Positions 1-64,000 of a stretch of DNA of 64,000 bases are shown piece after piece. Numbering within the stretch: the stretch's first letter is position 1; every line of letters begins with the position of its first letter. This DNA comes from Candidatus Kaiserbacteria bacterium RIFCSPHIGHO2_02_FULL_55_25. GTDB taxonomy: Bacteria > Patescibacteriota > Minisyncoccia > Phycocordibacterales > UBA2100. The position numbers and the translations under genes are program-made. The notes under the pieces were generated by a model. That model was not told the origin of the DNA, searched no databases, and saw only the letters and a list, made by a program, of their open reading frames with translations. The stretch is from NCBI GenBank assembly GCA_001781335.1, contig MFLL01000001.1, forward strand, positions 25,626-89,625. Direction: 5' to 3'.

Positions 1-786
1 GTATTTGATGACGAAGATGTTCATCACGTGGCGGGGACTGTAGACCCGCGGCACGATATCGAAATTATCGATATGGAGCTCATCCTCGCGGACATGCAGT
101 CGGCCGAAAAACGCCTTGACCGCGTTGAGCGTGATTCAAAAGGCGGCGACAAAGCGGTCGTTGCCGAACGTGATGTATTGAGAAAAATTGTCCCCGCCTT
201 GCAGCAGGGGAAAGCGGCGCGCACCGTGGAGCTCGATGAAAAAGAGAAAGCGGCGGCAAAGGCACTGCACCTGCTCACCATGAAGCCGGTTTTGTATGTT
301 CTGAACAGGAAAAGTGGGACGGTGAATGTGGACGCCGAGAACGGTGAGCGCTGGCGTGAGCTCAAAGACTTTTTTGAAACAGCCAATGCGAGCTACGTGG
401 TGGTAGACGCCGGAGTCGAGCGCGAACTCTCGGATGTACACGATGACGAACGCGCAGATTTCCGCCGCGAGCTCGGCGTAAACGACGACGGTATCGACGA
501 CCTCATCAAGGCGGGGTATTCACTTCTCGACCTTATTTCATTCTTTACGACCGGCGAAGATGAGTCGCGCGCATGGACCATCCGGCGCGGTTCGACAGCA
601 CCGGAGGCCGGTGCGGCAATCCACACCGATTTCCGTGACAAATTCATCCGTGCCGACGTTATCCAATGGGACAAACTTCTGGAAATCGGTTCGTGGTCAA
701 AAGCGCGTGAAAAGGGTCAGGTTCGCTCCGAGGGCAAAGAGTATGTCGTCGAAGACGGAGACGTGATGGAATTTAAGCACTCCTAG
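1..786 (+). CDS. ychF: Ribosome-binding ATPase YchF/Ola1, C-terminal part. The 5' end is truncated by the window edge and the frame is open from nt 1.
   Basis: The translation shows the YchF alpha-helical insertion and C-terminal TGS domain, for example the LYVLN, DLISFFTTGEDESRAWTIRRGSTAPEAGAAIHTDF and EYVVEDGDVMEFK stretches. Confidence 0.85.
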   Translation, partial: VFDDEDVHHVAGTVDPRHDIEIIDMELILADMQSAEKRLDRVERDSKGGDKAVVAERDVLRKIVPALQQGKAARTVELDEKEKAAAKALHLLTMKPVLYVLNRKSGTVNVDAENGERWRELKDFFETANASYVVVDAGVERELSDVHDDERADFRRELGVNDDGIDDLIKAGYSLLDLISFFTTGEDESRAWTIRRGSTAPEAGAAIHTDFRDKFIRADVIQWDKLLEIGSWSKAREKGQVRSEGKEYVVEDGDVMEFKHS

Positions 787-809
787 TCGTCACTCGACAG
801 AAGGGGGTC

Positions 810-1781
810 TTGTGTCATACTTTACCCTATATGGACAAACCTAAGGTAACTCCCAAAGATTTCGTGCTTTGGCTCGGTGCGATGGCCGCCCTCTACGGAG
901 GCGTGGTCTCATTTATCACGCTCGTGTTTGACTACATTAATCACGCGTTTCCTAATCCGGTCACAAATTACTACGTAGACCAGTCTTCAAGCATCAGCTA
1001 CGAGTCGGCTTCGCTCATTGTGCTCACGCCGGTCTTCCTCGTCTTGATGCGCGTCATCCGCCGCTCCATTGCGGCCGACCCGTCGCGCAACGAAATATGG
1101 GTGCGTCGCTGGGCACTGTTCCTGACGCTTTTTCTGGCGGGTGCGGCGATGGTCATCGACCTCATCGTCCTCCTCAACACCTTCCTCCAAGGCGAAGACT
1201 TGACCACCAGTTTCCTTCTCAAAGTTCTCACCGTGCTTCTCGTGACAGGGCTCGGGTTTATGCACTTCATGGCCGACCTTTGGGGGTACTGGGACCGTGA
1301 GAAAGCGCGGGCGCGAATGGTGAATTACGCGGTCGGAGTGCTTGTGCTCGTCACCATCATCGCCGGATTCTTCATCATCGGCACACCGCAACAGATGCGC
1401 GCACTAAAACAAGACGCTATCCGCGTGCAGGACCTGCAGAACATTCAGTGGCAGATTGTCAATTACTGGCAGCAAAAAGAGAAACTTCCGGCGGTTCTCG
1501 AGAATGTGAACGACCCGATAAGCAACAATCCCATTCCGAACGACCCGCAGACCGGTGAAGCGTACACGTACAAGATGACGGGTAAAATGTCTTTCCAGCT
1601 TTGCGCTACTTTCGCGACAGCGGGAGGAGGTCTGCAATATGGTTACGTCGAGCGCGCCGTTGAACCCATGGCCATAGACGGCAAACCTACACAAGACAAC
1701 TGGCAGCATGATGCCGGCGAGGTTTGCTTTGACCGCGCCATAGATCCTGAAAGATACCCCCCTTATTCGAAGACGCGGTAA
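810..1781 (+). CDS. Hypothetical integral membrane protein with about 5 TM helices and a soluble C-terminal domain.
   Basis: A 323-aa ORF with several hydrophobic helices. A good SD (AAGGGGG) ends 2 nt upstream of a TTG at 810; an alternative ATG is at 831. I did not recognise a family. Confidence 0.5.
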   Translation: MCHTLPYMDKPKVTPKDFVLWLGAMAALYGGVVSFITLVFDYINHAFPNPVTNYYVDQSSSISYESASLIVLTPVFLVLMRVIRRSIAADPSRNEIWVRRWALFLTLFLAGAAMVIDLIVLLNTFLQGEDLTTSFLLKVLTVLLVTGLGFMHFMADLWGYWDREKARARMVNYAVGVLVLVTIIAGFFIIGTPQQMRALKQDAIRVQDLQNIQWQIVNYWQQKEKLPAVLENVNDPISNNPIPNDPQTGEAYTYKMTGKMSFQLCATFATAGGGLQYGYVERAVEPMAIDGKPTQDNWQHDAGEVCFDRAIDPERYPPYSKTR

Positions 1782-1791
1782 GGCATATAAA

Positions 1792-1823
1792 GAACCGCCG
1801 GCTCCCGCCGGCGGTTCTTTTAT
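1792..1823 (+). terminator. Rho-independent terminator downstream of the membrane-protein gene.
   Basis: A GC stem gaaccgccgg/ccggcggttc with a short loop is followed by TTTTAT. Confidence 0.6.
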
Positions 1824-1858
1824 AGCCCGATGGTGCGTGGTAATCTGGTACCAACCTC

Positions 1859-4800
1859 ATGAAAAACTACGACCATAAAGGCATAGAGAAGAAATGGCAG
1901 GATTTCTGGACCAAGAACAAGATTTACACGACCCCTGACTCCGCGCCAAAGAAAGATAATTTCTATCTCCTCGTCGAGTTCCCGTACCCCTCTGGCAACC
2001 TCCATGTCGGCCATTGGTACGCCTTTGCGGTGCCGGACATTTTGGCCCGTTATCACCGCATGCAGGGCAAAAATGTCCTCTATCCGATAGGGTTTGATGC
2101 ATTCGGACTCCCTGCGGAAAACGCCGCCATCAAGAACAAGCTCAACCCACGCAAATGGACGGAAGGGAACATCGCGTACATGAAGAAGCAGATTCAGTCG
2201 ATGGGCACATCGTTCGACTGGTCGCGCGAGGTCGTCACGTGCGACCCGTCGTACTACAAATGGACACAGTGGCTCTTCTTACAGCTCTACAAGAGAGGGC
2301 TCGTCTATCAGAAGGAGACGGCGGTCAATTGGTGCCCCAAGGATAAGACGGTGCTCGCCAATGAGCAGGTCGTCGACGGCAAGTGCGAGCGTTGTGATAC
2401 GGAAGTCGAGCAGCGGCAGATGCTCCAGTGGAATATCAAGATTACCGATTATGCCGACCGTCTCATAGAAGACCTCGAGCCGCTCAACTGGCCGGAGCAG
2501 ATAAAAGAATCGCAAAGGAATTGGATAGGCCGCTCAGAGGGTGCGGAGATTGATTTTCCGCTTGAAATGGGCAAAAAATACAAGTTCGTCTACCTGCACG
2601 GGTATAAGAGTAAGGCTGACAGACCCCGCAATCATTGGTACAGGGCAGGTTTGGAGGCGCTTGGACATGAGGTGATAATACCGGACTTGCCGAATTCAAA
2701 TAATCCAGTCGAAGAGGAGCAAGTAAAAATTGCGATTGAGGCTACGGATTACGACGAAAACACTGTTCTTATTGGGCACAGCTTGGGTGCTGTTGTTGCG
2801 ATGAAGGCGCTTCAAAAAATGAACAAAAAGATAGCACGGCTCGTGCTTATTGCGCCTACGATTGACCCTGCGTTTCCGGGCGCTGAAGAGAGACCGTTCC
2901 ACAAAACCTTTAAATGGGACATTGACTATGAATTGCTGAAGAAACTGGCGCCCAATCGGCTTCTTCTTTCTGATCTGAAAGAGCCTGAAGTCAGAATCAA
3001 TTACATTCGCCACCTCGCGCCGAAACTGGATGCGCAACTCGTTGAAACTCACGCAACTCAAGAACACTTTACGGGTGACAAAGAACCAGACGTTCTAATG
3101 TGGTTGCGACCGACAATACGCGTGTTCACGACCCGCTCCGACACGCTCTTCGGTGCAACATACCTCGTGCTTGCGCCCGAACACCAATTTATCAGGCAGT
3201 TCTACACAAGTCAGACTTCCTTGAATAAGGCAGAGGTCCAGCAATATGTCAATACTGCATTGAAGAGGAGCGACCTTGAACGCCAGACTGACCAGAAAAA
3301 TAAAACCGGGGTGAGGCTCGAAGGGGTAAGCGCAATGAATCCTGCTACGGGGGAGAAGGTACCGCTTTATGTGGCGGATTACGTACTCGGGCACTATGGC
3401 ACCGGTGCCATCATGGCCGTGCCCGCGCACGATGAACGCGACCACGAATTCGCGGAGAAGTTCGGGCTTCCCATCAGGGAAGTTGTCGAGCCCCTCGTCG
3501 TTGCCACGAGTGGCTTTGATGCTATTCATCAGGACGAACCGTTCCAGGAGCGCAACAGCATCATTGCCATCGTGAAGCACTGGTCGGAAGACAAATACAT
3601 TTGTCTCGCGTGGAAGCCGGCAGAATGGAAAGGCTTTGTCGTTGGTGGTATCGAAAAGGGTGAAGATGCCATCGCGGCCGGTGTACGCGAGATCGTCGAA
3701 GAGACCGGGTATCAAAAGCCCACGTTCATACGTCAGCTCGGCGGCACCATTCACGACAAGTTCTATCACACGATAAAAAGGGTCAACACGTTCGCTCACT
3801 TCACGCCGCTCTTGTTCCAGTTGGAAGACGGAACACATGTCGACATCGCAGATACCGAGAAAGATTTGCATGACGTACATTGGGTCGATGCCGATAAGGT
3901 CGCGAATTTTGTGAACAGTCGCGACATCAAGGTCGCTTGGGCGCGAGTGAGCGGTAAGAATATATATACAGGGGAGGGGATACTCAGCAATTCAGGAACA
4001 TTCAGCGGATTGATGACGGAAGAAGGCCGTAAGCAGATGGCCGAGAAATTCGGACGCACGAAGAAAATGTACAAGCTGCGTGATTGGATAGTCAGCCGTC
4101 AGCGGTATTGGGGCGTGCCGATTCCGATGATTCACTGCGAGAAATGCGGCATCGTACCGGTGCCCGACAAGGACTTGCCGGTGGAATTGCCGGAGGTAAA
4201 AGATTATTTGCCGGAGGGAAGCGGGAAGTCGCCGCTCGCAAAGGTCAAAAAATTTGTGGACACGGCGTGTCCTAAATGTGGGGGGAAGGCGAAACGGGAA
4301 ACTGACACGCTCGATACATTTGTAGATTCTTCGTGGTACTTCCTGCGCTATACCGACCCCAAGAATCCCAAGGCCTTTGCATCAAAAGCCAAGCAGGCAA
4401 AATGGATGCCTATCAATCTCTACAGCGGGGGAGCGGAGCACACGACGATGCACTTGCTCTACAGCCGCTTCTGGCACAAGGCGCTCTACGACATGGGGCT
4501 TGTTGCCGACGCGGAGCCATACACCCGCCGCATGAACAGAAGCATTATTCTCGGTCCCGACGGACAAAAGATGAGTAAGTCGCACGGCAACGTAATCGAC
4601 CCCGACGAGGTGGTGGCGCGACTCGGTGCCGACACGGTACGCATGTATTTGGCCTTCGTAGGGCCGTATAACGAGGTTTCCAGCTTCCCATGGAATCCCG
4701 ACGGTGTGGTGGGTGTGAGGCGTTTTCTGGAGCGCGTATGGCGCCTGCAGGAGAAAGTCGGCACAGAGGATGCCGGCGCACTCTCCTCGGCTCTGCATAA

Positions 4801-5236
4801 GGCAATAAAGAAAGTGGGCGAGGATATTGCGGCGCAAAAGTTCAACACCGCGATAAGTCAGCTCATGATTTTGCTCAATGACATGGAGAAGCGGGAATCA
4901 CTATCGCGTAACGAGTGGACAACATTTCTGCGGTTGCTCGCGCCGTTCGCGCCGCACATGGCGGAAGAATTGTGGAGTAGTGCAGGCAACAAAAAATCCA
5001 TCCACGTCCAGAAGTGGCCGCAGTACGATGAAAAATATCTTGTCGACGAAGAAGTTACGTACGGCATTCAAATCGACGGCAAAACACGCGACGAAGTTCG
5101 CGTACCGACCGATGCCGACAAAGAGACTGTTGAAAAAGCTGCACGCGACGTCGTTGCCGCCCGACTGGAAGGAAAGACTATAAAGCGGACTATTGTCGTG
5201 CCAAAGAGGTTGGTGAATTTTGTACTCGAGACATAA
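1859..5236 (+). CDS. leuS: Leucyl-tRNA synthetase (1125 aa) carrying two inserted foreign domains: an alpha/beta serine hydrolase (nt about 2558-3106) and a NUDIX hydrolase (nt about 3542-3958).
   Basis: Class I HIGH motif (HVGH), the CP1 editing start TTRSDTLFGATY, KMSKS, and the C-terminal anticodon-binding region are all present. The insert between NWIGRSEGAEIDF and IRVFTTR has the YdeN/RBBP9 pattern (xxxHGY..NHW, GHSLG nucleophile elbow). The insert after VPAHDERDHEF..GLPI has a Nudix box GGIEKGEDAIAAGVREIVEETGY. The frame is continuous with no stops. Confidence 0.93.
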   Translation: MKNYDHKGIEKKWQDFWTKNKIYTTPDSAPKKDNFYLLVEFPYPSGNLHVGHWYAFAVPDILARYHRMQGKNVLYPIGFDAFGLPAENAAIKNKLNPRKWTEGNIAYMKKQIQSMGTSFDWSREVVTCDPSYYKWTQWLFLQLYKRGLVYQKETAVNWCPKDKTVLANEQVVDGKCERCDTEVEQRQMLQWNIKITDYADRLIEDLEPLNWPEQIKESQRNWIGRSEGAEIDFPLEMGKKYKFVYLHGYKSKADRPRNHWYRAGLEALGHEVIIPDLPNSNNPVEEEQVKIAIEATDYDENTVLIGHSLGAVVAMKALQKMNKKIARLVLIAPTIDPAFPGAEERPFHKTFKWDIDYELLKKLAPNRLLLSDLKEPEVRINYIRHLAPKLDAQLVETHATQEHFTGDKEPDVLMWLRPTIRVFTTRSDTLFGATYLVLAPEHQFIRQFYTSQTSLNKAEVQQYVNTALKRSDLERQTDQKNKTGVRLEGVSAMNPATGEKVPLYVADYVLGHYGTGAIMAVPAHDERDHEFAEKFGLPIREVVEPLVVATSGFDAIHQDEPFQERNSIIAIVKHWSEDKYICLAWKPAEWKGFVVGGIEKGEDAIAAGVREIVEETGYQKPTFIRQLGGTIHDKFYHTIKRVNTFAHFTPLLFQLEDGTHVDIADTEKDLHDVHWVDADKVANFVNSRDIKVAWARVSGKNIYTGEGILSNSGTFSGLMTEEGRKQMAEKFGRTKKMYKLRDWIVSRQRYWGVPIPMIHCEKCGIVPVPDKDLPVELPEVKDYLPEGSGKSPLAKVKKFVDTACPKCGGKAKRETDTLDTFVDSSWYFLRYTDPKNPKAFASKAKQAKWMPINLYSGGAEHTTMHLLYSRFWHKALYDMGLVADAEPYTRRMNRSIILGPDGQKMSKSHGNVIDPDEVVARLGADTVRMYLAFVGPYNEVSSFPWNPDGVVGVRRFLERVWRLQEKVGTEDAGALSSALHKAIKKVGEDIAAQKFNTAISQLMILLNDMEKRESLSRNEWTTFLRLLAPFAPHMAEELWSSAGNKKSIHVQKWPQYDEKYLVDEEVTYGIQIDGKTRDEVRVPTDADKETVEKAARDVVAARLEGKTIKRTIVVPKRLVNFVLET

Positions 5237-5301
5237 ATAGTTGTCGATATGTATATCCTTACGTCTGGTCAATGGTGCGGTTGTAGGGACACGCCGCAAG
5301 T

Positions 5302-6771
5302 TCAGCGCATGCGGATTTCGGGACCTTCCGATGTGTCTTTGATATCGTAGCCCGCTTCGGCTATTGCCACGCGAAGCTCATCGGCGCGCGTCCAGTCTTT
5401 GCCGGTACGCGCTTCCTCCCGTTGCGCTACAAGTAGTGCGACTTCGGCCGGTAAATCATCAACACTGACGGTATCGGCGACGGGAACGTTGAGCGCTTCT
5501 ACACTGCCCAATCCGAGCCCAAGCACGCGGTCTGCGTAGCGCACCGTAGCGGAAATATCCGCGGCGGAAAGTGAACCGTCTTTTGTCGCGTCCCACAGCA
5601 CAGCAAGCGCGCCCGGCGTGTCGAGGTCGTCGTTGAGCCTCTCATGAAAACGGGCACGATATGTTTCCGCCACTACGCCGCCGTCTTCTTGTGCATATTG
5701 CGCGAGACGGGAGAGCGCTGTCGAAGAAGCTTGCAATGCTTCCCAGCTGAAATTGGCGTTCGTCCGGTAGTGCGCGCCGAGGAACAAATAGCGAAGCGCG
5801 AGCGGATGGAAGCCGCGCTCTATGACATCGGAAAGGTAGACGACATTGCCGGCTGATTTGGCGAGTTTGCCGCCCTGAAATTGGATGTGTGCGCGGTGTA
5901 GCCAGAAGCGGGAGAGCGGGCGCTTGCCTATGGCTCCTTCCGACTGCGCTATCTCGTTGTTGTGATGCACCGGTATGTGCTCAATGCCGCCGGTGTGGAT
6001 GTCTATTTGCTCGCCGAGTGTTTTTCGTATCATCGCGGAGCATTCGATATGCCAGCCGGGGAAACCTTGTCCCCACGGGCTCTCCCATCCGATTTTTTCA
6101 TCAAATTTCCACAGCACAAAATCGGTCGGACTGCGTTTACCGGCAACCGCCGCGACACGCGCGCCCTCGCGCAGTCCTTTGATATCAATGCCGCCCAGCT
6201 CGCCGTAGCGGGGGAAATGTGCGGTGTCGAAATAGACGCCGCCTTCGGCTGTGTAGGCATAGCTTTTGTCCATCAGCGCGTGAATCATTGCGATTTGCGC
6301 CGGTATGTAATCACTTGCACGCGGAAATTCTATGCGCGCCGTATCTATGTTGAGCGAGCGGAGGTCGTCGAGAAACATGGCGGTGTACTTTTCTCCGAGC
6401 GCGCGCATGTTCTCGAGCGTAAAATTCATCTTTTCGCTCTTGAGCCCCTTGGACATTTTGTCCTCGCCCTCATCGGCATCCGACGTCAGATGGCCGACGT
6501 CGGTGATGTTGATGACCTGCTTCACTTTGAAACCGTTGTATTCCAGTGCTCTCTTCAGCACGTCGGTAAACACGAACATGCTGAGATTACCGATGTGCTG
6601 GCGGCCGTAGACAGTGGGGCCGCAGTTGTACATGCGTACGGTGTGCGCCTGCGGCGGCATGATAAACGGCTCGTCTTTGCCCGACAGAGTGTTGTGGAGA
6701 TACAGCGGCAATTTTGCAGTCGAGACCGGAGCCGGAGCGAACAGCGTTCGCCATTTTGAGAAAGGCCACAT
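5302..6771 (-). CDS. cysS: Cysteinyl-tRNA synthetase.
   Basis: HIGN (HIGH) and KMSKS motifs are present with the CysRS Zn-binding cysteines. The longest ORF reaches 6783, but that overlaps the corA-like stop. An ATG at 6771 avoids the overlap. A TTG at 6711 would give the canonical LYLHNTLSG N-terminus. Confidence 0.88.
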   Translation of the reverse strand: MWPFSKWRTLFAPAPVSTAKLPLYLHNTLSGKDEPFIMPPQAHTVRMYNCGPTVYGRQHIGNLSMFVFTDVLKRALEYNGFKVKQVINITDVGHLTSDADEGEDKMSKGLKSEKMNFTLENMRALGEKYTAMFLDDLRSLNIDTARIEFPRASDYIPAQIAMIHALMDKSYAYTAEGGVYFDTAHFPRYGELGGIDIKGLREGARVAAVAGKRSPTDFVLWKFDEKIGWESPWGQGFPGWHIECSAMIRKTLGEQIDIHTGGIEHIPVHHNNEIAQSEGAIGKRPLSRFWLHRAHIQFQGGKLAKSAGNVVYLSDVIERGFHPLALRYLFLGAHYRTNANFSWEALQASSTALSRLAQYAQEDGGVVAETYRARFHERLNDDLDTPGALAVLWDATKDGSLSAADISATVRYADRVLGLGLGSVEALNVPVADTVSVDDLPAEVALLVAQREEARTGKDWTRADELRVAIAEAGYDIKDTSEGPEIRMR

Positions 6772-6773
6772 AC

Positions 6774-7685
6774 TTAGAGCCATTTTTTGTGTTTAAAGAA
6801 GACAAACATGGCAATGCCGACAGACATGACCGCGCCGACGATTATCCAGAAATCATGCGGAGTTCCGATTATAGGATTGTCTCTCGCGGCGACGCCGAGA
6901 ATTGCGACGAGTAGTGCAAGAGGGAATGTGAATAGCGCCATGATGGTCAGCATGCGCATTGTTTCGTTTTGCTTGGTGGTGAGAAGGGAATTGTTGGTTT
7001 CGCGAAGCTCATGGAGAAATTCGGTACTGCGCATGATGTGATTGTGTACGCGGTAGTACTCGTTGGAAAGTGTGCGCAGGAAGGGGCGGAACCCCTCGCC
7101 CCAAAAAACAACACCGCCTTCTTCGAGGTCGCGCAGTACTTCGCGGTGTGGTTCGATGGTCTGGCGCAAATTCAACAGGTCGCGCGAGGTGCGCGAAATA
7201 GCGGCGACCATATGCACCTCGTCTCCCGAAAACACGTGGTCCTCGACAAGCTTGAGGTCGTGACGGACGTATTCGAGCTCATGTTCGACGGCGCGGTACA
7301 ACTTCTTGAGCATGTACAAAAATAGATATCCTGCGTGCTCGCCGATAGTGCTTTTGTCGAGAACTGCGTTGACCTCGAACACCTTGGAAAATTTGTGCAG
7401 CGGGTCGACGGTGTCGTAGCGGGTCGTGATGATGAAATTTTGACCGACAATGAAATCCACCTCCTGCTCACGTGTCTTGTGTGAATGGCGCAGGGCAGGG
7501 AAGTGGAGTACCGCATATACATAATTGCGGCGGAATTCGGCACGTGGCTTGCTGGCGGGCAGGAGGAGCTCTTCGGCGATATGCGGCTCAATGTCAAACT
7601 CTGCGGCGACGCGCACGACCTCGTCGCGCGTGGGCGATTCCATGTCAATCCATGTGATACCCTCGTGCTCGAAACGGGTTTGCAT
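6774..7685 (-). CDS. CorA-family divalent cation transporter. The conserved YGMNF motif reads LGVAA (GMN replaced by GVA).
   Basis: A cytoplasmic N-domain is followed by two C-terminal TM helices and a basic KHKKWL tail that aligns to the T. maritima CorA C-terminus. The ORF runs to 7766, but a minus-strand TATAAT at 7698-7693 sits 7 nt upstream of the ATG at 7685, which suggests a leaderless start. Confidence 0.72.
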   Translation of the reverse strand: MQTRFEHEGITWIDMESPTRDEVVRVAAEFDIEPHIAEELLLPASKPRAEFRRNYVYAVLHFPALRHSHKTREQEVDFIVGQNFIITTRYDTVDPLHKFSKVFEVNAVLDKSTIGEHAGYLFLYMLKKLYRAVEHELEYVRHDLKLVEDHVFSGDEVHMVAAISRTSRDLLNLRQTIEPHREVLRDLEEGGVVFWGEGFRPFLRTLSNEYYRVHNHIMRSTEFLHELRETNNSLLTTKQNETMRMLTIMALFTFPLALLVAILGVAARDNPIIGTPHDFWIIVGAVMSVGIAMFVFFKHKKWL

Positions 7686-7692
7686 TGCAAGC

Positions 7693-7719
7693 ATTATATC
7701 AGTTTCGGAGTGATATAAT
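7693..7719. promoter_or_regulatory. Divergent pair of -10 boxes. TATAAT on the minus strand (7698-7693) serves corA, and TATAAT on the plus strand (7714-7719) sits 9 nt before the ctpA ATG. Both starts look leaderless.
   Basis: Consensus TATAAT hexamers lie 7-9 nt upstream of the start codons with no SD. The same geometry recurs at at least seven other genes in the window. Confidence 0.35.
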
Positions 7720-7728
7720 CCTCTGGAT

Positions 7729-8973
7729 ATGGAAAACGGTCGTGGCATATCGCTTCTCAATGCCATCGGTATCGCGATTGCTGTTGCGGTCCTCGCTTTT
7801 GCAGGCGGGTCCGCATACGGAAGTTACCGTGCCGTCGCGTCGGGAATTGCGGGCGGTGATATACCTGCGAATGTGGATTTTTCGCCCGTCTGGCGGGCAT
7901 GGCATGTTCTCGATGAGAAGTTTGTGCCGGCAGCCGTCTCGACCTCGACTCCTATCGCCACCAGCACGGCACAGGCCGAACAGGACCGTGTCTGGGGCAT
8001 GATAAGCGGCCTCGCGGCGTCGCTGAACGACCCGTACACATTCTTTTTGCCGCCGGTAGAGAACAAGCAATTCGGGGATGATATGAGCGGGCAGTTTGAG
8101 GGCGTGGGTATGGAAATCGCGGTGAAGAGCGAGGTACTCACCGTAGTCACGCCGCTCAAAGGCACGCCTGCCGAAAAGGCCGGTATTAAGAGCGGAGACC
8201 ATATTCTGAAGATTGACGGTGTCGGTACACAGGGTATGGACGTGGATGCTGCTATCAAAAAAATCCGCGGACCCAAGGGTACGCAGGTCACTCTTACCAT
8301 GCTTCGCCAAGGTTGGGCGGAAACGCGGGAGGTAAAAGTGACGCGCGACGTCATCAATGTCCCCATAATCACAACAACCGCTCGCAAAGACGGCATCTAT
8401 GTCATCGCGCTCTCAAGTTTTACCGCAAATTCGCCCAATCTTTTTCGAGACGCCTTGCGGGATTTTGTAGAATCCGGGAATACCAAGCTCGTGCTCGACT
8501 TGCGCGGTAATCCGGGAGGATACTTGGACGCGGCTGTGGACATGGCGAGCTGGTTTTTGCCTAGCGGCAGTGTCGTCACGACGGAAGATTATGCCGGGCA
8601 CGAGAGCAATATCGTTCATCGCTCGAGCGGCTACGATATATTCAACGAGAATCTGAAAATGGTCGTCCTTGTCAATCAGGGGTCCGCCTCGGCTTCTGAA
8701 ATCCTTGCCGACGCCTTGCGCCATTACAAGGTCGCGAAAATCGTGGGTACCAATACCTTCGGCAAAGGCGTCGTGCAGGAACTCGTGTCCATCACTCCGG
8801 AAACCTCGCTCAAGGTCACGGTGGCCCGCTGGCTCGGCCCCGACGGCACCCAAATACCACTCACCGGCCTGATTCCCGACGTGATGGCCACGACAAGCGA
8901 CGAGGCCATCAAAGCCGAAAAAGACCCGCAGCTGGACAAGGCGGTCGAGCTACTGTTGTTGAAAGCGCAATAA
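7729..8973 (+). CDS. ctpA: Carboxyl-terminal processing protease of the S41 family, with an N-terminal membrane anchor and a PDZ domain.
   Basis: Diagnostic motifs include FEGVGMEI, a PDZ region, LDLRGNPGGYL and GSASASEILA. Confidence 0.88.
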   Translation: MENGRGISLLNAIGIAIAVAVLAFAGGSAYGSYRAVASGIAGGDIPANVDFSPVWRAWHVLDEKFVPAAVSTSTPIATSTAQAEQDRVWGMISGLAASLNDPYTFFLPPVENKQFGDDMSGQFEGVGMEIAVKSEVLTVVTPLKGTPAEKAGIKSGDHILKIDGVGTQGMDVDAAIKKIRGPKGTQVTLTMLRQGWAETREVKVTRDVINVPIITTTARKDGIYVIALSSFTANSPNLFRDALRDFVESGNTKLVLDLRGNPGGYLDAAVDMASWFLPSGSVVTTEDYAGHESNIVHRSSGYDIFNENLKMVVLVNQGSASASEILADALRHYKVAKIVGTNTFGKGVVQELVSITPETSLKVTVARWLGPDGTQIPLTGLIPDVMATTSDEAIKAEKDPQLDKAVELLLLKAQ

Positions 8974-8985
8974 AAACCAACCCCC

Positions 8986-9492
8986 ATGGATCTTCCTGAG
9001 GAATTACGGCCGACAGATAAAATAGAAATTCAGCTTCCGGATAACACGACAGTAAGCCTCTCCACGTCACGTCCAAAATTTCTTGTTTGGAAAGGACGCC
9101 CTGTCGATTTCGATTATGGAAAGAAACCCATACTCAATTACAGAGGGGAAGCGTGTTTTGCCGAACTCGTGATTCTCCGTATCTTGCTTGATTACGGGTG
9201 GGACGGTGTATGGGTTGAAACCTACGGCGGCACTCATTATTTACGAAGCATGCCCCATGCTTGGACTTTAAAATCGGAACATGTATCAATTCCACAAGAC
9301 AAAGAAGATTTGTTGCAAAAGATATGGAAAACAGCCAAGACAACAACGTGTTTTGATGTTCTCGCATGGCACGGTGACCAGTTGATGTTTTTTGAGGCAA
9401 AGAGGAGAGGAAAAGACAAACCTACTTCTGCTCAAATACGATTTATCGAAGGAGCTTTGGCCTGCGGAGTGCCAGCAACATCATTACTATAA
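8986..9492 (+). CDS. VRR-NUC-like PD-(D/E)xK nuclease domain protein carried on a low-GC gene.
   Basis: The motif FDVLAW...FFEAKRRG gives the D...ExK signature, and the C-terminal SAQIRFIEGALACGVP resembles the VRR-NUC tail. The nucleotide composition is visibly more AT-rich than the flanking genes. Confidence 0.5.
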   Translation: MDLPEELRPTDKIEIQLPDNTTVSLSTSRPKFLVWKGRPVDFDYGKKPILNYRGEACFAELVILRILLDYGWDGVWVETYGGTHYLRSMPHAWTLKSEHVSIPQDKEDLLQKIWKTAKTTTCFDVLAWHGDQLMFFEAKRRGKDKPTSAQIRFIEGALACGVPATSLL

Positions 9493-9542
9493 TTGTCGAA
9501 TGGACTCCGATGGATTCTGGAGGTTAAACTTCCGCGAAAACC

Positions 9543-10289
9543 TATAGAGGCGACGCCTCGATATACGTGAATTTTACAGCGGAAGGTCGGCATAATATTC
9601 GGCGGCCCCGATAAGTGTGTCCCGTAGCGCAGGGCGTTTTTCGAACATGGACATGGCATCAGCGTCGAGGATCGAGTTCTCCGGCCTCTTTGCCCCTTCG
9701 TAATCCGGCAGGCTACTGTATCGATATGTTTTGAGCTTTTGTTCCAATGATCCTATGTTCCTTACATATCCCGATTTCCATTCTCGCTCGAATAGTTCAG
9801 CAGGATTGAGATGAATGTATTGCACGACATACTGCAGGTACGCATCGTCATCGATGCGTTTGGAACGAAATGGTTTGATAAATACGTTTCCAACATGCTG
9901 TCGCTTCACATTGAAGTACATACTGAAGCTCGTTCCAAGTTTTTGCATGAATGTACTGATTCCTCCGTCGGTAATCTCTTGCAGTAGCAGATGAAAGTGG
10001 TTGGGCATGAGGCAGTACGCACCAATGGAGACCAATGGATTGCCACGCGGCAGGGAAAGAAGGCGTTCGTGCGACGGGCTGTACATAGCTCCACGGCGAA
10101 TTGTACGATTGCCATTGCAAATGTAGAGCGCCTGCAAAAAACGTTCGTAATCCTGCTCGGTCTCGAACACCACATTTTTGTCGATACTGCGGGTATAGCA
10201 GTGGTACCACTCATTGAAAGCGAATTCTTCTCTGCGATATGCCATTTGGGTATAGTATCACCCAATATATAGAGGCGTCGCCTTGATAT
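9543..10289. mobile_element. IS200/IS605-like or RAYT-like element 1, bounded by inverted GC-stem hairpins at 9543-9564 and 10268-10289.
   Basis: The hairpins tatagaggcgacgcctcgatat and tatagaggcgtcgccttgatat are mutual reverse complements and each is near-palindromic. They enclose a single HUH Y1 gene. Confidence 0.7.
9574..10245 (-). CDS. tnpA: HUH-superfamily Y1 transposase-like protein (IS200/IS605 TnpA or RAYT-like), paralog 1.
   Basis: It carries the YCLMPNHFHLLL (HuH) motif and a downstream catalytic-Tyr region YVVQYIHLNP. It is paralogous to the ORFs at 36615-37319 and 56689-57381. Confidence 0.8.
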   Translation of the reverse strand: MAYRREEFAFNEWYHCYTRSIDKNVVFETEQDYERFLQALYICNGNRTIRRGAMYSPSHERLLSLPRGNPLVSIGAYCLMPNHFHLLLQEITDGGISTFMQKLGTSFSMYFNVKRQHVGNVFIKPFRSKRIDDDAYLQYVVQYIHLNPAELFEREWKSGYVRNIGSLEQKLKTYRYSSLPDYEGAKRPENSILDADAMSMFEKRPALRDTLIGAAEYYADLPL

Positions 10290-10325
10290 GTGAGGATTTC
10301 CTGTGTTTTGATACAATGCTCAATG

Positions 10326-10769
10326 ATGAAAGTAATACTGTTGAAAGATGTGAAGGGGGTGGGGCAGAGGGGAAAGATTGTCGAGGTCAAGGACGGATAC
10401 GCGTATAATTTCCTGATTCCGCACAAAGCGGCCGAGCAGGCGACGCCCGAGAAAATTGCGGCTCACGACGCCAAAGAGAAACAGGAAGCCACTCTCCATG
10501 AACAGCAAAATACGGCACTCAAAATGGCGGTACAAAGTCTCAACGGGAAGACACTCACCGTGTTTGCACGCGCAACCGAGAAAGGCGGGCTTTTTAAGTC
10601 ATTAACGACATCCGATGTCGTTAAGGCAATTCTAGATCAGCTCAATATTCAGATACCAGAGACTACCGTCGAGCTCGAGAAGCCCATCAAGCAGACAGGC
10701 GAACACGCTATAAAGATAAAAACCGCGGATGTCGCGGCCTCTATCGTACTTTCTGTACAATCGGTTTAG
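10326..10769 (+). CDS. rplI: 50S ribosomal protein L9.
   Basis: The product begins MKVILLKDVKGVGQRGKIVEVKDGYAYNFLIP. A -10 box TACAAT at 10312-10317 sits immediately upstream. ATGs are present at 10323 and 10326. Confidence 0.9.
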   Translation: MKVILLKDVKGVGQRGKIVEVKDGYAYNFLIPHKAAEQATPEKIAAHDAKEKQEATLHEQQNTALKMAVQSLNGKTLTVFARATEKGGLFKSLTTSDVVKAILDQLNIQIPETTVELEKPIKQTGEHAIKIKTADVAASIVLSVQSV

Positions 10770-10776
10770 TTCCTGT

Positions 10777-11049
10777 TTAAACGATGTCGACAATGCGGCG
10801 TACCACCGTGCGGCCATCGAAATTGGTCTTGCGCTTTGAGCGAAACTTCACGGCGCCGGTCGTCATCGAGAAAAGAGTGTGGTCCTTGCCGATACCGACG
10901 TTTTTGCCGGCCATAATGGCTGTGCCGCGCTGGCGAACGATGATGTCGCCCGTTGCGACCTTTTGGCCGTCCGCGCGCTTAACGCCGAGGTACTTCGGAT
11001 TTGAGTCGCGTAGGTTTTTGGCTGAGCCGCCTGCTTTTGTATGTGCCAT
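10777..11049 (-). CDS. rpmA: 50S ribosomal protein L27.
   Basis: The product begins [24 protein letters not shown]. Confidence 0.93.
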
Positions 11050-11108
11050 AAAGATTAGGGACTAGGGAATAGGTGCTAGGGACTAGGAAATACAGTAAAA
11101 TTCGATGC

Positions 11109-11474
11109 ATGAGGAATATACAGGAATACTGGCAGAAAATCAAGGGTTTTCTGGACGCCGGAATAGGGGATTGGGGGCTCGTAGCCATTATATTCCTCAC
11201 AGCCCTCGGTTCCTTCGGTCTGGGGCGCCTTTCGGCCCTTGTAGAGGCTCGTCCGCCTGTACCGCTGACGATGAGTCCGGAGAAAAGCTCTCCTGCCGCC
11301 CTTGCGATGGGTGGGCTCGTGGTGGCGGCGTGGTCGGGGACGGTCTACTACTATCCATGGTGCAGTGGGGCAGGGAATATCGCCCTGCAGAATCAGCGCT
11401 GGTTTACCGACGAAAAAAGCGCTCAAGCCGCCGGCTACCGGCCCGCAAAGAACTGCAAAGGACTTGCGCAGTAA
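11109..11474 (+). CDS. Small membrane-anchored hypothetical protein with a Cys-containing C-terminal motif.
   Basis: It has one N-terminal TM helix. The C-terminus YYYPWCSGAGNIALQNQRWF...AGYRPAKNCKG resembles small metal-binding extracytoplasmic domains, but I did not recognise the family with confidence. Confidence 0.45.
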   Translation: MRNIQEYWQKIKGFLDAGIGDWGLVAIIFLTALGSFGLGRLSALVEARPPVPLTMSPEKSSPAALAMGGLVVAAWSGTVYYYPWCSGAGNIALQNQRWFTDEKSAQAAGYRPAKNCKGLAQ

Positions 11475-11478
11475 TCGT

Positions 11479-12087
11479 ATGATACTCACACAAAGCAATG
11501 AAGAGGTTCTCGAGGAAATGAAGCGTATACGGAAGTTGTATGCGCTCAAGAGCGTGATGCGTTACAAGACCGACCGGAATCGTACTGTCCACTCGGAGTC
11601 GGTTGCCGAGCATTTGTACGGCATGCAAATCATCTCGACGTACTTTCTGCCCCTCGAAGACGCAAATCGCCGGCTCAACTGGCCGCATGTTGCGGAGCTG
11701 ATACTTTTTCACGAAATAGGGGAGATAGAGACAGGCGATATTCTGTTTTTCCAGAAGCGCGACGCAGACAAAGAAGAGGAGCGTAGGGCCGCAAGGCGTG
11801 TCGCTGACGAATTGCCGCAATCCTTGCAAGCGCTGGCGTATGAGCGATTTATTGAATTCGACGCATGCGATACCCCCGAAGCGAAATTTGCCGATGCTGT
11901 GGACAAGATAGAGCCTATCTTTGAGTTACTCGACGACGTCAATGTGCAATCGTTCAAACGCTTGGGGTTGAGGAAAGACATTGCGACAAACGGTAAGAGA
12001 CTTGCGACCAAGCCGTATCCCTACATGCGGCGCTTCCTAGATGCGTGGACGGAGCACATGGTTTCAATTGAAGGGTTTGCCGTGTAA
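11479..12087 (+). CDS. HD-domain phosphohydrolase (YfbR-like 5'-deoxynucleotidase family).
   Basis: The H...HD...E.E.GD arrangement is present (SVAEHLYGMQ, LFHEIGEIETGD). The ATG at 11479 lies 4 nt after the upstream stop. Confidence 0.78.
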   Translation: MILTQSNEEVLEEMKRIRKLYALKSVMRYKTDRNRTVHSESVAEHLYGMQIISTYFLPLEDANRRLNWPHVAELILFHEIGEIETGDILFFQKRDADKEEERRAARRVADELPQSLQALAYERFIEFDACDTPEAKFADAVDKIEPIFELLDDVNVQSFKRLGLRKDIATNGKRLATKPYPYMRRFLDAWTEHMVSIEGFAV

Positions 12088-12184
12088 GCACTATAAAGTG
12101 CTTTCGGGCTCCTCGGCTCGGCAATCCCAAAGCTAACTGTCCTTTGGCATTGCGCTCGCCCTACGTCGCCCGTAAAATAGCCCA

Positions 12185-12778
12185 ATGATAGTACTAGACG
12201 TTGAAGCAACGGGGACAGAGCCGGCCAAACACTCCATAGTGAGTATCGGCGCACTCGACTTGGCGAACCCCGCCAACCGTTTCTATATGGAATGCCGCGC
12301 GTGGGACGGTGCGCACATTATGGACGAGGCGCTCGAGGTCAACGGCTTCAGCAGGGAACAGGTGACAGACCAGTCAAAGCCAACCGAGGCCGACCTTACG
12401 CACGCATTCAAAGCTTGGAGCGAAGGTGTGGAAGAGCGGACATTTGCCGGACAGAATGTTTCGTTCGACCGCGATTTCCTCCGCGCAGCCGCCGAGCGGG
12501 CAGGGCACACAGACTGGCCGTTTGCTCACCGCACGCTCGATACGCATACGATGTGTTTTATGCACATGGTAGAGCGGGGGATTCAGCCGCCTGTTGTTCA
12601 CAAACGCTCTGCCCTGAATCTCGACGCCGTTCTCAACTACTGCGGCATTCCCGAAGAACCGTCTCCGCACAACGCGCTTACCGGCGCGCTCTGTCACGCA
12701 GAGGTGATTGCGCGCCTCTTGTACGGACGCAAACTTTTGCCTGAATTTGCGCAATTCGAGATTCCTTGGAAAAAGTGA
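12185..12778 (+). CDS. DEDDh-family 3'-5' exonuclease (DnaQ-like, standalone).
   Basis: Exo I is VLDVEATG, Exo II is FDRDFL, and Exo III is HNALTGALCHAEV. A TAAAAT box at 12173-12178 sits 6 nt before the ATG. Confidence 0.75.
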   Translation: MIVLDVEATGTEPAKHSIVSIGALDLANPANRFYMECRAWDGAHIMDEALEVNGFSREQVTDQSKPTEADLTHAFKAWSEGVEERTFAGQNVSFDRDFLRAAAERAGHTDWPFAHRTLDTHTMCFMHMVERGIQPPVVHKRSALNLDAVLNYCGIPEEPSPHNALTGALCHAEVIARLLYGRKLLPEFAQFEIPWKK

Positions 12779-13217
12779 GTCCCCCATCAAAAATAGGGAA
12801 GAGGGCGCTCCGATAATGTGGTGCATTTTTTGCATATTAAAAAGACGCTACGCGCAGCCGGAAAATATCTGCGAGACCGGAAGCGGAGGGGAGAGCGAGA
12901 TTCTGCATCCGGCGCCTCTTCATGGTATTGACCGGCTCGTGGTCTAATCTAGGTTATCCTAACGTCGCACAATATATCTTTTCCGACGTAAAACCCTAGA
13001 TAAAGCCACAGCAAATAAGGCGCCGTGCTCCGGCTCTGCATCAACCTGCGTCTTCCTCTGCTCCCATGTCTCCTGCAGGCGCATAGAGGCTCAAAATGCC
13101 CTCGGTAGGCATTTCTGCGAATCGGGCTTCCCCGGAACAATAAATGAAGCATGTTTTGGCATTTGACCCAAATACAAAGAAAATTGAATTCTGTGAAAAG
13201 GGGCATATACTGCATAA

Positions 13218-13625
13218 ATGCGCAATCCCTCAGAAATACAGGCCTTTGATGGCAATGATGAAATAATTCATACTCAAGAATATTTGATTTTTGGTAACGC
13301 GCTGACCATTAGGTTTTTTAACTGGAAATTTGAATTTGAGTTTATAAATGACCCGAATAACACGGTGCGCTACGATTCTTCGAAAATTGAAGAAAATGGA
13401 GTGGTTATCGGTGCACATTTTCGCGTATTTAATTTTTTAAAGAACGTTGGCGCTGCGACGCTCAGTAAGGGTCGTATTGTCGAGGACATCGTCTATCACG
13501 GAGAGCGACGTGATCCGAATGCTGTCAAAGACATTTACTTTGCTCTCAAGACAACGGGGAGATATGGGGAGAACGGTCCCGCAGCAATTACTGTCACGTT
13601 TTATTCTAGGGTGCGCGCTACATAA
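13218..13625 (+). CDS. Hypothetical protein in the AT-rich islet.
   Basis: A 135-aa ORF in a visibly lower-GC stretch. No family recognised. Confidence 0.3.
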   Translation: MRNPSEIQAFDGNDEIIHTQEYLIFGNALTIRFFNWKFEFEFINDPNNTVRYDSSKIEENGVVIGAHFRVFNFLKNVGAATLSKGRIVEDIVYHGERRDPNAVKDIYFALKTTGRYGENGPAAITVTFYSRVRAT

Positions 13626-13670
13626 TCTATGCCTGGTCAAAGCGCACAACCATCGGGCCCCGGCGACTCA

Positions 13671-13958
13671 ATGCACGAGACGGTTAAGCAGCATTCCGCG
13701 CATTTGGAGAAACTAGATCAAGTTATGCTAGCCGTTGTCGTTGTGCTTTTGGTAATGGTGGGAACACTCGTAATAACCGTTTTTATCGATTGGAAGAATT
13801 CTTATGAGAGATTGTCAGATAAAATTGACTCTATACAGAATCAAGGCAATTCTTTGAAAACACAGATTACGAACACAGAAAAGCCAATATCTTTAGTGCC
13901 GGTTGAAGGCTGGGAGGTTTGGGGCTCTGATCAATATTTCATAGTCCAGAGAAATTGA
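13671..13958 (+). CDS. Hypothetical single-pass membrane protein in the AT-rich islet.
   Basis: A TM helix MLAVVVVLLVMVGTLVITVF is present. The ORF could start at 13629 or at an internal Met at 13671. Confidence 0.3.
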   Translation: MHETVKQHSAHLEKLDQVMLAVVVVLLVMVGTLVITVFIDWKNSYERLSDKIDSIQNQGNSLKTQITNTEKPISLVPVEGWEVWGSDQYFIVQRN

Positions 13959-14125
13959 AGTCAGAGCTTTTTCTTTGGTATACTTAGTTTTTAGCCGGCA
14001 CTGAACACGCCGTTCTGTGCCGGACCCCAGTTCGACAACCTGTTTGCCCCGATACCTAACTTCGACAATTTTATTGTCGCAGAATGGTCTTCGGGGCTGT
14101 TCTTTTGAGGGTCTATAATCCACTT

Positions 14126-14782
14126 ATGTACCGAGAACGTCTCAAGGCGCTACTCACTCCCGCTGAGAGGAAGATTTTTGTGCGGCTGACTTCCCCGCAG
14201 AAAATTCAAAATTTTCTCGATACCCTTCCCATCAACTTCGAACTAAAGGGCGAGACGTACATGTCGCCGCGACGAGTGTTGCGCGCAAAAACTGCGCACT
14301 GTTTCGAAGGTGCGCTCTTTGCTGCGGCGGTGCTCGCGTATCACGCCCATATGCCGCTCCTGATGGACATTCAAACGATTCCAGCCGATGAGGACCACGT
14401 TATAGCGCTGTTCCGGCAAAACGGCCGCTGGGGTTCGATAAGCAAGACGAATCACACAATATTGCGGTATCGCGACCCCGTGTATGCCTCGCCGCGCGAA
14501 CTTGCGATGTCGTATTTCCACGAGTACATCATGAATAGCGGGCGACGCTCCATGCTCGCCTTCTCCGCCCCGTTTGATTTGAGTCGATATGCACCCGAGC
14601 GTTGGGTCACTGCGCCGGAAGAGCTTGACTGGCTTGTCGAAGCGCTCGACAACTCCCGCCACTTCCCTATCGCGCCGAAGAAAAATCTGCGGCTGATCCG
14701 CAAGGCTACGCCGGTTGAACGACAGGCGCTCAACATTACCGAATGGCATCCGCGCGGCACAAAAACACGTCACGGAAAGTAG
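14126..14782 (+). CDS. Hypothetical protein, possibly a transglutaminase-like cysteine peptidase-fold protein.
   Basis: The order Cys (TAHCFEGALF) ... His (DEDHVIALF) ... Asp matches the transglutaminase-like core. TATAAT at 14114-14119 sits 6 nt before the ATG, which suggests a leaderless start. Confidence 0.45.
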   Translation: MYRERLKALLTPAERKIFVRLTSPQKIQNFLDTLPINFELKGETYMSPRRVLRAKTAHCFEGALFAAAVLAYHAHMPLLMDIQTIPADEDHVIALFRQNGRWGSISKTNHTILRYRDPVYASPRELAMSYFHEYIMNSGRRSMLAFSAPFDLSRYAPERWVTAPEELDWLVEALDNSRHFPIAPKKNLRLIRKATPVERQALNITEWHPRGTKTRHGK

Positions 14783-14842
14783 CGAGGGACAAAATTACCG
14801 CACGCGGTGATTTTACCCGAGCGACCTTTTCGAAAGCTTCGC

Positions 14843-16099
14843 TTACGGCAAATAATTCACCGGATTGACATAGCCGTTGAACGGCGACACAGGCACTTTG
14901 ACGCTCTTGCCATTGTTGCATTTGTAATTAATGAAGCTCACCGCGGAGGAGACGTATACGGTGAAGTGAAGGTGCGGGCCGGTCGCATAGCCGGTATTGC
15001 CGCTGTATCCGATTAACTGACCGGTGGACACGCTTTGACCTTGGACTACATTGACTCCGGAGAGATGTGCGTACAGTGTCGTGAGTCCGTTGTTGTGCCT
15101 GATGAGAACCCATTTTCCATATTGACAGTTTGGTGCGGTTCCCAGGTTGGTTTCCTGTACCACACCATCAAGCGCGGCATACGTGGGAGTGCCGATGCTC
15201 GCCCGCATATCAATGCCGTTGTGACCCTTGCCTTTGTATGCTGCCGTCCGCGCAAACGCCGTGTCGCCGAAATATTGCGTTACGTGCACAGAGGTCAGTG
15301 GCCATCGCAGGACACCTTTCCCCTGCGACGGTATGGAGGAAATGTCGGCCGACTGCAGCTTGGCCTGCAGTTCCCGCAACGTGTCTTCAAAATCCTGTTT
15401 TGCGGCAACTTTCTCCGCGATAATCTTCTGATAGTTGCTTTCCTGATTTTTGGTCTGCGCAAGGAGGTCGCTTTGCGCTTTTTTTGTCGCATTGAGCGAA
15501 CCCTGCTGGGTGGTGAGTGTGCGCTGTTGGGCAAGTAATTGCGCGCGTTTCGCTTCCGCAGTGGTTTTATTGCTCGTCAGTGTCTGCTTATCCGCGGCGA
15601 GCCGGACGATGGTCGCCTGCATGGCGCCTTGCAGCGCTGCAATCGAGTCGATGTCCTGCCACAGATCCGAAATCGTCCCGGCCGCAAGAAGAGTGATGGA
15701 GAGCGGCGTTTGTTCGATGGCGTCAAGACTGCGGAGCGATTCGGCAAGCCCCGCCCGTTCATCGTCTATGGTGGCTTGCTTCGTGGCGATGCCTTGCGAA
15801 AGTTGCTGAATCTGGAGTTGCGTCGTGTTTATCTGGCTTTTTGTAACAGTAATCTTTGCGGTCAACTGTTTGTTTTGGAGGGTTAATTGGTTAACCGTGT
15901 TTTGCAAGGTGCTTTTTTGCTTCGTGGTGGAGTCGAGCTGTGCCTGATAATTGGCAATCTCGTTATCGAGTTGCTGTATCTGTGCGTTGTTGTCGTCTAT
16001 CTGTTTTTGCAGCTCGTCGGCGGTTTGTGCCGCGGCGGGCGCCGGAAGAATGGTAAAAACACAAACTAGCGCGAGTACTGACAACTTCCCCGTTCTCAT
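14843..16099 (-). CDS. M23 family metallopeptidase with an N-terminal signal peptide and a long coiled coil (EnvC-like murein hydrolase activator or endopeptidase).
   Basis: A signal peptide MRTGKLSVLALVCVF is followed by Q/L-rich heptad repeats. The C-terminus has HNGIDMRA and GNTGYATGPHLHFTVY. The start overlaps the gltX stop in an ATGA arrangement. Confidence 0.85.
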   Translation of the reverse strand: MRTGKLSVLALVCVFTILPAPAAAQTADELQKQIDDNNAQIQQLDNEIANYQAQLDSTTKQKSTLQNTVNQLTLQNKQLTAKITVTKSQINTTQLQIQQLSQGIATKQATIDDERAGLAESLRSLDAIEQTPLSITLLAAGTISDLWQDIDSIAALQGAMQATIVRLAADKQTLTSNKTTAEAKRAQLLAQQRTLTTQQGSLNATKKAQSDLLAQTKNQESNYQKIIAEKVAAKQDFEDTLRELQAKLQSADISSIPSQGKGVLRWPLTSVHVTQYFGDTAFARTAAYKGKGHNGIDMRASIGTPTYAALDGVVQETNLGTAPNCQYGKWVLIRHNNGLTTLYAHLSGVNVVQGQSVSTGQLIGYSGNTGYATGPHLHFTVYVSSAVSFINYKCNNGKSVKVPVSPFNGYVNPVNYLP

Positions 16100-17403
16100 A
16101 GAAGTCCTGCAGCCTTGGTGATGCGTTGAAGCGTGCGCTCTTTGCCGATGAGAGACGCAATGACGAACGGGTCGGGGGATTTCTCGCGGCCGGAAAGCGC
16201 GACACGCAGGGGCCAAAGCACAGCCCCTCTTCCCTCTTCTGTGGCATACGGGAAAATTACGTTTTTTATTTCTTCAGACGTGAACTGTTCGCCGGACAAT
16301 CCTTCCAGCAATTTTGCGACAGCCGTCAAATGCTGCTTCGCGGCAGGCGCATCAGTTTTTGCCCCCTTGATGAGTAATGCGGGTTCATACGAGATATCCT
16401 GCGACATAAATTGAAACTCACCGTTTTTAATGAGTTCGGCGGCTTCTCCGAATGTCCGTGCACGCTCTTTGATGAGAGCGACCGGGAGTTCACCCAAGTC
16501 GGTACCGGCGAACTCTTGATACCGGCGCGCGTATTCATCGTCGGAAAGTGTCCGCAAGTGCTCGTGATTTATCCAAAGCATTTTTTCCAGATCAAACACC
16601 GCGCCGTGTTTGTGAACACGCTCGATGGTAAATGCTTTGATGAGCTCTTTGAACGTAAAAATCTCCTGCTCGGTCCCCGGATTCCAGCCGAGAAGCGCCA
16701 AATAGTTCACGAACGCCTCCGGCAGGAAACCCTGCAAGCGGTATTCGTTGACTGACACGGCCCCGTGCCTCTTGGAAAGTTTCGAGCGGTCGGGCGCGAG
16801 GATGAGTGGTATGTGGGCGTAAATAGGTCTCCCGTAACCGAGCGCTTCGAGAATGAGGATTTGCCGCGGCGTATTGGAAATGTGGTCCTCGCCGCGAATG
16901 ACGTGCGTAACGCCCATTTCATGGTCATCTACGACGACCGCGAGATGGTAGAGCGGAGCGTCGACTGATTTTGCTATGACAAAATCTTTCAAATCGGTAG
17001 TATCGAACGAAACTTCACCGCGTATGAGGTCGGTAAACGTCACACGCGTATTCGGATTCTTGAATCGTATGACCTTTTTGTCCGGATTGTCCGTCGTTGC
17101 CTCCGCTTCGTATGCGTGGCCGCTCTTCAGCAGTGTCTGTATGCAGTCGCTGTACACATCCGTACGCTCCGATTGTTTTGTGATTGCTTTTGCGTCGTAC
17201 GGAATTCCGAGCCACGTGAGGCCGTCCAAAATATCCTGCTCAAATTCGTCCTTGTTGCGTTCCTTGTCGGTGTCTTCGAAACGCAGGCGCATCTCGCCGC
17301 CCGCATGTGCGGCAAACAGGTAGTTGAACAATGCGGTGCGCGCACTCCCGATGTGGAAGTATCCTGTAGGTGATGGCGGAAATCTCGTAACTACTTTCGT
17401 CAT
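16096..17403 (-). CDS. gltX: Glutamyl-tRNA synthetase (short, 435 aa).
   Basis: HIGS, TGYFHIGSARTA and KLSKRHG motifs are present. Confidence 0.92.
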   Translation of the reverse strand: MTKVVTRFPPSPTGYFHIGSARTALFNYLFAAHAGGEMRLRFEDTDKERNKDEFEQDILDGLTWLGIPYDAKAITKQSERTDVYSDCIQTLLKSGHAYEAEATTDNPDKKVIRFKNPNTRVTFTDLIRGEVSFDTTDLKDFVIAKSVDAPLYHLAVVVDDHEMGVTHVIRGEDHISNTPRQILILEALGYGRPIYAHIPLILAPDRSKLSKRHGAVSVNEYRLQGFLPEAFVNYLALLGWNPGTEQEIFTFKELIKAFTIERVHKHGAVFDLEKMLWINHEHLRTLSDDEYARRYQEFAGTDLGELPVALIKERARTFGEAAELIKNGEFQFMSQDISYEPALLIKGAKTDAPAAKQHLTAVAKLLEGLSGEQFTSEEIKNVIFPYATEEGRGAVLWPLRVALSGREKSPDPFVIASLIGKERTLQRITKAAGLL

Positions 17404-18542
17404 ACGGGTTCGTGTTGGAGCGCGACGTCGAGCAGAACGGTGGCAATTTTGCGTGCAGATTGCGGACGCGCGAACTTCTTCGCAGCTTGCGACATTTCCG
17501 CGACTCGCGCGGGATCTTTGATGATTCTCTCTATTTCCGCAAAAAGGACGTGTGGCGTGAGGTTGTGCTGCTCAATGACCACCGCTCCTCCCGCGCGCGC
17601 ATAGGAAAACGCGTTGGAGGTCTGGTCGTGAGAAATGTCTTCGGGAATCGGTACAAGTATCGCGGGAGTACCCCACGTGGCGAGCTCAAATATAGTGCCG
17701 CTCCCGGCGCGGGCAACCACCAGATTAGCGACACCAGCGGCCATGCGCAAAGCAAGCGCGTTCAGAAGCCCGAACGGCCGGTACCGCTCTTCGTGTGAAG
17801 TGTCGCGTAGCACGAGCTTGGCGAGCTTATCGACTTCATCAATATTCGCATTCCCCGCCTGATGAATTACGTTGTATGAGGAAACGAGTTGCGGAAGCGC
17901 GTCGATGATGGCGTTGTTGATAACCTGTGCGCCCTGCGAACCGCCCATGACGAGTACTGTCGGGACACTCGTATCAAGATGCAAAAACTCGTGACCGCCC
18001 TCTTTTGCGGGAGTCTCTATCTCCTTGCGTATAGGATGGCCGATGTGCGCGATGCGGTCGCGAATGGCGGCAGGAAAACGCGCGGCCGCTTCCGGATGCG
18101 CGACACCTATCCAACGGGCAAATTTTGACGACCACAGCGACACCCTGCCCGGAGTCGCGTCTGCGTCATAAATAACAACCGGAATACGCAGCAGTTTCGC
18201 CGCATACAGGCTGGGGAAAGCTGCAAATCCGCCCGTGGAGAATATTACGTCGGGATACAGGCGGTACAGCTGGACAATGGAAGTGCAGATGCCCCAAGCC
18301 GTCGCAAAGAGCCCCAGAACGTTGAAAATGCTGGAGTAGCGGCGAAGGCGCCCGGCCGCACCCGGAATGTAGGCTATTTCGTGCTCAAGAAGCGCGGTGC
18401 GCTCAAACGGCTCGGGGCCGATGTAATAGAGCTCCGGTTCGATAAGTGTGCGTTCCCGCGTAAGCTCTTCGAGTGCCTCGGCTACGGCAATAAGAGGATA
18501 GAAATGTCCTCCGGTTCCCCCGCCAAGCAAAACGATACGCAT
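17400..18542 (-). CDS. murG: Undecaprenyldiphospho-muramoylpentapeptide beta-N-acetylglucosaminyltransferase.
   Basis: The product begins MRIVLLGGGTGGHFYPLIAVAEAL and has a GT28 C-terminal domain. Confidence 0.92.
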   Translation of the reverse strand: MRIVLLGGGTGGHFYPLIAVAEALEELTRERTLIEPELYYIGPEPFERTALLEHEIAYIPGAAGRLRRYSSIFNVLGLFATAWGICTSIVQLYRLYPDVIFSTGGFAAFPSLYAAKLLRIPVVIYDADATPGRVSLWSSKFARWIGVAHPEAAARFPAAIRDRIAHIGHPIRKEIETPAKEGGHEFLHLDTSVPTVLVMGGSQGAQVINNAIIDALPQLVSSYNVIHQAGNANIDEVDKLAKLVLRDTSHEERYRPFGLLNALALRMAAGVANLVVARAGSGTIFELATWGTPAILVPIPEDISHDQTSNAFSYARAGGAVVIEQHNLTPHVLFAEIERIIKDPARVAEMSQAAKKFARPQSARKIATVLLDVALQHEPV

Positions 18543-18894
18543 TGCGCCATTTTATCACATCGGGTAGCCGTCGTTGACTGGAGCGTATAAAAATCAAAGG
18601 TTGACCTTGGGGTTATCGTTGGTCGACCCATTGTCAGCAGGATAGGGGCTTCACTATCCGTGAAGAATTTTTGCGCCGTCCCGCATTTCCCAATACCAAT
18701 CCTTGGTATCGCCATGACGGACGAATTTCACGACTTCGCCGCGGCGGCGCGCTTCGGTCACTTTGTGCGGGATGTGACTTGCGCCAGCACCAAAGTCTGC
18801 AACGTCGGACTCGGGCATCATAGCCCCCCTGTCACCGCCACCACCGATTGCGCTGGCCAAAGCAGCAAAAGCTACAAGGCTTACCCCTCGGGAT

Positions 18895-18934
18895 TACACA
18901 AGTCTGACTTCCGTACGGAAGTCAGACTTGTGTA
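18895..18934. repeat. Perfect 40-nt palindrome tacacaagtctgacttccgtacggaagtcagacttgtgta.
   Basis: I checked exact reverse-complement symmetry base by base. It lies in a roughly 490-bp non-coding stretch upstream of murG, and no T-run follows it. Confidence 0.9.
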
Positions 18935-18960
18935 GACTCAGTGCTCTGAATTTATAAGTC

Positions 18961-18999
18961 CTATAAAACAAAAGCTCCGCACGCGGGGTGAGGAGCTTG
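18961..18999 (-). terminator. Rho-independent terminator for the 19032-19721 gene.
   Basis: On the minus strand the stem aagctcc/ggagctt is followed by TTTGTTTTAT. Confidence 0.55.
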
Positions 19000-19031
19000 G
19001 TCGCACAGTGCGACAGGAACTTCTTGACACT

Positions 19032-19721
19032 TCAGCCCCTCTTAAGCACCTTGTCGAGCTTCGGGGCGAGTTGCGGTGCCATGTCGGCAAGACCGAGTTT
19101 GAGCGAACGCTTGCCGAACTTGGTCTCATCGCCAAGCATGGCTTTGGTTCGCATAGCCTCGGTGATGGTGTGCTCGCTATGCGTGCTTGCGATAACCTTG
19201 TTGTTCGGGTCGCCGGACGCGCGCAAGGTGTCGATAACCCTTTTCGCCATTCCGTTGCCGTTGTCGCGGTCATAGCACCACGGAGCAATTTCGTCTCCGC
19301 TCAGGTCTATTTTCATCACGCGACCTTTGAGGTAGTCGAAGTCCGTCTTCTTGGCAAGAATCGTTCTCGCCTCGTCGGCTGTCATGGGCTTGGGGTCGTA
19401 CTGTATGAATCCCATGCCCTGCGCTTGTGCTGCATTGTAGAGCGCGGCGAGCACTGTGGCTTTGTCGAGACCGCGAATTGAGATGGCGTCCATCGGTAGT
19501 CCTCCGGTTGAAGGGCATGATGCCTGTAATATAGTAGCATCTAGAACGATATTCGTCAAGGCACCTGCGAGAACACAATCGGACTTCTGAGGGAATTCTT
19601 TCCAAAAGGCACGCGGTTCGATATCATACGAGACAGCGAAGTTGCGAAGGCCGTATGGAATTTGAACCACCGACCGCGCAAACGCCTCTTCTGGCAGACT
19701 CCGTGCAGTGTATTCGGTCAC
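19032..19721 (-). CDS. Hypothetical protein (229 aa).
   Basis: A clean ORF between ftsW and a terminator. No family recognised. Confidence 0.5.
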   Translation of the reverse strand: MTEYTARSLPEEAFARSVVQIPYGLRNFAVSYDIEPRAFWKEFPQKSDCVLAGALTNIVLDATILQASCPSTGGLPMDAISIRGLDKATVLAALYNAAQAQGMGFIQYDPKPMTADEARTILAKKTDFDYLKGRVMKIDLSGDEIAPWCYDRDNGNGMAKRVIDTLRASGDPNNKVIASTHSEHTITEAMRTKAMLGDETKFGKRSLKLGLADMAPQLAPKLDKVLKRG

Positions 19722-19821
19722 TGTTGCACTTGAAGCTTTAATTCAAGTCCCAGACACTTTCCTTGATGGTCCGCTACCATGTGATTTGGACTTAAGTTGT
19801 AGGGTCTCACCGTCAAATTAT

Positions 19822-20919
19822 TCAGCTACGCCGGCGCGAAATACTGAGAAGCAGGCCGGCGCTGCCGAGCGAGGCGAGCATCGCGCTCCCGCCCTGACTG
19901 ATAAATGTGAGCGGTATACCGGTGACAGGTGCGACGCCGAGCATTGAAGCGATGTTTATAAACGCCTCTATAACAAGATAGGTCGATATTCCCACGGCAA
20001 GGAGCGAGCCGAACAAATCCGGCGCGCGGGCCGCGATGCTGTACCCGCGCAATGCGAACGCAAGGAAAAGCGCCACAATAAAGACCGAGCCGACAAAACC
20101 AAGCTCCTCTGCGGCGACCGCGAAAATGGAGTCACCCATCGGCTCCGGAAGATACGTAAACTTCTGTATCCCCTGCCCGAATCCGCGTCCGAACACTCCG
20201 CCCGAACCCACTGCAATAAGCGATTGCTTGATTTGATACGACTGATCGTGCTGGCCCTGCGAGGGATAGATGAATGTGACAAGCCGCTCGCGTACGTAGT
20301 CTTTTTTGTAAGCGACAAGCGCGAGCGCGACAACACCGACGCATATCACTGCCCCGATTTGTTTCCACGATGCGCCGGCGGCAAAAAATATCGCCAAGAC
20401 CGATATGCAGATGATACCGAGTGTTCCGATGTCGGGCTGCAGAACGAGCGCGAGCGCCGGCAATGCAAGCAGAGCCGCAAAGCCACCGAATCCGTACATG
20501 AACGAAGAGACTTTTGTTTTTATTGCGGCGAAATACGAAGCGGCAAGCAGAATGCTCGCGATTTTAAGAAGTTCCGACGGTTGGAACGAAAATCCGGCTA
20601 GGAGAATCCAGCGGCGGGCACCTCCGTGCCCAAACCCGATTTGTGGTATAAAAACGGCAAGAGTGGCGATAATCGCCAATGCATATATGTACGGCGCAAA
20701 GCGGCGCCACCGATGGTAATCCACCGCGGCACCAGTCATGAGCGCAATCGCACCCAAACCCACGCCAAGAACAAGATGGCTGAAGACCACCGACGACATA
20801 TTGGTCGCGCCGCGTGCCAAAAGTCCGAAAGCGGCGGAGGCGAATATCATGCAACCGCCGACAAGCAATACTAGTATCAAAAGCGCCAACGGTTTGTCGA
20901 CGGCGGCGCGTTTCTTCAT
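19822..20919 (-). CDS. ftsW: SEDS-family peptidoglycan glycosyltransferase (FtsW/RodA).
   Basis: A polytopic membrane protein with the FtsW/RodA signature, positioned between murG and mraY. Confidence 0.88.
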   Translation of the reverse strand: MKKRAAVDKPLALLILVLLVGGCMIFASAAFGLLARGATNMSSVVFSHLVLGVGLGAIALMTGAAVDYHRWRRFAPYIYALAIIATLAVFIPQIGFGHGGARRWILLAGFSFQPSELLKIASILLAASYFAAIKTKVSSFMYGFGGFAALLALPALALVLQPDIGTLGIICISVLAIFFAAGASWKQIGAVICVGVVALALVAYKKDYVRERLVTFIYPSQGQHDQSYQIKQSLIAVGSGGVFGRGFGQGIQKFTYLPEPMGDSIFAVAAEELGFVGSVFIVALFLAFALRGYSIAARAPDLFGSLLAVGISTYLVIEAFINIASMLGVAPVTGIPLTFISQGGSAMLASLGSAGLLLSISRRRS

Positions 20920-20923
20920 GGGT

Positions 20924-22054
20924 CTATGGTATCACTGTCGCGGGAGCCTCGTAGAGCATGGTTTGCTGGGGACTCACCGCGTACGGTGTTACGGGCAGGG
21001 CGGCGAGCGCGATAATCACCCCGACAAAGGCGAACACAACGGAAAGCACCCAGTAACGCATGACCACCTTGGGGCCCGGCCACCCGATGGCCTCAAAATG
21101 ATGATGCAGAGGCGCGACTTGCAGAACCTTCCTGCCGAAAAAACGTTTGGAAATGACCTGAACTACATTTGAGAGTACCGTAGCGACCAGCAACATGCCG
21201 ATGACCGGCAGTACCGCGACACCCACGCCGCCGCCGATGCTGTCGGTCATAAAGGCGACTGCAGCAAGGCTCAAGGTGAGCCCCATGGTGCCGGTGTCCG
21301 ACATGTAGAAACGCGCGGGAGGAATGTTGAACCAGAGGAATGCCAGCAATCCACCGACGATGGCCGCGCAAAATGCCGCGAGGTCGAGCTGTTGTTGAAC
21401 GAACGCAATGATGGTGTATGAGGCGAAAATGGACGCAAAGACGCCTCCGGAGAGCCCGTCTATCCCGTCGATAACGCCGGATGCGTAGAGCGCCAACGAA
21501 AGAAGAACAAAGCACGGGACAATCAGGATGCCGAGATACAACGGGGAGGCAAATGGGATGCTCAAGCTCACCACGCCGAGTTTCGCCCAAAACCACCAGC
21601 CGGTAAGGCCTGAAAGTGCGATGACGATAAGAATGCGGTGACGCAGCAAGAGGCCGCCGCCGCGCGGTTGAATCGCAAGGATGTCGTCGACGAGACCGAC
21701 CAAAGAGCCGGCCAAAAGGGCCCCGAGCGGTATCCATGTTTGGCTACGGCTCAGGAAGTCGAGCTGGAGCGAGGCGGTATTCGGCATCAGCCGTGCGAGC
21801 GCGGCGATGCCAAAAACGGTGAGCAGGGTACTTCCCCACACCACAATGCCGCCCATGCGCGGCGCGCGAACTTCGTGCTCTTTGTGAAGGTCGTTGAAAA
21901 TGTGCGCCGCTTCGCCGTCAAGAGCTATTTTCCCCGGAGCCTTTTTCCATGCTTTGTGTTTGTATAAATAATGCGTGAGGACCGGTGTCGCTGCCATACC
22001 GAAAATGAACGACACGGTGGCAGGAATAAGGATACGGATAATTTCGTAGAGCAT
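20924..22054 (-). CDS. mraY: Phospho-N-acetylmuramoyl-pentapeptide transferase.
   Basis: A polytopic membrane protein with MraY D/N-rich loops and the expected context. Confidence 0.92.
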   Translation of the reverse strand: MLYEIIRILIPATVSFIFGMAATPVLTHYLYKHKAWKKAPGKIALDGEAAHIFNDLHKEHEVRAPRMGGIVVWGSTLLTVFGIAALARLMPNTASLQLDFLSRSQTWIPLGALLAGSLVGLVDDILAIQPRGGGLLLRHRILIVIALSGLTGWWFWAKLGVVSLSIPFASPLYLGILIVPCFVLLSLALYASGVIDGIDGLSGGVFASIFASYTIIAFVQQQLDLAAFCAAIVGGLLAFLWFNIPPARFYMSDTGTMGLTLSLAAVAFMTDSIGGGVGVAVLPVIGMLLVATVLSNVVQVISKRFFGRKVLQVAPLHHHFEAIGWPGPKVVMRYWVLSVVFAFVGVIIALAALPVTPYAVSPQQTMLYEAPATVIP

Positions 22055-22056
22055 AT

Positions 22057-23040
22057 TTATTGCTGGGCAATCGCCGCACGAGCCGCCATTACAAGCATCT
22101 TCATGTCGGCAAATCTTCCGCTGTGCGTGGAGCCGAGGACGACGGCTACGACCGGGCGCGCGAGTCCGACATCAAAGACAACGGCGAGGTTACCGCCCGC
22201 GAGGTCGGTGTAGCCGGTTTTTCCCATGATGAGGCCCGGAATCGCTCCGAGCGCTTCGTTGGTGTTGAACGCGGAGGTCGTATTGCCGTCTTCGTCGGTA
22301 AGCAAGAGACCGTCTCTGGTCGTTCCCGAGAAACTCTCCGGCGAGGTTGATGCGGCGTACGCAAAGAGCGCCGCGACATCCTCCGCCGAACCGTACGCCC
22401 CCGACTGGGATATGCTCGAGTCGAGGCCGTTCACGTTGAGAAAATAGGTGTGCGTAAGACCGAGCGATTGCGCCAGATTGTTCATACGCCACAGTGCCGC
22501 GCCCCCCAACGGTGCCTGCGGATAGCGCGCCTTGACGGCGGCGTCGGCGACCTGTGCGAGAATGTTCGCGCCTTCGTTGGAAGAAGCGACGAGCGTGAAA
22601 TTGATGACGTCACCCAGTTTCCATTTCTCACCTTTCCCGAGACGCATCGCGGCGCCCTTCGGCGCGGTGTCGTAGGGTATGGTGACGAGCGATTCCGGCG
22701 GCATGGCGTCACGCACAGCAAGCACGAGTGCGACTTTGGCAAGTGAAGCGAGCGGTAATTGTGTGCCGGAATTGAGCCGGTAGAGGACTTTTCCTGTGCG
22801 CAGGTCAACAACAACCGCGCTCTTTGCCTGAAGCGAAATACCCGCAAAGGCGTCTGTCACCGCCGCCGCGGAAGCTGTTTCTGCGGACGGTACCTGTGTA
22901 ATATTGCCCATGTAGGCATACACAAATACGAACGCCGCTATAGCAAGCAACAGGAGCGTGGCGGGCCCTGCAAGGCCCGACAGGCGTGAAAGTACCTCCT
23001 GCGGTGCGTCATTGCTGTGCGATATCTCCTGTGGCGGCAT
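22057..23040 (-). CDS. D-alanyl-D-alanine carboxypeptidase (S11, PBP5/6-like) with an N-terminal membrane anchor.
   Basis: The S11 motifs SxxK (ASLAKV), SxN (ASSNEG) and KTG are present. The 5' end overlaps scpB by about 30-50 nt, depending on which Met is used. Confidence 0.85.
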   Translation of the reverse strand: MPPQEISHSNDAPQEVLSRLSGLAGPATLLLLAIAAFVFVYAYMGNITQVPSAETASAAAVTDAFAGISLQAKSAVVVDLRTGKVLYRLNSGTQLPLASLAKVALVLAVRDAMPPESLVTIPYDTAPKGAAMRLGKGEKWKLGDVINFTLVASSNEGANILAQVADAAVKARYPQAPLGGAALWRMNNLAQSLGLTHTYFLNVNGLDSSISQSGAYGSAEDVAALFAYAASTSPESFSGTTRDGLLLTDEDGNTTSAFNTNEALGAIPGLIMGKTGYTDLAGGNLAVVFDVGLARPVVAVVLGSTHSGRFADMKMLVMAARAAIAQQ

Positions 23041-23596
23041 GGTTTTCAAACGGCTCACTCGATTTTTTCTGGGACTCCTCGAATGCGGCCAATTCGCTGG
23101 CTATTTTAGCATATTCCGGCAATTCGTGCGCGTCGCGGATACCAAGGTGCGAAAGGAGCTCTACCGTGGGCCGGTAGAGGTATTCACGCGCATCGTTGGG
23201 GTTTGCGGCACGTTCAAGCAGTCCGCGCGAGGCAAGTGTGCGGATAGTTGACGATGTGTTGACTCCGCGGATGTAATCTATCTGTGTACGGGTCGAAGGT
23301 CCGCGATAGAGAATGATTGAGATGACTTCGAGCCCCGCGTCCCCTATCTCGCGACCTAATTCCCGTTCAAATGCTTTTTGTACGACGGGCGCGACAGGCG
23401 CGGCTACCACGAGTGCGGCTTCAGTGTCGCTCACCACGAGAGTAAGGCCGCCGTTTTCGAGTCTCGCGCGAAGTTTTGGGAGTGCCTCATCGACGTGCGC
23501 CAATGAAACATCGAGCAATTGCGCAATTTTCTTTTTGGGAAGCGAGCCGCCTTCGCTAAAAAGCAGTGCTTCGATTTTTGCGGAAAGGTCATCCAT
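23009..23596 (-). CDS. scpB: Segregation and condensation protein B.
   Basis: Tandem winged-helix ScpB pattern (IEALLF...GLTLVV). Confidence 0.85.
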   Translation of the reverse strand: MDDLSAKIEALLFSEGGSLPKKKIAQLLDVSLAHVDEALPKLRARLENGGLTLVVSDTEAALVVAAPVAPVVQKAFERELGREIGDAGLEVISIILYRGPSTRTQIDYIRGVNTSSTIRTLASRGLLERAANPNDAREYLYRPTVELLSHLGIRDAHELPEYAKIASELAAFEESQKKSSEPFENHAATGDIAQQ

Positions 23597-23602
23597 ATTA
23601 TG

Positions 23603-24328
23603 TTATGTGCCGTAGCGGGGTGCCGCGAGCGAGTCGTTCTCGATGGTGATGTCTTCGAATAGCCGTTCCTGCGTCACACTCGCGGAGCCTGCGCGCACTA
23701 GCTCCAGCATGGCGAGAAAATACACAATAACCTCGTGGCGGTCTTTACTCTTCGTCAACTCGCTGAAGCGTGCCTTGAAAGCATTGGCAAGCCTTTCTTT
23801 AAGACGCACAATGACGTCCTCGAGCGCCAGCACCGGCGCTACGGCCGCCTGCATCATTGCTTCCGGCTTGGGCAAAATGTTCATCAGGCGTATCGCCGCT
23901 TCCGCAATAGTCTGAATCGTCGCTTCGGCTGGAGAGAAGACGGCCGCGCGCGCCGGAGCGCGGTACGGGAACAGGAGTGGCGCTCTCCCCCACTCTTTGC
24001 GCAAAAGCCGCGATGCCTTGCGGATGATTTGCAGGCGCGCAAGCCGGCGCTCGAGCTCCAACACTGAATCGCGCTCGTCTTCGGAAAGGTCCATGGTGGG
24101 GAGAAGCGCGCGCGACTTGATAAGCAGGAGAGTGGAGGCGACGAGTATGAATTGTGCGGTCTCCCCGAGAGGAAGTTCGGGTAATTTTTCCACATACGCG
24201 AGATATGCGTCCGCCACATCCGCAAGCGAGATGTCCGAAATGGACATTCTGCGCTCCTCAATGAGGTTCAGCAGTGTCTCGAGAGGGCCCTGAAACGTGC
24301 CCGTAGCGATGTTAAATTTGCCCGTCAT
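23603..24328 (-). CDS. scpA: Segregation and condensation protein A.
   Basis: ScpA/kleisin-like sequence placed immediately upstream of scpB. Confidence 0.85.
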   Translation of the reverse strand: MTGKFNIATGTFQGPLETLLNLIEERRMSISDISLADVADAYLAYVEKLPELPLGETAQFILVASTLLLIKSRALLPTMDLSEDERDSVLELERRLARLQIIRKASRLLRKEWGRAPLLFPYRAPARAAVFSPAEATIQTIAEAAIRLMNILPKPEAMMQAAVAPVLALEDVIVRLKERLANAFKARFSELTKSKDRHEVIVYFLAMLELVRAGSASVTQERLFEDITIENDSLAAPRYGT

Positions 24329-25656
24329 GACTCGAATTCCGGAGCTTCCGAAAGGCGTGAATCAATGCGCGTCATGTCGCGCGGGAATGCGGTCGCCTCC
24401 TTAACGTTCGGTATTTCAAGCATGCGTGCAGTAAATCGTTCAAGTCCTGTTGAGGAACCGCCGTGCGGCGGCATGCCGTACCTGAAGGCTTGAAGATAAA
24501 AAACAAATTTCGCGGGATCGAATCCTCTTTCCTTCATTCGTGCGACGAGAGTGTCGTGATCATGTATGCGTTGTGCGCCACTGTTGATTTCAAGACCGCG
24601 GAAAAGCAAATCAAAACCCCTTGAATACGGTGATTCGGACGGGTCCTCATAGGTGTAGAACGCCCGCTTTTTCGTGGGATAGCGAGTAATAAAAATAAAG
24701 TCGGAACCCTTTTCCTTCTTAGACCACTCGCAAATCTGCCGCTCATTCTCCGGCTCCATATCCGGTTCGTGAGGAACACCCAGTATGTCTTGTGCCTCAC
24801 GCAATGTAAGTATCGGGATTTCATCGGGCACGAGCGGAACGGACGTATGGAATCGTTCGAATATGTCTGCGTGTTTTTCTGCAACAAATTTGACAGTGTC
24901 TTTGATGGTTTTCTCAAGCACGCGCATCGGTTCTTTTTCGTTCTCAATGAAACCCATCTCGAAATCCATGCACGTGGCTTCGCTCAAGTGTCTTGTGGTA
25001 GCGCTCCTCTCCGCGCGAAATATCTTTGCCACAGTGAACGCTCTTTCGAACGGGCCAACCATGATTTGTTTGTAAAATTGAGGACTCGTTGCAAGATAGG
25101 CCGTCTTGTCGTTGAAGTAATCGACCTTGAATACGGCCGAGCCGCCTTCTGCATCGCCACCGACAAGCGCTGGGGCCACGAATTCCGTAAACCCCTGCAA
25201 TTTCAAGGATGTCCGGTATGCATCAAGTATTGAAGATTGCATATGAAAGATGTCTCGGCTTCGCTGTGTTTTAAGCGTCAGTGGCAAATTGTCCAGATGT
25301 GTCTCAAGATGTAGGTCGGCACCAAGTTCAAAGGGCAGTGTCGCGGCCGCTCCGAGCACCTCTACCCTCTCTATCTGCAATTCTATGTCGCCGTTCTGCT
25401 TCCCCTCTTGGACGTTCTTTTCAGGTCGCTTGTTCACCAGCCCTGTAACTGCAACGGCCGACTCGACGCGCACGTCTTTGGCCGTCTCGATTGCCGCACT
25501 TTTAGGTAATACGACACCCTGCACGCTTCCCGTCATATCGCGGAAATCAAAAAATACCATCTTGCCTTGGTCGCGACGCACTGATACCCATCCCATAATC
25601 GTAACGCTCTCGCCGACATGCTGACTCAAATCTCCGATGTATGTGCGTTTTTCCAT
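24325..25656 (-). CDS. aspS: Archaeal-type aspartyl-tRNA synthetase (Asx type, probably non-discriminating).
   Basis: An N-terminal OB fold is followed by class II motifs, including the flipping-loop TSPQFYKQ and FRAERSATTRHLSE. The 443-aa length fits the archaeal-type AspRS/AsnRS clade. Confidence 0.8.
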   Translation of the reverse strand: MEKRTYIGDLSQHVGESVTIMGWVSVRRDQGKMVFFDFRDMTGSVQGVVLPKSAAIETAKDVRVESAVAVTGLVNKRPEKNVQEGKQNGDIELQIERVEVLGAAATLPFELGADLHLETHLDNLPLTLKTQRSRDIFHMQSSILDAYRTSLKLQGFTEFVAPALVGGDAEGGSAVFKVDYFNDKTAYLATSPQFYKQIMVGPFERAFTVAKIFRAERSATTRHLSEATCMDFEMGFIENEKEPMRVLEKTIKDTVKFVAEKHADIFERFHTSVPLVPDEIPILTLREAQDILGVPHEPDMEPENERQICEWSKKEKGSDFIFITRYPTKKRAFYTYEDPSESPYSRGFDLLFRGLEINSGAQRIHDHDTLVARMKERGFDPAKFVFYLQAFRYGMPPHGGSSTGLERFTARMLEIPNVKEATAFPRDMTRIDSRLSEAPEFES

Positions 25657-25658
25657 AG

Positions 25659-26591
25659 TTAGAGTGCCACGCCGATTTTTTGTCGCACGTCGGCCATCTT
25701 TGCAGACGCGCGGGCGCGGGCACGCTCGGCTCCGTGCGTCAGTATTTGTTTGACCTCTTCGTCGGTAATGACATCGCGTCGTTCACGCATCGGCGCGACA
25801 ACGGCCTCAATATCCTCGATGAGCGCTTCTTTTAATACTTTGTATTTACCTTTGTTTGTTTTGTACAGTTCTCCCAAGTAGTCGCCATCGCGGAACAACG
25901 CGTGTATCGCATATACATTCGTCGGACTCTCGGCATTGGAATCCGTGACGATAGACATAACGGCCTTCGCAATCTCGTCTTTGGTGCCGAACAGCGGAAT
26001 AGTGTTGCCGTAGCTCTTACTCATCTTCTTTCCGTCCGTACCCGGCACGATCGCGATTGCGTCGAGTATCCGCTCCTTGGGCTCTTTGAACGTGTCACCG
26101 AATGCTTTGTTGAACTTGGCCGCCGCTTCGCGCGCATACTCGACGTGTTGGCGCTGGTCCGCGCCCACAGGCACGATGTCGGTGTTGTAAAGCAAAATGT
26201 CGGCCGCCATAAGCATCGGATATGCAAAAAGGCCGGCGTTGGCCTCGAGCCCTTTCCCTACTTTGTCTTTGTATGCGTGCGACAGCTCGAGGAACGGCAC
26301 GGTGACGAGGCACTGGAATATCCACGCGAGCTCGGTGTGCTCCGGCACATCCGACTGTTTGAACACGACCGTCTTATCGGGGTCGATGCCTGCGGCGAGA
26401 TAATCGCGAGTCGCGTTGATGATATTGGCACGTAGCTCCGCGGGCTCGCGCAGTGTCGTGAGCGCATGGTAGTCCGCGACCATGAGCATACCCTCATGCT
26501 CCTTGCACATCTCAACAGCCGGCTTGAGCGCACCGATGTAGTTGCCGATATGAAGTGCCCCTGATGGCTGTAATCCCGTGAATAGTTTCAT
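25659..26591 (-). CDS. trpS: Tryptophanyl-tRNA synthetase.
   Basis: It has GLQPSGALHIGNYIG and KMSKS. Confidence 0.92.
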   Translation of the reverse strand: MKLFTGLQPSGALHIGNYIGALKPAVEMCKEHEGMLMVADYHALTTLREPAELRANIINATRDYLAAGIDPDKTVVFKQSDVPEHTELAWIFQCLVTVPFLELSHAYKDKVGKGLEANAGLFAYPMLMAADILLYNTDIVPVGADQRQHVEYAREAAAKFNKAFGDTFKEPKERILDAIAIVPGTDGKKMSKSYGNTIPLFGTKDEIAKAVMSIVTDSNAESPTNVYAIHALFRDGDYLGELYKTNKGKYKVLKEALIEDIEAVVAPMRERRDVITDEEVKQILTHGAERARARASAKMADVRQKIGVAL

Positions 26592-26726
26592 AGTGACGAT
26601 AGAGCGGCGTAAGAGGTAAACAGTTTACCCCGTACTAACTTGACCCAGTCAAGTTTAGCGCTGAGGCCGCATAGGCTCAAATATATCAGATTTCTCGGCG
26701 TCCCTGTAGGGTTCAGTATATAAGAA

Positions 26727-26754
26727 AACCCCGCGTGACAATGCGCGCGGGGTT
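26727..26754 (-). terminator. Rho-independent terminator after the nucleotidyltransferase gene.
   Basis: On the minus strand the stem ccccgcg/cgcgggg is followed by TTTTCTT. Confidence 0.55.
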
Positions 26755-27538
26755 ACTCTGACTGAGAGTCAGGATACAAACCATAGAACAGTTCTATAGC
26801 TTGTTCAGTAATTTCCATCGCCTTGCGTGGTTCCGATTCGGCACCGTTAACGATTGCGAGCGCTTGCCTGGCAAGTGGTGTTGCCTCCGGCGCATACGTT
26901 GCAATCATCGTGACCGTTTGCTCTGGCGAGATGTAGAATGTCGCACCGCGGAGAATCGTAATGCCGGAGAGCACGCGAATCGCGGCTTTTGCGCTGGAGC
27001 GAGCAAGCAGTCTGGGATTACTCCGAAACGGCTCATTGATGACCCCAGACCGATACCTTTTCATTAGTATCTTGGCGCGAGCGGCACGTCCGTAGGCCAT
27101 CGTCTCGACTGAGGGGACGTGTGCCCGAAAGTCGATCCCGTCGCCCCACAGATGCAGTCCTGTCACTGCGATGATTCGTGCCCGGCCCAATACCATCGCA
27201 TCAGGATTCTCCACATGGAGCGCCGCAAGACTGAGTATCGAGTTATTGATGAATGATACTTGTGGCCAAGATGCACCGAGCGTCGACAGCTCTCGCCGTC
27301 TCGCAGCTTCATTGTCAGGGTGTACTTCTCGCTCGACCACCCCAACGACATCAAGGTCGCTAACGCCAGGCATCCATTCTCCTACCGCCACGCTTCCGAT
27401 GACGTAGACTGACCGTAAATCAGAATGATGTCGTCGGTAGCATGCCACAGTATCATCCGCAAGCGGGCGGAGAATTGATGGAATCTCTTCAAGAACTTTG
27501 AAACCAAGCGTGAGACGCTTGGGTGATTGATCTGACAT
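26753..27538 (-). CDS. Pol-beta-superfamily nucleotidyltransferase (ANT/KNTase-like two-domain architecture).
   Basis: The motif GS-x10-DLD (VIGSVAVGEWMPGVSDLDVVGVV) is followed by a helical C-terminal domain. Confidence 0.7.
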   Translation of the reverse strand: MSDQSPKRLTLGFKVLEEIPSILRPLADDTVACYRRHHSDLRSVYVIGSVAVGEWMPGVSDLDVVGVVEREVHPDNEAARRRELSTLGASWPQVSFINNSILSLAALHVENPDAMVLGRARIIAVTGLHLWGDGIDFRAHVPSVETMAYGRAARAKILMKRYRSGVINEPFRSNPRLLARSSAKAAIRVLSGITILRGATFYISPEQTVTMIATYAPEATPLARQALAIVNGAESEPRKAMEITEQAIELFYGLYPDSQSE

Positions 27539-27556
27539 GTACTCCTCCTGTTTGCA

Positions 27557-28252
27557 TCATCGGTTGATATGCCGATCGGCAACTTCACGCATGTACTGCA
27601 AGCGATCAGGGATAGGCATTCCCATGAAGTGTATAGCGAACGGATCGGACGCCATCGTCGGGCCAGCATATCTTTCGTGATACGGCTGGTTCCAACCGAT
27701 GGGCAACCACGCTGTACCTTTCATAAGCTCGGTTGGTGTATCGGGTATTCGCGCACCACGATAGTGCTCGTCGCCCAAAATCCATCCGAGTGCCCTGAGC
27801 ACCGCGCCCTGGTCAGCCCAGCGCCCTTCCGGCATCCCAATTTCCAAGACCCGATCTAAAAAGCGAAATGCTTTTTCGGTGTTACGGAGCACCCACACCC
27901 CCGTATTTGGATTCGTCCGGCCTTCTAACGGAACTGAGTGGAGTACCAAACCTTGGTAGTCGGTTGCGTCGAGTGAGTCCAGGATGTCCACATCGGTTCG
28001 ACAGATCAGCACATCCGCGTCAAACCATACGATAACGTCACTCTGTTCAAGAGCCGACCGGATGAGACGCAACTTTTGCCAGCGGACGCTCTTGGCAGTG
28101 GCACTCCACCTATCCGCATCGTCTTCCGTCACATATGTTACTTGCATCCTGTAGCCATGACGCTCCGCGAACGAAGCGAATGGCGCCAGCGAAATGGTAG
28201 TGAGAACTGGTGCCATGCTCGGCCCAGCCGCCGTCACGATTGTTTTGCGCAC
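27557..28252 (-). CDS. Putative nucleotide-diphospho-sugar transferase (GMA12/MNN10-like glycosyltransferase fold).
   Basis: It has a DxD-type WFDADV motif and the family-like spacing W..K......L...L.....DV.W.DAD. Confidence 0.45.
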   Translation of the reverse strand: MRKTIVTAAGPSMAPVLTTISLAPFASFAERHGYRMQVTYVTEDDADRWSATAKSVRWQKLRLIRSALEQSDVIVWFDADVLICRTDVDILDSLDATDYQGLVLHSVPLEGRTNPNTGVWVLRNTEKAFRFLDRVLEIGMPEGRWADQGAVLRALGWILGDEHYRGARIPDTPTELMKGTAWLPIGWNQPYHERYAGPTMASDPFAIHFMGMPIPDRLQYMREVADRHINR

Positions 28253-28854
28253 TATTTACTCCCTTCTGAAAGAGCAGTTGGTTTGTTGCTCATAGCGATT
28301 AGCTTCCGCAACACTACAGCATATCCAACCGCATCGTCAAGTGCATTGTGCGTATGCTCGGGCATATCTTTCGTTAGCTCCTTTGGCCAGTGTATGCGCC
28401 TGGAGTTGTCAAAAGTAAAGCCGAATTTGCCTGCAACATAGGATTTAATGTCGAGCGATCGAATACTGTTCTTTTCGTTTTTGAACGGGTTAGCAGACGC
28501 AAATCGGGACAAATACCAACTGACGAACGTGTAGTCGAGACTGACAGGATTTGAAACAAAGATGGCCTCGCGCCCAAGTTCGGTAACCCAGTTATAGAAT
28601 TCCGTCATCACGTGCTTCGGTGGCTGTGAATCGGTGGTTGCTTCTTTCCATGCTTCTTGATGTCTCTTCCACCATTCAGTCACAGTGGGGTCAGCTGATG
28701 CATTCGGGAGTGTGGCGAGCTTACGATAAAAACGCGACACTTCTTCTTTTTCAGTTGTTGCTACTGCCGCGAGACTGAGCATTGAATTGAGCCCCACCGA
28801 CGGGCCATCAGCTTCAATATCGATTACTATAAAAATTTGGGAATCAGAAATCAT
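28252..28854 (-). CDS. DEDDh-family 3'-5' exonuclease, paralog 2.
   Basis: It has VIDIEADGP, FDNS and HNALDDAVGYAVVL. Confidence 0.7.
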   Translation of the reverse strand: MISDSQIFIVIDIEADGPSVGLNSMLSLAAVATTEKEEVSRFYRKLATLPNASADPTVTEWWKRHQEAWKEATTDSQPPKHVMTEFYNWVTELGREAIFVSNPVSLDYTFVSWYLSRFASANPFKNEKNSIRSLDIKSYVAGKFGFTFDNSRRIHWPKELTKDMPEHTHNALDDAVGYAVVLRKLIAMSNKPTALSEGSK

Positions 28855-28911
28855 AGAGACTTGCAGTACAGTTTCATGATATCTGCGTTCGTCAACATAT
28901 CAACAAATATA

Positions 28912-30492
28912 TCACTGTGTCGGGAATTCCAGTATAAAGCGGGAGCCCTTGTCTTTGCCGTCTGATTCGGCCCAAATGCGGCCGCCCATCGCCTCTATAA
29001 ATGTCTTCGCGAGATATAGGCCGACGCCTGTGCCGAGGAGGTTCACTTTTTGCGCATCGGCACGCGAGAATTTCTTGAAGAGATGCGGGAGTGTCTCGGG
29101 CGCAATGCCGACGCCGGTGTCTGAAATCGTCAAGCGGACCGCAACCCCATGCCGCTCGACGGCGACGGTGACGCCCCCGTGCACGGTGTATTTGAGAGAG
29201 TTATCAATCAAGTTGCCTATTACCTCTTTCACCTTGCCCTCGTCCGCCTTGATGGTGTACTGATGAGATTCGTCGATTTTCTTTTCGAGAGTCAGGCCAC
29301 GCAGCTGCGCGTGCGGAACGTAGCCGTCCGCAATAGACGAAGCGGCTGCGGCGAGGTCGAAAGGAGCGCTGTTGTACGATATCTGCCCGAGCTCCATCTT
29401 GGACTTGCTCAAAAATTGGGCGATGAGATTCAACACGTCGTTCCCCCCGATGAGAATCTTCTGCGCGACCGCTTTTACCTCGGGCGAAGCATGGTCGACA
29501 GTGCCGTCGACGATAAGCGATGCATACCCGCGCATGGCGGTAATCGGATTGCGGATTTCATGCGACGCAAACGTCATAAATTCCGATTTTTCCTCACTCA
29601 GCCGCTGAATTTCCTCCCGTGATCTGACCTCTGTACGAACACTGCGCACCAAGAGTGACCCGATCGCCAAGCTAAGAACAAAAAGCAAACCGTTGAACAT
29701 CTGCTCCGTTTGATTTGCAGCAAGTATCGTGCGAAGGAAAGTAGTAATCCAAAGCAGACCGATAAGAAGTTCGGTGATCATCACTTTTGCATTGAATAGC
29801 TGAAGCCTGAATACTGAATACATGACCGCGATTGCAATGCACGTCGTAAAAAGCGGTCCCGTCCAAATGTACTTTGCATTATTGAGAAACGGCGATGGCA
29901 GAATGAGGTTGTAAAAGATTCCGGCCGCTCCAGCGATGGTGACACTTCCGACGATGACGAGGAGTTGAGTGCGCTCAATACCGGATGCTACAAGATATTT
30001 TGCCCACAGTCGCGCGATTCCACCAACAAAAAGCGCGCCAAAAAGCAAGGCGAATGTGAGGTATCCCTGCAGGTCGAGTTGTACGCCACGGCCCCACTCA
30101 TATTGAACGATTGCCTGAGTTAAGAAAGATGGATCGACTAAAAGAACCACCGAAAAGAGGAGTACCGCGAGGGTTGGTATCCATACTGCAGACCGCGGAA
30201 ACGCCTCCGAACGAGGAAACGAGTATGAGAACAAATAGTACGTGACCCCAATTACGAGCGCTGCGATGTACGATGCTTTTGTACTGTAGAGCGATGCGAT
30301 GTACGAATTCGTTACTTGGGATCCTATAAGCGCTAAAGCCCAGATGGAGAGCGCCGCAAGAAATATCGCGAACAGCGCATTCTCGCGACGCCGAACATTT
30401 CCGCGAAGTAGCACAATCATTGAGCCGGCGTTGAATAGCGCGGTCATGAGTAGGATGCTGTTTGTTATGTTCAACATGATGAGGTAGCGCAA
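28912..30492 (-). CDS. Sensor histidine kinase with a polytopic (about 8 TM) N-terminal domain. No response regulator lies adjacent.
   Basis: The H-box is FASHEIRNPITAM and there is a C-terminal HATPase_c domain (DTGVGIAPE...GLGLYL). Confidence 0.85.
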   Translation of the reverse strand: MRYLIMLNITNSILLMTALFNAGSMIVLLRGNVRRRENALFAIFLAALSIWALALIGSQVTNSYIASLYSTKASYIAALVIGVTYYLFSYSFPRSEAFPRSAVWIPTLAVLLFSVVLLVDPSFLTQAIVQYEWGRGVQLDLQGYLTFALLFGALFVGGIARLWAKYLVASGIERTQLLVIVGSVTIAGAAGIFYNLILPSPFLNNAKYIWTGPLFTTCIAIAVMYSVFRLQLFNAKVMITELLIGLLWITTFLRTILAANQTEQMFNGLLFVLSLAIGSLLVRSVRTEVRSREEIQRLSEEKSEFMTFASHEIRNPITAMRGYASLIVDGTVDHASPEVKAVAQKILIGGNDVLNLIAQFLSKSKMELGQISYNSAPFDLAAAASSIADGYVPHAQLRGLTLEKKIDESHQYTIKADEGKVKEVIGNLIDNSLKYTVHGGVTVAVERHGVAVRLTISDTGVGIAPETLPHLFKKFSRADAQKVNLLGTGVGLYLAKTFIEAMGGRIWAESDGKDKGSRFILEFPTQ

Positions 30493-30624
30493 TTATACCC
30501 CGCACTATTAGGGCAATTTTGACCTTATCGGCACTGTAGAATTGACAGACGGCGGGTTTAGTTACAATATGCTGATAGGCTACTTGACAATGAACCATTG
30601 CGGGGAATCCGCAGGAGGACACAA

Positions 30625-31656
30625 ATGAAGATCGAGAGCATCGGCTTGGCCCTTCCTGCGAGGAAGGTCACCAACGACGACATTCTCAGCGAAATCGCGG
30701 AGCGGAGCACCGGGTTTAAGGGCGACCTGACCCAAGCGCTTCGCACTGTCGACATTATGCTGCGCCACAGCGGATCGTCTACCCGCTACTGGAAGGACGA
30801 TACGCAAAATTCTCTGGATCTGGCTGTGGCGGCCGGACGCGACGCGCTTGCGCGCCTCGACGGCGACGATCATAGCGTGGATCTTATTCTTTACGCGAGC
30901 GTCTACTCCGAACTGAAGGAGCCATCGAGCTCCGGTCCCATCGCGCATGAGCTTGGGATGGACGCCGTCGAGACGTGGGACGTCAAGATGGCGTGCGACG
31001 GATGGATGAAAGCAGTAAAGACGGCGTATGCACTCATCGAAACCGGGCTGTATCGCCGGATAATGGTGGTGACTTCCGAGTTTTCTATGGCGCACAACTA
31101 CGCCATCTATCCGAAACTGTTCGAGCTGGACTCCATTGATCAGCTCGAGTGGCGCTTCCCTGCCTATACGATTGGCGAGGCGGCATCGGCGACGATCCTC
31201 GGTCCGGATCCCGCGAACGGCTGGGCGTTTTTCAACCGGACGAGGAACGATCTGTACGACCTGTGCACCGTTCCGAATCCCTGGTCGAATCCGCGCTCGG
31301 CGCGCGTTGCAAAAGACGGCCTTTCGCACTTCACTTCCTATGGTATAGATCTGCGAAAGCATGGCTTTCCCGGTGCGGTCGAGACATTTCGCGAATCGGG
31401 CATCGACACAAGCAAGGTCGATGTTCTGTTCACGCACTCGTCCTCAAAGGCCGATTGGTCGGCGGGAGCGAAACTCCTCGGGATGCACAACAAGATGTAC
31501 GACATCTACTCAAAGTTCGGCAACGTCGTATCGGGTGCAATCCCGGTCGCGATGGCAAGTGCCGAGCGGGAAGGTACGCTCAAGCGCGGCATGAACGTCG
31601 CCGCGTGGGTCGCATCCGCCGGAATGTCGTTCTCAACCGCCGAGTTCGTATACTAA
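30625..31656 (+). CDS. FabH-like (KAS III / thiolase-fold) enzyme.
   Basis: It aligns to FabH blocks. The active-site Cys is in DVKMACDGW, a His is in FTHSSSK, and there is a GNVVSGAIP C-terminal block. No other fatty-acid synthesis genes are nearby. Confidence 0.7.
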   Translation: MKIESIGLALPARKVTNDDILSEIAERSTGFKGDLTQALRTVDIMLRHSGSSTRYWKDDTQNSLDLAVAAGRDALARLDGDDHSVDLILYASVYSELKEPSSSGPIAHELGMDAVETWDVKMACDGWMKAVKTAYALIETGLYRRIMVVTSEFSMAHNYAIYPKLFELDSIDQLEWRFPAYTIGEAASATILGPDPANGWAFFNRTRNDLYDLCTVPNPWSNPRSARVAKDGLSHFTSYGIDLRKHGFPGAVETFRESGIDTSKVDVLFTHSSSKADWSAGAKLLGMHNKMYDIYSKFGNVVSGAIPVAMASAEREGTLKRGMNVAAWVASAGMSFSTAEFVY

Positions 31657-31680
31657 TATCAAGTAGAAGAGCACTCTGAA

Positions 31681-31709
31681 GGGGCCGCCACTCGCGGCCC
31701 CTTTTTCTA
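31681..31709 (+). terminator. Rho-independent terminator after the FabH-like gene.
   Basis: The stem ggggccgc..gcggcccc is followed by TTTTTCT. Confidence 0.65.
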
Positions 31710-32198
31710 TCCCCTTGCGAACGCGAGGGCGATGAAGCTGATGAGAAGCCACCAGAAGCGATACGCATCGCCGAACACTGCTTGAATCTGGGGTCCGAAG
31801 TGCCACACGCTCTCAAGCGCGGGGATTTGAAGCCACACAACGACGGCAATCACCGCGACGGCGACACCGCTGAAAACCGCCTGAATAGGATGCGAGGAGT
31901 CCGCACCGTAGGTGTCGGTAATGCGGTACATACAAATGAAAATAATCACCAGCAAAATACCGTGAAGCAGGGCGGCAATGAGCGGCGTACTAAGCTGAGA
32001 CGCGATACTGCCCATCAGACGCGCATCAGGCAGAGCACTCGCGACGAGGAGCGTGAGCGGGAGCGCAAGTGCGAGAGCCGTAGCACGCGAAGGACCTCCG
32101 CGAAGCGCGTCCGCCGACATGATGAGCGCAAACACCGCAAGCACAACCCAATCAAGCGGTATGTTGGAAAAGACCGACACGAGTGCGTGCCAATCCAT
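31707..32198 (-). CDS. Hypothetical integral membrane protein (163 aa).
   Basis: It has four predicted TM helices. No family recognised. Confidence 0.5.
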   Translation of the reverse strand: MDWHALVSVFSNIPLDWVVLAVFALIMSADALRGGPSRATALALALPLTLLVASALPDARLMGSIASQLSTPLIAALLHGILLVIIFICMYRITDTYGADSSHPIQAVFSGVAVAVIAVVVWLQIPALESVWHFGPQIQAVFGDAYRFWWLLISFIALAFARG

Positions 32199-32201
32199 AG
32201 A

Positions 32202-33281
32202 TTAGAGTCCTTCCCCGCGAAGCTTTTCAATAAGCTCGCGTGCCTTTGCGGAAAGTTTTTTCGGAAACTGAATGTCTATCCGCACCATAAGGTCGCCGCG
32301 GGTATTTCTTCCATGAGGAACACCCTTGCCGCGTATGCGAACGACTTCCCCGTGTGTGACTCCCGCCGGAACATCAATTGTTTCGTCACCATCGAGCGTA
32401 CGTACGTGGTATTCCCCGCCAAGAAGCGCATCCGAGAGCTTGATGGGCAGTGAAATCGTGAGATTGTTGCCGTCACGTGTGAAATCGGAATCCTTCTTGA
32501 CGTGCAATTTGACGTACAAATCCCCCGCCGAGCCGCCCGCAGCCGCTTCGCCACGCCCGGGCATGCGTATCATCTCGCCGTCGGATACTCCGGCCGGAAC
32601 GACTATCTGAATTTCCTCCTGTCTCCGCGCGACACCTTCGCCGCGGCATGTCTCGCACGGACTCTCCGGCACTTGGCCGCGGCCATGGCACTTCGGGCAC
32701 TGTCGCGTGGTGGTAAACGAGCCGAACAAAGAATTGCGCGTCTCTCGCATCTCACCCTTGCCGTTGCAGCCGGTGCAGGCCGTCATCTTGGTCCCCTTCT
32801 TGGCACCGGAACCGCCGCAGGTATCGCACATACCCACTTTGGCGATAAGAACGTTGCGTTCGGTGCCAAAAATCGACTCGCGAAACGCGAGCTCAATATC
32901 TATTGAAATGTCCCGCCCTCTGCGTTGACCGGCCGAAAAGCCGCCACCGCCGAAAAATTCACCGAAGATATCGCCGAGGTCAAACTCCTGAAAATTGCCC
33001 TGAAACCCCTGAAAATTAGAGAAATCGAACCCGCCGAAGCCCTGTCCGTGCGGAGAGCCGCCTGCAAATGTCTTGCCGTAGGTGTCGTACTCCGCGCGCT
33101 TCTTTTTGTCGGACAATACCGAATAGGCCTCGCTCACTTCTTTGAATTTCGTCTCGTCCCCGCCCTTCTTGTCGGGATGGTATTTGTGCGCTAATTTTCT
33201 GAACGCGGATTTTATCTCATCTTCATTGGCGCCCTTCTTCACACCCAAAATATCGTAGTAGTTTTTCATGGTCGGAATCAT
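32202..33281 (-). CDS. dnaJ: Chaperone DnaJ.
   Basis: A J-domain (YYDILGV...HPDK), a G/F region, and four CxxCxGxG zinc-finger repeats. Confidence 0.93.
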
Positions 33282-33307
33282 TATATGTGCAGAAAAATTA
33301 TCCGCAA

Positions 33308-34150
33308 TTACAAATATTCATTAATCATTTTCTGGTATCGCCATTCCTGAATTTTGGGTGTCTTGTGCATCCGGACAACCATCCAGATAATACGGCAAAA
33401 CTCAAAGGGCTTGTAATTTGCTCTGAAACCGGAATACCCAAGCCGTCCAAGCCGATCGTCGAGGGTCACAATATAGGCGCTCTTTTGCGCATCAGTGATT
33501 TTCCATTTCGCCTGATATTCGTAGTCGCCCGACTCCGGAAACCACTCGTTCGTCGAAAGTACACTTGCGATGTCAAATCCAAGCGGCGCGGGAAATGAAT
33601 CCTCTAGGTCTAGAACGCCTTGCGCACTTATATTCGACGGGTTGAGGTCTCCGTGCGAAATGACGTACGGGAAATCACTGATGCTACGCAATGACTCTTC
33701 GAATTTCGCCTGTATCCGCGAAGCATACTCGGGAAGTTCCTGTTTGAGAATTTCCAGATGGATGCCCTTTGCGAATTGCTCGGGGTCTGAGACGACGATG
33801 GCCTTGCTCTGCGGTTCGAGATACTTGCCGACTGCCTCTACCAGCTCGTCGAACGTCGCGTCGGATACAGCACCTGATGTTTCGTATTCTTTAGTAAAAC
33901 GCATTCGAAACGTCTCCCCCAACGACTCCTCGATGAAATACGAATGTCCTTCGTACGTACCTTCCGACAATATTTTTGCGACAGGGTACCCCGCACGCTC
34001 CATGGCGCGGTGCATCTCCAGATCTTTTGCAATTTGTGCAGGCGGACCGATGCGCAGATATTCGTCTGTCGCACGATAAACGCCCGCGGCCGACCTCTGG
34101 AGGCTTACCAAATCGAACGATTTGCCCTCAATGATCAGATGCTCCTCCAT
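33308..34150 (-). CDS. Aminoglycoside/choline kinase-fold phosphotransferase (APH family), inserted between dnaK and dnaJ.
   Basis: It has the Brenner motif HGDLNPSNI and a DxE-type downstream motif. Confidence 0.72.
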
Positions 34151-34622
34151 TCACGCACTTTATCATGTACTTATCGCCGTTGATTTTGCGAAAGAAAAGA
34201 GAGATAAATCGAAGCCGTCATATTGATCGCTTCTGGCAAAATCAAAAGAGCGCCCGAATACGAGCGCCCTCTTTCCGACAGAGATCCGGGTTGATTACTT
34301 GGTCGGTGCAGTCACCGATGTTGGGAACAGAAATTTTACTAGCAACAACGCCACCAGCATCGTACCCGAACTGATCAAGGCGTCGTCGGGACCGCGCCAC
34401 AGGATTGGGGCCGAACCGAACAATGCGACCGTCTAAATCATCGCGGCAGGGATCGCGCAGTAGGTGTGCGGATATTTTGCTTTCGTCCGCATAGCCCAGA
34501 TCGTGAACAACGCCGCGAATGGAATCAGTAATCCGCGGGGAATTGCATCAAGCAGAACCTGCGTCCACATTTTGTGGCCCTCCGTTGAGCGACCTACATT
34601 GTAGCCTCAATCTATACTTATG

Positions 34623-36491
34623 TCAAGAGGTAGATTCTGGCGGTTTCTGATCTCCTGCAGGCGGTGTCTGTTGCTGATTCATTGCCTGACCGATCGAGCT
34701 CATTGCCGTTGAGAGCGCTTCTGAATCCGACTTGATAGCACTCGCATCAGTGCCGCCACGCGCCGTTTTGAGTGCGTCGATTTTCTCCTGCACATTCTTC
34801 TTGATGTCTTCGCTGACCTTGTCGCCATGCTCTTTGAGGGCCTTCTCGGCGGCGTATACGAGCTGGTCGGCGGCATTTTGCGCTTCTACGAGTTCTTTCT
34901 TTTTGAGGTCGCTATCAGCGTTCGCCTCCGCATCTTTGCGCATCTTTTCGACTTCTGCGTCAGAAAGTCCCGAGGCACCCTCAATGCGAATCGATTGCTC
35001 TTTGTTGGTTGTTTTGTCCTTGGCCTTGACCGTGAGAATGCCGTTGGCGTCGATGTCGAAGGTAACTTCCACCTGCGGCATGCCGCGCGGCGCCGGCGGA
35101 ATACCGTCGAGATTGAAGCGACCGAGCGACTTGTTGTCGCCTGCCATCGGGCGCTCGCCCTGCACCACGTGGATTTCCACCGACGGCTGGTTGTCGGAAG
35201 CTGTAGAAAATGTCTGTGAACGGGATGTCGGTATGGTCGTGTTGCGGTCGATGAGTTTTGTCGCGACCCCGCCCATCGTCTCGATACCGAGCGAAAGCGG
35301 AATCACATCGAGCAGAAGCACGTCTTTCACGTCGCCCTGCATGATGCCGCCCTGCAGTGCCGCACCGAGTGCCACCACTTCGTCGGGATTGACGCTCAAG
35401 TTCGGCTTTTTGCCGAAAAATTCCTCCACGGCACGCTGAATCGCCGGCATGCGGGTCTGTCCGCCCACCAAAATGACTTCATGTATCTGGTCCTTTTTGA
35501 AGGGCGACGCTTCCATCGCGCGTTTGGTGATAGCCATAGCCCGCTCCACAAATTCGGCGGTGAGTTGCTCAAGTGTGGCACGGCTCAATTTCACCAGCAG
35601 GTGCTGTGGTCCGGCATCGGTAGATGTGATGAATGGAATGTTGATTTCGGATTCCGTGGCGGTGGAAAGCTCGATTTTCGCCTTCTCGGCCGCTTCGTCC
35701 AAGCGCTGTCTCGCGAGCGGGTCTTTGAGCACGTCCACACCGCTTTCCTTCTTGAATTCAGCCGCAATCCAATTCATTATTTTCTGGTCCAAATCTTTGC
35801 CGCCGAGGTGCGAGTCGCCGTCGGTCGAGCGCACTTCAATCACGTCATCGCCGACTTCGAGCACCGAAATATCGAAAGTGCCGCCGCCGAAATCGAACAC
35901 GACGATTTTCTCGTTCTTCTTTTTGTTGAAACCATAGGCGAGAGCGGCCGCCGTCGGCTCGTTGATGATGCGCTTCACATCGAGTCCGGCGATTTTCCCG
36001 GCATCGCGCGTCGCGGCACGTTGCGCGTCGTTGAAGTATGCCGGCACCGTGATGACCGCCTCCGTAATTTTCCCTCCAAGGCGCGCTTCCGCATCGGCTT
36101 TCAGCTTCTGCAAAATCATCGCCGAAATTTCCTCCGGACGGTACCATTGTCCCGCCTTGCCGTCGGGCAGGTCACCCATCTTCACCTCAATACCGCCGTT
36201 TGACGCTTTGCGCATCTCAAACGGGATGGCCTCGCGGTCCTTAGCGACATTCGCCTCGTCAAAGTTGTGTCCGATGAAGCGCTTTATCTGAAATACCGTG
36301 TTTTTAGGATTTGTGACACCCTGCCGCTTGGCTATCTGGCCGACGAGCCGCTCGCCCGTCTTGGAGAGCGCGACGATGGAAGGTGTGGTGCGCGCACCCT
36401 CCGAGTTCTCGAGTATCACCGGTTCGCCGCCCGAAACCACCGCCATCGCGGAATTTGTCGTGCCCAAATCTATGCCGAGTATTTTTGCCAT
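34623..36491 (-). CDS. dnaK: Chaperone DnaK (Hsp70).
   Basis: It has [18 protein letters not shown] and the remaining Hsp70 signatures. Confidence 0.95.
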
Positions 36492-36573
36492 ATGTTTAAT
36501 TTTAATCGACTAATGAAGCCTCATTATGAGTGATTATATGTATCACATTGCGCCATTATATTCTTCATCAAAA

Positions 36574-37370
36574 GTTGTGCAAGTTAAACCTGCACAACCA
36601 TGCAATATATGTGTTCATTCGTCAATCGCTAAGATGTGCCAATCGCTTGGTGCTCTCCTACCGAGTAAGACGTCACGCGAAAACTCTTTAAACTCCCTCC
36701 CTTTCAGCAAAACCTCATCCGCGTTTTTCTGATCGAGAAGCGCTGAAAATAATCCAGACGACGTACCGATCAATCCCGCGAACTCATAGTGTCTCGCCCA
36801 CTCAAAAGCATCTTCAAATTCTTCAGTGGCTCGCGAAAGTCCGCCCGGATATTTTTCGAGAGGATTTTTAACATGAATATAGGCATTGAGATACTGCAGC
36901 TGTCTGTCGGAATCAACGGTACGGGCCTGAAATGATCCTTGAAACAAGGTACCGGCCTCAGCATACTGTGCATTGAAATAGGCGGACATACTTGTGCAAA
37001 GTCTCTGCATGAATCGACTAATTCCACCTTCTTCAATCTCCTGAAAAAGAAAGTGGAAATGATTGTCCAGCAGGCAGTACCCCAATATCGAGACATACGG
37101 CTTTGGGTGCGGCCAATGTTCTGGCCGTGCGAAACCCCGACGTACGTGTTCCGGTCCTATATCACGTTCCCAATTACGCGGAACATTCGCATCATTCAAA
37201 TAGCGTACCAGTTTCAGAAATCTCCAGCGATCATTGTCGCTCCTGACGATGTCCATCCGACGGGTGCCTCTGTTATATACATGGACGTATGAACCTACCG
37301 AGTATGGTTCTTTCCGCATTGACACAATGTCGCATACGTCATTACGTTGTGCAAGTTTAACTTTCACAAC
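36574..37370. mobile_element. IS200/IS605-like or RAYT-like element 2, inserted between grpE and dnaK and bounded by hairpins in direct orientation.
   Basis: The hairpins gttgtgcaagttaaacctgcacaac (36574-36598) and gttgtgcaagtttaactttcacaac (37346-37370) flank an HUH gene. The element ends 6 nt from the grpE stop. Confidence 0.7.
36615..37319 (-). CDS. tnpA: HUH Y1 transposase-like protein, paralog 2.
   Basis: It has YCLLDNHFHFLF and YLNAYIHVKNP. The ORF extends to a GTG at 37367 through the hairpin. By alignment to the two paralogs, the ATG at 37319 is the more likely start. Confidence 0.78.
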   Translation of the reverse strand: MRKEPYSVGSYVHVYNRGTRRMDIVRSDNDRWRFLKLVRYLNDANVPRNWERDIGPEHVRRGFARPEHWPHPKPYVSILGYCLLDNHFHFLFQEIEEGGISRFMQRLCTSMSAYFNAQYAEAGTLFQGSFQARTVDSDRQLQYLNAYIHVKNPLEKYPGGLSRATEEFEDAFEWARHYEFAGLIGTSSGLFSALLDQKNADEVLLKGREFKEFSRDVLLGRRAPSDWHILAIDE

Positions 37371-37376
37371 TAAATA

Positions 37377-37919
37377 TCATTTCTTGACGATGACCTGAGC
37401 GGGCCTAAGTATTCGTTCGCCCGCTTTGTAGCCGTACCGTAAAATCTTGATGATTTCGTGCGATTTGCCGGCTACATCTTCGACCTCCTGTACGGCATCG
37501 TGCAAGTGCGGACTGTACGTCTCGCCCACTTTGCCGTAGTGTTCGATGCCGTTGCGCTTCAGCGCGTCGATGAGTTGGTCCCGCACGCGCTCCATACCGC
37601 TTTTCCACCCGTCGCTCACCTCGGCCCACGCCTCACTTCCTGCCGCCATATCGAAGCTATCGAGCGCGGGAATGATGTCATGCACCAATTCTTCCCGCAG
37701 AAGCTCGCCGCTGCGCGCAGCTCGGGCCTCGGATTCGCGCTTGCTGTTCACCGCATCAGCCTTGGCTCTCTGCCAGCCGTCTAGGTACTCCTGCCTCTCT
37801 TTCTTTACTTTCTCCAGTTCGTCTTTGAGTTTCCTGATTTTTGCCTGTGCCGCGCCGATATCCCCGAGTTCTTCCTCGGGTTCAAAGTTCACTTCTTCGT
37901 CTTCGGCGTGTTTCTTCAT
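37377..37919 (-). CDS. grpE: Nucleotide exchange factor GrpE.
   Basis: A coiled-coil N-terminus is followed by the GrpE C-terminal domain. A minus-strand TATACT sits 6 nt upstream of the ATG. Confidence 0.9.
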   Translation of the reverse strand: MKKHAEDEEVNFEPEEELGDIGAAQAKIRKLKDELEKVKKERQEYLDGWQRAKADAVNSKRESEARAARSGELLREELVHDIIPALDSFDMAAGSEAWAEVSDGWKSGMERVRDQLIDALKRNGIEHYGKVGETYSPHLHDAVQEVEDVAGKSHEIIKILRYGYKAGERILRPAQVIVKK

Positions 37920-38083
37920 TGGGCGAGTATATCAAAATCAAACAAAATGTGCCTCTACACCGGATTATTGATCTATCGCTTGCATCACGGATACGTTGCT
38001 CGCCGTCGCTCGCAACGTTCCGCGACCCCGCCTCGCGGCCTCGCCTGCTGGCTCGGCATCGCTCCGGCCGAGCAAACGTCAAG

Positions 38084-38110
38084 AAAAAAGGAGGCGAAGG
38101 CCTCCTTTTT
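38084..38110 (-). terminator. Rho-independent terminator immediately after the rpsI stop. It is symmetric, with an A-run on one side and a T-run on the other.
   Basis: The sequence aaaaaa-ggaggc-gaag-gcctcc-ttttt was verified by complementarity. Confidence 0.6.
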
Positions 38111-38503
38111 CTAGCGTTTGCTCCATTGCGGCGCACGGCGGGCGCCCTTGAGACCGAACTTTTTGCGTTCACGGGCACGCGGGTCGCGCTTGAGGAAGCC
38201 TTTGACCTTGAGGTCTTTGCGCTGTTCGGGATTGATTTCTATCATTGCGCGGGAGATTCCCAGCCGGATGGATTCGGCTTGCGCCTTTTTGCCGCCGCCG
38301 GAGACGCGCGCGGTCACCAAATACGTCGCGCCGAGAAGCGTAAGCGGCTCGTAGGCGGTCTTCATCATGATATTGAGCGGGAAATAGTCCTTGGCGTCCA
38401 TGCCGTTGACCTCCATCGTCGTATTCTTGGCGGGAGTGATGCGCACGCGCGCTGTCGCGGTCTTTCTGCGTCCCACTGCCTCTGTGTATCGTGCGGTTGC
38501 CAT
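38111..38503 (-). CDS. rpsI: 30S ribosomal protein S9.
   Basis: The C-terminus reads ...ARERKKFGLKGARRAPQWSKR. Confidence 0.93.
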   Translation of the reverse strand: MATARYTEAVGRRKTATARVRITPAKNTTMEVNGMDAKDYFPLNIMMKTAYEPLTLLGATYLVTARVSGGGKKAQAESIRLGISRAMIEINPEQRKDLKVKGFLKRDPRARERKKFGLKGARRAPQWSKR

Positions 38504-38552
38504 AGAAATAGTTGATAGTTATTAGTACGTAGTTCGTATAGAATGCAAAACG

Positions 38553-38915
38553 CTAATCGGTGACGATAAGATTTTTAAGACGTGCGGTAAGCATGGTATT
38601 GCGCGGAAGCATTTTGCGGACGGCGCGACGAATCGCTTCGCCGTGACCCTTGCGCTCGTTGAGATGTGCGAGTGACTCCTTCTTGAGTCCGCCCGGATAC
38701 CCCGAATATGTCGTGTAGATTTTGCCCGTGCGCTTTTTCTCGGGAGCAAACATCTTCGAAGCGTTCTTCACCGTGACCTTGACGTCACTACGGATATTCG
38801 GCGTGTAGCTTGCGTGCAGTTTGCCCATAAGCGCTTTTGCGGCCTGCGAAGCCACGCGGCCGATAGGCAGACCTGCAGCGTCTATTGTATGAGCCTGTGA
38901 GGTGGTGGTTGTCAT
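38553..38915 (-). CDS. rplM: 50S ribosomal protein L13.
   Basis: L13 signature. The internal Met start MTTTTSQ is preferred over the upstream ORF extension. Confidence 0.88.
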   Translation of the reverse strand: MTTTTSQAHTIDAAGLPIGRVASQAAKALMGKLHASYTPNIRSDVKVTVKNASKMFAPEKKRTGKIYTTYSGYPGGLKKESLAHLNERKGHGEAIRRAVRKMLPRNTMLTARLKNLIVTD

Positions 38916-38916
38916 A

Positions 38917-39273
38917 TTATTGTACGAATTCAATGCGTGCCGCATCCCCTACGCGCTTACCGACGCGGCCAAGCAGTGTGATGCGGGTGTATCCGCCGGC
39001 GCGCTTGGCGTAGCGGGGTGCGAGCGTGTCATGGAGTTTCCTCACCGTCTCAGGTGCACCACCGAGGCGTTCCGCGACCTTGCGGCGGGAGAGAAGCGAA
39101 TTCTGCTTGCTGGTCGACACGAGCTTCTCGACAAACGGACGCAGTTCTTTTGCCTTGGCTACCGTGGTCGTGATCCCCTCGTGAAGAACGAGTGAGCGTG
39201 CCAAAGAGCGCAAGAGCGCGGTGCGCTGGCGCTTCGGGCGGTTCAATGTTCGATTCTTCACGTGGTGACGCAT
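38917..39273 (-). CDS. rplQ: 50S ribosomal protein L17.
   Basis: The product begins MRHHVKNRTLNRPKRQRTALLRSLA. Confidence 0.92.
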   Translation of the reverse strand: MRHHVKNRTLNRPKRQRTALLRSLARSLVLHEGITTTVAKAKELRPFVEKLVSTSKQNSLLSRRKVAERLGGAPETVRKLHDTLAPRYAKRAGGYTRITLLGRVGKRVGDAARIEFVQ

Positions 39274-39320
39274 AAGCAGTGTTTAGTAAGTAGAACGTAG
39301 ATAGTAGTAAATGCAACAAG

Positions 39321-40289
39321 TTACTGAGAGCGGAGCGTCAATCCGAGGTTCGAAAGTGAGCGCTTGATGTCCTGTAATCCTTTTTGGCCGAGACCTTCGA
39401 TGGCAAGCAGGTCGTCTTCGCGCTTGCGTACAAGACCGCCGACGGTGCGGATGGAGGCATTGTCGAGCGCCATCTCCACACGCTGTGGAAGTTTGAGCTC
39501 GGTGATGCGGGTCTTGAGCATTTCAGAATCCACCGGCATGCCTTTGTCCTCGCGGGTCGAACGGTGCTCTGATGCAACCGGCATTTCCTGTGCCTCTTCC
39601 TCTTTGAAGCCGACGACCGCCTTGAGCTGGTGAATCATCGTCTCGATGGAGCGCTCGAGCGCTTCGCGCGGAGCGATGGTGCCGTCGGTCTCAATGAGAA
39701 TACGGAGGCGGTTGAAATCGGTGCGGTCACCGACGCGCATGTTTTCCACTTCGTAGTTTGCGCGGCGAATCGGGCTGAAAATCGCATCGAGTGCGATAGT
39801 GCCGATGTCAACGCGCTCTTTCTGATGTTCCTCTTTCGGAATATAGCCCAAGCCGCGCTCCGCGCGGACTTCGAGTTCGAAATTCACCTTTCCGGTGACA
39901 TCGGCGATGCGCTGTTCCGGATTGAGAATTTCGACTTGGCCCGGCAATTTGAGGTCGGCGGCGGTCACTTCCTTGGGACCCTTCACCGAGAGTGTGATGG
40001 TCTGCGGCTCGTCGGAGAGCAGCTTGAAGCGGATTTTGCGGAGATTGAGTAGTATCGTCACGACGTCTTCTTTGACGCCCTCGATGGTCGAGAACTCATG
40101 GGCAACACCCGGAATTTTGACATGGGTAACGGCCGCGCCCGGAAGCGAGGAGAGGATGATGCGGCGTAGAGAGTTGCCGAGGGTAAAACCGTAGCCGGGG
40201 TAGAGTCCGTCTATTTCGTACGTACCACTGCGCTCCGATTCGGAGACGACGCGGGGCTTACTGGGCAATGCAATGTGATAATCAGACAT
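39321..40289 (-). CDS. rpoA: DNA-directed RNA polymerase alpha subunit.
   Basis: An N-terminal dimerisation domain (LGNSLRRILLSSLPG) and an alpha-CTD. Confidence 0.93.
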   Translation of the reverse strand: MSDYHIALPSKPRVVSESERSGTYEIDGLYPGYGFTLGNSLRRIILSSLPGAAVTHVKIPGVAHEFSTIEGVKEDVVTILLNLRKIRFKLLSDEPQTITLSVKGPKEVTAADLKLPGQVEILNPEQRIADVTGKVNFELEVRAERGLGYIPKEEHQKERVDIGTIALDAIFSPIRRANYEVENMRVGDRTDFNRLRILIETDGTIAPREALERSIETMIHQLKAVVGFKEEEAQEMPVASEHRSTREDKGMPVDSEMLKTRITELKLPQRVEMALDNASIRTVGGLVRKREDDLLAIEGLGQKGLQDIKRSLSNLGLTLRSQ

Positions 40290-40481
40290 ATAGGATGATG
40301 GACCTGTTAGGAAATCCTACTAATTGCTAATAAATAATGACACCTGGGTTAGAAAATAAGACTGCTGTCTTTTTCCGTCTTCGCTCGGACGAAGTGTAAG
40401 CAAGCTTCCGCTTCGCTCCTCGCTAGACGTAATAAAACGCCCGCCAGTATACCTCATAATTGCGGTCATAGCAAATATTAT

Positions 40482-41090
40482 TTACCTACTATAGAACTCA
40501 AACAGCGTCGGGTAATTAAGGCCTGTTTCGACTGCGTTGTACTGTGGCTCCCCGACAATTTCGATTTTCATGGCGCTCATGTCTACGGCGAGCCACTGCG
40601 GAGCCGGACGCTTGTCTTCCTTTTCGGCGAGACTTGCGTACAGCGGGCTCGAGCGGTTGCCTTCGCGGACAGCCACGATATCACCTTTACTCACGCGATA
40701 TGAAGGTGTCGTGATACGCTTTCCGTTGACCGTGAAGTGGCCGTGAGAAATAGCCTGACGTCCGGCGCGGCGCGTAGGAGCAAATCCCGCACGGTAGACG
40801 ACGGAATCGGCGCGCATCTCGAGTGCGCGGTGGAGCGATGCGGAAGGGTCGACCTCGACATACGCTTTCTCGGCGTAATTGGAGAGCTGGCGCTCCGAAA
40901 GACCGTAGGTGAAGCGGACGCGCTGCTTCTCGAGAAGCTGCAGGCCGTAGTCCGAACCGCCCCTGCCTCCGCGACCGCGCTTCTCCTTTTTGCGTGCGGC
41001 CGAGAGCGCAAACTTCTGTGTCTGCAGTTGTTCGAAAATGCCGGGACCGAGGCGCTTTCCTATTTTGTATTTTGATTTGATTGGCAACAT
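40482..41090 (-). CDS. rpsD: 30S ribosomal protein S4.
   Basis: S4 N-terminal motif and S4 domain. The start is placed at MLPIKSKYK, just after the rpsK stop. Confidence 0.9.
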   Translation of the reverse strand: MLPIKSKYKIGKRLGPGIFEQLQTQKFALSAARKKEKRGRGGRGGSDYGLQLLEKQRVRFTYGLSERQLSNYAEKAYVEVDPSASLHRALEMRADSVVYRAGFAPTRRAGRQAISHGHFTVNGKRITTPSYRVSKGDIVAVREGNRSSPLYASLAEKEDKRPAPQWLAVDMSAMKIEIVGEPQYNAVETGLNYPTLFEFYSR

Positions 41091-41100
41091 ATAGTGTGTA

Positions 41101-41535
41101 TTAGACTCGGCGGGGTTTCGGCGGACGCGGGCCGTTGTGCGCGACCGGCGTGTCGTCGGCAATTTTTGTTATATCAATGCCCTTCCCGGCAAAGCCGCGC
41201 AATGCACTCTCGCGACCTGCGCCGACACCGCGGATGACCACGTCGACTTCTTTGACACCGATGATGGCGGCTTTGTCGCCGACGAGCTCACCCACCTTGG
41301 CTGCGGCAAACGGTGTTCCCTTCTTGGCGCCGGAAAAGCCCAAACTGCCGGAGGAAGACCATGCCATGGCATTCCCCGTCTTGTCGGTGAGGAGGACCTT
41401 TGTGTTGTTGTAGGTCGCGTGAATATGGAGCGTACCCTGCGTAATGTTCTTCTTGGCGGTGCGCGCCAAAGAGCGGGACTTGAGCCCCTGATCCACAGTT
41501 CCTCCTGATTTTCTAATGATGCGTTTCTTTCCCAT
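41101..41535 (-). CDS. rpsK: 30S ribosomal protein S11.
   Basis: S11 signature. Confidence 0.93.
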   Translation of the reverse strand: MGKKRIIRKSGGTVDQGLKSRSLARTAKKNITQGTLHIHATYNNTKVLLTDKTGNAMAWSSSGSLGFSGAKKGTPFAAAKVGELVGDKAAIIGVKEVDVVIRGVGAGRESALRGFAGKGIDITKIADDTPVAHNGPRPPKPRRV

Positions 41536-41660
41536 AATTGATTACAAAAGTAACAAGTAACAAGTATCAGGTATCAAACGAGTGTCGAGAAAACAAGTAT
41601 CAAATTGATACTTGCTACCTGATACTTGATACCTACTAGAAAAAATCATGTTTTTTCTAG
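41536..41660. repeat. Repeat-dense rpsM-rpsK spacer. It holds four copies, in both orientations, of the caagtatc / gatacttg motif, and a 10-bp-stem palindrome ctagaaaaaa-tcatg-ttttttctag centred on the rpsM stop codon.
   Basis: Read directly from the sequence. The palindrome caagtatcaa-a-ttgatacttg (41594-41614) and the stems at 41636-41660 were verified as reverse complements. Confidence 0.8.
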
Positions 41661-42026
41661 TTTACGGCGGCCTGAAGTCATCGTCTTACGGACGTTGCCG
41701 CGGACCGTGCGAGAGTTGGTCTTGCTACGCTGACCGCGCGCCGGAAGGCGCTTGGCATGACGCGAACCGCGGTATGATTTGATGTCTTTGAGGCGGCGGA
41801 TGTTGCCGCTTATCGAGCGACGCAATTCTCCCTCGACGGTGAACCTCTCGAGTGCCTCACGAAGTGCGGTCTCTTCTTTTGCAGTGAGCTCCTTCGGATG
41901 CTTGCCCGCGTCAATCTTGAGTGCCTCGAGCGCCGAGAGAGCGCGCGGACGACCCACGCCGTAAATGGCGGTCAGCCCGATTTCGAGCCGTTTCTCCTCC
42001 GGTATGGTTACTCCTGCGATACGCAT
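41646..42026 (-). CDS. rpsM: 30S ribosomal protein S13.
   Basis: The product begins MRIAGVTIPEEKRLEIGLTAIYGVG. Confidence 0.93.
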   Translation of the reverse strand: MRIAGVTIPEEKRLEIGLTAIYGVGRPRALSALEALKIDAGKHPKELTAKEETALREALERFTVEGELRRSISGNIRRLKDIKSYRGSRHAKRLPARGQRSKTNSRTVRGNVRKTMTSGRRKLEKT

Positions 42027-42030
42027 AAAA

Positions 42031-42123
42031 TATGTTGTAAATGTTGTATGTGTTGTAATCGTTTTAAATGTTTTGGCCCGTTTGCATATACAACATCTAC
42101 AACAATTTCAACATGTATAACAC
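42031..42123. repeat. AT-rich imperfect inverted repeat in the rpmJ-rpsM spacer. It has three tgttgta units on the left and three tacaaca units on the right, separated by a spacer of about 30 nt.
   Basis: The left arm tatgttgtaaatgttgtatgtgttgta pairs with the right arm tacaacatctacaacaatttcaacatgta, with a few mismatches. Confidence 0.7.
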
Positions 42124-42127
42124 TTAT

Positions 42128-42241
42128 CTAGCCTTGCCTTTGCTTATGGCGAGGGTTTGTGCAGATAACCCACAGTCGCCCGCGTCGTTTGACGTGGCGA
42201 CAATGCATGCAAATTTTCTTAACGGAAGCTTTCACCTTCAT
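42128..42241 (-). CDS. rpmJ: 50S ribosomal protein L36.
   Basis: The product [37 protein letters not shown] (37 aa) lies inside a longer listed ORF. Confidence 0.9.
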
Positions 42242-42251
42242 GGGTCTGAAG

Positions 42252-42458
42252 TTAGACGCGTCGGGTAATGCGGGCGCGACCCCCATACGGATCGAGCTGT
42301 ACGAGCACACGGTCGCCGACGAGCACTTTTATTCTATGCAGACGCATTTTACCTGCGAGGTATGCGAGAACGATGTCCCCACTAGCGAGCTTTACGCGAA
42401 AGAGAGTATTAGGAAGCGCCTCGTCGACGACTCCTTCCACAACCTCTGCATCAGCCAT
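42252..42458 (-). CDS. infA: Translation initiation factor IF-1.
   Basis: S1-like OB fold with ...[29 protein letters not shown]... Confidence 0.93.
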
Positions 42459-42503
42459 ATCTGCGCGACGAAATATAGCAGTGCGTGCCTATATAGTCAA
42501 GGA

Positions 42504-43913
42504 TTATTTGGCTTCGGGGGCCACTACGTCAATCTTGATGGCGGCAGGGTCGGTCGGGAACGTGCTTTTCCAGAATGGTTCGATGCGTGCGTGCGCCTCT
42601 TGCACGCCGGAGAACTGGGTGACTATAGTCTGAAACGCGCCTTGGTCCTTGCCTGCAAGAGCCTGCTGTAGAGCCGCGGAATCGATATTCCACACGAGCT
42701 GCGCCGAGCCGGCAAGCGCGAACTGCAATGGGTCGACACCGAAAGTCGACGAAGCGTTCGCTGCGCGTGCGACGAAGCCGCTTCCCGGAGTGAATGTTAT
42801 AGAAGCACCGTTCGCATCGGCATACACCGTTTGTGCAAGCGCATCAGCCGGAAAAACCGGGGCGACAACATGGGCACTTTGATGTATGCGTACGCCGCCG
42901 CCGGCCTCGGGAGTGGAAGGTTCGTCCTTGTATGTAATCTGCACGAGGTCGGGGAACACTACCGTGCCGGCGGCGGCGGCAACAGAGCCACGCGCCTTGC
43001 TTTCAAGTCGGGTGCGTACCGCGCTCACGGCGGTCTGCATTGCAGCAGGCGCGACACCCGGCTTATCTCCGACGAATCCCCCGCTCATGGCGGACGTTGA
43101 CTTCCCGTAGATATGCGGATAAATGGCGGCCGACGTCTTGAGGCCGGGCACGGTGAATTTGCCTGCGGCCACATTATATTGCTCGCCTGGTTGATCGGCG
43201 ATAACCGTCACGCTCACCTGACCCGGCGTCGTGCCCTTCTTTCCCGGAATGACGATATCCGCAGGTGTACGGAATATCAGCCCGCTCTCCGATTGGAAGC
43301 GCGTGTTCTTGATGAGTTTGAACGAGGTCGTCTGATAGTCGTTGTATACCGTGATGATGCCACTCGCCTTGTCTTCGGAATGGACCGTGCCCTGACTCTC
43401 GACGACTTCAGAGTCAGCGAGGTCTACGGTCTGCACAGTGTACGAGAGTGTGCCGCTGGCGGCCGTCGCCGCCGGATACGCCGTAAACCGCGAAGACTCA
43501 TCAAAAGTCGCCGTGTGAGAGCGCGGCGTGACCGTAATCGTGGTCGAGCGCATCGCGACAAGCAACAAAATACCGAGCACGATGACGCATACACCGGCCA
43601 GAGCCCAAATCCACCAACCCGCCAATGCGCTTTTGCGGGGCGGCACTCCGGAAGTCTCTTGATACTCGCGCATGTCGTTCATTGCAGGACGTGAGCGGGG
43701 GCGTTGCGGCATTGAAATGTTGCGGATGGAGCGCTCACCCTCGGCCGGAGGAGGCGGTATTGGGCGGACCGGATTTGCATTAATCGGGACAGGGCGGGAG
43801 TCATCGGACTCGGGCATTTCCGCCGGAGCAGGAGAGGCAGAGGGAGCGCTCTTGCGCGGCTCATTTCCATCCGGAGGCAAGATATCCTGAAAATAATCTT
43901 TGGCCATGTTCAA
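42504..43913 (-). CDS. Hypothetical membrane-anchored protein with a Pro-rich N-terminal tail (469 aa).
   Basis: A Pro/Ser-rich cytoplasmic N-terminus, one TM helix (WWIWALAGVCVIVLGILLLV), and a large extracytoplasmic domain. No family recognised. Confidence 0.5.
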   Translation of the reverse strand: MNMAKDYFQDILPPDGNEPRKSAPSASPAPAEMPESDDSRPVPINANPVRPIPPPPAEGERSIRNISMPQRPRSRPAMNDMREYQETSGVPPRKSALAGWWIWALAGVCVIVLGILLLVAMRSTTITVTPRSHTATFDESSRFTAYPAATAASGTLSYTVQTVDLADSEVVESQGTVHSEDKASGIITVYNDYQTTSFKLIKNTRFQSESGLIFRTPADIVIPGKKGTTPGQVSVTVIADQPGEQYNVAAGKFTVPGLKTSAAIYPHIYGKSTSAMSGGFVGDKPGVAPAAMQTAVSAVRTRLESKARGSVAAAAGTVVFPDLVQITYKDEPSTPEAGGGVRIHQSAHVVAPVFPADALAQTVYADANGASITFTPGSGFVARAANASSTFGVDPLQFALAGSAQLVWNIDSAALQQALAGKDQGAFQTIVTQFSGVQEAHARIEPFWKSTFPTDPAAIKIDVVAPEAK

Positions 43914-43945
43914 AAAAGTATATCACGCAGATATCCCGCCTTTAT

Positions 43946-45091
43946 TTACTCCTGTGACTCGATGTTGACAAGTGCGGAGGCGACGGCAAGCGAATCGTCC
44001 GCGACCTCTCCCGATATCCAGCGGTCCATGTGAATCGAGGACGGGGTGCACACGATGAACGGGAGCGTCGTCACGGTGAATTGCGAGAAATCGATACGGG
44101 AAAAAAGCCGCCCGAGCCACGGCTCAAGGTCCGGATGCGTCACCAGGAGCATGTCGTTTGCCGCACGGCGGGTCGCGGCCATTTGTCCGATGGGGCCGGC
44201 AAATATCCGGACGAGTTCCGGTTCGACAAGCGCAAGCGCTTTTTGTACCGCTTCGCACGCTTCCGTCGAACATGCGTCGCGCTCTAGCATCCGCAGTGAA
44301 GTGAGTACGTCCTCGGGTAATTTCCCGCCGGCAATGCGCGAAAGTATCGTGCGCACTCCCTCCGGCACAACACGCTGCTCGAATGCCGCACCGCGTACCG
44401 AGACGATGTGAGTAGTATCAACACCCATGTCGACAATGAGGTAGTGCTTGCCGGGAATCGCACTCTCACGCGCAAGCATCATCAGCGCGCGGATGCCGGA
44501 ACGCCACGCCGGTTTCGCGACCGGAAATACTTGGGCAACACCCTCTGCGATAGCGCTACGAACGGCCGGTTCGCATTCGCTCACCAGAGACACGGCGTTT
44601 ATCTCGTGCGCGCGCTTGCCCGCCGGTTGTCCGGTCGAATAGCCGTTGAGCTGTACGCGCAGAACAGTTGCTTCGAGAAGTTTGGCTCTATCGAGGTCCG
44701 GCGCGCCCGCAAGCGCTCCCTGTGCCAGTTTCGACACCATTGAATCGTGAATGACTTCGTCGCGACCGTACTCTTCGCCGGAACGGATGCTCCGTGTCGT
44801 CGCCCAAGGGGCATGAACCGTGACGTAAACCTCCGTTATCGGAGAACGGTGCCCGTCTTTCGCATATGCATCGAGCGCTTCTTTGCCGGCTTCTTGTATC
44901 TGCCCGCCAATCTGCGCGGTTGCTTGCTTGAATGTCCGTTCTTCGAGCGTGAGCTTGGAGTGACCAGTCGCAATGACATTCGCCGGCGAATGCCCGGACA
45001 CAGAGAGCACCGCTACCGACGCACTGCCGGGGCTTACATCGACAACCGCGACCGCACGCTCGCGGCCGCCTGTAAGGTGCATGTTGACCAT
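43946..45091 (-). CDS. Actin-like ATPase-fold protein (FtsA/PilM/ASKHA-like) of unknown function.
   Basis: It has phosphate-1-like VAVVDVSPGS and adenosine/phosphate-2-like IVDMGVDTTHI motifs. The start is placed at the MVNMHL Met. Confidence 0.5.
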   Translation of the reverse strand: MVNMHLTGGRERAVAVVDVSPGSASVAVLSVSGHSPANVIATGHSKLTLEERTFKQATAQIGGQIQEAGKEALDAYAKDGHRSPITEVYVTVHAPWATTRSIRSGEEYGRDEVIHDSMVSKLAQGALAGAPDLDRAKLLEATVLRVQLNGYSTGQPAGKRAHEINAVSLVSECEPAVRSAIAEGVAQVFPVAKPAWRSGIRALMMLARESAIPGKHYLIVDMGVDTTHIVSVRGAAFEQRVVPEGVRTILSRIAGGKLPEDVLTSLRMLERDACSTEACEAVQKALALVEPELVRIFAGPIGQMAATRRAANDMLLVTHPDLEPWLGRLFSRIDFSQFTVTTLPFIVCTPSSIHMDRWISGEVADDSLAVASALVNIESQE

Positions 45092-45156
45092 TGTGTTCAG
45101 TATATCGCGCCGTGAGACGACGCTGCGGGTTTTGCCCGCGCACATGTGCAAAAGAA

Positions 45157-47094
45157 TTATACGAGAACCGCTTTGATGCGCCTGATGCCCGCCGCCACCG
45201 CCTCTTCTTTTTGGACTTTAAATGTCCCAAGTTCGCTCGTGTTGCCAACATGCGGACCGCCGCAAAATTCTATAGAAAATGCGCGCTCATATTGAGGTTT
45301 AACCTCATTCCCACCACGCGGGCCAATAGAGTAGACGGAGACCATGTCGGGATACTTGGCGCCGAATTCATGTTCCGCGCCGAGCACCTCCGCCTCGTCT
45401 CTCGGAAGCGTCGAACGCATCACGGGGAGCGCCTCCGCAATTTTCTCGTTGACGACTTTCTCCACCGCGGCAATTTGCTCTTTCGTCATTTTGGCGCCAT
45501 ACGAGAAGTCTATGCGAAGGCGCTCGGAGGTGATATTGCTTCCGCGTTGCTTCACCTGCGGGCCGAGGACCATCTGGAGTGCCTTGAGCAGTAAGTGGTG
45601 AGCGGTGTGCAGCTGCGTCGTCTTTTCGGAATGGTCGGCAAGACCGCCTTTGAATTTCTGCTCACTGCCCGCGCGGCTAAGCTCCTGATGCTTTTTCATT
45701 TCGAGCTTGAACCCGTCTTCGTCAACGTCTATATTTCTCTCTTTCGCGATTTCCAATGTCATTTCAAACGGAAAACCGTAGGTCGTGAAGAGCACATATG
45801 CCTGCTCGCCGCTGATGTGGCCGCCGGCGGCGGTTTTCTCAAATTCCTTCATACCTTTGACGAGCGCGTGACCGAATTGCACTTCCTCTTTCCACACCTC
45901 ATCCGCCACCATGTCGTACACCTCGTCGGCCGCGAGCTCGGGATATGCCTCGTCGTACTTTTCCAAAATAATCGTTGCGGAGCGCACGAGCATGCTGTCA
46001 TCCGCCTTCTCCGCGCTGATGCCGATTTTTTGCGCATGAAGCGAGGCGCGACGCAAAAGTCGGCGCAAGATGTAGCCGCGGTCGGTGTTTGACGGTCGCA
46101 CGCCGTCGCCGAGCATGAAAACGGCCGCCCTCATGTGGTCGGCGACGATACGGAAACTGCGCTTGTACCTACTATCATCGTATTGCTTGCCGGAGAAATG
46201 TTCGAGCAGAGTGATAACGTCCCAGAACACATCCGTTCGAAACACATCGGGGTCGCCTTGCGCTGCGGCCGCGATGCGCTCAAGTCCGCCGCCGAAATCC
46301 ACGTTCTGTTTCGGCAAGAGCGCAAATCCTGCCTGCCCTGAGCCTGTCGAATGGGTCTTTATGTATTGCATGAAAACGGAGTTACCTATTTCCATGAAGC
46401 GTCCGCAATCGCAATTCGGATGGCACTCCGCACCGAACGCGGGGTCGTGCGGCGTACCGAAATCGTAAAAAACTTCGGAGTCGGGTCCGCCCGGCTCACC
46501 CGCGGGCATATTCTCGGGCACGCCCGCGCGGCTCCACCAATTCTTCTTGGCGTCGTAGTAGAAAATGTGACCGCCCTGCATGCCGAGGCGGTAGCCGTCG
46601 GCTTCGCTCCCTATCTCCACCACCTTGGCCTCTATCCCCTTCTTTGCAAAAAGTTCTTTCCAGATATCGGCGGATTCCGTGTCGCGCGGCACGTTATTTT
46701 TCTCGTCGCCAATAAATACCGTCACGTACAGGCGCGATGCATCAATGCCTACTTCGTCCGTAAGAAATTCAAAGAACCACGGTAATTGCTCTTTCTTGAA
46801 ATAGTCGCCGAGCGACCAGTTGCCGAGCATTTCGAAAAAGGTCGTATGCCTGTTGTCGCCGACCTCCTCTATATCTTCAGCGCGGAAACTCTTCTGACTG
46901 TTGACCAATCTGTTTCCTTCCGGATGCGGCGCACCGAGCAGATACGTGATAAGCGGCTGCATGCCGGAGCCGGTAAAAAGCGTCGTCGGGTCGTTCAATG
47001 GCACGAGTGATGCGCTCGGAATAACGGTATGCCCGCGCGCTTTGAAAAACTCAAAATACTTTGTCCGTATTTCGTTGACCGTCAGCATACCCAT
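45157..47094 (-). CDS. alaS: Alanyl-tRNA synthetase (short form, 645 aa, lacking the C-terminal C-Ala domain).
   Basis: A class II catalytic core (FTGSGMQP, FRAEDIEEVGD...HTTFFEMLGNWS) plus editing-domain HxxxH-like motifs. Confidence 0.9.
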   Translation of the reverse strand: MGMLTVNEIRTKYFEFFKARGHTVIPSASLVPLNDPTTLFTGSGMQPLITYLLGAPHPEGNRLVNSQKSFRAEDIEEVGDNRHTTFFEMLGNWSLGDYFKKEQLPWFFEFLTDEVGIDASRLYVTVFIGDEKNNVPRDTESADIWKELFAKKGIEAKVVEIGSEADGYRLGMQGGHIFYYDAKKNWWSRAGVPENMPAGEPGGPDSEVFYDFGTPHDPAFGAECHPNCDCGRFMEIGNSVFMQYIKTHSTGSGQAGFALLPKQNVDFGGGLERIAAAAQGDPDVFRTDVFWDVITLLEHFSGKQYDDSRYKRSFRIVADHMRAAVFMLGDGVRPSNTDRGYILRRLLRRASLHAQKIGISAEKADDSMLVRSATIILEKYDEAYPELAADEVYDMVADEVWKEEVQFGHALVKGMKEFEKTAAGGHISGEQAYVLFTTYGFPFEMTLEIAKERNIDVDEDGFKLEMKKHQELSRAGSEQKFKGGLADHSEKTTQLHTAHHLLLKALQMVLGPQVKQRGSNITSERLRIDFSYGAKMTKEQIAAVEKVVNEKIAEALPVMRSTLPRDEAEVLGAEHEFGAKYPDMVSVYSIGPRGGNEVKPQYERAFSIEFCGGPHVGNTSELGTFKVQKEEAVAAGIRRIKAVLV

Positions 47095-47589
47095 CTATAT
47101 ACCACGACCATCGGCTGCCATGCGAATCAGGAGCGGAGAATCAACTTGATTGTAAAACTTGAGTGTCGAGACGTGCTCCAGCGGTATCCACTGCGCCTCG
47201 CGCATATACGCCTTCTCGCCCTCGTTCAATCCCTGCGTCTTGAGTTCGCCTTCAACGCCTTTGCAGGTGAAATACATAAGGACGGAGTGGAAATGCCGAT
47301 CGCCGTTGGGGTGAGTGAAAAAGTGGTCCGCCACATGCAAAAGTTTGCCGCGTTGTACGGTGAGTCCTGTTTCCTGCTTGACCTCCCGCGCAAAAGTTTC
47401 GTCCATCGTCTCACCCATGTGGATGCCGCCGCCGGGGAAATCCCATCCGTCCCACTGACTGGAGAGCAGTACTTCACTGTCTTTGATTATCACGGCGAAA
47501 ACGGACGGGCGGAATGTGAGCTGCTCCACGGGCACTTCCGTCTTTTCGCCGTTGATACCGGTGCAGGTGACTGTCTTTTTCTCGGTCAT
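47095..47589 (-). CDS. NUDIX hydrolase.
   Basis: Nudix box GGGIHMGETMDETFAREVKQETGL. Confidence 0.8.
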   Translation of the reverse strand: MTEKKTVTCTGINGEKTEVPVEQLTFRPSVFAVIIKDSEVLLSSQWDGWDFPGGGIHMGETMDETFAREVKQETGLTVQRGKLLHVADHFFTHPNGDRHFHSVLMYFTCKGVEGELKTQGLNEGEKAYMREAQWIPLEHVSTLKFYNQVDSPLLIRMAADGRGI

Positions 47590-47657
47590 AGTCCGTAAAG
47601 TGTAGCACCCCCGTTTCCTTTGCTCCACGTGGCGAGAGGATATACTATGGCTCCACC

Positions 47658-48929
47658 ATGAAATACAACATCCACACTCTCAAGAACTGCCTGCGCGTGA
47701 TTCTCGCGCCGATGCCCGATACCCAGACGGCGACCGTCATTGTGATGACGGGCACGGGCTCGCGCTACGAGACCGCGAAGGAAAACGGACTCGCCCATTT
47801 CCTCGAACACATGTTTTTCAAGGGCACCAAGAAGCGCCCCAGTGCCAAGAAAATCAGCGAGGAGCTCGACGGGCTCGGTAGTCACTACAACGCATTTACC
47901 GCCAAAGACCGCACCGCCTACTATGCCAAGGTCAGCAGCCGCTACATTGATACCGCGCTCGATGTGATAAGCGACATTTTTCTCAATTCGACGCTGCCTG
48001 AAAAAGAAATCACCAAAGAGCGCGGGGCAATCATTCAAGAGATTGATATGTACGAAGACATGCCGATGCGCACGGTAGACAATGTATTCGATGCTCTCAT
48101 CTTCGGCACCGACCACCCGCTCGGCCGCACGATTCTCGGCCCAAAAGAAAACATCAGGCGCTTCAAGCGCAAGGACTTCGACAGCTACCTCAAGCGCCAC
48201 TATACGCCTGCCAATGTCGTCGTTTGTATCGCGGGCAGTTTCAGCGAAAAGAAAGTACTCGCGAAGATAACGAAAGAATTCGGCGCCCTCAAGCAAGGCG
48301 AACATATCAAGCCGCTCCCCTATTGGGCCGCACAAAAAGAGCCGCGCGTCGCTATCAAAGAGAAGAAGACCGACCAGACCCAGCTCATGCTCGGTGTCCC
48401 CGCGTATCCCTACAAGCACAAAGACGAGTACGCTCTCGCGGTCTTGGCCACCATTCTCGGCGGCGGGATGAGCAGTCGCCTCTTCCTCGAAGTGCGCGAG
48501 AAGCGCGGGCTCGCCTACTCGGTACACGCGTGGGTGGACAAATACCCCGATACCGGCTATTTCGTCGTGCAGGCGGGTGTGGAACATGCGAAGCTCGAAA
48601 AGACCGTCGAGACGATTCTCGCGGAGTTCAAAAAGATAAAACGCACCAAAGTCTCGGCCGCCGAGCTCAAGAAGGCCAAGGCATACATCAAAGGCACCAA
48701 GACGCTTTCACTGGAGACGAGTGACGAGGTCGCTGGCAATGCCGCCTCGACACTGCTCAACCTCGGCAAAGTGCGCACGCTCGAAGACGTCTTGCGGGGC
48801 ATAGACAAAGTAACCGCCGCCGACATTCAGCGCGTTGCCCGCGACATACTCCGCACGGAGGGCCTCAACCTCGCCATCATCGGCCCTCATTTGCATAAAG
48901 ACCATTTTTTCTCCCTCTTGCGAGTGTAA
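47658..48929 (+). CDS. M16 family (pitrilysin/insulinase-like) zinc peptidase.
   Basis: The inverted zinc motif HxxEH (HFLEHMFFKGT) with a downstream Glu. Confidence 0.88.
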   Translation: MKYNIHTLKNCLRVILAPMPDTQTATVIVMTGTGSRYETAKENGLAHFLEHMFFKGTKKRPSAKKISEELDGLGSHYNAFTAKDRTAYYAKVSSRYIDTALDVISDIFLNSTLPEKEITKERGAIIQEIDMYEDMPMRTVDNVFDALIFGTDHPLGRTILGPKENIRRFKRKDFDSYLKRHYTPANVVVCIAGSFSEKKVLAKITKEFGALKQGEHIKPLPYWAAQKEPRVAIKEKKTDQTQLMLGVPAYPYKHKDEYALAVLATILGGGMSSRLFLEVREKRGLAYSVHAWVDKYPDTGYFVVQAGVEHAKLEKTVETILAEFKKIKRTKVSAAELKKAKAYIKGTKTLSLETSDEVAGNAASTLLNLGKVRTLEDVLRGIDKVTAADIQRVARDILRTEGLNLAIIGPHLHKDHFFSLLRV

Positions 48930-48944
48930 AGAGATCTAAAACAG

Positions 48945-48973
48945 AACCGCGTCGGAGAACGTCCGACGCGGTT
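48945..48973. terminator. Bidirectional stem-loop between the convergent M16 peptidase gene and the hypothetical gene at 49004.
   Basis: A 12-bp stem aaccgcgtcgga/tccgacgcggtt. A T-rich run follows on the minus-strand side. Confidence 0.5.
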
Positions 48974-49003
48974 ATTGTGCAAAGATAAGCGACCAAGCAC
49001 TTT

Positions 49004-50167
49004 CTACGATTGGACCGGCTTACAGTACGCCGCCTGCACCCGCTGATACAAGAGCCGAGGCGTATAGCCGACGGGTCTGAGCCCTTGGATTGGAGCTACG
49101 CTACATTGCAACTGCTCCAGTCTGTCGGGTGTCCGCCACGCCATGAACGCGTCAAGTGCTTTCCGCCACCAATCACCGACATTTTCGAAGAAGGTGGCAA
49201 CGTCAGCAACCACAGCAACGATCGCCACGATGAACACCACCGTAGTGAAGTAGGCGACGACATAGTTCAGGAAGTTGAAGTCGTAGTCATTCTTCGCCAG
49301 GACGATTGTTGCAATGCCGAGCAGAATGACGTGAGGAAGCGGAGCAAGTAGTACAGCTCCGTTTTCGCCCACGGCGCGCTCCGTGCCGTCAGTCCTTCGC
49401 CCAATCCACGAGGTTTTGTTCTTCTTATGGTGCCACACTTCCACGAAGCTTTGAGTGAATGGGTGGACGATTGCCCCCCAGTCACACCGTAGCCCGCACA
49501 ACACGCCGTAAAACATCGCGGTGCCGAACCGGAACAGTGTCATCAGCACGAGCCATATTGCAACCGCCGTTGGTTGCAATAGAGGGAAGTACGCTATGAA
49601 CCGGCGCCGACGGATGGAGCAGGAGTTCTTCGCGTACGTCGGGAACAGCAAGTTGATCCACCATTCTTCGCGGGACGAGAGCACAGGAGCGAAAAAGTCT
49701 GCGGATACATTGATGGTCCGCTCGGCGAGGCCGAAACGCCTCAGTCCCATTGCGTGGCGACGTTTGTCGGTATGCCCGCCAACGAGGTCGTTCAGCGAGT
49801 AACGATATTGCCCGTATTGTCCGTCGAGCAACCACGATCGAATTTTCTTCGCTCGATGTTGTTTGCTCCAGACGACGCTGGCGCAGATCGTGTGCGTACC
49901 GCTCGCGTGGAACTGAATGAGCTCACGCTGGCTCGTAAGGTCGAAGACGTATCGCACTTCGTGCCCTTCAGGATTTTTAATCGACACCAACACGAGCGCA
50001 TTCTTGATGTCGTTGTCGCGCACAAAATCCAAGAAAGGCTTCGCCACGCACCACTGAAGGTACATGGTAGCGCTTGACGTCGTTTGCGTGTAGTCGTAAA
50101 GGAGCTGGAGCCCGATATTGGGCAATTTCATCTCTCTTCTCACGCGCTTCGATAGAGTCGCTGACAT
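49004..50167 (-). CDS. Hypothetical protein with a cytoplasmic N-domain and C-terminal TM helices (387 aa).
   Basis: Clean ORF. No family recognised. Confidence 0.5.
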   Translation of the reverse strand: MSATLSKRVRREMKLPNIGLQLLYDYTQTTSSATMYLQWCVAKPFLDFVRDNDIKNALVLVSIKNPEGHEVRYVFDLTSQRELIQFHASGTHTICASVVWSKQHRAKKIRSWLLDGQYGQYRYSLNDLVGGHTDKRRHAMGLRRFGLAERTINVSADFFAPVLSSREEWWINLLFPTYAKNSCSIRRRRFIAYFPLLQPTAVAIWLVLMTLFRFGTAMFYGVLCGLRCDWGAIVHPFTQSFVEVWHHKKNKTSWIGRRTDGTERAVGENGAVLLAPLPHVILLGIATIVLAKNDYDFNFLNYVVAYFTTVVFIVAIVAVVADVATFFENVGDWWRKALDAFMAWRTPDRLEQLQCSVAPIQGLRPVGYTPRLLYQRVQAAYCKPVQS

Positions 50168-50247
50168 CTTGCAGTCCTTTCATGCTTATTGAACCACGGA
50201 CTTTATACAACATCTCGCTCGCAATGTCTAGTTATTTCCCGAGACAG

Positions 50248-50335
50248 CTTTACAGCCAATCAATGGGTTTTTTGTTGTGGGCCGCAAGATACTCGTTCGT
50301 TTTGCTGAATGGCTTGGAGCCGAAGAAGCCGCTAC
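50248..50335 (-). pseudogene. Diverged duplicate of the ung 3' end. It encodes ...[27 protein letters not shown] against authentic ...[27 protein letters not shown].
   Basis: The nucleotide alignment to 50887-50985 is about 85% identical and the reading frame is conserved. The fragment lies on the far side of the mazF-like gene from ung. Confidence 0.75.
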
Positions 50336-50481
50336 TATTTGCTTATTCAATTGAATTAGCAAGTAAGCCTACCTCGTCGCCTTATCCTCGCCTTTCACTT
50401 GCTTTTCATACAGATAAGCGTAGAATGCACGGACAGTTGGCTTCGGCCTCGCCCCCGCAAGGGGGAAAGAGTAGAAAACCG

Positions 50482-50868
50482 CTAGAGCATCGCTTTGGCG
50501 GCTTTCTTTCTTAATGCATCGAAAGGTGCCTTGTCGAGAAAGCCAATGCGGTTCTGTAACCGACGTGTATCAACGACTCGCAATTGCGAAAGATTTGCTC
50601 GAGCCTCCTGGTCTTCAATTAATCCAACAGGTACGCGTAGCGCGTGTTTACGCAGAGACGTCGTGAGCGGCACTATCAAGCATGCATCGGGGCCGAATCC
50701 TCGCATGATTACACACGGGCGAACGTGCCACTCGCCTTTCCCATCTTGTTCTGTGCCAATGTTTACACCAAGTCGACACCACCAGACTTCGCGCACGGTA
50801 TACAAACGCGGTTGTTCGGCATTTGTTTTCTTCTTTACCTCGTTCCACCCATCAAAATCTTTTTCCAT
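50482..50868 (-). CDS. MazF/PemK-family toxin-like protein (mRNA interferase fold). No antitoxin gene is adjacent.
   Basis: PemK/MazF pattern ...RPCVIM...ACLIVPLTT...VPV...LSQLRVVDTRRL..RIG.L. A minus-strand TACAAT sits 7 nt upstream of the ATG. Confidence 0.65.
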   Translation of the reverse strand: MEKDFDGWNEVKKKTNAEQPRLYTVREVWWCRLGVNIGTEQDGKGEWHVRPCVIMRGFGPDACLIVPLTTSLRKHALRVPVGLIEDQEARANLSQLRVVDTRRLQNRIGFLDKAPFDALRKKAAKAML

Positions 50869-50886
50869 TCGTGAGATTGTAACATC

Positions 50887-51567
50887 CTACAACCAATCAA
50901 TCGGTTTTTTGGAGTGGGCCGATAGATAGTCGTTGGTTTTGCTGAATGGCTTTGAGCCGAAGAAGCCGTTGTATGCTGAAAACGGCGACGGATGCGGCGA
51001 TTCAATGACGAAATGCTTTGCGCGGTCGATGTGCGCGCCTTTTGCTTTGGCGTAGTTGCCCCACAGGATAAAAACGAGATTCTCGCGCTCTTCGGAGAGT
51101 TTGCGAATGACCGCATCGGTGAATTGCTCCCACCCCTGCCCCTGATGCGAACCCGCTTTGCGCGCGCTCACCGTCAGAGTCGCATTGAGAAGAAGAACTC
51201 CTTGCTTGGACCAATGTTCGAGATTACCCTTCTTCGCCAAGGCTTCGAAGGGCAAAGAACAATCTGCTGAAAGTTCTTTGAATATATTCTGAAGCGACGG
51301 CGGCAAGCGCTGGCCTTCGCTCACCGCGAAACACAGACCGTTGGCCTGATTGGGACCGTGGTACGGGTCTTGGCCAAGTATTACCACTTGGATTTTGTCG
51401 AACGGGCATAGGTCGAACGCGCGGAAAATATTCTTGGGCGGCGGGTACACAATCCCATGCAAGTATTCGCTTTTTACAAATTCCCGCAGCATCTTGAAGT
51501 AATCCTTGCCGAATTCATCCTTCAGCACCGCTTTCCACGACGCCTCTATCTGTACCTCCTTTTCCAT
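50887..51567 (-). CDS. ung: Uracil-DNA glycosylase (family 1).
   Basis: It has GQDPYHGPNQANGLCFAV and HPSPFSAYNGFFG. Confidence 0.93.
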   Translation of the reverse strand: MEKEVQIEASWKAVLKDEFGKDYFKMLREFVKSEYLHGIVYPPPKNIFRAFDLCPFDKIQVVILGQDPYHGPNQANGLCFAVSEGQRLPPSLQNIFKELSADCSLPFEALAKKGNLEHWSKQGVLLLNATLTVSARKAGSHQGQGWEQFTDAVIRKLSEERENLVFILWGNYAKAKGAHIDRAKHFVIESPHPSPFSAYNGFFGSKPFSKTNDYLSAHSKKPIDWL

Positions 51568-51576
51568 ACCCCCACT

Positions 51577-52431
51577 TTAGCCCGCGGTGAACGCAAGCGC
51601 GATAGCGGTGAGGACGGCAAGCGAGAGGCCGAATTTTTGATGCACCACAAGTCGTTCTTTATTAAAAAAGAGACCGAGTATCGCGGCGAGCGCAATGTAG
51701 CTCTCGGTGAGACCCGTCGCGAGACCGATGGGCATAAAAAGAGTCGCTGACGAATAGGCTACCCACGCAGTATTGTCGCTCACACTCACCGCAAGAATGA
51801 GTCCTTTATTTTTTCTCCAATTCGATAAGACCAAATGTCCCTGCCTCGTGTACAGGAGGTATGCGAGCGTCGAAACGGCCATAAAGGCGCTCGTAAACCA
51901 GTTTATCATCAGGGGGTCTGTCGCGCGCGACGCAAAGCCGAAGAGAAAGTTGCTGGCACCCATGCCGATGGTTGCGAGCACTGCAACGAGTACCCCCTTT
52001 TCCAGTGTCCGTATCCGCATACGACCGAAATGCTTATTAGAAACGAGAAAGATGCCGACGAGAAGCCCGACGATGAGCATCAGCTGTGTGCCCGTCATGA
52101 CTTCGCCGATGATAAACGTAGAGAGTGCGATGGTGATAGGAACTTCCATTGCATAGATGGGCTCCACGACCGAAATTTTGCCGACGCGCAGCGCATCAAA
52201 GTCGAGCAGACCGGCGGCAAGAATGACAACGCTCGTTCCAGTAAGTACCAGCCAGTCAAATGCGCTTAACCCCTCGAGTGCCTGATATACGAACGGGAAC
52301 AGTACGATGGCCGCAAAGGCGGTGATAAAGAAAAGAGCTTCCCAGTCGCCGAGCTTGCGGGCACTGCGCTGAATGAGAAAATCGCCGAATCCCCAACCCA
52401 CGATGGCGAGCCCCGCGAAGAGAATTCCCAT
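51577..52431 (-). CDS. EamA/DMT-superfamily transporter (10 TM).
   Basis: Two EamA-like repeats. Confidence 0.78.
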   Translation of the reverse strand: MGILFAGLAIVGWGFGDFLIQRSARKLGDWEALFFITAFAAIVLFPFVYQALEGLSAFDWLVLTGTSVVILAAGLLDFDALRVGKISVVEPIYAMEVPITIALSTFIIGEVMTGTQLMLIVGLLVGIFLVSNKHFGRMRIRTLEKGVLVAVLATIGMGASNFLFGFASRATDPLMINWFTSAFMAVSTLAYLLYTRQGHLVLSNWRKNKGLILAVSVSDNTAWVAYSSATLFMPIGLATGLTESYIALAAILGLFFNKERLVVHQKFGLSLAVLTAIALAFTAG

Positions 52432-52437
52432 GAGTGA

Positions 52438-52695
52438 TTACGCGAGCGCGCCCTCGCGCCGCAAAATCTCTTGTTTGCGCAGGGTGCCACCGCGGTTGTA
52501 ATCACCGAATCCCCCATCCGTGCGCACCACGCGGTGACACGGAATAGTATCGTCGTAATTCGTGCGCATAATCGCTCCCACGGCACGCGCCGCGAGCGGA
52601 TTCCCCGCATTGGTTGCAACCTCTTTGTACGTCATCGTCTTCCCTTCCGGAATCTTGCGGACAATATCGCGCACATTATCTGCAAACGTCTTCAT
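52438..52695 (-). CDS. MGMT-family DNA-binding domain protein (standalone O6-alkylguanine-DNA alkyltransferase C-domain or Atl-like, 85 aa).
   Basis: The active-site motif IPCHRVV and a downstream GG..KL.LL..EG-like tail. Confidence 0.78.
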   Translation of the reverse strand: MKTFADNVRDIVRKIPEGKTMTYKEVATNAGNPLAARAVGAIMRTNYDDTIPCHRVVRTDGGFGDYNRGGTLRKQEILRREGALA

Positions 52696-52796
52696 TCACG
52701 TATTATACCTCGTTATGTTTCGTGCCTCAGAGGTATCTGCATGAATTCGATGCGTACATTATAAGCGGCCGGTCGGCCGCTTATAATGTACCGGCT

Positions 52797-53621
52797 CTAC
52801 AAGCCGAGAGACTTGGTTTCTTTGCCTTTCTTCGCGAGCGCCAGCAGTTTCTTGCCGGCGAATTCACGATATCTGCAATAGTCACAATCCTCCGACGGCG
52901 CGGGAATCTCGTCGCTATCGAGACACTTCTTGATATCCATCAGCGTTCCCTCCACCCACGAATCGTCACCTTTGTGTGCGATAAGCGTCACCTCAAACTC
53001 AAGTCGTCCGTCAAATGATTTATTGTCTTTGCTCGCGTTGGCGTAGACGAAGTAGCCGGTATCCGAGACCTTGAAGCCGTTTTGGCGGAAGAGCCACTGA
53101 TACACCTCCATCTGATGCTTGTAGCCGTCGTGCCATTCCTGGTCCAGCGCTTCGATTTTTTCGTCTTTGCTCGTCGATTTGTAGTCCACAATCATCAATT
53201 CCCCCTTGGGGTTCACCCACACGTCATCTATCGCACCGGAGACAGTGAATCCCGTCGGCTCGTGTTTGAAATCAATGCCTTTGAAATTCTCGCGCCAGAT
53301 ATGCATCTTGGCGTGCTGAAATGGTACTGCGTCTACCCCATACTGCTCCATCAGCGGATGTGATGTTTTCCCCGCGCGATGAATATCAAATTCTTTTTTG
53401 AGGAGCGCATCGACGGCGGAGTTGAGGTTGAACGGATATCCTGGCGGACGTGCGGTGCCGAGCTTGTTGTCTACATAAAAACAGCGCGGGCAGTCCTGAA
53501 ACAGACCGATTTTTGACCTCGAAAGACGCCACTTATTGCCGCCGTAATTCCAGTCCGGCTTTCTGTCGGGTTTGTAGTACTGAGACATGGGGGAAGTATA
53601 CCCCATTAGATAGCTACGCAT
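52797..53621 (-). CDS. Cas4-like / RecB-family PD-(D/E)xK nuclease with four Fe-S-type cysteines.
   Basis: An N-terminal CPRC, a nuclease core GAIDDVWVNPKGELMIVDYKS (D..D/ExK), and a C-terminal CLDSD...CDYCRY. The Cys1 and Cys3 spacing is typical of Cas4/AddB Fe-S nucleases. No CRISPR repeats or other cas genes are nearby. Confidence 0.65.
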   Translation of the reverse strand: MRSYLMGYTSPMSQYYKPDRKPDWNYGGNKWRLSRSKIGLFQDCPRCFYVDNKLGTARPPGYPFNLNSAVDALLKKEFDIHRAGKTSHPLMEQYGVDAVPFQHAKMHIWRENFKGIDFKHEPTGFTVSGAIDDVWVNPKGELMIVDYKSTSKDEKIEALDQEWHDGYKHQMEVYQWLFRQNGFKVSDTGYFVYANASKDNKSFDGRLEFEVTLIAHKGDDSWVEGTLMDIKKCLDSDEIPAPSEDCDYCRYREFAGKKLLALAKKGKETKSLGL

Positions 53622-53634
53622 CTAACGGGACAGG

Positions 53635-54150
53635 TCACTGCGCCGTTGGAGTTACCGGAGGCGGAGTGCCGTTGGTATCGGGGTGATGCTCGACGAACCA
53701 GTGTTTAAACTTGTTCTCCACATACCACATGCCGGTGAACATAATGAGGGACAGGAGCGCCGCAAAGATGGATACCGAGTACATGCCGAAGCCCACTGCC
53801 ATACCGATGGCCGCGGTAATCCAAAGGCCGGCCGCCGTCGTTATGCCGTGCAATGATTCGCCGCGGAAAATGATGAGACCGCCGCCGAGGAATCCGATAC
53901 CCGTGATGATGGCCGCGGCGATAAAAGTCGGCTGAACGTCCGCAAGCCCCAAGAACGCGATATTTACATAGTTGCCTATGACCACGAAAAGACACGCGCC
54001 CAGCGCGACGAGACCGAAGGTGCGCGTGCCGGCGGGTTGGCGCGCAAGTATCGCGCGTTCGGTACCGATGACGCCGCCGAGGACTATTGCAAGCACGAGT
54101 TTGAAAAACATGATGCTCGTCGGGTCGATAAATTGCGCTGTAGTCTGCAT
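53635..54150 (-). CDS. MgtC/SapB-family membrane protein.
   Basis: MgtC signature (VLGGVIGTERAILARQPAGTRTFGLVALGAC). Confidence 0.82.
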   Translation of the reverse strand: MQTTAQFIDPTSIMFFKLVLAIVLGGVIGTERAILARQPAGTRTFGLVALGACLFVVIGNYVNIAFLGLADVQPTFIAAAIITGIGFLGGGLIIFRGESLHGITTAAGLWITAAIGMAVGFGMYSVSIFAALLSLIMFTGMWYVENKFKHWFVEHHPDTNGTPPPVTPTAQ

Positions 54151-54165
54151 ACGGGGATTATACGC

Positions 54166-54990
54166 TCAAATTGAGCACAATCGTTGAGCTTCTTCGAGTA
54201 CCTGTGGAATCTTGCCCGGCGCGACGCCATACTCGCGCAGTGTGTGCGGGTCCCGCACGCTTTTACACAACACGACCTTGTTCTCCAAAAGCCGCCGTTT
54301 CTCTCCTTCGGAAAGTGTGGTCAAGGCCGTGAGCGGATGCACTTTGCCCTCCTCTATCATCTGCATCAGCCCGCGCGTGCGCGGATAATCCCAGCCGATG
54401 ACGGTGAGATTGGAACAGCGGGCGTAGCGGATGGCGTTGCGCGTCAGTACCGTATTGGTAACGAGCCAGCCCTCGTCCACCCGCGAAGAAGCAAGCGGCG
54501 CCTGTCGAAGGTCGTCGTAACGGGCTTTCACATAGAGCGCGTCTTTGATGTCGGTCTTTCCGCCCGGCTCGTTGTGGAATTTGGCCTCGATGCCAACGCG
54601 CCTGCCGTCTTTCTCGGCTAGTACATCCACCTCGTGTGGAGCGCAACGGCCCATGAGCATCAAGTCGGTACGGACGCGCCAGCCGTGCGCACGCAACACC
54701 TCGGCAAGGAATTGTTCAAACGGAAATCCGGACGGCCCGAGCGCAAAAACCGCGCGCTTGACCGAATACCGCGCCGCGATAGGCGTGGCCTCGTTTTTCT
54801 TAAGCAACGCAAACGCTCGGCGGTAAATATCCTCGGTCGTCATGAGCGGCCGAAGTTCCTTGATGACCTCCGAGAGAATGTGTGCGCGCATGGTCGATGA
54901 GGCGCCGGCATGCGAAAGCGAGCGCTCGAGCTTCACCGGGTCAAACGGCTCCTGTTCTCCATCAGCTTTTGTTATGAAAATGTGCGGCAT
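54166..54990 (-). CDS. ATP-cone domain fused to an Mrr-like PD-(D/E)xK restriction endonuclease domain.
   Basis: An N-terminal ATP-cone (ITKADGEQEPFDPVKLERSL) and a central HEVDVLAEKDGRRVGIEAKF motif (D...ExK). Confidence 0.68.
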   Translation of the reverse strand: MPHIFITKADGEQEPFDPVKLERSLSHAGASSTMRAHILSEVIKELRPLMTTEDIYRRAFALLKKNEATPIAARYSVKRAVFALGPSGFPFEQFLAEVLRAHGWRVRTDLMLMGRCAPHEVDVLAEKDGRRVGIEAKFHNEPGGKTDIKDALYVKARYDDLRQAPLASSRVDEGWLVTNTVLTRNAIRYARCSNLTVIGWDYPRTRGLMQMIEEGKVHPLTALTTLSEGEKRRLLENKVVLCKSVRDPHTLREYGVAPGKIPQVLEEAQRLCSI

Positions 54991-54992
54991 GT

Positions 54993-55400
54993 TTAATTGC
55001 GCTGGATGACGGGAATCACCGCGAGCCGGAGCGGCTCACCGTCGAGCGAGCCGATGAATTGTATACCCGCGGCGGGCGCGAACACGACGACGCGAAACGA
55101 CCGCGGGGTATCTTCCCGTACACAAGCCACCGACGGCTCCTCCCAGCTCGTAAAAATAAGCTGGTATGTCGTGGTCGAAATTTGCACGGAGCGCTCGGAT
55201 ATCTGCGCGCAGGTGGACGGCGCCATGATGATACCCGATAGATAGTGCACACCCGGCTTCAGAGAATCGCGGATGAGGACGATGCGACTTTCATCAATCG
55301 CCTCTGCACGGATTGCACTCCCTGCCACGAGAAATACGGTGTAAGAAACCGCGCACGCGATAATAAAGAACCACACGAGGCGCACGAGCGCTTCTTTCAT
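54993..55400 (-). CDS. Hypothetical membrane-anchored protein (135 aa).
   Basis: An N-terminal TM helix LVWFFIIACAVSYTVFLV. No family recognised. Confidence 0.4.
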   Translation of the reverse strand: MKEALVRLVWFFIIACAVSYTVFLVAGSAIRAEAIDESRIVLIRDSLKPGVHYLSGIIMAPSTCAQISERSVQISTTTYQLIFTSWEEPSVACVREDTPRSFRVVVFAPAAGIQFIGSLDGEPLRLAVIPVIQRN

Positions 55401-55459
55401 TAAGACTATTGTATCTCTTTTTTGAGCGCGACGACCAAACGCTATGCACATCCGCGGTA

Positions 55460-56590
55460 TCACTTCTCCGCAAAAGGCATCACTTTTTGTTTTTTGTCCT
55501 CTTTCGGCTTCGCCGCTGCGGGCACGGGAGCTGTGTTTTTTGCCAGTATGCCACCACCGAGACAGCGACCGCCGTCATACACAACGGCTGATTGCCCCGG
55601 AGAGATTACGTGCGGCTCGCCGAAGTCGACATACGCGCGCTTGCCTTCGCTGCGTAGCTTGATGGGAAGCGGCGTCTCCCGGTAGCGCATTTGTGCGGCA
55701 AGGCCGGTAAGGAACGACGGAGCGACTCCCGATATCCAATGCATGTCCAGCACAACGGTGCCCGCGCGCGCCGCGTCGGAACGGTTTGCCGACACTATCA
55801 CGATGTTGTTCTTGGTGTCGATACCGGTGACATAGTGCGGCGTCTTCGCCAACTGCTTCTTGGTGACGGTGAATCCGTGCCGCTGCCCGATAGTGTAGAG
55901 CGCGGCACCTTCGTGGACGCCGAGGATATGGCCCTTTTTGTCGGTCACGCGCCCCTCGGCAACAGTGATAAAGCGCTTCAGAAAATCGCGCATACTGACG
56001 TCGCCGACAAAACACAGGCCCTGACTGTCGGGCTTCTGCGCGACGGGAAGGGAGTGCGCTTTTGCATATGCGCGTACCTGTTTTTTTGTCATTGCGCCGA
56101 CGGGGAACGCGGAGCGCGAGAGGTCGCCCTGATTGAGTTGGTACAAAAAGTACGACTGGTCTTTGTCTTTGTCGACACCGCGCCACAGCTCGGGACCATG
56201 CTCGCCCTGTTTTATCTGCGCATAATGACCGGTCGCAACCACATCGGCACCCTCGGCGCGCGCCCATTTAGAGAACGCGCCGAACTTGATACTGCGATTG
56301 CACAGCACGTCGGGATTCGGTGTCTCGCCCGCGCTGTACGACGAAATCATTTTTGTGACGACCTCATTTTTGTACTCTTCGGACAAATCAATCTCTTTGA
56401 ACGGTATGCCGAGCGCTGCGGCAACGCGCATCGCATCGAGCCGGTCGCGCTGCCACGTGCACTCGATAAATTCCGGCTGCCAAATCTTTATGAAAACGCC
56501 CACAACCTTGTGCCCCTGTTCTTTGAGGAGCGCGGCACTCACCGCGCTATCCACTCCTCCCGAAAGCCCGACAAAAACCGTATGCGCCAT
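55460..56590 (-). CDS. mnmA: tRNA-specific 2-thiouridylase MnmA.
   Basis: PP-loop SGGVDSAV, catalytic cysteines, and the remaining MnmA signatures. Confidence 0.93.
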   Translation of the reverse strand: MAHTVFVGLSGGVDSAVSAALLKEQGHKVVGVFIKIWQPEFIECTWQRDRLDAMRVAAALGIPFKEIDLSEEYKNEVVTKMISSYSAGETPNPDVLCNRSIKFGAFSKWARAEGADVVATGHYAQIKQGEHGPELWRGVDKDKDQSYFLYQLNQGDLSRSAFPVGAMTKKQVRAYAKAHSLPVAQKPDSQGLCFVGDVSMRDFLKRFITVAEGRVTDKKGHILGVHEGAALYTIGQRHGFTVTKKQLAKTPHYVTGIDTKNNIVIVSANRSDAARAGTVVLDMHWISGVAPSFLTGLAAQMRYRETPLPIKLRSEGKRAYVDFGEPHVISPGQSAVVYDGGRCLGGGILAKNTAPVPAAAKPKEDKKQKVMPFAEK

Positions 56591-56644
56591 CGCACTACTA
56601 TATCAAAATTTACCAACGTACCGAGGTTTAATCTCATCATCTCG

Positions 56645-57415
56645 TGGCAAGGTAAGACCTTGCCATTTTTGTGTTATGCTTTTTGCCTATGGGCGATCGC
56701 ATCGTTTATTTCCAACCCGGAGAATGGTTCCACTGCTACAGTCGCGGTGTCGATAAAAGACGTGTATTTATATCAGCAAGCGATTATCAGCGTTTTCAGG
56801 CGCTGCTGTATGCATGTAACAATACTGATATGATTCACGTCAGTAATTACGGTCAAGGCTTTCGAAGTAAAAATCTTACTAATGTACTGAGTATTCCTCG
56901 GAGCGAATCGCTTGTTGACATCGGGGCATATAATCTGATGCCAAACCATTATCACCTTTTGTTGCGGGAACAGGTTGATGGTGGGGTGACTTCGTTCATG
57001 CGCAAAATCGGAACTGCGTACACCATGTACTTTAATATCAAGAACAAGCGCTCGGGTGCACTGTTCGAGGGTGCATTCAAAGCGAAACACGTTAAAACGG
57101 ATGCGTACTTCCGCAGAGTGTTCAATTACATTCAAGGCAATCATGCAGAACTTTCGGAGCCGCGATGGAAAGAAGGTGTCATCCAAAACGACCGGGCACT
57201 TATAGAGTCACTTCTCGCCTATCCATACTCGAGCCTTAAAGACTTCAACGGACCATCGAGACCAGAGCGCGCAATAGTTAACCGCAACTCGATACTCGAC
57301 ATCATTGACGAAATTCCGAACCCTAGAAAAATCCTTGAGGACGCTCGCATATTCGCTCGACTACACGAGGACGGCCTGTAACGCATCTACCTTATGGCAA
57401 GGTCTTACCTTGCCA
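56645..57415. mobile_element. RAYT/IS200-like element 3, flanked by inverted REP-like hairpins tggcaagg-taaga-ccttgcca (56645-56665) and tggcaagg-tctta-ccttgcca (57395-57415).
   Basis: The stems are identical and the loops are reverse complements, so the two hairpins are in inverted orientation. A third related hairpin tcatgagcaagg-aagac-ccttgctcatga lies at 57549-57577. Confidence 0.72.
56689..57381 (+). CDS. tnpA: HUH Y1 transposase-like protein, paralog 3.
   Basis: It has YNLMPNHYHLLL and VFNYIQGNHAEL. By alignment to the paralogs the start is the MGDRIVYFQ Met. Confidence 0.8.
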   Translation: MGDRIVYFQPGEWFHCYSRGVDKRRVFISASDYQRFQALLYACNNTDMIHVSNYGQGFRSKNLTNVLSIPRSESLVDIGAYNLMPNHYHLLLREQVDGGVTSFMRKIGTAYTMYFNIKNKRSGALFEGAFKAKHVKTDAYFRRVFNYIQGNHAELSEPRWKEGVIQNDRALIESLLAYPYSSLKDFNGPSRPERAIVNRNSILDIIDEIPNPRKILEDARIFARLHEDGL

Positions 57416-57487
57416 TTTACTGAGAAGCGCGGCTGACACCGCGCTGTCCACGCCACCGGAAAGTCCGACAAAAACCGTGTGTGCCAT
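57392..57487 (-). pseudogene. Duplicated mnmA 5' fragment. It encodes MAHTVFVGLSGGVDSAVSAALL, identical to authentic MnmA residues 1-22, then reads into the REP hairpin and stops.
   Basis: I compared it codon by codon with 56525-56590. There are about 10 nucleotide differences in 66 nt and all are synonymous. Confidence 0.72.
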
Positions 57488-57548
57488 TGCGTAAGGATAC
57501 TACAGTGGACAAAAGAATGAACCCCCGCGAGAGGCGAGGGTGTGTTGC

Positions 57549-57577
57549 TCATGAGCAAGGAAGACCCTTGCTCATGA
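57549..57577. repeat. Third REP-like hairpin of the element-3 family.
   Basis: The 12-bp stem tcatgagcaagg/ccttgctcatga has loop aagac, and it shares the gcaagg...ccttgc core with the element-3 terminal hairpins. Confidence 0.6.
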
Positions 57578-57588
57578 TTTTGCGGAAA

Positions 57589-57996
57589 TCAGTTGTACGC
57601 CGCCGGCCTCACCTGCCCGCCGTCTTCTACTGGCAAATGTCGCGGATTGTCGAATCTTTTCGCTTGACCCTCGCCCCATGTCCCACAATAACCGGCGGCG
57701 TCGCCACAGTAACCCGCGTGCGTGTACGGAAACTGTCCGTCACCGTCACAGCAAATGCCGTGACCAGGGAAGATCGGGCGTCGGCAACAAGCGCATAATG
57801 TGCTGAATGTATTGAGATATTCGCTCGCACACACGGCACATTTTGTCGACTCTTCGAAAGTGCACTGAGTGCCGAGCACCGCTATTTCGAATGGCGACTG
57901 CCCATTGTGCCCGCACTCGAAGCGTTTCGTGTTCGGAACAACCGGCACAGGTGCCGCGGTTCCTCTAAACAGACGGACCAATCTTTGCAAAGCCAT
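57589..57996 (-). CDS. Cysteine-rich hypothetical protein (135 aa, at least 14 Cys and several His).
   Basis: A strong SD (GGGGAGG) lies 7 nt upstream of the ATG at 57996. Cys and His residues are clustered (C.V.C, CACC, CC) and there is no signal peptide. Confidence 0.5.
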   Translation of the reverse strand: MALQRLVRLFRGTAAPVPVVPNTKRFECGHNGQSPFEIAVLGTQCTFEESTKCAVCASEYLNTFSTLCACCRRPIFPGHGICCDGDGQFPYTHAGYCGDAAGYCGTWGEGQAKRFDNPRHLPVEDGGQVRPAAYN

Positions 57997-58053
57997 GACT
58001 GCCTCCCCTTTGGCGCTGGCTACATGGTTACACGACCATGTCGGCAAAGCAAC

Positions 58054-59082
58054 TTAAAAGTATCTTGCCTTGTTGGCGAGCTGACATGAGTACGTCTTGC
58101 AGAAATGGGTCACGCCGCGCCGGTCGGCGAGAAAATACAGGTAATCGTTCTTCGTCGGAACGGCCGCCGCCAGTAGCGAATCGAGCGAGGGATTCCCTAT
58201 CGGCGTCGGCGGGAGACCTTTGTTGATGTATGTATTGTACGGCGAGGGCGTGACAAGGTCCTTCATGGTGATTTGGAATGTTCCTTTCCCGTGCGTGTAG
58301 GCGAAGGTTACGTCCACCTGCAAGGGCATTCCGCGTTTGATGCGATTCCACAGCACGCCGGAAATCATTTTGCGGTCGGCGGTGTTGTACGCTTCGCGCT
58401 CGAGAATGGATGCCATCACGACGATGTCGCTGACACTGCGGGTCGAGCTCGCGATTTGCGGCATGATAGTCTCGATTTTTGAATCGAAATTCTGGCGGAG
58501 TGTCTGTATCACCGTGCCTTCATTTGCATTGGGAAGGAAAAAATATGTGTCGGGGAAGAGGTATCCCTCCTGCGATTGCGCCTGCGCAAGAAAATTCTCC
58601 TTGTTGAAGCGCTCCAAGTGAACGCTGAAAATCGCCGCCATCTCTTTCACGGTCGCTCCCTCGGGGACGCGAATCCTCGCCGGCTCGAGCCCGAACGCGC
58701 CGACCGACATCGCGCGCGCGATGGTAAACAGGTCGCGCGGCTCCTTAAACAGGTAATCGCCCGCCTGCGCGGTACGCGTGGTGCCAAAAAGCGTCATCAA
58801 CACCCTGAATGCAAACGGCGAACGTATCACACCGTCGTCGTACAGGGTCTCTGCAATTTGGCTAAGTGTTTCCCCTTGCGGCACGGAGACAAGCTCGTTC
58901 ACGGGAAAATTGTCCGGCGCCTGTATCAGAGCGAGCCATGAGTACGTCGACAGCGCCCCGAGGATTACGAGAATGACAATAGTGCGGCGGTTGGCATGCA
59001 GACGCCAGCGCTCCGAAAGTTGTGCCTGCAGACCGTCAAGTACGGAAAAGAACTTCTCCAATGCGGCCTTGAGAGAATCCAT
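58054..59082 (-). CDS. mltG: Endolytic murein transglycosylase MltG (YceG-like).
   Basis: An N-terminal TM helix and a YceG domain. Confidence 0.82.
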   Translation of the reverse strand: MDSLKAALEKFFSVLDGLQAQLSERWRLHANRRTIVILVILGALSTYSWLALIQAPDNFPVNELVSVPQGETLSQIAETLYDDGVIRSPFAFRVLMTLFGTTRTAQAGDYLFKEPRDLFTIARAMSVGAFGLEPARIRVPEGATVKEMAAIFSVHLERFNKENFLAQAQSQEGYLFPDTYFFLPNANEGTVIQTLRQNFDSKIETIMPQIASSTRSVSDIVVMASILEREAYNTADRKMISGVLWNRIKRGMPLQVDVTFAYTHGKGTFQITMKDLVTPSPYNTYINKGLPPTPIGNPSLDSLLAAAVPTKNDYLYFLADRRGVTHFCKTYSCQLANKARYF

Positions 59083-59085
59083 GAA

Positions 59086-60504
59086 CTATTTCGGAAGGTT
59101 CGCAGGCGGTTCGGCCTTGGTCGCGGCCATCCGCTGGATACCCGGCACGGCGACAGCGCGGCTCGGCGGATGCCACAGAGAGGCAATCGTCTCGTTGGTG
59201 AGCACGTTGGTCGGCAAAATCCACGGCGAATTGAAGAACGAGCGACGGCGGAACGCATCATGCACGCGGTACCCCTGATTGATCCACCGGTAATCATGAA
59301 AGTCCTGCCACGGATAATCGAAATCGCAGTGCCATTTTTTTGGACGCAGGTGCGTACCGTATTGCGGGTTGCCGAACGGGCGCCATATCCAACGGAACCC
59401 CGTGAAGATGGGTCCGCGCAAGTCGCCTTCGACCCAGTAGATACCGCGCATGCCGACCTCAAAGGGGTATTTGCCGAGGTGGCGCTCCATTGCCTTCATC
59501 ATCTCGTTCTGTTTCCAAGACGGTCTCGGCGAGACGTGCTTGTCTTCTTCTTCGCCGTGCTCCGCAAGGACCTCTTTGAGCGTTTCCGCGGGAATGATGG
59601 CGGCCTCGGCGCGAAGCTTGTTGACTTCGTTTTCAACCATGTCCTTCCACAGATTGTCTTCGTCGGGCTTGCCAAACGGGTTGAGAATGTACCGCTTGCC
59701 CAATTTACGCAGAACGATTTGTATCCACAATTGTTCGTTGGGCTTGATACTGGACATGAATTCCAGCACGTTGGCGAGCGGGTCTATTTTGAATTCCTCT
59801 TTCGGGTCCTTGTCCAATTCAAAATCCACGTACGTGCGCGGTTGGTATGCGTTAATCCTGAAATCCGTTTGACCGATGCCCATATACGTCATAAGCGGCC
59901 ACTCGACGCCCCACACGTTGTGCTTTTCGGGGTCATACTGGAACTTCGTCGCATAATCTTCCACCTCGACAAGCTCTATTTCGGGATAGTGTGCATAAAG
60001 CATCCCCTCGATAATGTCTTTGTAATTCTTCCAGCACCAAATATAGAAATGTATCTCTCCGCCGAAACTCGCAATCTCAAAGGAGAAGAACGGACGAACC
60101 TGCCCCCTCCACGCACGGTGGAGAAAGGTCGTCTCGCCGGAGGAAAGATTGAGACTGGTGAGCGCGAGCTCCATGGCACGCGGCGAGCGAGCGACTTCGC
60201 GCGGGATTTTCATCTCGAGCAGTACCGGCTGACGGCCGGAAATATAGAGCGACTGAATGTAGGTTACCCAAGCCTTCCATGCTCCGATGATGAGCCCGAT
60301 GGGCACCCATATCGGAGCGGTGGCGACGAGCCAGTTGAACGTGAAGAGTGGGAGGTTGGGAATGAAGTTGCCTAATATGAGGTACAGGCCGAAAAAAACG
60401 ATGCCGAGCATGAACGCGCGCGATATACCCCACTCACCCCAGTAGCCGATGTCGAACAGTTCTTTAATCCAATGCGGGATTGGTCCGTGACTGCCATGCG
60501 CCAT
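59086..60504 (-). CDS. Large hypothetical membrane protein (472 aa, Trp-rich).
   Basis: Four or five N-terminal TM helices and a large soluble domain. No family recognised. Confidence 0.55.
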   Translation of the reverse strand: MAHGSHGPIPHWIKELFDIGYWGEWGISRAFMLGIVFFGLYLILGNFIPNLPLFTFNWLVATAPIWVPIGLIIGAWKAWVTYIQSLYISGRQPVLLEMKIPREVARSPRAMELALTSLNLSSGETTFLHRAWRGQVRPFFSFEIASFGGEIHFYIWCWKNYKDIIEGMLYAHYPEIELVEVEDYATKFQYDPEKHNVWGVEWPLMTYMGIGQTDFRINAYQPRTYVDFELDKDPKEEFKIDPLANVLEFMSSIKPNEQLWIQIVLRKLGKRYILNPFGKPDEDNLWKDMVENEVNKLRAEAAIIPAETLKEVLAEHGEEEDKHVSPRPSWKQNEMMKAMERHLGKYPFEVGMRGIYWVEGDLRGPIFTGFRWIWRPFGNPQYGTHLRPKKWHCDFDYPWQDFHDYRWINQGYRVHDAFRRRSFFNSPWILPTNVLTNETIASLWHPPSRAVAVPGIQRMAATKAEPPANLPK

Positions 60505-60621
60505 GGCGGTATTTTAACACGAACGCCGCGCATAGCGCGGCGTTCGTACGTATCCTGTTGGTGAACGTTATTGCGGCTAGCGAGGAGCGAGGTGTGAGCA
60601 AGCTCATACCTCGTCCGAGCG

Positions 60622-60656
60622 AAGACGCAAAAAGGATTTTGTAGAAATCCTTATTT
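60622..60656 (-). terminator. Rho-independent terminator overlapping the stop of the HTH-protein gene.
   Basis: On the minus strand the stem aaggattt/aaatcctt is followed by TTTTTGC. Confidence 0.5.
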
Positions 60657-61673
60657 GGCGAGCGAGTAGCGGCCGTCGGAAAGGCGCGTAAACATGTTGT
60701 TCTGAAGATTGACCGAAATGGTCGCGTCTTTGACATAACGCTCGCGCTTCACACGCTCGATGATGTCCTCGCGAGAGAGCGGTCCTTCGCGCTCGATAAT
60801 TCCTTTGATGACCTCGCGAACGACGCCCGGCTCGTAACCCCATTCCTTGAGCGCGTACAGACCGCGTCCGACGAGGACGAAGCGGTTGTCCTTGATGAGC
60901 TCGTTGTGAGTCGTTGCGGGATGCGTCTCGCGGCCGAAAAGCTTTTCGATACCTTTGGCGACTTCGGTGAAATGCATCGGCGAGCCGTGGCGCTTGAGCG
61001 TGAGGTAGGCGAAATCGCGCGTATTCTTGATACGCACATGCGGAGACTCCTGCCGGCCCCATTCGCCGAGCGGATTTTTGCCGACACGTTTCGAAATGAG
61101 AAGCCAGCGCGTCATGACATCGTCGGGGCGGTTCTTCACTCCCTGCTGTTTGAGATGCTTTGCGAACAACTGCAAAAATTCATCCTCCGGCGTGAGGCGG
61201 TTTGTTTCGAGCGATTCGTAAAGTGCGGTAAGCGCCTGTTCCACCTGTTCGGCAAGCTGTTCATCAATGTGCCAGCGCGTTTTGAAATCCGCATCTTCGC
61301 GGCGGAAATCGAAATGATGCCCGACAGTGAGAAGGAATACGATGTGATTGTGGTCGGCCTCGTTCTTGGCGGTTTCGCGGAGTACCGTCTCTTCGGCGAG
61401 AACACCGCCGAGTGAGGCAAGCGCGCGCTTGAGGTCTTCGAGTGTCGGTGCGTGCGTCTCGTACGCATCGGAGTCGCGCACGGTCGAAAGACCGTGATTT
61501 TCTATCTGGCGGATGCGCTCGCGTGTGATGCCGTACTCCTGTCCGATGGCATCGAGGGTGCGGGACTCGCCTTTGCCGGAAAGACCGAAACGGTCAATAA
61601 GCACGCGGCGGGAGCGCTCGGGAAGCTCCGAAAGGAGCTCTTTTGTGACGTTTTTGACCGAAAATGAAAGCAT
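60651..61673 (-). CDS. Sigma-70 region-4-like HTH domain protein (hypothetical DNA-binding protein).
   Basis: The N-terminal segment ELLSELPERSRRVLIDRFGL...TLDAIGQEYGITRERIRQIENHGL matches the sigma region 4 pattern. The rest is unrecognised. Confidence 0.5.
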   Translation of the reverse strand: MLSFSVKNVTKELLSELPERSRRVLIDRFGLSGKGESRTLDAIGQEYGITRERIRQIENHGLSTVRDSDAYETHAPTLEDLKRALASLGGVLAEETVLRETAKNEADHNHIVFLLTVGHHFDFRREDADFKTRWHIDEQLAEQVEQALTALYESLETNRLTPEDEFLQLFAKHLKQQGVKNRPDDVMTRWLLISKRVGKNPLGEWGRQESPHVRIKNTRDFAYLTLKRHGSPMHFTEVAKGIEKLFGRETHPATTHNELIKDNRFVLVGRGLYALKEWGYEPGVVREVIKGIIEREGPLSREDIIERVKRERYVKDATISVNLQNNMFTRLSDGRYSLAK

Positions 61674-61860
61674 GGTATATGGGCGATTTCTATAGCCAAT
61701 TTGACTATTTGGAATGCCGTGGCTTTGTTGTAACAAATACCACGCCCCGCGTCAAGTGTGCAATTCGGGATTGCACAATCCACCCCTTCTCCACAGGCAA
61801 GTCCCACATCGCGGGATTTTGCCGTGAATCCAAAAAATCTCACCGTGCTAGAATCGCCAG

Positions 61861-63255
61861 ATGATTGCCCAGCCGACACGCGTCCCCCCGCAAGATATTG
61901 AAATGGAACGTGCGCTTCTCGGTGCGCTCCTGCTCTCCCCCGGTGCAATGTACGAAATCGTAGATGTCGTCGGCATTGACTCTTTTTATGCGGGCAAACA
62001 CCGCACCATATTCGATGCGATGCTCAGCCTGCATACCAAGGGCGAACCCATCGACGTTGTTACCGTTTCGGGCAAACTCAAAGAGCGTAAAGAACTGACC
62101 GCAATCGGAGGCGCTGCATATCTCTCCGAGGTCGCGGGCGCCGCCGCCTCTCCCGGCTCGGCGCGCCACTACGCACAGAGTGTCCAGACAAAATTCGTAC
62201 TCCGTAGTCTCATAGAGGCGGCGGCGAAAATCGGAGAACTCGGTTTCGAGGAAGACCGCGACATCGAGCAGGTGCTCGACGATGCGCAGTCCGCCGTTTT
62301 CCAAGTCACCAACTCACCGATGCTTCAGAGTTTCAGCGCCATCAAAGAGGAGCTCGCTGGCGCGTGGGAACGGCTCGAATTACTGCAAAAGCACAAAGGC
62401 GCACTCCGCGGAGTACCGACCGGCTTCCCCCAGCTCGACAACATGCTCTCCGGTCTGCAAAAATCCGACCTCATTATCCTCGCGGCGCGTCCCTCGATGG
62501 GTAAGACCGCGCTCGCTCTCGACATCGCCCGTCAAACTGCGGTCAAACACAAAACCGCTGTCGGTATTTTCTCGCTCGAAATGGCGTCTGAACAACTTGT
62601 CGACCGTATGCTTGCGGCGCAGGCGGGTGTGGATTCATGGCGCCTGCGTACCGGCAAAATCTCCAAAGACGACGAGTACGACCGTCTGCAGGAGGGCATC
62701 GCGCAATTGAGCGAGGCGCCTATCTATATCGACGACAAACCGGGAACCACCGTGCTCGCCATGCGCTCCGTCGCGCGGCGTCTCAAAATGGAAAAGGACC
62801 TCGGACTCCTCATTGTGGACTACCTCCAACTCATCACGCCGGGCACGAGCCGTGGCAACGACAACCTCGTTCAGCAAATCACGGAGATATCGCGCTCGCT
62901 CAAATCGATGGCGCGCGAGCTCAAGGTACCGGTCCTCGCACTCTCACAGCTCTCCCGTGCCGTGGAACAGCGCCGCGGCCGGCCTCGCCTGTCCGACCTG
63001 CGCGATTCCGGCTCCATCGAGCAGGACGCCGACGTCGTGATGTTTATCCATCGCGAAGACAAAATGAACGCCGACACCGGCGCCGAGAAGACCAACGTCG
63101 CCGAGATTCTTATCGAAAAACACCGCAACGGCCCCATCGGCAAAGTTGACCTGCTTTTCGATGAGTCGAAGACAACCTTCCGCTCCGTGGACAAGAGCGA
63201 CTTCGGCGATATCATGACAGAGGCGCAGGTGGGGGGCGGAGAAACGCCGTTCTAA
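61861..63255 (+). CDS. dnaB: Replicative DNA helicase DnaB.
   Basis: An N-terminal DnaB domain, Walker A GARPSMGKT, and the H1-H4 motifs. An extended -10 box TGCTAGAAT ends 6 nt before the ATG. Confidence 0.93.
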   Translation: MIAQPTRVPPQDIEMERALLGALLLSPGAMYEIVDVVGIDSFYAGKHRTIFDAMLSLHTKGEPIDVVTVSGKLKERKELTAIGGAAYLSEVAGAAASPGSARHYAQSVQTKFVLRSLIEAAAKIGELGFEEDRDIEQVLDDAQSAVFQVTNSPMLQSFSAIKEELAGAWERLELLQKHKGALRGVPTGFPQLDNMLSGLQKSDLIILAARPSMGKTALALDIARQTAVKHKTAVGIFSLEMASEQLVDRMLAAQAGVDSWRLRTGKISKDDEYDRLQEGIAQLSEAPIYIDDKPGTTVLAMRSVARRLKMEKDLGLLIVDYLQLITPGTSRGNDNLVQQITEISRSLKSMARELKVPVLALSQLSRAVEQRRGRPRLSDLRDSGSIEQDADVVMFIHREDKMNADTGAEKTNVAEILIEKHRNGPIGKVDLLFDESKTTFRSVDKSDFGDIMTEAQVGGGETPF

Positions 63256-63332
63256 GTGTTATACATGTTGCATTTGTTATATTTGACGGCAATTTGAACA
63301 GCTAGAACATTTATATCATTTTCAACAATTCT

Positions 63333-63962
63333 ATGGACCCTATCGAGCGACTGGCGAGACTTTTTGAACGCTTCCCCGGCATCGGGCCGAGACAAGCTCA
63401 ACGTTTCGTGCAATTTCTTTTGCGAAGCACGCCGTCGGCACGGCGCGAGTTTGTGGATGCGATACAGAGCCTGGGCGGTGCGGTGCATCAATGCCCCGAG
63501 TGCATGCGCTTCCATGCTTGGCCCGCCGAAGCCTCGGCGAAGGGGGCCGGGGACAAAAAGCTCTGCGGCATCTGTACAAATCCCGAGCGCGACAAGACCC
63601 ATCTCGCTGTCGTTGCGAACGATGCCGACCTGCTCGCACTCGAACGCAGTGGCACGTTCCGCGGACAGTACTTTGTGCTTGGCGGCACCATATCTCTGGC
63701 ATCGGAGAAAACCAACGGCCTGCGTATCAAGCAACTGCTCGAATCAGTCCCCGCCCGCGTGGGAAAAGGCATGAGCGAAATCATTCTCGCCTTCCCCGTG
63801 AACCCCGAAGGCGACGCCACCGCAATCCGCATTCGCGAGGACATCGTCGCGCACAGTCCGGACATCAAGGTCACTGCCCTCGGTCGCGGCCTCTCGACCG
63901 GCAGTGAACTCGAATACGCCGACCCCGAGACCATCAAGAGTGCGTTGGACTCACGGCGCTGA
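63333..63962 (+). CDS. recR: Recombination protein RecR.
   Basis: HhH (RFPGIGPRQAQR), a C4 zinc finger (CPEC...CGIC), and a Toprim domain. Confidence 0.92.
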   Translation: MDPIERLARLFERFPGIGPRQAQRFVQFLLRSTPSARREFVDAIQSLGGAVHQCPECMRFHAWPAEASAKGAGDKKLCGICTNPERDKTHLAVVANDADLLALERSGTFRGQYFVLGGTISLASEKTNGLRIKQLLESVPARVGKGMSEIILAFPVNPEGDATAIRIREDIVAHSPDIKVTALGRGLSTGSELEYADPETIKSALDSRR

Positions 63963-64000
63963 TGGGGTATCGTATAGAAAGCACCTACCGTTTCAACACG

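Follow-up and report, generated by a model that had tools for sequence, protein, structure and literature searches.

A Probable Site-Restricted REPtron-like Cassette in the grpE–dnaK Spacer of a Candidatus Kaiserbacteria Genome

The grpE and dnaK genes of the Candidatus Kaiserbacteria genome considered here are separated by a unit (element 2 below) that is, in our assessment, probably a site-restricted REPtron-like cassette, i.e., a RAYT-class Y1 HUH gene together with its cognate palindromes, which would be gained, lost, and swapped at this one spacer and which appears to be wired into the local transcription. REPtrons themselves are known; what is new is the cassette behavior restricted to one site and the putative contribution of the palindrome to the dnaK promoter, in which it would act as the −35. 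The analysis is centered on a 64,000-nt stretch of DNA (64 kb) from Candidatus Kaiserbacteria bacterium RIFCSPHIGHO2_02_FULL_55_25, referred to as the window.

What function RAYTs and REPs serve has been an open question for many years, and work on them has, to our knowledge, been confined almost entirely to Proteobacteria. The association of RAYT (TnpA_REP) with REP, or "REPtron", was reportedly the subject of studies by Nunvar in 2010, Bertels and Rainey in 2011, and Ton-Hoang in 2012. A search of the literature for RAYT or REP in Patescibacteria/CPR found nothing relevant. The TnpA_REP/REP systems and the subclasses of TnpA_Y1 are treated in Quentin 2018 (PMC6006769).

Results and Discussion

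Organization of the Locus

All coordinates are given on the + strand of the window, and the genes are encoded on the − strand. Along the minus strand, the order is grpE, 6 nt, a palindrome, a 234-aa ORF, 16 nt, a second palindrome, an 82-nt AT-rich spacer, and dnaK. The features are the following:

37377..37919, − strand: grpE, the upstream neighbor, 180 aa, from the ORF list (Pfam GrpE, 1.8e-32)
37377–37379, − strand: grpE stop codon
37371–37376: gap of exactly 6 nt from the grpE stop to the upstream hairpin
37346..37370, no strand: upstream palindrome/hairpin, 25 nt; sense strand GTTGTGAAAGTTAAACTTGCACAAC
37349..37354, − strand: TTGCAC hexamer of the upstream hairpin (3' arm); putative −35 of the HUH gene promoter
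37326..37331, − strand: GACATT, a −10-like hexamer ending 6 nt ahead of the HUH ATG; candidate −10
37320..37367, − strand: spurious 16-codon 5' extension from GTG 37367, within the hairpin
36615..37319, − strand: HUH/Y1 (RAYT-like) CDS, 234 aa; ATG 37319–37317, TGA 36617–36615
37053..37061, − strand: HUH motif codons, H87-F-H89 of NHFH, with invariant His; codons read from the sequence
36879..36881, − strand: codon of the putative catalytic Tyr147, motif YIHVKNP; role assigned from the Y1 family
36574..36598, no strand: downstream palindrome/hairpin, 16 nt past the HUH stop; sense strand GTTGTGCAGGTTTAACTTGCACAAC
36577..36582, − strand: TTGCAC hexamer of the downstream hairpin (3' arm); putative −35 of the dnaK promoter
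36555..36560, − strand: TATAAT, 13 nt past the downstream hairpin; candidate −10 of dnaK, giving a 63-nt leader to the dnaK ATG
34623..36491, − strand: dnaK, the downstream neighbor, 622 aa (Pfam HSP70, 4.5e-242)

Upstream of the HUH gene, the order TTGCAC, 17 nt, GACATT, 6 nt, ATG is read directly from the sequence. The GC content of the element is 46.7%, as compared to 54.3% for the window. A preliminary description of this DNA had located the HUH element inside grpE–dnaK, 6 nt past the grpE stop, and both the Pfam assignments of the two neighbors and the coordinates agree with this. The mapping of the palindromes also shows that 37370 had been correctly given as an end of the element.

The HUH Protein and Its Start Codon

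The ORF between grpE and dnaK includes YCLLDNHFHFLF and matches Pfam Y1_Tnp (PF01797) with an E value of 8.2e-9 and 36.1 bits, against a cutoff of 23. Across 40 aligned homologues, no variation is seen at H87 and H89, the two His of the HUH motif, or at Y147 and N152, which bears out the earlier assignment of an HUH motif. With a pLDDT of 91.7, the AlphaFold (AF2) model built on the homologue alignment is confident. The PDB fold that matches it best is 4ER8, in which the E. coli TnpA_REP (RAYT) is in complex with a REP hairpin, followed by the TnpA proteins of ISDra2 and IS608 (top set 4ER8, 2XMA, 2VJV, and 2A6O). The NCBIfam model REP_Tyr_transpos (NF047646) gives 28.2 bits (E 1.5e-6), below its threshold of 80, and by this score the protein is only a remote relative of that equivalog. 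A profile search of the PDB sequences returned no match, and hhalign against an E. coli RayT sequence produced no meaningful alignment, so that it is only through the fold that the kinship with the solved RAYTs is seen. The Tyr motif, YIHVKNP, has the form Y-x4-NP and is one residue longer than the class-2 motif Y-x3-NP; the paralogue termed element 1 has the canonical YIHLNP.

The longest ORF starts at GTG 37367, in the hairpin, and its product would have 250 aa. The 136 homologues, which are mostly 229–240 aa long, align only from a Met 16 codons inward (M17), with an N-terminal consensus MRKEPF in which M1, R2, and E4 are conserved, and they cover 94–100% of the 234-aa version. The extension from GTG, which reads through the upstream hairpin and had already been suspected in the preliminary description, is therefore spurious. 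An exact look-up of the 250-aa product found nothing on record. The deposited protein (Candidatus Kaiserbacteria MAG, GCA_001781605.1) has 213 aa, starts later than ATG 37319, and drops strand β-1 of the AF2 model. Judged from the homologue alignment, the real start is ATG 37319; as a practical point of annotation, neither the GenBank start, which gives 213 aa, nor that of the longest ORF, which gives 250 aa, is correct.

No Shine-Dalgarno sequence is visible ahead of the HUH ATG, and a −10-like hexamer ends 6–7 nt ahead of this codon in 30 of about 70 family loci. These two features suggest that the HUH mRNA may be leaderless.

The Flanking Palindromes

On either side of the gene there is a near-palindrome of 25 nt (36574–36598 and 37346–37370), with arms GTTGTGCAAG-N5-CTTGCACAAC. 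They are the sole two matches in 64 kb, the number expected by chance from shuffles of the window being 0. Both fold as ssDNA hairpins on either strand, with energies of −6.4 to −9.0 kcal/mol and z values of −2.8 to −4.2. A matched pair of palindromes flanks the gene in about 69 of 80 related loci, where the upstream copy usually ends 10–30 nt ahead of the ATG and the downstream copy lies 0–20 nt past the stop, and every orthologue has a palindrome of this class on its upstream side. The flanking hairpins of the preliminary description are thus confirmed, as is their recurrence at other copies. Their proposed "direct orientation", on the other hand, is meaningless, because the palindromes are symmetric (3 mismatches between the two copies when compared directly, 2 as reverse complements) and the central base across 69 related loci (TA 21, TT 16, AA 15, AT 12) follows no rule that would orient the upstream and downstream copies.

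The consensus palindrome of the family, yTGTRnAAGTCWGACTTnYACAr, is of a "double-foot" type, with the foot TGTR at −10..−7 and its mirror image YACA. The feet of element 2 are GTGA in the upstream copy and GTGC in the downstream copy, neither GTAG nor GTGG. Each HUH lineage has its own palindrome variant: positions ±4, ±6, and ±7 differ between lineages, and complementarity is kept via all four types of Watson–Crick pairs, with almost no G–T pairs. Since the hairpins were chosen for pairing, the percentage of paired positions is biased, but the diversity of pair types is not. Such a combination of four pair types with almost no G–T indicates a constraint that would operate at the level of DNA rather than RNA.

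At many of the paralogue loci (8-kb loci), the cognate hairpins occur in arrays beside the gene, kilobases away, or even inside CDS. The palindrome of element 2 itself occurs only twice in 64 kb, and over this length no REP-like dispersal of this kind is seen for its lineage. No conserved flanking tetranucleotide was found beyond the palindrome in the related loci, and an Rfam scan of 36300–37600 at E ≤ 1 gave no match. A role of the upstream hairpin as a transcription terminator is unsupported, as no U-tract follows it.

At E ≤ 1e-30 the HUH family comprises 666 clusters (50% identity), a number that rises to 9,939 when the threshold is E ≤ 1e-10. Its genomic relatives number at least 513. 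Almost all of these are in MAGs labelled as Patescibacteria-type (the labels include Kaiser-, Taylor-, Nomura-, Campbell-, and Wolfebacteria and Paceibacterota), and a few in MAGs labelled otherwise. The window has two further paralogues, 37% and 28% identical to element 2 and each with its own palindrome; the three are mutually 28–42% identical, and element 2 is single-copy. In other subfamilies, pairs of HUH genes with 70–81% identity are found in unrelated contexts, from which it follows that the gene-plus-hairpin units of the family relocate. Around element 3, the 5' end of mnmA is duplicated over 70 nt with 83% identity, which looks like the footprint of a homology-driven integration.

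Occupancy of the grpE–dnaK Spacer

All 14 orthologues of element 2, with about 50–79% identity to it, lie in the grpE–dnaK spacer in the same orientation (loci L001, L008, L010–L015, L021, L024, L111, L170, L171, and the P0008 contig), and all are intact and alike in length. The homologues below about 50–55% identity are all located elsewhere. As orthologues down to ~50% identity share one spacer, element 2 is, on this comparison, not a recent random insertion but a member of a lineage that as a whole occurs only at this site.

Relatives of GrpE with 51–87% identity provided 63 distinct grpE–dnaK spacers, not counting L111, whose contig ends inside its HUH gene. Of these spacers, 57 are short (1–190 nt) and have neither a large insert nor an HUH gene. 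The closest relatives, L093 (GrpE 87%, DnaK 96%) and L092 (78%, 93%), are among the empty ones; a comparison for empty sites had been proposed in the preliminary description. At L091, a solo palindrome, CTTGTGCAGGTCTGACTTGCACAAG, is present together with TATAAT and no gene, the site being otherwise empty. Five loci contain an unrelated insert of ~0.8 kb (1.3 kb in L144) that encodes a PaaX-like regulator and is bracketed by 36-nt palindromes. In a neighbor-joining tree of GrpE, one short protein and without support values, the occupied loci are scattered among the empty ones. The occupied, solo, and empty spacers, even that of the nearest empty site, are too diverged for insertion boundaries to be obtained by alignment.

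Specific pairs of loci are strongly discordant between cassette and host genes. L008 and L024 have DnaK proteins of 93% and GrpE proteins of 79% identity (the nearest pair), yet their HUH proteins are only 54% identical and their hairpins belong to different subtypes, whereas L012 and L024 share 71% identity in HUH and 59% in GrpE. The GrpE of L111 is the closest to that of the window (77%), but its HUH protein is of the other subtype (type B), with 77% identity to L024 and 62% to the window. The nucleotide identity between L024 and L008 falls from ~78% to 55–60% in the final 180 nt of grpE, stays low through the cassette, and is back at 79–90% at the start of dnaK. This dip is suggestive of a cassette exchange but not conclusive, because the C-terminus of GrpE is variable anyway. 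We rely on these pairs because the rank correlation (Spearman) of pairwise identities is uninformative, being 0.31 for HUH–GrpE and only 0.20 for GrpE–DnaK itself. The discordance between HUH and host could come in part from rate variation.

Promoters of dnaK and of the HUH Gene

Most of the empty spacers have a canonical TTGACA-N17-TATAAT promoter before dnaK, so that dnaK is commonly its own transcription unit in this clade. The TTGCAC (TTGCCA in L015) of the downstream palindrome's 3' arm is located 16–17 nt before TAnAAT in 13 of 13 readable cases, namely 12 occupied loci and the solo-hairpin locus L091, and the TTGCAC of the upstream palindrome has the same spacing to a weaker −10-like box in most orthologue loci. 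It is likely that the arm of the downstream hairpin and TATAAT form the dnaK promoter. As a −35, TTGCAC is weak, with only 3 of 6 positions in common with TTGACA, and for this reason the hairpin promoters are missed by a generic promoter/terminator scan; the promoter assignment is thus based only on the conserved spacing. The same scan finds no intrinsic terminator after grpE, which makes read-through from grpE into the HUH gene possible. An outward −10 box past the downstream hairpin is not a general feature when the whole HUH family is considered; as it is not seen in other subfamilies, it is specific to the grpE–dnaK lineage.

The preliminary description had spoken of an insertion that splits the grpE–dnaK operon. 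The insertion stands with respect to close relatives, but the split is probably harmless, since most relatives transcribe dnaK from a separate promoter, which the hairpin arm and TATAAT would rebuild here.

Insertion elements can create hybrid promoters via an outward −35, and REPs occur within operons. As in the hybrid promoters of IS, the terminal repeat would provide a TTG-type −35, located at the correct distance of 16–17 nt from the resident −10 of the downstream gene. Unlike in those cases, the arrangement is conserved across 13 diverged loci, including the one with the solo hairpin, which suggests that it may represent a long-term co-option rather than a one-off activation.

Proposed Mechanism

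Catalysis, hairpin binding, mobility, and promoter use, as we infer them, would be combined as follows. The lineage would be confined to the grpE–dnaK spacer of Kaiserbacteria-like genomes, with gain, loss, and swapping between lineages. The HUH protein would bind the palindromes when these are extruded as hairpins in ssDNA, and would nick and rejoin the DNA beside the hairpins via Tyr147, His87 and His89 serving as ligands of a metal. If the two hairpins are cut at equivalent positions, a unit made up of the gene and one hairpin would be released or inserted, and the other hairpin would stay in place. The cassette may also be carried between genomes by homologous recombination via the conserved grpE and dnaK flanks, so that spread could take place by HUH chemistry, by flanking homology, or by both. 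The solo hairpin at L091 fits either HUH cleavage at equivalent hairpin positions or recombination between the hairpins.

In terms of transcription, the 3' arm of each palindrome would supply the TTGCAC −35. The upstream copy would drive a probably leaderless HUH mRNA, and the downstream copy, with TATAAT 13 nt further, would drive dnaK. In this proposal, the cassette would be tolerated because it is wired into the local transcription.

An extension of the proposal is that the cassette has been co-opted as a regulator of dnaK, with the HUH protein binding the −35 palindrome as hairpin or duplex, and with the unit as a whole being a site-specific, self-promoting mobile module. We regard this extension as possible but rather unlikely.

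Alternative Explanations

Three rival explanations have been considered, and each was rated as less well supported than the REPtron-like cassette. One of them, which we find unlikely, is that the unit is an autonomous insertion sequence of the IS200/IS605 type with tnpA only, moving by single-strand peel-and-paste through directly oriented subterminal hairpins at its left and right ends and inserting beside a short target motif of the spacer. The length of the unit, ~0.8 kb, is that of IS200, and the small size, the Y1 HUH fold of the protein (IS608 and ISDra2 TnpA being among the matches), the hairpins near both ends, and the ssDNA chemistry to be expected are common to IS200/IS605 TnpA systems; presence/absence polymorphism with strict site and orientation specificity would also fit. 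However, the best fold match is a RAYT (4ER8), no tnpB is present, there are no identical copies (28–42% identity among the window paralogues), the end hairpins are the same symmetric palindrome without an orientation rule, and no conserved tetranucleotide flanks it. Excision of IS200/IS605 takes out both subterminal hairpins, whereas a solo hairpin remains at the otherwise empty site of L091. In addition, the protein of 234 aa with Y-x4-NP differs from TnpA_Y1 subclass 1.1, with ~152 aa and the Tyr motif Y[IV]ENQ (Table 1 of PMC6006769). The 234 aa, YIHVKNP in place of Y...Q, and the single copy are not those of a typical IS200/IS605 copy.

It is similarly improbable, in our judgment, that the unit is a domesticated host gene or regulatory module, in which the palindromes are dsDNA operators over two promoters, bound by the HUH protein or by another factor, and mobility is incidental or extinct. 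The overlap of both palindromes with the putative −35 elements, at fixed spacing to the −10 boxes, would be natural for such a module, and the perfect two-fold symmetry without G–T pairs would suit dimer-bound dsDNA equally well; against this, the layout of a gene with matched palindromes is found at dozens of unrelated loci, relatives have hairpin arrays, dispersed copies, and copies within CDS, and the outward −10 after the downstream hairpin is not family-wide. While the intactness and similar length of 14 of 14 orthologues and the palindrome-bracketed PaaX-like regulator gene in the spacer of some relatives are also in its favor, occupancy is patchy, the spacers of the closest relatives being empty, and the catalytic His and Tyr are invariant. 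The CIRCE/HrcA consensus is TTAGCACTC-N9-GAGTGCTAA, and that of HAIR/HspR is CTTGAGT-N7-ACTCAAG. A CIRCE or HAIR heat-shock operator was set aside, as GTTGTGCAAG-N5-CTTGCACAAC appears unlike these consensus sequences. A single ancient insertion, followed by vertical descent and many losses, with only rate variation and saturation behind the discordance, appears to us very improbable. It would have to be reconciled with the pair L008/L024, near by DnaK and GrpE but distant by HUH, with the higher HUH identity of L024 and L012, with the same HUH–host conflict in L111, and with the identity dip across the cassette that recovers at the start of dnaK, and the GrpE tree would need many independent losses. 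The site and orientation common to all orthologues are nevertheless consistent with a single insertion, as are the low and noisy pairwise identities, reflected in the low GrpE–DnaK correlation, and the solo hairpin, which fits a loss by recombination between the two hairpins.

Relation to Known Systems

The REPtron-like cassette resembles the RAYT/REPtron systems in its Y1 HUH protein with His-hydrophobic-His and Tyr motifs, which has its best structural match there, in the bracketing of the gene by its own cognate palindromic repeat, and in the presence in the window of several divergent paralogues with a repeat each, the repeats being amplified or dispersed in the paralogue loci. It differs from the known RAYTs in its Patescibacteria source and in being too remote for a match to the NCBIfam equivalog or to PDB profiles, from the class-2 RAYTs in the additional residue of the Tyr motif of element 2, and from RAYT/REP in that the palindrome of element 2 is not amplified within 64 kb. 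Group 2/3 RAYTs are characterized by vertical single-copy inheritance (PMC5581495), whereas element 2 appears to undergo site-restricted gain, loss, or exchange, with a patchy occurrence that is discordant with the host genes.

By description, the GT[AG]G-like feet on both sides (TGTR...YACA) and the cognate repeats that in this family are sometimes in frame inside the gene are reminiscent of TnpA_Y1 subclass 2.4 (Bertels Group 4), for which "double-foot" REPs and intragenic REPs are described (PMC6006769). By motif and description, the NH[FY]H motif, the length of ~234 aa, and the YIHLNP of element 1 resemble subclass 2.1, which, unlike the present family, is reported without REPs.

Conclusions

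The present analysis points to a large, undescribed HUH family from Patescibacteria with tiny genomes, the cognate palindromes of which are perfectly symmetric and unusually clean. Among close relatives, one and the same intergenic site is found in occupied, solo-hairpin, empty, and alternatively occupied states, and this natural series lets one test whether a RAYT moves itself with one hairpin. The putative use of a hairpin arm as the −35 of dnaK suggests one concrete way in which a selfish element could become part of the wiring of its host, with a plausible benefit to the latter.

If the co-option of the cassette as a dnaK regulator, which we consider rather unlikely, is true, transcription of dnaK would respond to supercoiling, to single-strandedness, or to the level of the HUH protein, and in other lineages this regulatory position would be taken by the PaaX-type cassette and the palindromes belonging to it. 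The cassette would then represent a RAYT with a defined host function, and the spacer a swappable regulator slot before dnaK in CPR bacteria.

Translation start of the element 2 gene

Three starts compete for the RAYT-like HUH gene of element 2, the palindrome-flanked unit between grpE and dnaK.

Candidate starts of the element 2 HUH gene
37256, Met, GenBank annotation, 213 aa, with strand beta-1 truncated
37367, GTG, start of the longest ORF, 250 aa
37319, ATG, favoured by homology, 234 aa

Of the three, homology supports ATG 37319. Of about 70 HUH genes, 30 have a -10-like hexamer that ends 6-7 nt 5' of the ATG, as do 8 of 54 crudely called genes in the window. A Shine-Dalgarno-like motif is present for only 6 of these 54. 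Leaderless mRNAs may be common in the source organism.

Paralogous elements and their palindromes

Two further HUH paralogues, elements 1 and 3, are present in the window, each having palindromes on both sides of its CDS.

Elements 1 and 3
9543-10299, element 1; CDS 10245..9574 (-), 223 aa, motifs NHFH and YIHLNP
9543-9563 and 10268-10290, element 1 palindromes of their own type, TATAGAGGCGwCGCCTyGATAT
56524-57490, element 3; CDS 56689..57381 (+), motif NHYH
56645-56666 and 57394-57415, element 3 palindromes, ATGGCAAGGT-aag/ctt-ACCTTGCCAT
56590 downward, repeat copy 1, start of the intact mnmA-like gene
57421-57490, repeat copy 2, an orphan 24-codon stub

Element 1, oriented divergently from rplI, is 37% identical to element 2, and its Tyr motif, YIHLNP, has the canonical form. 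A direct repeat of 70 nt, with 83% identity between its copies, encloses the whole element 3 unit and corresponds to the 5' end of the mnmA-like gene; this arrangement looks like the footprint of a homology-driven (Campbell-type) integration.

In several paralogues from related public loci, a cognate palindrome copy also lies within the HUH coding sequence, approximately 160-210 nt from the start (L042, ~4168; L059, ~4159; L065, ~4157; L068, ~4181; L080, ~3742; L083, ~963; L054, ~1136; L046, ~445). These copies fall in the variable insert region 5' of the HUH motif without closing the reading frame.

Palindromes with at least 9 pairs number 31 in the window, compared to 9-14 in shuffles. Five sites carry orphan palindromes that share the general design of the element palindromes, with an AAGTCWGACTT core or the form TGTGCAA...TTGCACA.

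Orphan palindromes in the window
3201-3234, within a putative tRNA-synthetase coding sequence
10600-10626
18895-18934, a 40-nt inverted doublet, REPIN-like
57549-57577
61755-61779

Other occupants of the grpE-dnaK spacer

Among the related loci, several public MAG records (L010, L012, L015, L024, L047, L070, and L084) contain this Kaiserbacteria-type locus or the HUH family under the titles Saccharibacteria, Planctomycetia, Gammaproteobacteria, or Omnitrophota; automatic labelling or binning errors probably account for these titles.

In close relatives, the corresponding grpE-dnaK spacer holds a different cassette (L090, 4086-4790; also L142, L152, L165, and L144), in which a PaaX-like regulator of 194 aa (Pfam PaaX_M, 2.7e-17) has on both sides the 36-nt palindrome CTCCTGTAAAyTCACCAATTGGTGnATTTACAGGAG. 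This cassette may be a dnaK regulator with its operators, or another mobile unit. Some otherwise empty spacers contain solo palindromes of other specificities (L137, L158, L144, and L102), for example TCCGGGAGGTTCAACCTCCCGGA in L158 and GGAACAAGTCAGACTTGTCCC in L144; that of L102 resembles the window palindrome at 10600-10626. The site directly 3' of the grpE stop seems to be a hotspot for these repeats.

Follow-up and report, generated by a model that had tools for sequence, protein, structure and literature searches.

In a 64-kb stretch of DNA from Candidatus Kaiserbacteria (the window, to whose numbering all positions refer), the region 50332-50886 appears to be a compact, self-contained toxin-antitoxin cassette with an RNA antitoxin, gained by homologous recombination with a related lineage; we put the probability of this reading at about 0.6. 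The cassette lies between two copies of the 3' end of ung, and its two elements are a MazF/PemK-family toxin gene and a candidate small RNA gene that converges on it. The ung 3' end itself is a hotspot at which insertions recur in Candidatus Kaiserbacteria; more than one kind of cassette was observed there, and displaced ung ends are stacked.

The MazF/PemK-family toxin gene

A gene on the minus strand (50482-50868) encodes a 128-aa product that, judged by its profile match, is a member of the MazF/PemK family (Pfam PF02452, 5.6e-11). The original prediction had proposed a MazF/PemK-fold ORF at this location and a search with the PemK_toxin HMM, which yielded a score of 43.1 bits (cut-off 23.1) and covered profile positions 3-106 of 109. 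NCBIfam models and PADLOC gave no match to the product. Its N-terminal FDxWN..KK motif is specific to the subfamily. The family profile matches EndoA of Bacillus subtilis (4MDX) at 1.6e-9, and across 27 diverse members residues R50, Q95 and R103 are invariant, with T69 and R97 nearly so. In the profile alignment, R50, T69, Q95 and R97 coincide with the VRP, IT and EQIR motifs of 4MDX; we take R25, T48 and Q79 of EndoA to have the catalytic Arg, the Thr/Ser and the (E/S)Q-x-R substrate-binding roles, respectively. An AlphaFold2 model built from a shallow alignment was of low confidence (mean pLDDT 61, 75-83 in the core), and when this model was used in a Foldseek search of the PDB the best 38 matches were all MazF or CcdB, proteins with an SH3-like barrel, each match being weak (E 2e-3, TM 0.43-0.52).

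The start of mazF is separated by 18 nt from the end of ung, which lies upstream. An extended -10 element, TGtTACAAT, was read by eye from the sequence at 50876-50884 on the minus strand, 7 nt before the mazF ATG, in keeping with the expectation that the gene has a -10 box of its own; a TGnTAnnnT close to the ATG also occurs in L024, L058, L020 and others among the loci compared (which carry Lnnn labels). Since the element is only 7 nt from the ATG, the mazF mRNA is predicted to be probably leaderless. A promoter scan showed no full sigma-70 promoter around mazF.

A candidate small RNA gene convergent with mazF

On the plus strand, a candidate small RNA of about 78 nt (50433-50510) is made up of three hairpins. 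P1 is a UUCG hairpin (GGCUUCGGCC, 50439-50448) conserved in the cassettes, P2 is a covarying GNRA hairpin (CCCCC-GCAA-GGGGG, 50452-50465), and P3, located by a terminator scan at 50479-50512, is a bidirectional terminator (A-tract, stem and U-tract) that overlaps the last mazF codons and the stop codon. RNAalifold gave 16 pairs for P3, nine of them with compensatory changes. P1 is conserved (invariant) in sequence as well as in structure, a feature that simple antisense pairing leaves unexplained and that counts against the proposed reading; a compensatory change of GGCUUCGGCC to GCCUUCGGGC is present in five sequences. Upstream of P1 is a sigma-70-type promoter with a -35 of TTGCTT (50399-50404) and a -10 of TAGAAT (50421-50426), separated by a spacer of 16 nt and followed after 12 nt by P1. 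This layout is maintained among the cassettes, with a spacer of 16-17 nt in 32 of 37 and 12-13 nt between the -10 and P1 in 29 of 37. At 50382-50390, also on the plus strand, TTATCCTCG weakly resembles a TTATCCACA-like box that some cassettes have ahead of their -35.

The small RNA element was found downstream of mazF in all 37 cassettes examined (33 loci), down to a MazF amino-acid identity of 36%. A covariance model (R1) had its only strong match in the window at this site, with 82.6 bits and an E value of 2e-16, the window being one of the training sequences; it also recovered untrained sequences in L041 (75.8 bits), in a second copy in L030 (59.2 bits) and in L049 (43.8 bits). Within the alignment 23 pairs were identified, 95% of cells were paired, and 13 pairs showed double changes, a level of covariation reached by none of 500 shuffles, while slid controls paired at 41-65%. 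The minimum free energy of the RNA is -38 kcal/mol (z -3.9). Rfam returned no relevant match for the window region at E<=10 or for six related loci at E<=1, and phage carriage was tested by searching viral contigs for exact copies of the RNA core, none of which was found.

No antitoxin-like protein ORF is present at the locus or conserved next to mazF in 35 loci, which extends the earlier remark that no antitoxin-sized ORF lies nearby. The sole recurrent neighboring "ORF" in these 35 loci is spurious and comes from translating the RNA element, and a hidden protein antitoxin was ruled out because no neighboring ORF is conserved across them. The adjacent, co-transcribed antitoxin gene that defines type II (MazEF) systems is accordingly missing. 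The original prediction had also described the toxin gene as an orphan, a label that proved misleading, since a convergent small RNA gene follows mazF in every relative examined; the antisense RNA that it suggested looking for has its counterpart in this gene, the candidate antitoxin. Comparative evidence supports a cis-encoded RNA gene on the opposite strand that overlaps or abuts the toxin gene, as in type I systems, with a 3' overlap of about 40-50 nt between mazF mRNA and small RNA predicted through the shared terminator. The same comparative evidence predicts that the RNA is transcribed in the Kaiserbacteria host, and it is most likely this RNA, not a protein, that would restrain the toxin.

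A counterpart is found on the Campylobacter jejuni plasmid pVir, where CJJ81176_pVir0047 is a MazF homolog of 30% identity with the N-terminal FDxWN..KK motif. A type I toxin-antitoxin system of C. jejuni 81-176 pVir, cjrA/cjpT, is said to have been described by Shen and colleagues in 2016 in Mol Microbiol 101:909. CJpv3, a 77-nt sRNA running from pVir position 31119 to 31043, was detected by Northern blot and has a transcription start site (TSS) with a step height of 16164 (Dugar et al., 2013; PMC3656092, Tables S5, S12 and S14). It is encoded on the strand opposite pVir0047 and ends 5 nt past the pVir0047 stop codon. We infer that CjpT is pVir0047 and that CjrA is CJpv3; in the open-access PMC and bioRxiv literature searched, neither cjrA and cjpT named together nor pVir0047 under the name CjpT was found. 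Two papers cite CjrA as an antitoxin that acts as an antisense RNA in a type I system of strain 81-176, located on pVir (PMC10470494; PMC7826846). The mapped pVir TSS lies upstream of a TTGACT motif, which would be the -35 in our reading of the Patescibacteria promoters, and the exact 5' end of the small RNA in the window may therefore differ from that given above.

The hairpins might instead be a 3' UTR, a terminator or a stabilizer of the mazF mRNA and not an RNA gene, with the toxin being controlled otherwise or non-toxic. They do follow the mazF stop codon directly, and P3 also serves as the mazF terminator. What makes this explanation quite improbable is that the opposite strand has a conserved promoter whose -35 and -10 are well spaced, that the loops are UUCG and GNRA when read on that strand, that distant "type B" cassettes have the hairpin and U-tract on the opposite strand only, and that the abundant pVir transcript comes from the opposite strand as well.

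The ung repeat and the insertion hotspot

The uracil-DNA glycosylase gene ung (50887-51567, minus strand, 226 aa) is intact, with 318 bits against a cut-off of 162 for the NCBIfam ung equivalog and a match to Pfam UDG. Its 3' end occurs twice, and the original prediction was correct in that the duplicate is real and that the first copy is the true gene end. The repeat search placed the authentic copy at 50888-50968 on the minus strand and the displaced copy at 50251-50331; with its own TAA stop codon at 50250-50252, the latter occupies 50250-50331 on the minus strand. The direct repeat is 81 nt long and 89% identical, not about 85% as first estimated, and the ranges initially assigned to it (50887-50985 and 50248-50335) locate it while overshooting slightly. 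The spacing is 637 bp from repeat start to repeat start, and the insert between the copies is 556 bp. Homology is bounded by the stop codon on one side and by 50968/50331 on the other, and the longest identical runs between the two copies are 15-17 nt. Codon alignment bore out that the frame is kept and that four amino-acid changes occur in 27 residues when the junction codon is counted. Adjoining the displaced copy, a spacer at 50332-50378 contains the palindrome TTGCTTATTCAATTGAATTAGCAAG and an ATAGTAG junction; it is absent from L022. The suspicion that the duplicate might be an assembly artifact was ruled out, as a 3.6-kb region with the same structure is 99.97-100% identical across many separate assemblies from several Rifle-aquifer samples (ENA records under two naming schemes, JGI records and NCBI records). 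No tRNA or tmRNA target is present in the window.

Only one other direct repeat of at least 35 nt exists in the 64-kb window, at mnmA, where the same pattern had been proposed and is borne out. The authentic mnmA 5' end (56524-56593) and a displaced copy (57421-57490), which together delimit 56524-57490 on the minus strand, enclose a Y1_Tnp/RAYT-like gene (56671-57381, plus strand) and flanked by inverted hairpins (56645-56665 and 57395-57415). The two mnmA copies differ at 11 nt, distributed 1/1/9 over codon positions 1/2/3, and by no amino-acid change, and this case behaves in the same way as that of ung. With a Y1 transposase gene 6 kb away, IS200/IS605-style hairpin mobilization of the mazF cassette was considered and rejected: there is no hairpin at the mazF-proximal end, and the cassette hairpins behave as RNA (loops, covariation and the pVir transcript).

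Comparison of the loci showed that the conserved right flank of the hotspot is an M16 peptidase gene (47658-48929, plus strand). The junction of interest in other strains is hence that of ung with the M16 peptidase gene and not the ung-eamA junction suggested earlier, because eamA lies on the side of ung opposite the cassette insertion. From the displaced ung end to the M16 peptidase gene extends a variable slot, which in the window holds a 387-aa ORF (49004-50167, minus strand), a neighbor outside the cassette; this ORF had no family matches and only five clusters in the protein database, and it is missing from L022 and replaced in L003.

The ung-mazF adjacency recurs in related Kaiserbacteria species, with MazF proteins that are 84-85% identical, and L022 has the whole repeat structure (85 nt at 84%), which is at odds with the view of a recent, strain-specific insertion. 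Nor does a single insertion event describe the site, given the several cassettes and stacked displaced ung ends. L058 contains another cassette, followed by ATAGTA with a displaced ung end and then mazF, and L003 and L059 contain other displaced ung ends with other cargo. L064 is without a cassette, ung being followed by about 295 nt and then M16; the ung end is single-copy in L064 and in L024. More widely, the MazF subfamily comprises at least 769 clusters at 50% identity, mostly from Patescibacteria and also from Bradyrhizobium and epsilonproteobacterial plasmids. About two-thirds of the loci with MazF homologs have no bracketing repeat, which counts against the reading put forward here.

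Origin of the two ung ends

The distribution of differences over codon positions carries information on how the repeat arose. Between ung copies the differences at positions 1/2/3 were 3/1/5, 1/1/12 and 1/2/8, so that in the pooled data 25 of 34 fell at position 3 (p=2e-6 against an expectation of 1/3, and 5e-4 against 0.44). The bias also holds between displaced copies (W2-K2, 2/3/12, p=0.002; K2-L058d, 1/1/10), and the gene copies of L032 differ by 2/2/10. Such a third-position bias means that the ung copies were not born identical and that both stem from functional genes in diverged lineages. The codon-position pattern supports recombination with donor DNA that carried a diverged ung end; this part of the original proposal, in which a Campbell-type or homologous event would have inserted donor DNA, agrees with the data. 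The ung gene is itself mosaic between lineages, and identity profiles along it revealed no decisive breakpoint.

As we envisage it, the extended -10 would drive mazF, a predicted MazF/PemK-fold endoribonuclease with conserved catalytic Arg and Thr, and the convergent promoter would drive the small RNA of about 78 nt with its UUCG hairpin, GNRA hairpin and terminator. Through the shared bidirectional terminator, the 3' part of the small RNA and the 3' end of the mazF mRNA are complementary. The RNA could pair with this end of the mRNA (a type I mode) or could instead bind the toxin protein (a type III mode). A donor of a related lineage would have carried an ung end, the cassette and another ung end, and the cassette would have arrived, or been re-acquired, by homologous recombination. 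This could proceed either by a double crossover, in which the body of ung and its displaced end provide the two arms of homology, or by a Campbell-type single crossover of a circle. By both routes ung would stay intact, the resident end would be left as the displaced copy and no cassette-encoded recombinase would be needed. Two observations count against homologous recombination: identical runs of 15-17 nt are short for a RecA-type process, and the shared junction together with the SATK/RFFG anomaly described below fits a trans-acting site-specific recombinase at least equally well.

Site-specific integration would make the ung 3' end an attB site at which a trans-encoded tyrosine or serine recombinase stacks cassettes bearing an attP-like ung end, in the manner of tandem accretion at tRNA genes, cis-mobilizable elements or integron cassettes. 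In the window, L022 and L058 the displaced copy does have the same left edge to within 2 nt, ATAGTA precedes the displaced copy in two different cassettes, and in L058 and L059 the authentic ung is anomalous (SATK/RFFG) at exactly the codon where the displaced copy starts; cassettes are stacked in L058, and the Bradyrhizobium homolog adjoins a large serine recombinase. We nevertheless consider this mechanism rather unlikely. The displaced copies of L003 and L059 start elsewhere, no recombinase was found in the cassette, in the Kaiserbacteria loci fetched or among the scanned window genes next to the site, and the cassette ends coincide with functional ends, which leaves no space for a recombination site inside. 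Elsewhere, the repeats on either side of the cassettes (37-301 nt) derive from unrelated genes of the respective locus, and hence there is no common att sequence. Differing junctions, as in L003 and L059, are what homology-facilitated illegitimate recombination would give if a donor anchored in ung had its far end joined 81 nt before the recipient stop codon; such joining would likewise account for the divergence of donor from recipient and for the missing recombinase, and DNA uptake by these organisms is probable. The same junction in three genomes with two cargos is, however, unlikely to come from independent joins, and we hold this origin to be very unlikely. If the junction had a single origin and homologous recombination subsequently spread it, this explanation merges with the one that we favor.

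Highly improbable is a long target duplication, in which a staggered break of about 81 nt is filled in to give identical copies, one of which then decays as a pseudogene. The locus does share features with the published cases, which are mostly from bacteria competent for DNA uptake (Furuta et al., 2010; PMC2853133): the unit is of the addiction type, the insert is shorter than 20 kb and devoid of mobility genes, the repeats exceed 30 bp, and comparators have one copy of the target. In those cases, where near-identity at birth is expected, the repeats are 94-100% identical, whereas here the identity is 81-91%, and the third-position bias, seen between displaced copies too, cannot result from a decaying pseudogene. 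Staggered-cut duplication with subsequent decay was thus rejected by the codon-position test.

Implications

Our broader proposal, which we advance tentatively and consider possible but doubtful, is that this MazF subfamily forms a non-type-II class with a convergent, structured RNA antitoxin, carried on a recombinase-free mobile cassette of about 550 bp whose portable homology arm is a copy of a conserved host gene end. If so, ordinary homologous recombination could bring the cassette into any related genome and leave the target gene unharmed. Databases name the subfamily "type II PemK/MazF family toxin", yet no protein partner accompanies it, and its conserved RNA partner is missing from Rfam. 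Relabeling would re-annotate hundreds of gene families and provide a tractable RNA-protein pair for unculturable organisms, and it would link one experimentally studied Campylobacter plasmid system to a widespread candidate-phyla cassette. The codon-position signature offers a simple and general means of telling a gene-end duplication made in place from one imported from another lineage. The locus would also illustrate how ultra-small genomes that lack obvious machinery for mobile elements can acquire genes and stack them at housekeeping loci.

Comparison with known systems

With the type II systems MazEF, PemIK and Kid-Kis, the cassette has in common Pfam PF02452 and the conserved catalytic Arg and Thr, its best structural relatives being EndoA and MazF. 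It differs from them in that it has neither an upstream MazE/PemI-type antitoxin nor an operon, and in that its mazF encodes an extra 25 conserved N-terminal residues and is accompanied by an RNA partner. In the type I systems txpA/RatA and bsrG/SR4 of B. subtilis and par/fst RNA I-RNA II of Enterococcus faecalis the two RNAs are convergent and overlap at their 3' ends, and those of par/fst share a bidirectional terminator. The same convergent arrangement, 3' overlap and shared terminator are predicted here, but the toxins of those systems are small membrane peptides; a small hydrophobic peptide is typical of type I, though not universal, and the toxin here is a soluble 128-aa MazF-family protein and predicted RNase. 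To our knowledge, few nuclease toxins have an RNA antitoxin. One such pair is SymE/SymR (PMC1891008). In type III ToxIN an endoribonuclease toxin is neutralized by a structured RNA, as proposed for the cassette. ToxN has a Kid/MazF-like fold. ToxI, unlike the small RNA, is a tandem-repeat array located upstream of toxN on the same strand, whereas the RNA described here is single-copy, convergent and downstream, and a repeat search revealed no tandem repeats of the type III kind around mazF.

As to the manner of insertion, laboratory insertion-duplication (Campbell-type) integration with a 3'-end fragment also leaves an intact gene and a truncated duplicate flanking the insert, and in the minimal mobile elements of Neisseria cassettes are exchanged by recombination in their flanks. 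The present case is a natural one, and the duplicated end of the host gene seems to act as a portable homology arm. Long target duplications (Nobusato et al., 2000; Furuta et al., 2010; PMC2853133) similarly involve selfish, addiction-type units without mobility genes between local-target repeats of more than 30 bp; here, in contrast, the combination of 81-91% identity with synonymous-site bias indicates two copies from different lineages and not one duplication, the gene end is regenerated and events are stacked.

A close parallel in arrangement is pVir cjrA/cjpT, in which a protein toxin is restrained by an antisense small RNA, the role that we infer for the RNA of the window. Both involve a member of the same MazF subfamily (pVir0047 in the plasmid) without an adjacent protein antitoxin, and on pVir, too, a convergent sRNA with three hairpins and 77 nt ends 5 nt after the stop codon of the toxin homolog. 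The primary sequences of the RNAs are unrelated, the Patescibacteria RNA having an invariant UUCG hairpin, and the terminator of the window type overlaps the last codons of the toxin gene. Finally, pVir provides a context of plasmid maintenance, whereas the Kaiserbacteria cassette lies on the chromosome, behind a housekeeping gene.

The duplicated ung 3′ end in the window

A repeat search of the window returned only two direct repeats of at least 35 nt in the whole 64 kb, one at ung and one at mnmA. The ung repeat spans 81 nt (50251–50331 versus 50888–50968) and is bounded by the stop codon on one side and by ...GAAGAAGCCG on the other. Copy 1 is the genuine ung terminus (50887–51567, minus strand; NCBIfam ung equivalog, 318 bits). 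Copy 2, the displaced end, keeps the frame and its own stop (TAA at 50250–50252), with four residues changed when the junction codon is counted; frame and changes agree with the original prediction, although the computed identity is 89% and not ~85%. A 3.6-kb region is 99.97–100% identical across many separately assembled contigs from several samples; therefore the duplication is real, and an assembly artifact, the explanation that had been named as its possible undoing, is ruled out. The junction sequence GGCTTCTTCGGC (50957–50968) resembles hairpin P1, GGCTTCGGCC (50439–50448), of the small RNA described below, in the opposite orientation relative to the cassette; this likeness is probably due to chance.

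The similar pattern claimed for mnmA was also found. The first 22 codons of this gene are duplicated (56524–57490) around the gene of a 236-aa IS200-like/RAYT-like Y1 transposase (56671–57381, plus strand), beside which lie the inverted hairpins TGGCAAGGTAAGACCTTGCCA (56645–56665 and 57395–57415). The mnmA copies differ at 11 nt, distributed 1/1/9 over codon positions 1/2/3, all synonymous, with 0 amino acid changes in the 22 codons.

The MazF toxin

The 128-aa ORF between the ung copies (50482–50868, minus strand) matched Pfam PemK_toxin at 5.6e-11, as anticipated, and the toxin belongs to the MazF family. A profile built from 27 diverse relatives matched Bacillus subtilis EndoA/MazF (4MDX) at 1.6e-9; among these relatives R50, Q95 and R103 never vary and T69 and R97 hardly do, and the conserved residues align with the EndoA motifs VRP, IT and EQIR. 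The best 38 structure matches of a low-confidence AlphaFold model (pLDDT 61) were all MazF or CcdB. An invariant N-terminal motif (F5, D6, W8, K12) is distinctive of the subfamily, which is large, with at least 769 clusters at 50% identity (E up to 1e-10), most members being from Patescibacteria; Bradyrhizobium has copies with 73% identity, and there are distant homologs (27–36% identity) on plasmids of Nitratiruptor, Helicobacter and Campylobacter. Only 18 nt separate the ung end from the mazF start. Since an extended −10 box (TGtTACAAT) lies 7 nt upstream of the ATG, no ribosome-binding site precedes the gene, and comparable −10 boxes lie near the mazF ATG at other loci, we infer that the mazF mRNA is leaderless.

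A candidate convergent small RNA accompanies mazF

The toxin had been described as an orphan. This stands with respect to proteins, no conserved protein-coding neighbor of mazF being found across 35 loci, but the toxin is probably not partnerless: one common element, read on the strand opposite mazF, lies 3′ of the gene in 37/37 cassettes examined, a candidate for the small antisense RNA that the original prediction had suggested looking for. Searches of the window region (E up to 10) and of six related loci (E up to 1) gave no relevant Rfam match. Oriented opposite to mazF, it comprises a −35 box (TTGAC(A/T) or TTGCnT), a spacer of 16–17 nt (32/37), a −10 box (TAnnnT), 12–13 nt leading to P1 (29/37), hairpin P1 (GGC-UUCG-GCC, invariant apart from five sequences with the compensatory variant GCC-UUCG-GGC), the trinucleotide UCG, hairpin P2 (variable G+C stem, loop mostly GNRA) and a terminator. 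In cassettes of the window type, terminator P3 is formed by an A-tract, a stem and a U-tract; this hairpin overlaps the last codons and stop of mazF, and hence transcripts from both directions are predicted to be able to end there. Distant paralogs have a U-tract directly behind P2, and only on the opposite strand.

RNAalifold applied to 21 sequences gave 23 pairs, of which 13 show compensatory changes; in this alignment 95% of the cells pair, versus 41–65% with the partners slid, and the observed values were reached by 0/500 shuffles. The predicted folding energy of the 80-nt RNA is −38 kcal/mol (z −3.9). A covariance model produced a single strong match in the window (50432–50510, plus strand, 82.6 bits), the window sequence being in its training set, and also recovered elements outside that set. 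Judged from these comparisons, the partner of mazF appears to be an RNA rather than a protein, with a putative antitoxin role. That the P1 sequence does not vary may point to its being recognized by a protein, perhaps by MazF, which would be a type III-like mode.

A TTATCCACA-like (DnaA-box-like) motif occurs 6–8 nt upstream of the small-RNA promoter, ahead of the −35 box, in ~10/37 cassettes (including those of loci L046, L050, L020, L026 and L028) and is thus not universal; TTATCCACA is exact in two cassettes, and the window has TTATCCTCG at 50382–50390. This box may be a regulator site. At L139, a Nitratiruptor plasmid locus with a distant homolog, a 62-aa ORF (TIRVEDDLWDKF...) follows two hairpins (1955–2143); because it looks ribbon-helix-helix-like by eye, a protein partner or regulator may exist as well in some branches of the subfamily.

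An insertion hotspot behind ung

Comparison of related loci indicates that the interval between ung and the M16 peptidase gene is an insertion hotspot in Kaiserbacteria. At L022 (ung identity 82%), mazF and its RNA are followed by an 85-nt displaced ung end (84% identical) and directly by M16, and at L024 (ung 86%) they occur without a displaced copy. L058 (ung 81%) has a cassette (3289–3887) that pairs a 68-aa ORF with a retropepsin-like aspartyl protease of 131 aa (Pfam Asp_protease_2, 6.8e-5), then ATAGTA and a displaced ung end, then mazF, so that the two-gene cassette sits between ung and an older ung-end-plus-mazF unit. L059 (ung 81%) retains a 27-nt ung-end remnant before another leaderless small gene, with repeated CCTCCCGAGGTTTAACCTC(GGGAG) hairpins of REP-type look around this small cassette (1085–1120 and 1595–1640), and L064 (ung 71%) has ~295 nt only, without a cassette. 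L003 (3556–4904, compared with window 50250–50480) is a population variant identical to the window through ung, mazF and the RNA hairpins, which changes to a ~85%-identical lineage within the RNA promoter; its displaced end is shorter and not the one of the window, and another gene lies downstream. The switch is either a recombination breakpoint inside the cassette or a chimeric contig.

In the window, the variable slot after the displaced end holds a 387-aa ORF (49004–50167, minus strand) with predicted hydrophobic segments. It matches nothing in Pfam, NCBIfam or PADLOC, and 5.8 billion proteins contain only 5 clusters of it; the ORF is missing from L022 and replaced in L003 by a 129/137-aa ORF. 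Elsewhere, the repeats that flank MazF cassettes are copies of unrelated local gene ends (301 nt at L032, 65 nt at L047), the repeat reaching five copies at L020; about two-thirds of the loci have no bracketing repeat. The L020 array (3400–7000) consists of three MazF paralog cassettes, each with an RNA element, interleaved with five copies of an 88-nt membrane-protein gene 5′ fragment and a NYN-domain gene; it directly follows rplB, a position at which another ribosomal-protein gene would normally come next.

Origin of the duplication

Had a staggered cut generated identical copies, the displaced copy would be expected to decay evenly over codon positions. The ung copies differ by 3/1/5 (positions 1/2/3) in the window, 1/1/12 in L022 and 1/2/8 in L058, and those of the L032 gene by 2/2/10. 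For the three ung pairs pooled, 25/34 differences fall at position 3 (p=2e-6 versus 1/3; 5e-4 versus a generous 0.44), and two displaced copies from different genomes differ by 2/3/12 (p=0.002). This concentration at third positions makes a staggered cut followed by decay very unlikely; because of it, both copies appear to have diverged inside functional genes of different lineages, which supports the originally proposed recombination with donor DNA. The ung gene is visibly mosaic between lineages: window 51222–51279 is 87–96% identical to L024 and L059 and 65–75% to L022 and L058, and outside this segment all four are similar, a split that indicates recombination between lineages inside ung.

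Homologous recombination alone would suffice and is the simplest route. A donor of the form ung, ung-end, cassette, ung-end′ could recombine on the left via the ung body and on the right via the displaced end, or a circle could be integrated by a single crossover; either way, ung would remain intact, the junction would be carried along, and the displaced copy would largely be the recipient's former end. The cassette begins and ends where its functional parts do. A site-specific recombinase acting in trans is equally compatible, given the junction position common to several loci, the occurrence of ATAGTA with two different cargos and an anomaly that L058 and L059 show in their authentic ung, but a search of the surroundings of the locus found no recombinase. 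The anomaly, SAT(K/R)FFG versus SAYNGFFG (L058 3190–3215; L059 985–1010), is one codon shorter and sits exactly at the codon where displaced copies start in other genomes; it may be the scar of a junction. Overall, the original observation at ung is confirmed and its interpretation partly supported.

Comparison with known systems

The ung insertion is similar to those of restriction-modification genes by 'long target duplication' (PMC2853133), although its repeats were never identical. As for the toxin, pVir of Campylobacter jejuni 81-176 encodes a 134-aa subfamily member (30634–31038, old tag CJJ81176_pVir0047), with 860 nt between it and the next gene listed in the PLSDB table, which is incomplete. 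On the opposite strand lies the 77-nt sRNA CJpv3 (31119 to 31043), which was detected by Northern blot and whose TSS, a very strong one, is marked as antisense to pVir0047 (Dugar et al., 2013; PMC3656092). The Northern probe sequence falls within 31119–31043, and CJpv3 folds into three hairpins. Since a TTGACT motif follows shortly after the pVir TSS, the predicted 5′ end of the Patescibacteria RNAs may be inexact. Two papers (PMC10470494 and PMC7826846) cite CjrA as an antisense RNA antitoxin of a type I system on pVir of strain 81-176; we infer that CJpv3 corresponds to CjrA and pVir0047 to its toxin, CjpT. The protein antitoxin that defines type II is not present in the mazF system, whose predicted architecture, with convergent transcripts overlapping at their 3′ ends, is that of type I; cjrA/cjpT is its probable precedent.

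What the first reader, a model, noticed from the sequence alone, without database searches (positions are those of the whole stretch)
52438..54990. Cluster of DNA-repair or defense-like nucleases: MGMT-like protein, Cas4-like Fe-S nuclease and ATP-cone-Mrr endonuclease
Within 2.5 kb on one strand lie three genes. One is an 85-aa PCHR-motif alkyltransferase-like protein. One is a 274-aa PD-(D/E)xK nuclease with a Cas4/AddB-type four-Cys arrangement (CPRC...CDYCRY) and no CRISPR context. One is a 274-aa ATP-cone protein fused to an Mrr-like endonuclease core. MgtC and a small membrane protein sit between them, and ung is next door. This may be a lineage-specific DNA-damage or anti-foreign-DNA module.
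Basis: partly seen in the sequence, partly recalled or inferred. Interest (0 to 1): 0.5.

Follow-up and report, generated by a model that had tools for sequence, protein, structure and literature searches.

The report
Unrelated DNA enzymes in conserved synteny
The three genes are real and look catalytically intact, but they sit side by side because a long stretch of core gene order is conserved in Kaiserbacteria, not because they form a dedicated repair or defence module; only the Cas4-like nuclease shows any link to anti-foreign-DNA biology, and that link is seen in other lineages.

Summary
The window is a Candidatus Kaiserbacteria (CPR) chromosome. All three genes exist at the stated coordinates with intact motifs. 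They are a C-domain-only O6-alkylguanine alkyltransferase with its catalytic Cys, a RecB/Cas4-family nuclease with an invariant CxxC…CxxC pair, and an ATP-cone + AF1548/Mrr-type nuclease + HhH protein. In 80 related species the order MltG-MnmA-ConeMrr-MgtC-PDDEXK-MGMT is kept. But DnaB, sigma-70 and AlaRS are kept in the same loci about as often, and unrelated genes (PurC, DUF7282) are inserted inside the block. Outside this lineage the families were never adjacent, in 5 ConeMrr and 10 PDDEXK contexts. ConeMrr, MgtC, MGMT and MnmA diverge congruently (r 0.65-0.84). PDDEXK does not (r 0.28-0.39) and shows in-situ allele replacement. PADLOC hits only Cas4 models, for PDDEXK. Verdict: ordinary core-genome synteny of independent genome-maintenance genes, not a module. 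Two by-products deserve follow-up. In other Paceibacteria the same PDDEXK family is the one constant gene inside variable defence islands. The ATP-cone nuclease is an uncharacterised, widespread family as conserved here as DnaB.

The parts
52438..52695 (-). Single-domain (C-terminal domain only) O6-alkylguanine-DNA alkyltransferase, 85 aa. The catalytic Cys53 codon is at 52537-52539.
   Evidence: PF01035 E=1.8e-26 and TIGR00589 70.9 bits. Residue-by-residue match to Ada-C and hAGT active-site residues. P-C-H-R-V invariant in 53 homologues.
52754..52791 (.). Perfect 18-bp inverted repeat (2-nt loop) just after the PDDEXK stop. A TATAAT follows about 10 nt before the MGMT ATG. This may be a local transcription boundary and is specific to this genome.
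   Evidence: arms 100% complementary. (dG -42 kcal/mol, z -6.6). (sequence). Unique in the window. Absent from most relatives, where the PDDEXK stop overlaps the MGMT start.
52797..53588 (-). Solo RecB/Cas4-family PD-(D/E)xK nuclease, 263 aa (the ORF extends to 53621). It has a C44xxC47 … C246xxC249 metal-cluster motif (274-aa numbering).
   Evidence: PF12705 61.3 bits. Cas4 models in PADLOC at 7.6e-11. TIGR00372 at 36.5, below the cutoff of 65. Invariant catalytic and Cys residues. AF2 model pLDDT 78, pTM 0.78. Fold hits to RecE, Cas4, Exo5, AdnAB and MGME1.
53635..54150 (-). MgtC/SapB-family membrane protein, 171 aa. It is a conserved neighbour but functionally unrelated.
   Evidence: PF02308 E=1.3e-30. 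Present downstream of ConeMrr in 59 of 64 loci.
54166..54990 (-). ATP-cone + AF1548/Mrr-type PD-(D/E)xK nuclease + C-terminal helical (HhH-like) domain, 274 aa ('ConeMrr').
54754..54978 (-). ATP-cone domain of ConeMrr (residues 5-79). K8, G11, F16 and K20 are conserved in at least 91% of 149 family representatives.
   Evidence: PF03477 29.6 bits against a cutoff of 25.8. Fold hits to NrdR, NrdB and RNR cones. Conservation.
54400..54729 (-). Nuclease core of ConeMrr (residues 88-197). D122, E135 and K137 are 100% conserved and E120 is conserved in 148 of 149. D122-x12-E135-x-K137 aligns with the AF1548 triad that was predicted to be catalytic.
   Evidence: Catalytic prediction for AF1548 in PMC1821046.
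54993..55400 (-). Small predicted membrane protein (135 aa as called; the ORF runs to 55463). It has no family and is a semi-conserved neighbour.
   Evidence: No Pfam or NCBIfam hit. Present in 20 of 39 loci.
55460..56590 (-). MnmA tRNA 2-thiouridylase. It is the most persistent neighbour of ConeMrr.
   Evidence: PF03054 E=4e-75. Present in 38 of 39 loci. Still adjacent where MgtC, PDDEXK and MGMT are missing.
51577..52431 (-). EamA-family transporter. It is an accessory insertion.
   Evidence: Found in 0 of 39 full-flank loci and in 1 of the 80 loci overall, L057.
50887..51567 (-). Family-1 uracil-DNA glycosylase (Ung). It is a variable-distance neighbour.
   Evidence: NF003592 318 bits. Present in 11 of 39 loci at +2.4 to +6 kb.
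50482..50868 (-). PemK/MazF-like toxin. It is an accessory gene.
   Evidence: PF02452 E=5.6e-11. Rarely conserved.

Best explanation
The three genes are independent genome-maintenance enzymes. They lie together because Kaiserbacteria keep a long, tightly packed, co-directional block of core genes: …RecR-DnaB-sigma70-472aa-MltG-MnmA-(small membrane protein)-ConeMrr-MgtC-PDDEXK-MGMT-…-AlaRS. They do not form one system.

Predicted individual roles:
1. The 85-aa protein is a minimal suicide alkyltransferase. It flips O6-alkylguanine into its pocket (Arg37 finger, Tyr23, Asn46) and transfers the alkyl group to Cys53. The sequence match is shown; activity without an N-terminal domain is inferred.
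2. PDDEXK is a solo Cas4/RecB-type metal-dependent nuclease, probably acting on DNA ends or 5' flaps. Its nuclease fold is stapled by a four-Cys metal site (Fe-S or Zn). Fold and motifs are shown; substrate and metal are inferred.
3. ConeMrr is a member of the uncharacterised AF1548 nuclease family. Its N-terminal ATP-cone most likely gates DNA cleavage or binding according to ATP/dATP, by analogy with NrdR and RNR cones and with CARF-nuclease effectors such as Can2. The architecture is shown; the mechanism is inferred.

ConeMrr and MGMT are vertically inherited core genes. PDDEXK occupies a fixed slot but is exchanged between lineages.
For: Identity of the organism and locus: the same proteins occur on GCA_001781605.1, and the closest named homologues are Kaiserbacteria.

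Non-specific synteny: in the 39 loci with at least 9 kb on both sides, counts are MnmA 38, MgtC 38, PDDEXK 36, MltG 34, sigma-70 34, the 472-aa protein 34, AlaRS 33, MGMT 31, DnaB 29 and RecR 29.

Insertions of unrelated genes inside the block.

Decay outside the lineage:
- ConeMrr homologues at 35-46% identity sit in a Bacteroidota heavy-metal ICE, next to a fatty-acid hydroxylase, next to trigger factor and the ATP synthase operon, and next to HIT and signal peptidase. None has PDDEXK, MGMT or MgtC nearby.
- PDDEXK homologues in other Paceibacteria have none of the partners.

Congruence of pairwise distances: ConeMrr-MnmA 0.84, ConeMrr-MGMT 0.80 and ConeMrr-MgtC 0.78, but PDDEXK against any neighbour only 0.28-0.39. 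As an example, between L032 and L035/L060 the flanking genes are 66-81% identical while PDDEXK is 47-48%.

Core-gene behaviour: at least 586 GTDB species representatives encode ConeMrr. Its median identity of 70% equals that of DnaB (75), sigma-70 (74) and AlaRS (71), and exceeds MnmA (57).

No defence-model hit except Cas4 for PDDEXK. No ConeMrr on viral contigs.

Catalytic residues are intact in all three.
Against: - The genes are packed with 2-15 bp gaps, apart from a 101-bp spacer.
- In at least 10 relatives the PDDEXK stop overlaps the MGMT start (ATGA). Co-transcription and translational coupling are therefore likely, and coupling can reflect shared function.
- RecR, DnaB, RmuC, Ung, MGMT and two nucleases within 20 kb is a DNA-metabolism-rich neighbourhood.
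- Only 5 distinct distant ConeMrr contexts and 10 PDDEXK contexts were sampled, and 5 of the latter came from a biased (IMG/VR) source.
- No expression or biochemical data exist for any of the three proteins.
Confidence: 0.7

Rival explanations
1. This is a genuine co-expressed DNA-damage repair operon. MGMT (with Ung) recognises base damage, and the two PD-(D/E)xK nucleases process the resulting intermediates. For example, ATL-type lesion recognition could hand off to a nuclease, with ATP-cone gating by nucleotide pools.
For: Gene order persists down to about 46-50% ConeMrr identity. The PDDEXK stop and MGMT start overlap (ATGA) in many relatives. Ung follows in about 20 loci. All active sites are intact. 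From my own knowledge, ATL proteins are known to channel lesions to nucleases of NER.
Against: Unrelated housekeeping genes show the same persistence. PurC, DUF7282 and others are inserted inside the block. No co-localisation is seen outside the lineage. PDDEXK alleles are swapped independently of MGMT and ConeMrr. In this genome a strong hairpin plus a -10 box separates PDDEXK from MGMT. MGMT keeps its Cys, so it can complete repair alone.
Confidence: 0.12
2. This is an anti-foreign-DNA (defence) locus. An Mrr-type restriction endonuclease gated by ATP-cone and a Cas4-like nuclease degrade invading DNA, and PemK acts as an abortive-infection toxin nearby.
For: ConeMrr has Mrr_cat homology. 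Its fold resembles MspJI, Can2 and Card1-type defence nucleases. In all 10 contexts examined, PDDEXK relatives in other Paceibacteria are embedded in RM, Gabija-like, Thoeris, RT, TIR and AbiE islands. PDDEXK shows HGT-like allele replacement. A PemK toxin lies 1.6 kb away.
Against: ConeMrr is near-universal in this lineage, vertically inherited and as conserved as DnaB. That is unlike defence genes. It has no PADLOC or PHROG hit and is absent from viral contigs. It lacks the modified-DNA reader domain of Mrr-type enzymes. In the window itself no RM, CRISPR or other defence system flanks the genes. MGMT and Ung are repair enzymes. PemK is not a conserved neighbour.
Confidence: 0.08
3. ConeMrr is not a nuclease in vivo. 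Instead it is a nucleotide-sensing DNA-binding regulator (functionally NrdR-like) or a nucleic-acid processing enzyme linked to its constant neighbour MnmA. Its adjacency to the other two genes is irrelevant.
For: ATP-cone proteins outside RNR are regulators, as in NrdR (fold hits; the literature located). The ConeMrr-MnmA adjacency is the most persistent, at 38 of 39 loci, and survives loss of MgtC, PDDEXK and MGMT. The C-terminal helical DNA-binding-type domain is shared with AF1548.
Against: D122, E135 and K137 are 100% conserved and E120 is conserved in 148 of 149 divergent representatives. That argues for catalysis. The MnmA adjacency is not seen in the distant contexts. No operator-like repeats were sought or found.
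Confidence: 0.1

Closest known systems
O6-alkylguanine-DNA alkyltransferases (Ada-C, Ogt, human AGT/MGMT; PF01035, TIGR00589)
   Same: It has the helix-turn-helix DNA-binding domain with the Arg finger, Asn hinge, PCHR active-site Cys and Glu-His-Cys network. All of these align residue by residue.
   Different: It is only 85 aa and lacks the whole N-terminal domain. From my own knowledge, isolated C-domains of human AGT are inactive, but C. elegans AGT-2 works without the canonical N-domain. Activity here is therefore plausible but untested.
Alkyltransferase-like proteins (ATL; Atl1, E. coli YbaZ)
   Same: It is single-domain and of similar size (it matches 3GVA Atl1 at E=4e-8).
   Different: From my own knowledge, ATLs lack the acceptor Cys, having Trp or Ala instead. 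Here Cys53 is present and invariant.
Solo-Cas4 / PF12705 RecB-family nucleases of small-genome prokaryotes (Hudaiberdiev et al. 2017, PMC5704561; M. mazei Solo-Cas4, PMC12501428)
   Same: It has a PD-(D/E)xK core with RecB motifs and four Cys, and it is encoded outside CRISPR loci. The family is reported as over-represented in CPR, and an association with RM genes is noted for DPANN. It shows fold similarity to Cas4, RecE, Exo5 and AdnAB.
   Different: The Cys pattern is CxxC…CxxC rather than C…CxxCx5C. It falls below the NCBIfam Cas4 cutoff. It has no solved-structure relative by sequence. The published statement is that solo-cas4 evolves mostly vertically, whereas here the gene is incongruent with its neighbours.
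AF1548 (PDB 1Y88), Archaeoglobus fulgidus, a structural-genomics protein predicted to be a restriction-type endonuclease (PMC1821046)
   Same: The nuclease core and C-terminal helical domain match at E=9e-28, and the D-x12-E-x-K triad is aligned.
   Different: The part of AF1548 that aligns begins only about 21 residues from its N-terminus, which leaves no room for an ATP-cone. The window protein adds one. At least the 150 best-scoring representatives of 50%-identity clusters keep this full three-part architecture.
NrdR and RNR ATP-cones; CARF-nuclease effectors (Can2/Card1)
   Same: The logic is a small nucleotide-sensing domain fused to an effector. The cone is fold-similar to NrdR, NrdB and RNR, and the nuclease core is fold-similar to Can2, Cdn1 and NucS.
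   Different: No Zn-ribbon (NrdR), no CARF domain and no CRISPR context. The cone has K-[A/S]-[D/S]-G rather than the canonical K-R-D-G. Ligand binding was not tested.
Mrr type IV restriction endonuclease
   Same: It has the Mrr_cat catalytic domain (34.2 bits).
   Different: From my own knowledge, Mrr enzymes carry an N-terminal winged-helix reader of modified DNA, and this protein has none. It is core, vertically inherited and highly conserved, and no defence model hits it.

Membership tests
O6-alkylguanine-DNA alkyltransferase (MGMT/Ogt/Ada-C) | PCHR active site with acceptor Cys | tested here: met
   P52-C53-H54-R55 aligns to hAGT P144-C145-H146-R147. It is invariant in 53 homologues.
O6-alkylguanine-DNA alkyltransferase (MGMT/Ogt/Ada-C) | Arg finger, Tyr114, Asn137, Tyr158 and Glu172 equivalents | tested here: met
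   R37, Y23, N46, Y66 and E81 align to these residues.
O6-alkylguanine-DNA alkyltransferase (MGMT/Ogt/Ada-C) | Two-domain architecture with an N-terminal domain | tested here: not met
   The protein is 85 aa and the match covers only profile or chain positions of the C-domain. Equivalog cutoffs for Ogt and Ada are not reached.
O6-alkylguanine-DNA alkyltransferase (MGMT/Ogt/Ada-C) | Stoichiometric alkyl transfer to Cys | not testable with these tools
   This needs a biochemical assay.
Alkyltransferase-like (ATL) proteins | Acceptor Cys replaced (Trp or Ala), so no transfer | tested here: not met
   Cys53 is present and invariant.
Cas4 (TIGR00372 / PF01930) | Score above curated family cutoffs | tested here: inconclusive
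   PF01930 scores 23.2 against 22.7, which is marginal. TIGR00372 scores 36.5 against 65 and fails. PADLOC Cas4 models reach E=7.6e-11.
Cas4 (TIGR00372 / PF01930) | One N-terminal plus three C-terminal Cys (C…CxxCx5C) Fe-S module | tested here: not met
   The observed pattern is C44xxC47 … C246xxC249, with no third C-terminal Cys, and it is invariant. The canonical pattern is from my own knowledge. Metal content is not testable here.
Cas4 (TIGR00372 / PF01930) | Association with cas1/cas2 and a CRISPR array | tested here: not met
   No spaced direct repeats lie in the 64-kb window. No cas genes appear in the Pfam annotation of about 62 kb of the window.
PD-(D/E)XK nuclease superfamily, RecB-like (PF12705) | Motifs E…D…(D/E)xK…QxxxY and the fold | tested here: met
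   It scores 61.3 bits against a cutoff of 22. E77, D132, D146, K148, Q170 and Y174 are invariant. Foldseek gives prob 1.0 to RecE, Cas4 and Exo5.
AF1548 / Mrr_cat nuclease family (PF04471) | Homology to AF1548 plus the D-x12-E-x-K triad | tested here: met
   It matches 1Y88 at E=9e-28. D122, E135 and K137 are 100% conserved in 149 representatives. It is the top fold hit.
Type IV restriction enzyme Mrr | N-terminal modified-DNA-binding winged helix, with patchy defence-like distribution | tested here: not met
   The N-terminus is an ATP-cone. The gene is core and vertically inherited. There is no PADLOC hit.
ATP-cone domain (PF03477) | Domain match above the cutoff and a conserved K/G/F/K signature | tested here: met
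   It scores 29.6 against 25.8. K8, G11, F16 and K20 are conserved in at least 91% of representatives. There are fold hits to NrdR and RNR cones.
ATP-cone domain (PF03477) | Binds ATP/dATP and allosterically controls the fused domain | not testable with these tools
   The canonical Arg of the K-R-D-G motif is Ala or Ser here. This needs ITC and activity assays.
Known anti-phage defence systems (PADLOC-DB 2.0) | Component models hit and system gene content is present | tested here: not met
   Only Cas4 models hit PDDEXK. Nothing hits ConeMrr, MGMT, MgtC, the small membrane protein, EamA or PemK.
Functional gene module / conserved operon | Adjacency retained in lineages that do not share the surrounding synteny | tested here: not met
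   None of 5 distant ConeMrr contexts and none of 10 distant PDDEXK contexts retain it. Within the lineage, adjacency is no stronger than for AlaRS or sigma-70.

The most novel reading that the evidence does not exclude
The CxxC…CxxC PD-(D/E)xK nuclease may be a Paceibacteria-wide nuclease that is exchanged by recombination and is the single constant gene inside otherwise variable defence islands. Those islands carry MmeI-type RM, PLD-SNF2, Gabija-like, Thoeris, RT, TIR and AbiE genes. It would then be either a generic helper that degrades foreign DNA ends for many systems (RecBCD-like, in organisms that may lack RecBCD/AddAB) or the recombination anchor of a defence hotspot. In Kaiserbacteria the same gene is fixed between MgtC and MGMT but is still swapped. 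Separately, ConeMrr would be a new class of (d)ATP-gated nuclease that is a core gene of CPR bacteria, for example tying DNA degradation or salvage to nucleotide pools.
Probability: 0.2. Interest if true: 0.65.

Novelty: new member of a known kind. Interest (0 to 1): 0.33.

Why it matters
As posed, a three-nuclease repair or defence module, the finding is ordinary. It is a case of conserved gene order in a streamlined CPR genome being mistaken for functional linkage. It also shows that a 'co-conservation' test needs a synteny control.

Two side results have value. First, a single Cas4-like nuclease family is the invariant element of diverse defence islands in Paceibacteria, and it shows in-situ allele replacement in Kaiserbacteria. 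This could give a handle on how organisms that mostly lack CRISPR organise immunity. Second, the ATP-cone + AF1548-type nuclease family has a solved homologue and invariant catalytic residues, and within Kaiserbacteria it is as conserved as DnaB. I found no described function for it. It would be a tractable target for finding a new nucleotide-sensing nuclease.

Tried and rejected
1. Fe-S or metal cluster in ConeMrr. Four Cys (C116, C192, C242, C272) are at least 96% conserved in Kaiserbacteria. Across 149 family representatives only C116 and C192 stay at about 95%; C242 is 74% and C272 is 50%. I rejected this as a family feature.

2. A link between ConeMrr and metal or cation transport. It was suggested by MgtC downstream in Kaiserbacteria and by a P-type ATPase, Cus and multicopper oxidase ICE in Bacteroidota. 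Three further contexts did not reproduce it.

3. The hairpin at 52754-52791 as a REP element of the three Y1 transposase-like genes, or as a conserved terminator. It is unique in the window and absent in most relatives.

The ConeMrr model from 15 close sequences is only moderate: pLDDT 69.6 and pTM 0.47, with the linker 69-89 and residues 201-218 unreliable.

5. PDB sequence searches for PDDEXK found nothing meaningful, even at E=10.

6. Rfam found no RNA family in the window. Promoter and terminator scans were not enriched in a useful way.

7. Literature searches for an ATP-cone-nuclease fusion or for AF1548 function found only the 2007 GOS prediction. No paper was found describing PDDEXK in CPR defence islands.

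Full report
OBSERVATION

The window is a chromosome segment of a Candidatus Kaiserbacteria bacterium (CPR/Paceibacterota). The ATP-cone protein is encoded identically on GCA_001781605.1 (MFLR01000047) and on Rifle-aquifer scaffolds, and its closest named homologues are Kaiserbacteria.

On the minus strand lie, in transcription order:
- MnmA (55460-56590)
- a small membrane protein (54993-55400/55463)
- the ATP-cone/Mrr protein, 'ConeMrr' (54166-54990)
- MgtC (53635-54150)
- the PD-(D/E)xK nuclease, 'PDDEXK' (52797-53588/53621)
- a 101-bp spacer
- the 85-aa MGMT-domain protein (52438-52695)
- EamA (51577-52431)
- Ung (50887-51567)
- PemK (50482-50868)

Domain assignments are all well above chance.

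THE THREE PROTEINS

MGMT. It aligns to the C-terminal domain of Ada and human AGT with every functionally named residue in place: Tyr23/114, Arg37/128, Asn46/137, Pro-Cys-His-Arg 52-55/144-147, Tyr66/158 and Glu81/172. The PCHRV motif is invariant in 53 relatives. Because the acceptor Cys is present, it is not an ATL protein in the strict sense. It is a minimal, one-domain alkyltransferase.

PDDEXK. Its best match is PF12705. It is marginal for Pfam Cas4 and fails the NCBIfam Cas4 cutoff, while PADLOC Cas4 models hit it. The real start is probably Met12. The RecB motifs and four cysteines are invariant, but the cysteines are arranged CxxC…CxxC. To my knowledge the Cas4/AddB/Exo5 pattern is C…CxxCx5C. 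It has no relative of solved structure by sequence. The AlphaFold model (pLDDT 78, pTM 0.78) matches RecE, several Cas4 structures, Exo5, AdnAB, MGME1 and lambda exonuclease.

ConeMrr. It combines three parts:
- An ATP-cone (residues 5-79).
- A nuclease core plus C-terminal helical domain homologous to AF1548/1Y88 (E=9e-28).
- A D122-x12-E135-x-K137 triad that matches the residues predicted to be catalytic in AF1548 (PMC1821046).

HMMER against 1.8 billion cluster representatives finds 415 clusters at E<1e-30, and the 150 best are all full length. In 149 of these representatives D122, E135 and K137 are 100% conserved and E120 is conserved in 148. The cone residues K8, G11, F16 and K20 are conserved in at least 91%. 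The family is not CPR-specific: cultivated Bacteroidota (Myroides, Sphingobacterium) carry it, annotated as 'restriction endonuclease / ATP cone domain-containing protein'. Fold neighbours of the core are NucS, Can2/Card1-type effectors and MspJI. Fold neighbours of the cone are NrdR, NrdB and RNR. The model is only moderate (pLDDT 69.6).

IS IT A MODULE?

A scan of one genome per GTDB species found at least 586 species with a ConeMrr relative, and I kept 80 loci at 80-46% identity. The order MltG-MnmA-(membrane protein)-ConeMrr-MgtC-PDDEXK-MGMT is retained in most of them. With family HMMs, 49 of 64 loci with enough downstream sequence have MgtC, PDDEXK and MGMT together.

The necessary control shows that this is uninformative, for five reasons.
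- In 39 loci with at least 9 kb on both sides, sigma-70 (34), an unknown 472-aa protein (34), MltG (34), AlaRS (33), DnaB (29) and RecR (29) are retained about as often as PDDEXK (36) and MGMT (31). EamA and the 387-aa protein appear in none of the 39, and PemK, NUDIX and the Y1 transposase only rarely.
- Unrelated genes are inserted inside the block. DUF7282 lies between ConeMrr and MgtC in a whole sub-lineage, SAICAR synthetase lies between MgtC and PDDEXK, and a Q_salvage-like gene lies between PDDEXK and MGMT.
- Where the surrounding synteny is gone, so is the association. ConeMrr relatives sit in a Bacteroidota RteC-type heavy-metal ICE, after a fatty-acid hydroxylase, between trigger factor and the ATP synthase operon, between HIT and signal peptidase, and beside Band_7 and LolA-like genes. 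None has PDDEXK, MGMT or MgtC nearby.
- The evolutionary histories differ. Pairwise-distance correlations are 0.84 (ConeMrr-MnmA), 0.80 (ConeMrr-MGMT) and 0.78 (ConeMrr-MgtC), but only 0.28-0.39 for PDDEXK against any neighbour.
- PDDEXK falls into at least three allele classes of about 50% identity at the same position. L032 shares 66-81% identity with L035 and L060 in the flanking genes but 47-48% in PDDEXK. L035 and L060 share 91% in PDDEXK but 72-80% in the flanks.

Further evidence against a defence island in the window:
- No PADLOC model hits ConeMrr or MGMT.
- ConeMrr is absent from IMG/VR.
- The window has no CRISPR-like repeats and no Rfam hits.
- The rest of the window consists largely of ribosomal proteins, aminoacyl-tRNA synthetases, chaperones and cell-wall genes.
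- ConeMrr is as conserved (median 70%) as DnaB, sigma-70 and AlaRS, and more conserved than MnmA (57%).

Counter-evidence. The genes are tightly packed. In at least 10 relatives the PDDEXK stop overlaps the MGMT start (ATGA), so co-transcription is likely. In this particular genome the two are instead separated by a perfect 18-bp hairpin (dG -42 kcal/mol, z -6.6) followed by a TATAAT. Tight packing and overlaps are also seen between clearly unrelated genes here, for example between MnmA and the membrane protein.

WHERE THE EVIDENCE LED: PDDEXK ELSEWHERE

Six IMG/VR contigs carry PDDEXK relatives at 49-61% identity. One contig proved to be cellular, with MltG nearby. Each relative lies directly after different defence-type genes:
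- HsdR + OLD/TOPRIM ATPase + UvrD (Gabija-like)
- Eco57I/MmeI-type methylase
- SNF2 helicase
- PHP-SMC ATPase, with an integrase downstream
- RT + EcoRI methylase + GmrSD-HNH, followed by ThsB-ThsA-ThsB

Because IMG/VR is a biased source, I queried the protein database with one of these relatives. The clade is about 80% identical across genomes labelled Magasanik-, Andersen-, Taylor- and Azambacteria. They carried MmeI/Eco57I RM, UvrD, RT, TIR, PLD-SNF2, AbiEii and large serine recombinases, with 2-12 bp gaps on both sides of PDDEXK.

Among the nine loci compared, PDDEXK is the only segment shared by all. L098, L099 and L109/L110 share a downstream core block ending in MltG. In those lineages PDDEXK is therefore a chromosomal gene around which variable defence genes accumulate. 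The four cysteines are retained.

This agrees with, and extends, the remark of Hudaiberdiev et al. (PMC5704561). They report that solo-Cas4 is over-represented in CPR and DPANN, and that in DPANN it is sometimes next to RM genes. My result contrasts with their general conclusion of mainly vertical inheritance.

Two explanations fit. PDDEXK may be a helper nuclease used by many systems. Alternatively, a very conserved gene may serve as the homologous-recombination anchor of a defence hotspot, which would also explain its mosaic phylogeny. I cannot separate these two here.

MECHANISM (SHOWN VERSUS INFERRED)

Shown: domain architectures, intact catalytic residues, fold classes, gene order and its phylogenetic range, and congruence or incongruence of divergence.

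Inferred:
- MGMT performs one-shot alkyl transfer without an N-domain.
- PDDEXK is a metal-cluster-stapled nuclease acting on DNA ends or 5' flaps.
- ConeMrr cleaves or binds DNA under ATP/dATP control.

COMPARISON AND NOVELTY

Each protein belongs to a known family: PF01035, PF12705/solo-Cas4-like, and PF04471 + PF03477 with the 1Y88 structure. The occurrence of solo Cas4-like nucleases in CPR is published. The cluster is a new instance of known kinds in conserved synteny. The unusual points are:
- the one-domain Cys-containing MGMT
- the 2+2 Cys pattern
- the uncharacterised but highly conserved ATP-cone nuclease
- the defence-island and allele-swapping behaviour of PDDEXK

VERDICT

Interest is 0.33 overall. 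The PDDEXK/defence-island lead and the ConeMrr family are the parts worth pursuing.

Noticed in passing
L098-L103 and L106-L111 (PDDEXK at about 5001-5760, 6001-6756 or 7001-7756 in each): In other Paceibacteria, PDDEXK homologues (49-61% identical to the window's; about 80% identical to each other across several candidate phyla) are the only constant gene inside variable defence islands. The islands carry MmeI/Eco57I RM, PLD-SNF2, Gabija-like OLD+UvrD, Thoeris ThsA/ThsB, RT, TIR, GmrSD and AbiEii, with large serine recombinases or an integrase nearby. All 10 contexts examined showed this, 5 of them chosen without bias.
   Followed up: partly
window 52797-53588; loci L007-L086: PDDEXK divergence is decoupled from its flanking genes (pairwise-distance r 0.28-0.39, against 0.65-0.84 among the neighbours). 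At least three allele classes of about 50% identity occupy the same slot. For example, between L032 and L035/L060 the flanks are 66-81% identical while PDDEXK is 47-48%. This suggests in-situ replacement or recombination.
   Followed up: partly
L087-L092 (ConeMrr homologue at 8001-8855): An identical ATP-cone/Mrr protein (35% identical to the window's) occurs in several Bacteroidota genera. It lies inside an RteC-bearing mobile heavy-metal island: CusABC-type RND, DUF305, a GAPDH-like gene, a DeoC-like gene, ConeMrr, a P-type ATPase and a multicopper oxidase. L086 shows a related GAPDH-like + YHS neighbourhood.
   Followed up: partly
window 52754-52791: A perfect 18-bp inverted repeat (GTACATTATAAGCGGCCG / CGGCCGCTTATAATGTAC; dG -42 kcal/mol, z -6.6) lies between PDDEXK and MGMT, followed by a TATAAT about 10 nt before the MGMT ATG. 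It is unique in the window and absent from most relatives.
   Followed up: yes
loci L010, L012, L013, L014, L018, L026, L030, L031, L040, L048 (PDDEXK/MGMT junction): In many relatives the PDDEXK stop codon overlaps the MGMT start codon (ATGA), which implies translational coupling. The window genome has lost this arrangement.
   Followed up: partly
window 56671-57381 (+), 36615-37319 (-), 9574-10245 (-): The 64 kb holds three Y1_Tnp (IS200/RAYT-like tyrosine transposase) genes, each in an otherwise conserved housekeeping neighbourhood. The copy between MltG and MnmA is not conserved in related species.
   Followed up: no
window 1859-5236 (+): A 1125-aa class-I tRNA synthetase (Pfam tRNA-synt_1, tRNA-synt_1_2 and Anticodon_1, so probably LeuRS) also has Pfam hits on record to Ser_hydrolase/Abhydrolase_6 and NUDIX. 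This suggests an unusual inserted or fused domain.
   Followed up: no
window 42504-43913 (-): A gene product with a Baseplate_J Pfam hit (phage or contractile-injection baseplate) lies next to a ribosomal protein/RpoA cluster.
   Followed up: no
window 50482-50868 (-) and 49004-50167 (-): A PemK/MazF-like toxin gene has no obvious adjacent antitoxin ORF. It is followed by a 387-aa predicted membrane protein with no family. Both are accessory, not conserved in related loci, and sit in the variable zone downstream of MGMT and Ung.
   Followed up: no
L061-L078 (between ConeMrr and MgtC, e.g. L065 10847-11452): A DUF7282-domain protein is inserted between ConeMrr and MgtC throughout the sub-lineage with 50-60% ConeMrr identity. 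In L077 it follows ConeMrr even though MgtC and PDDEXK are absent.
   Followed up: partly
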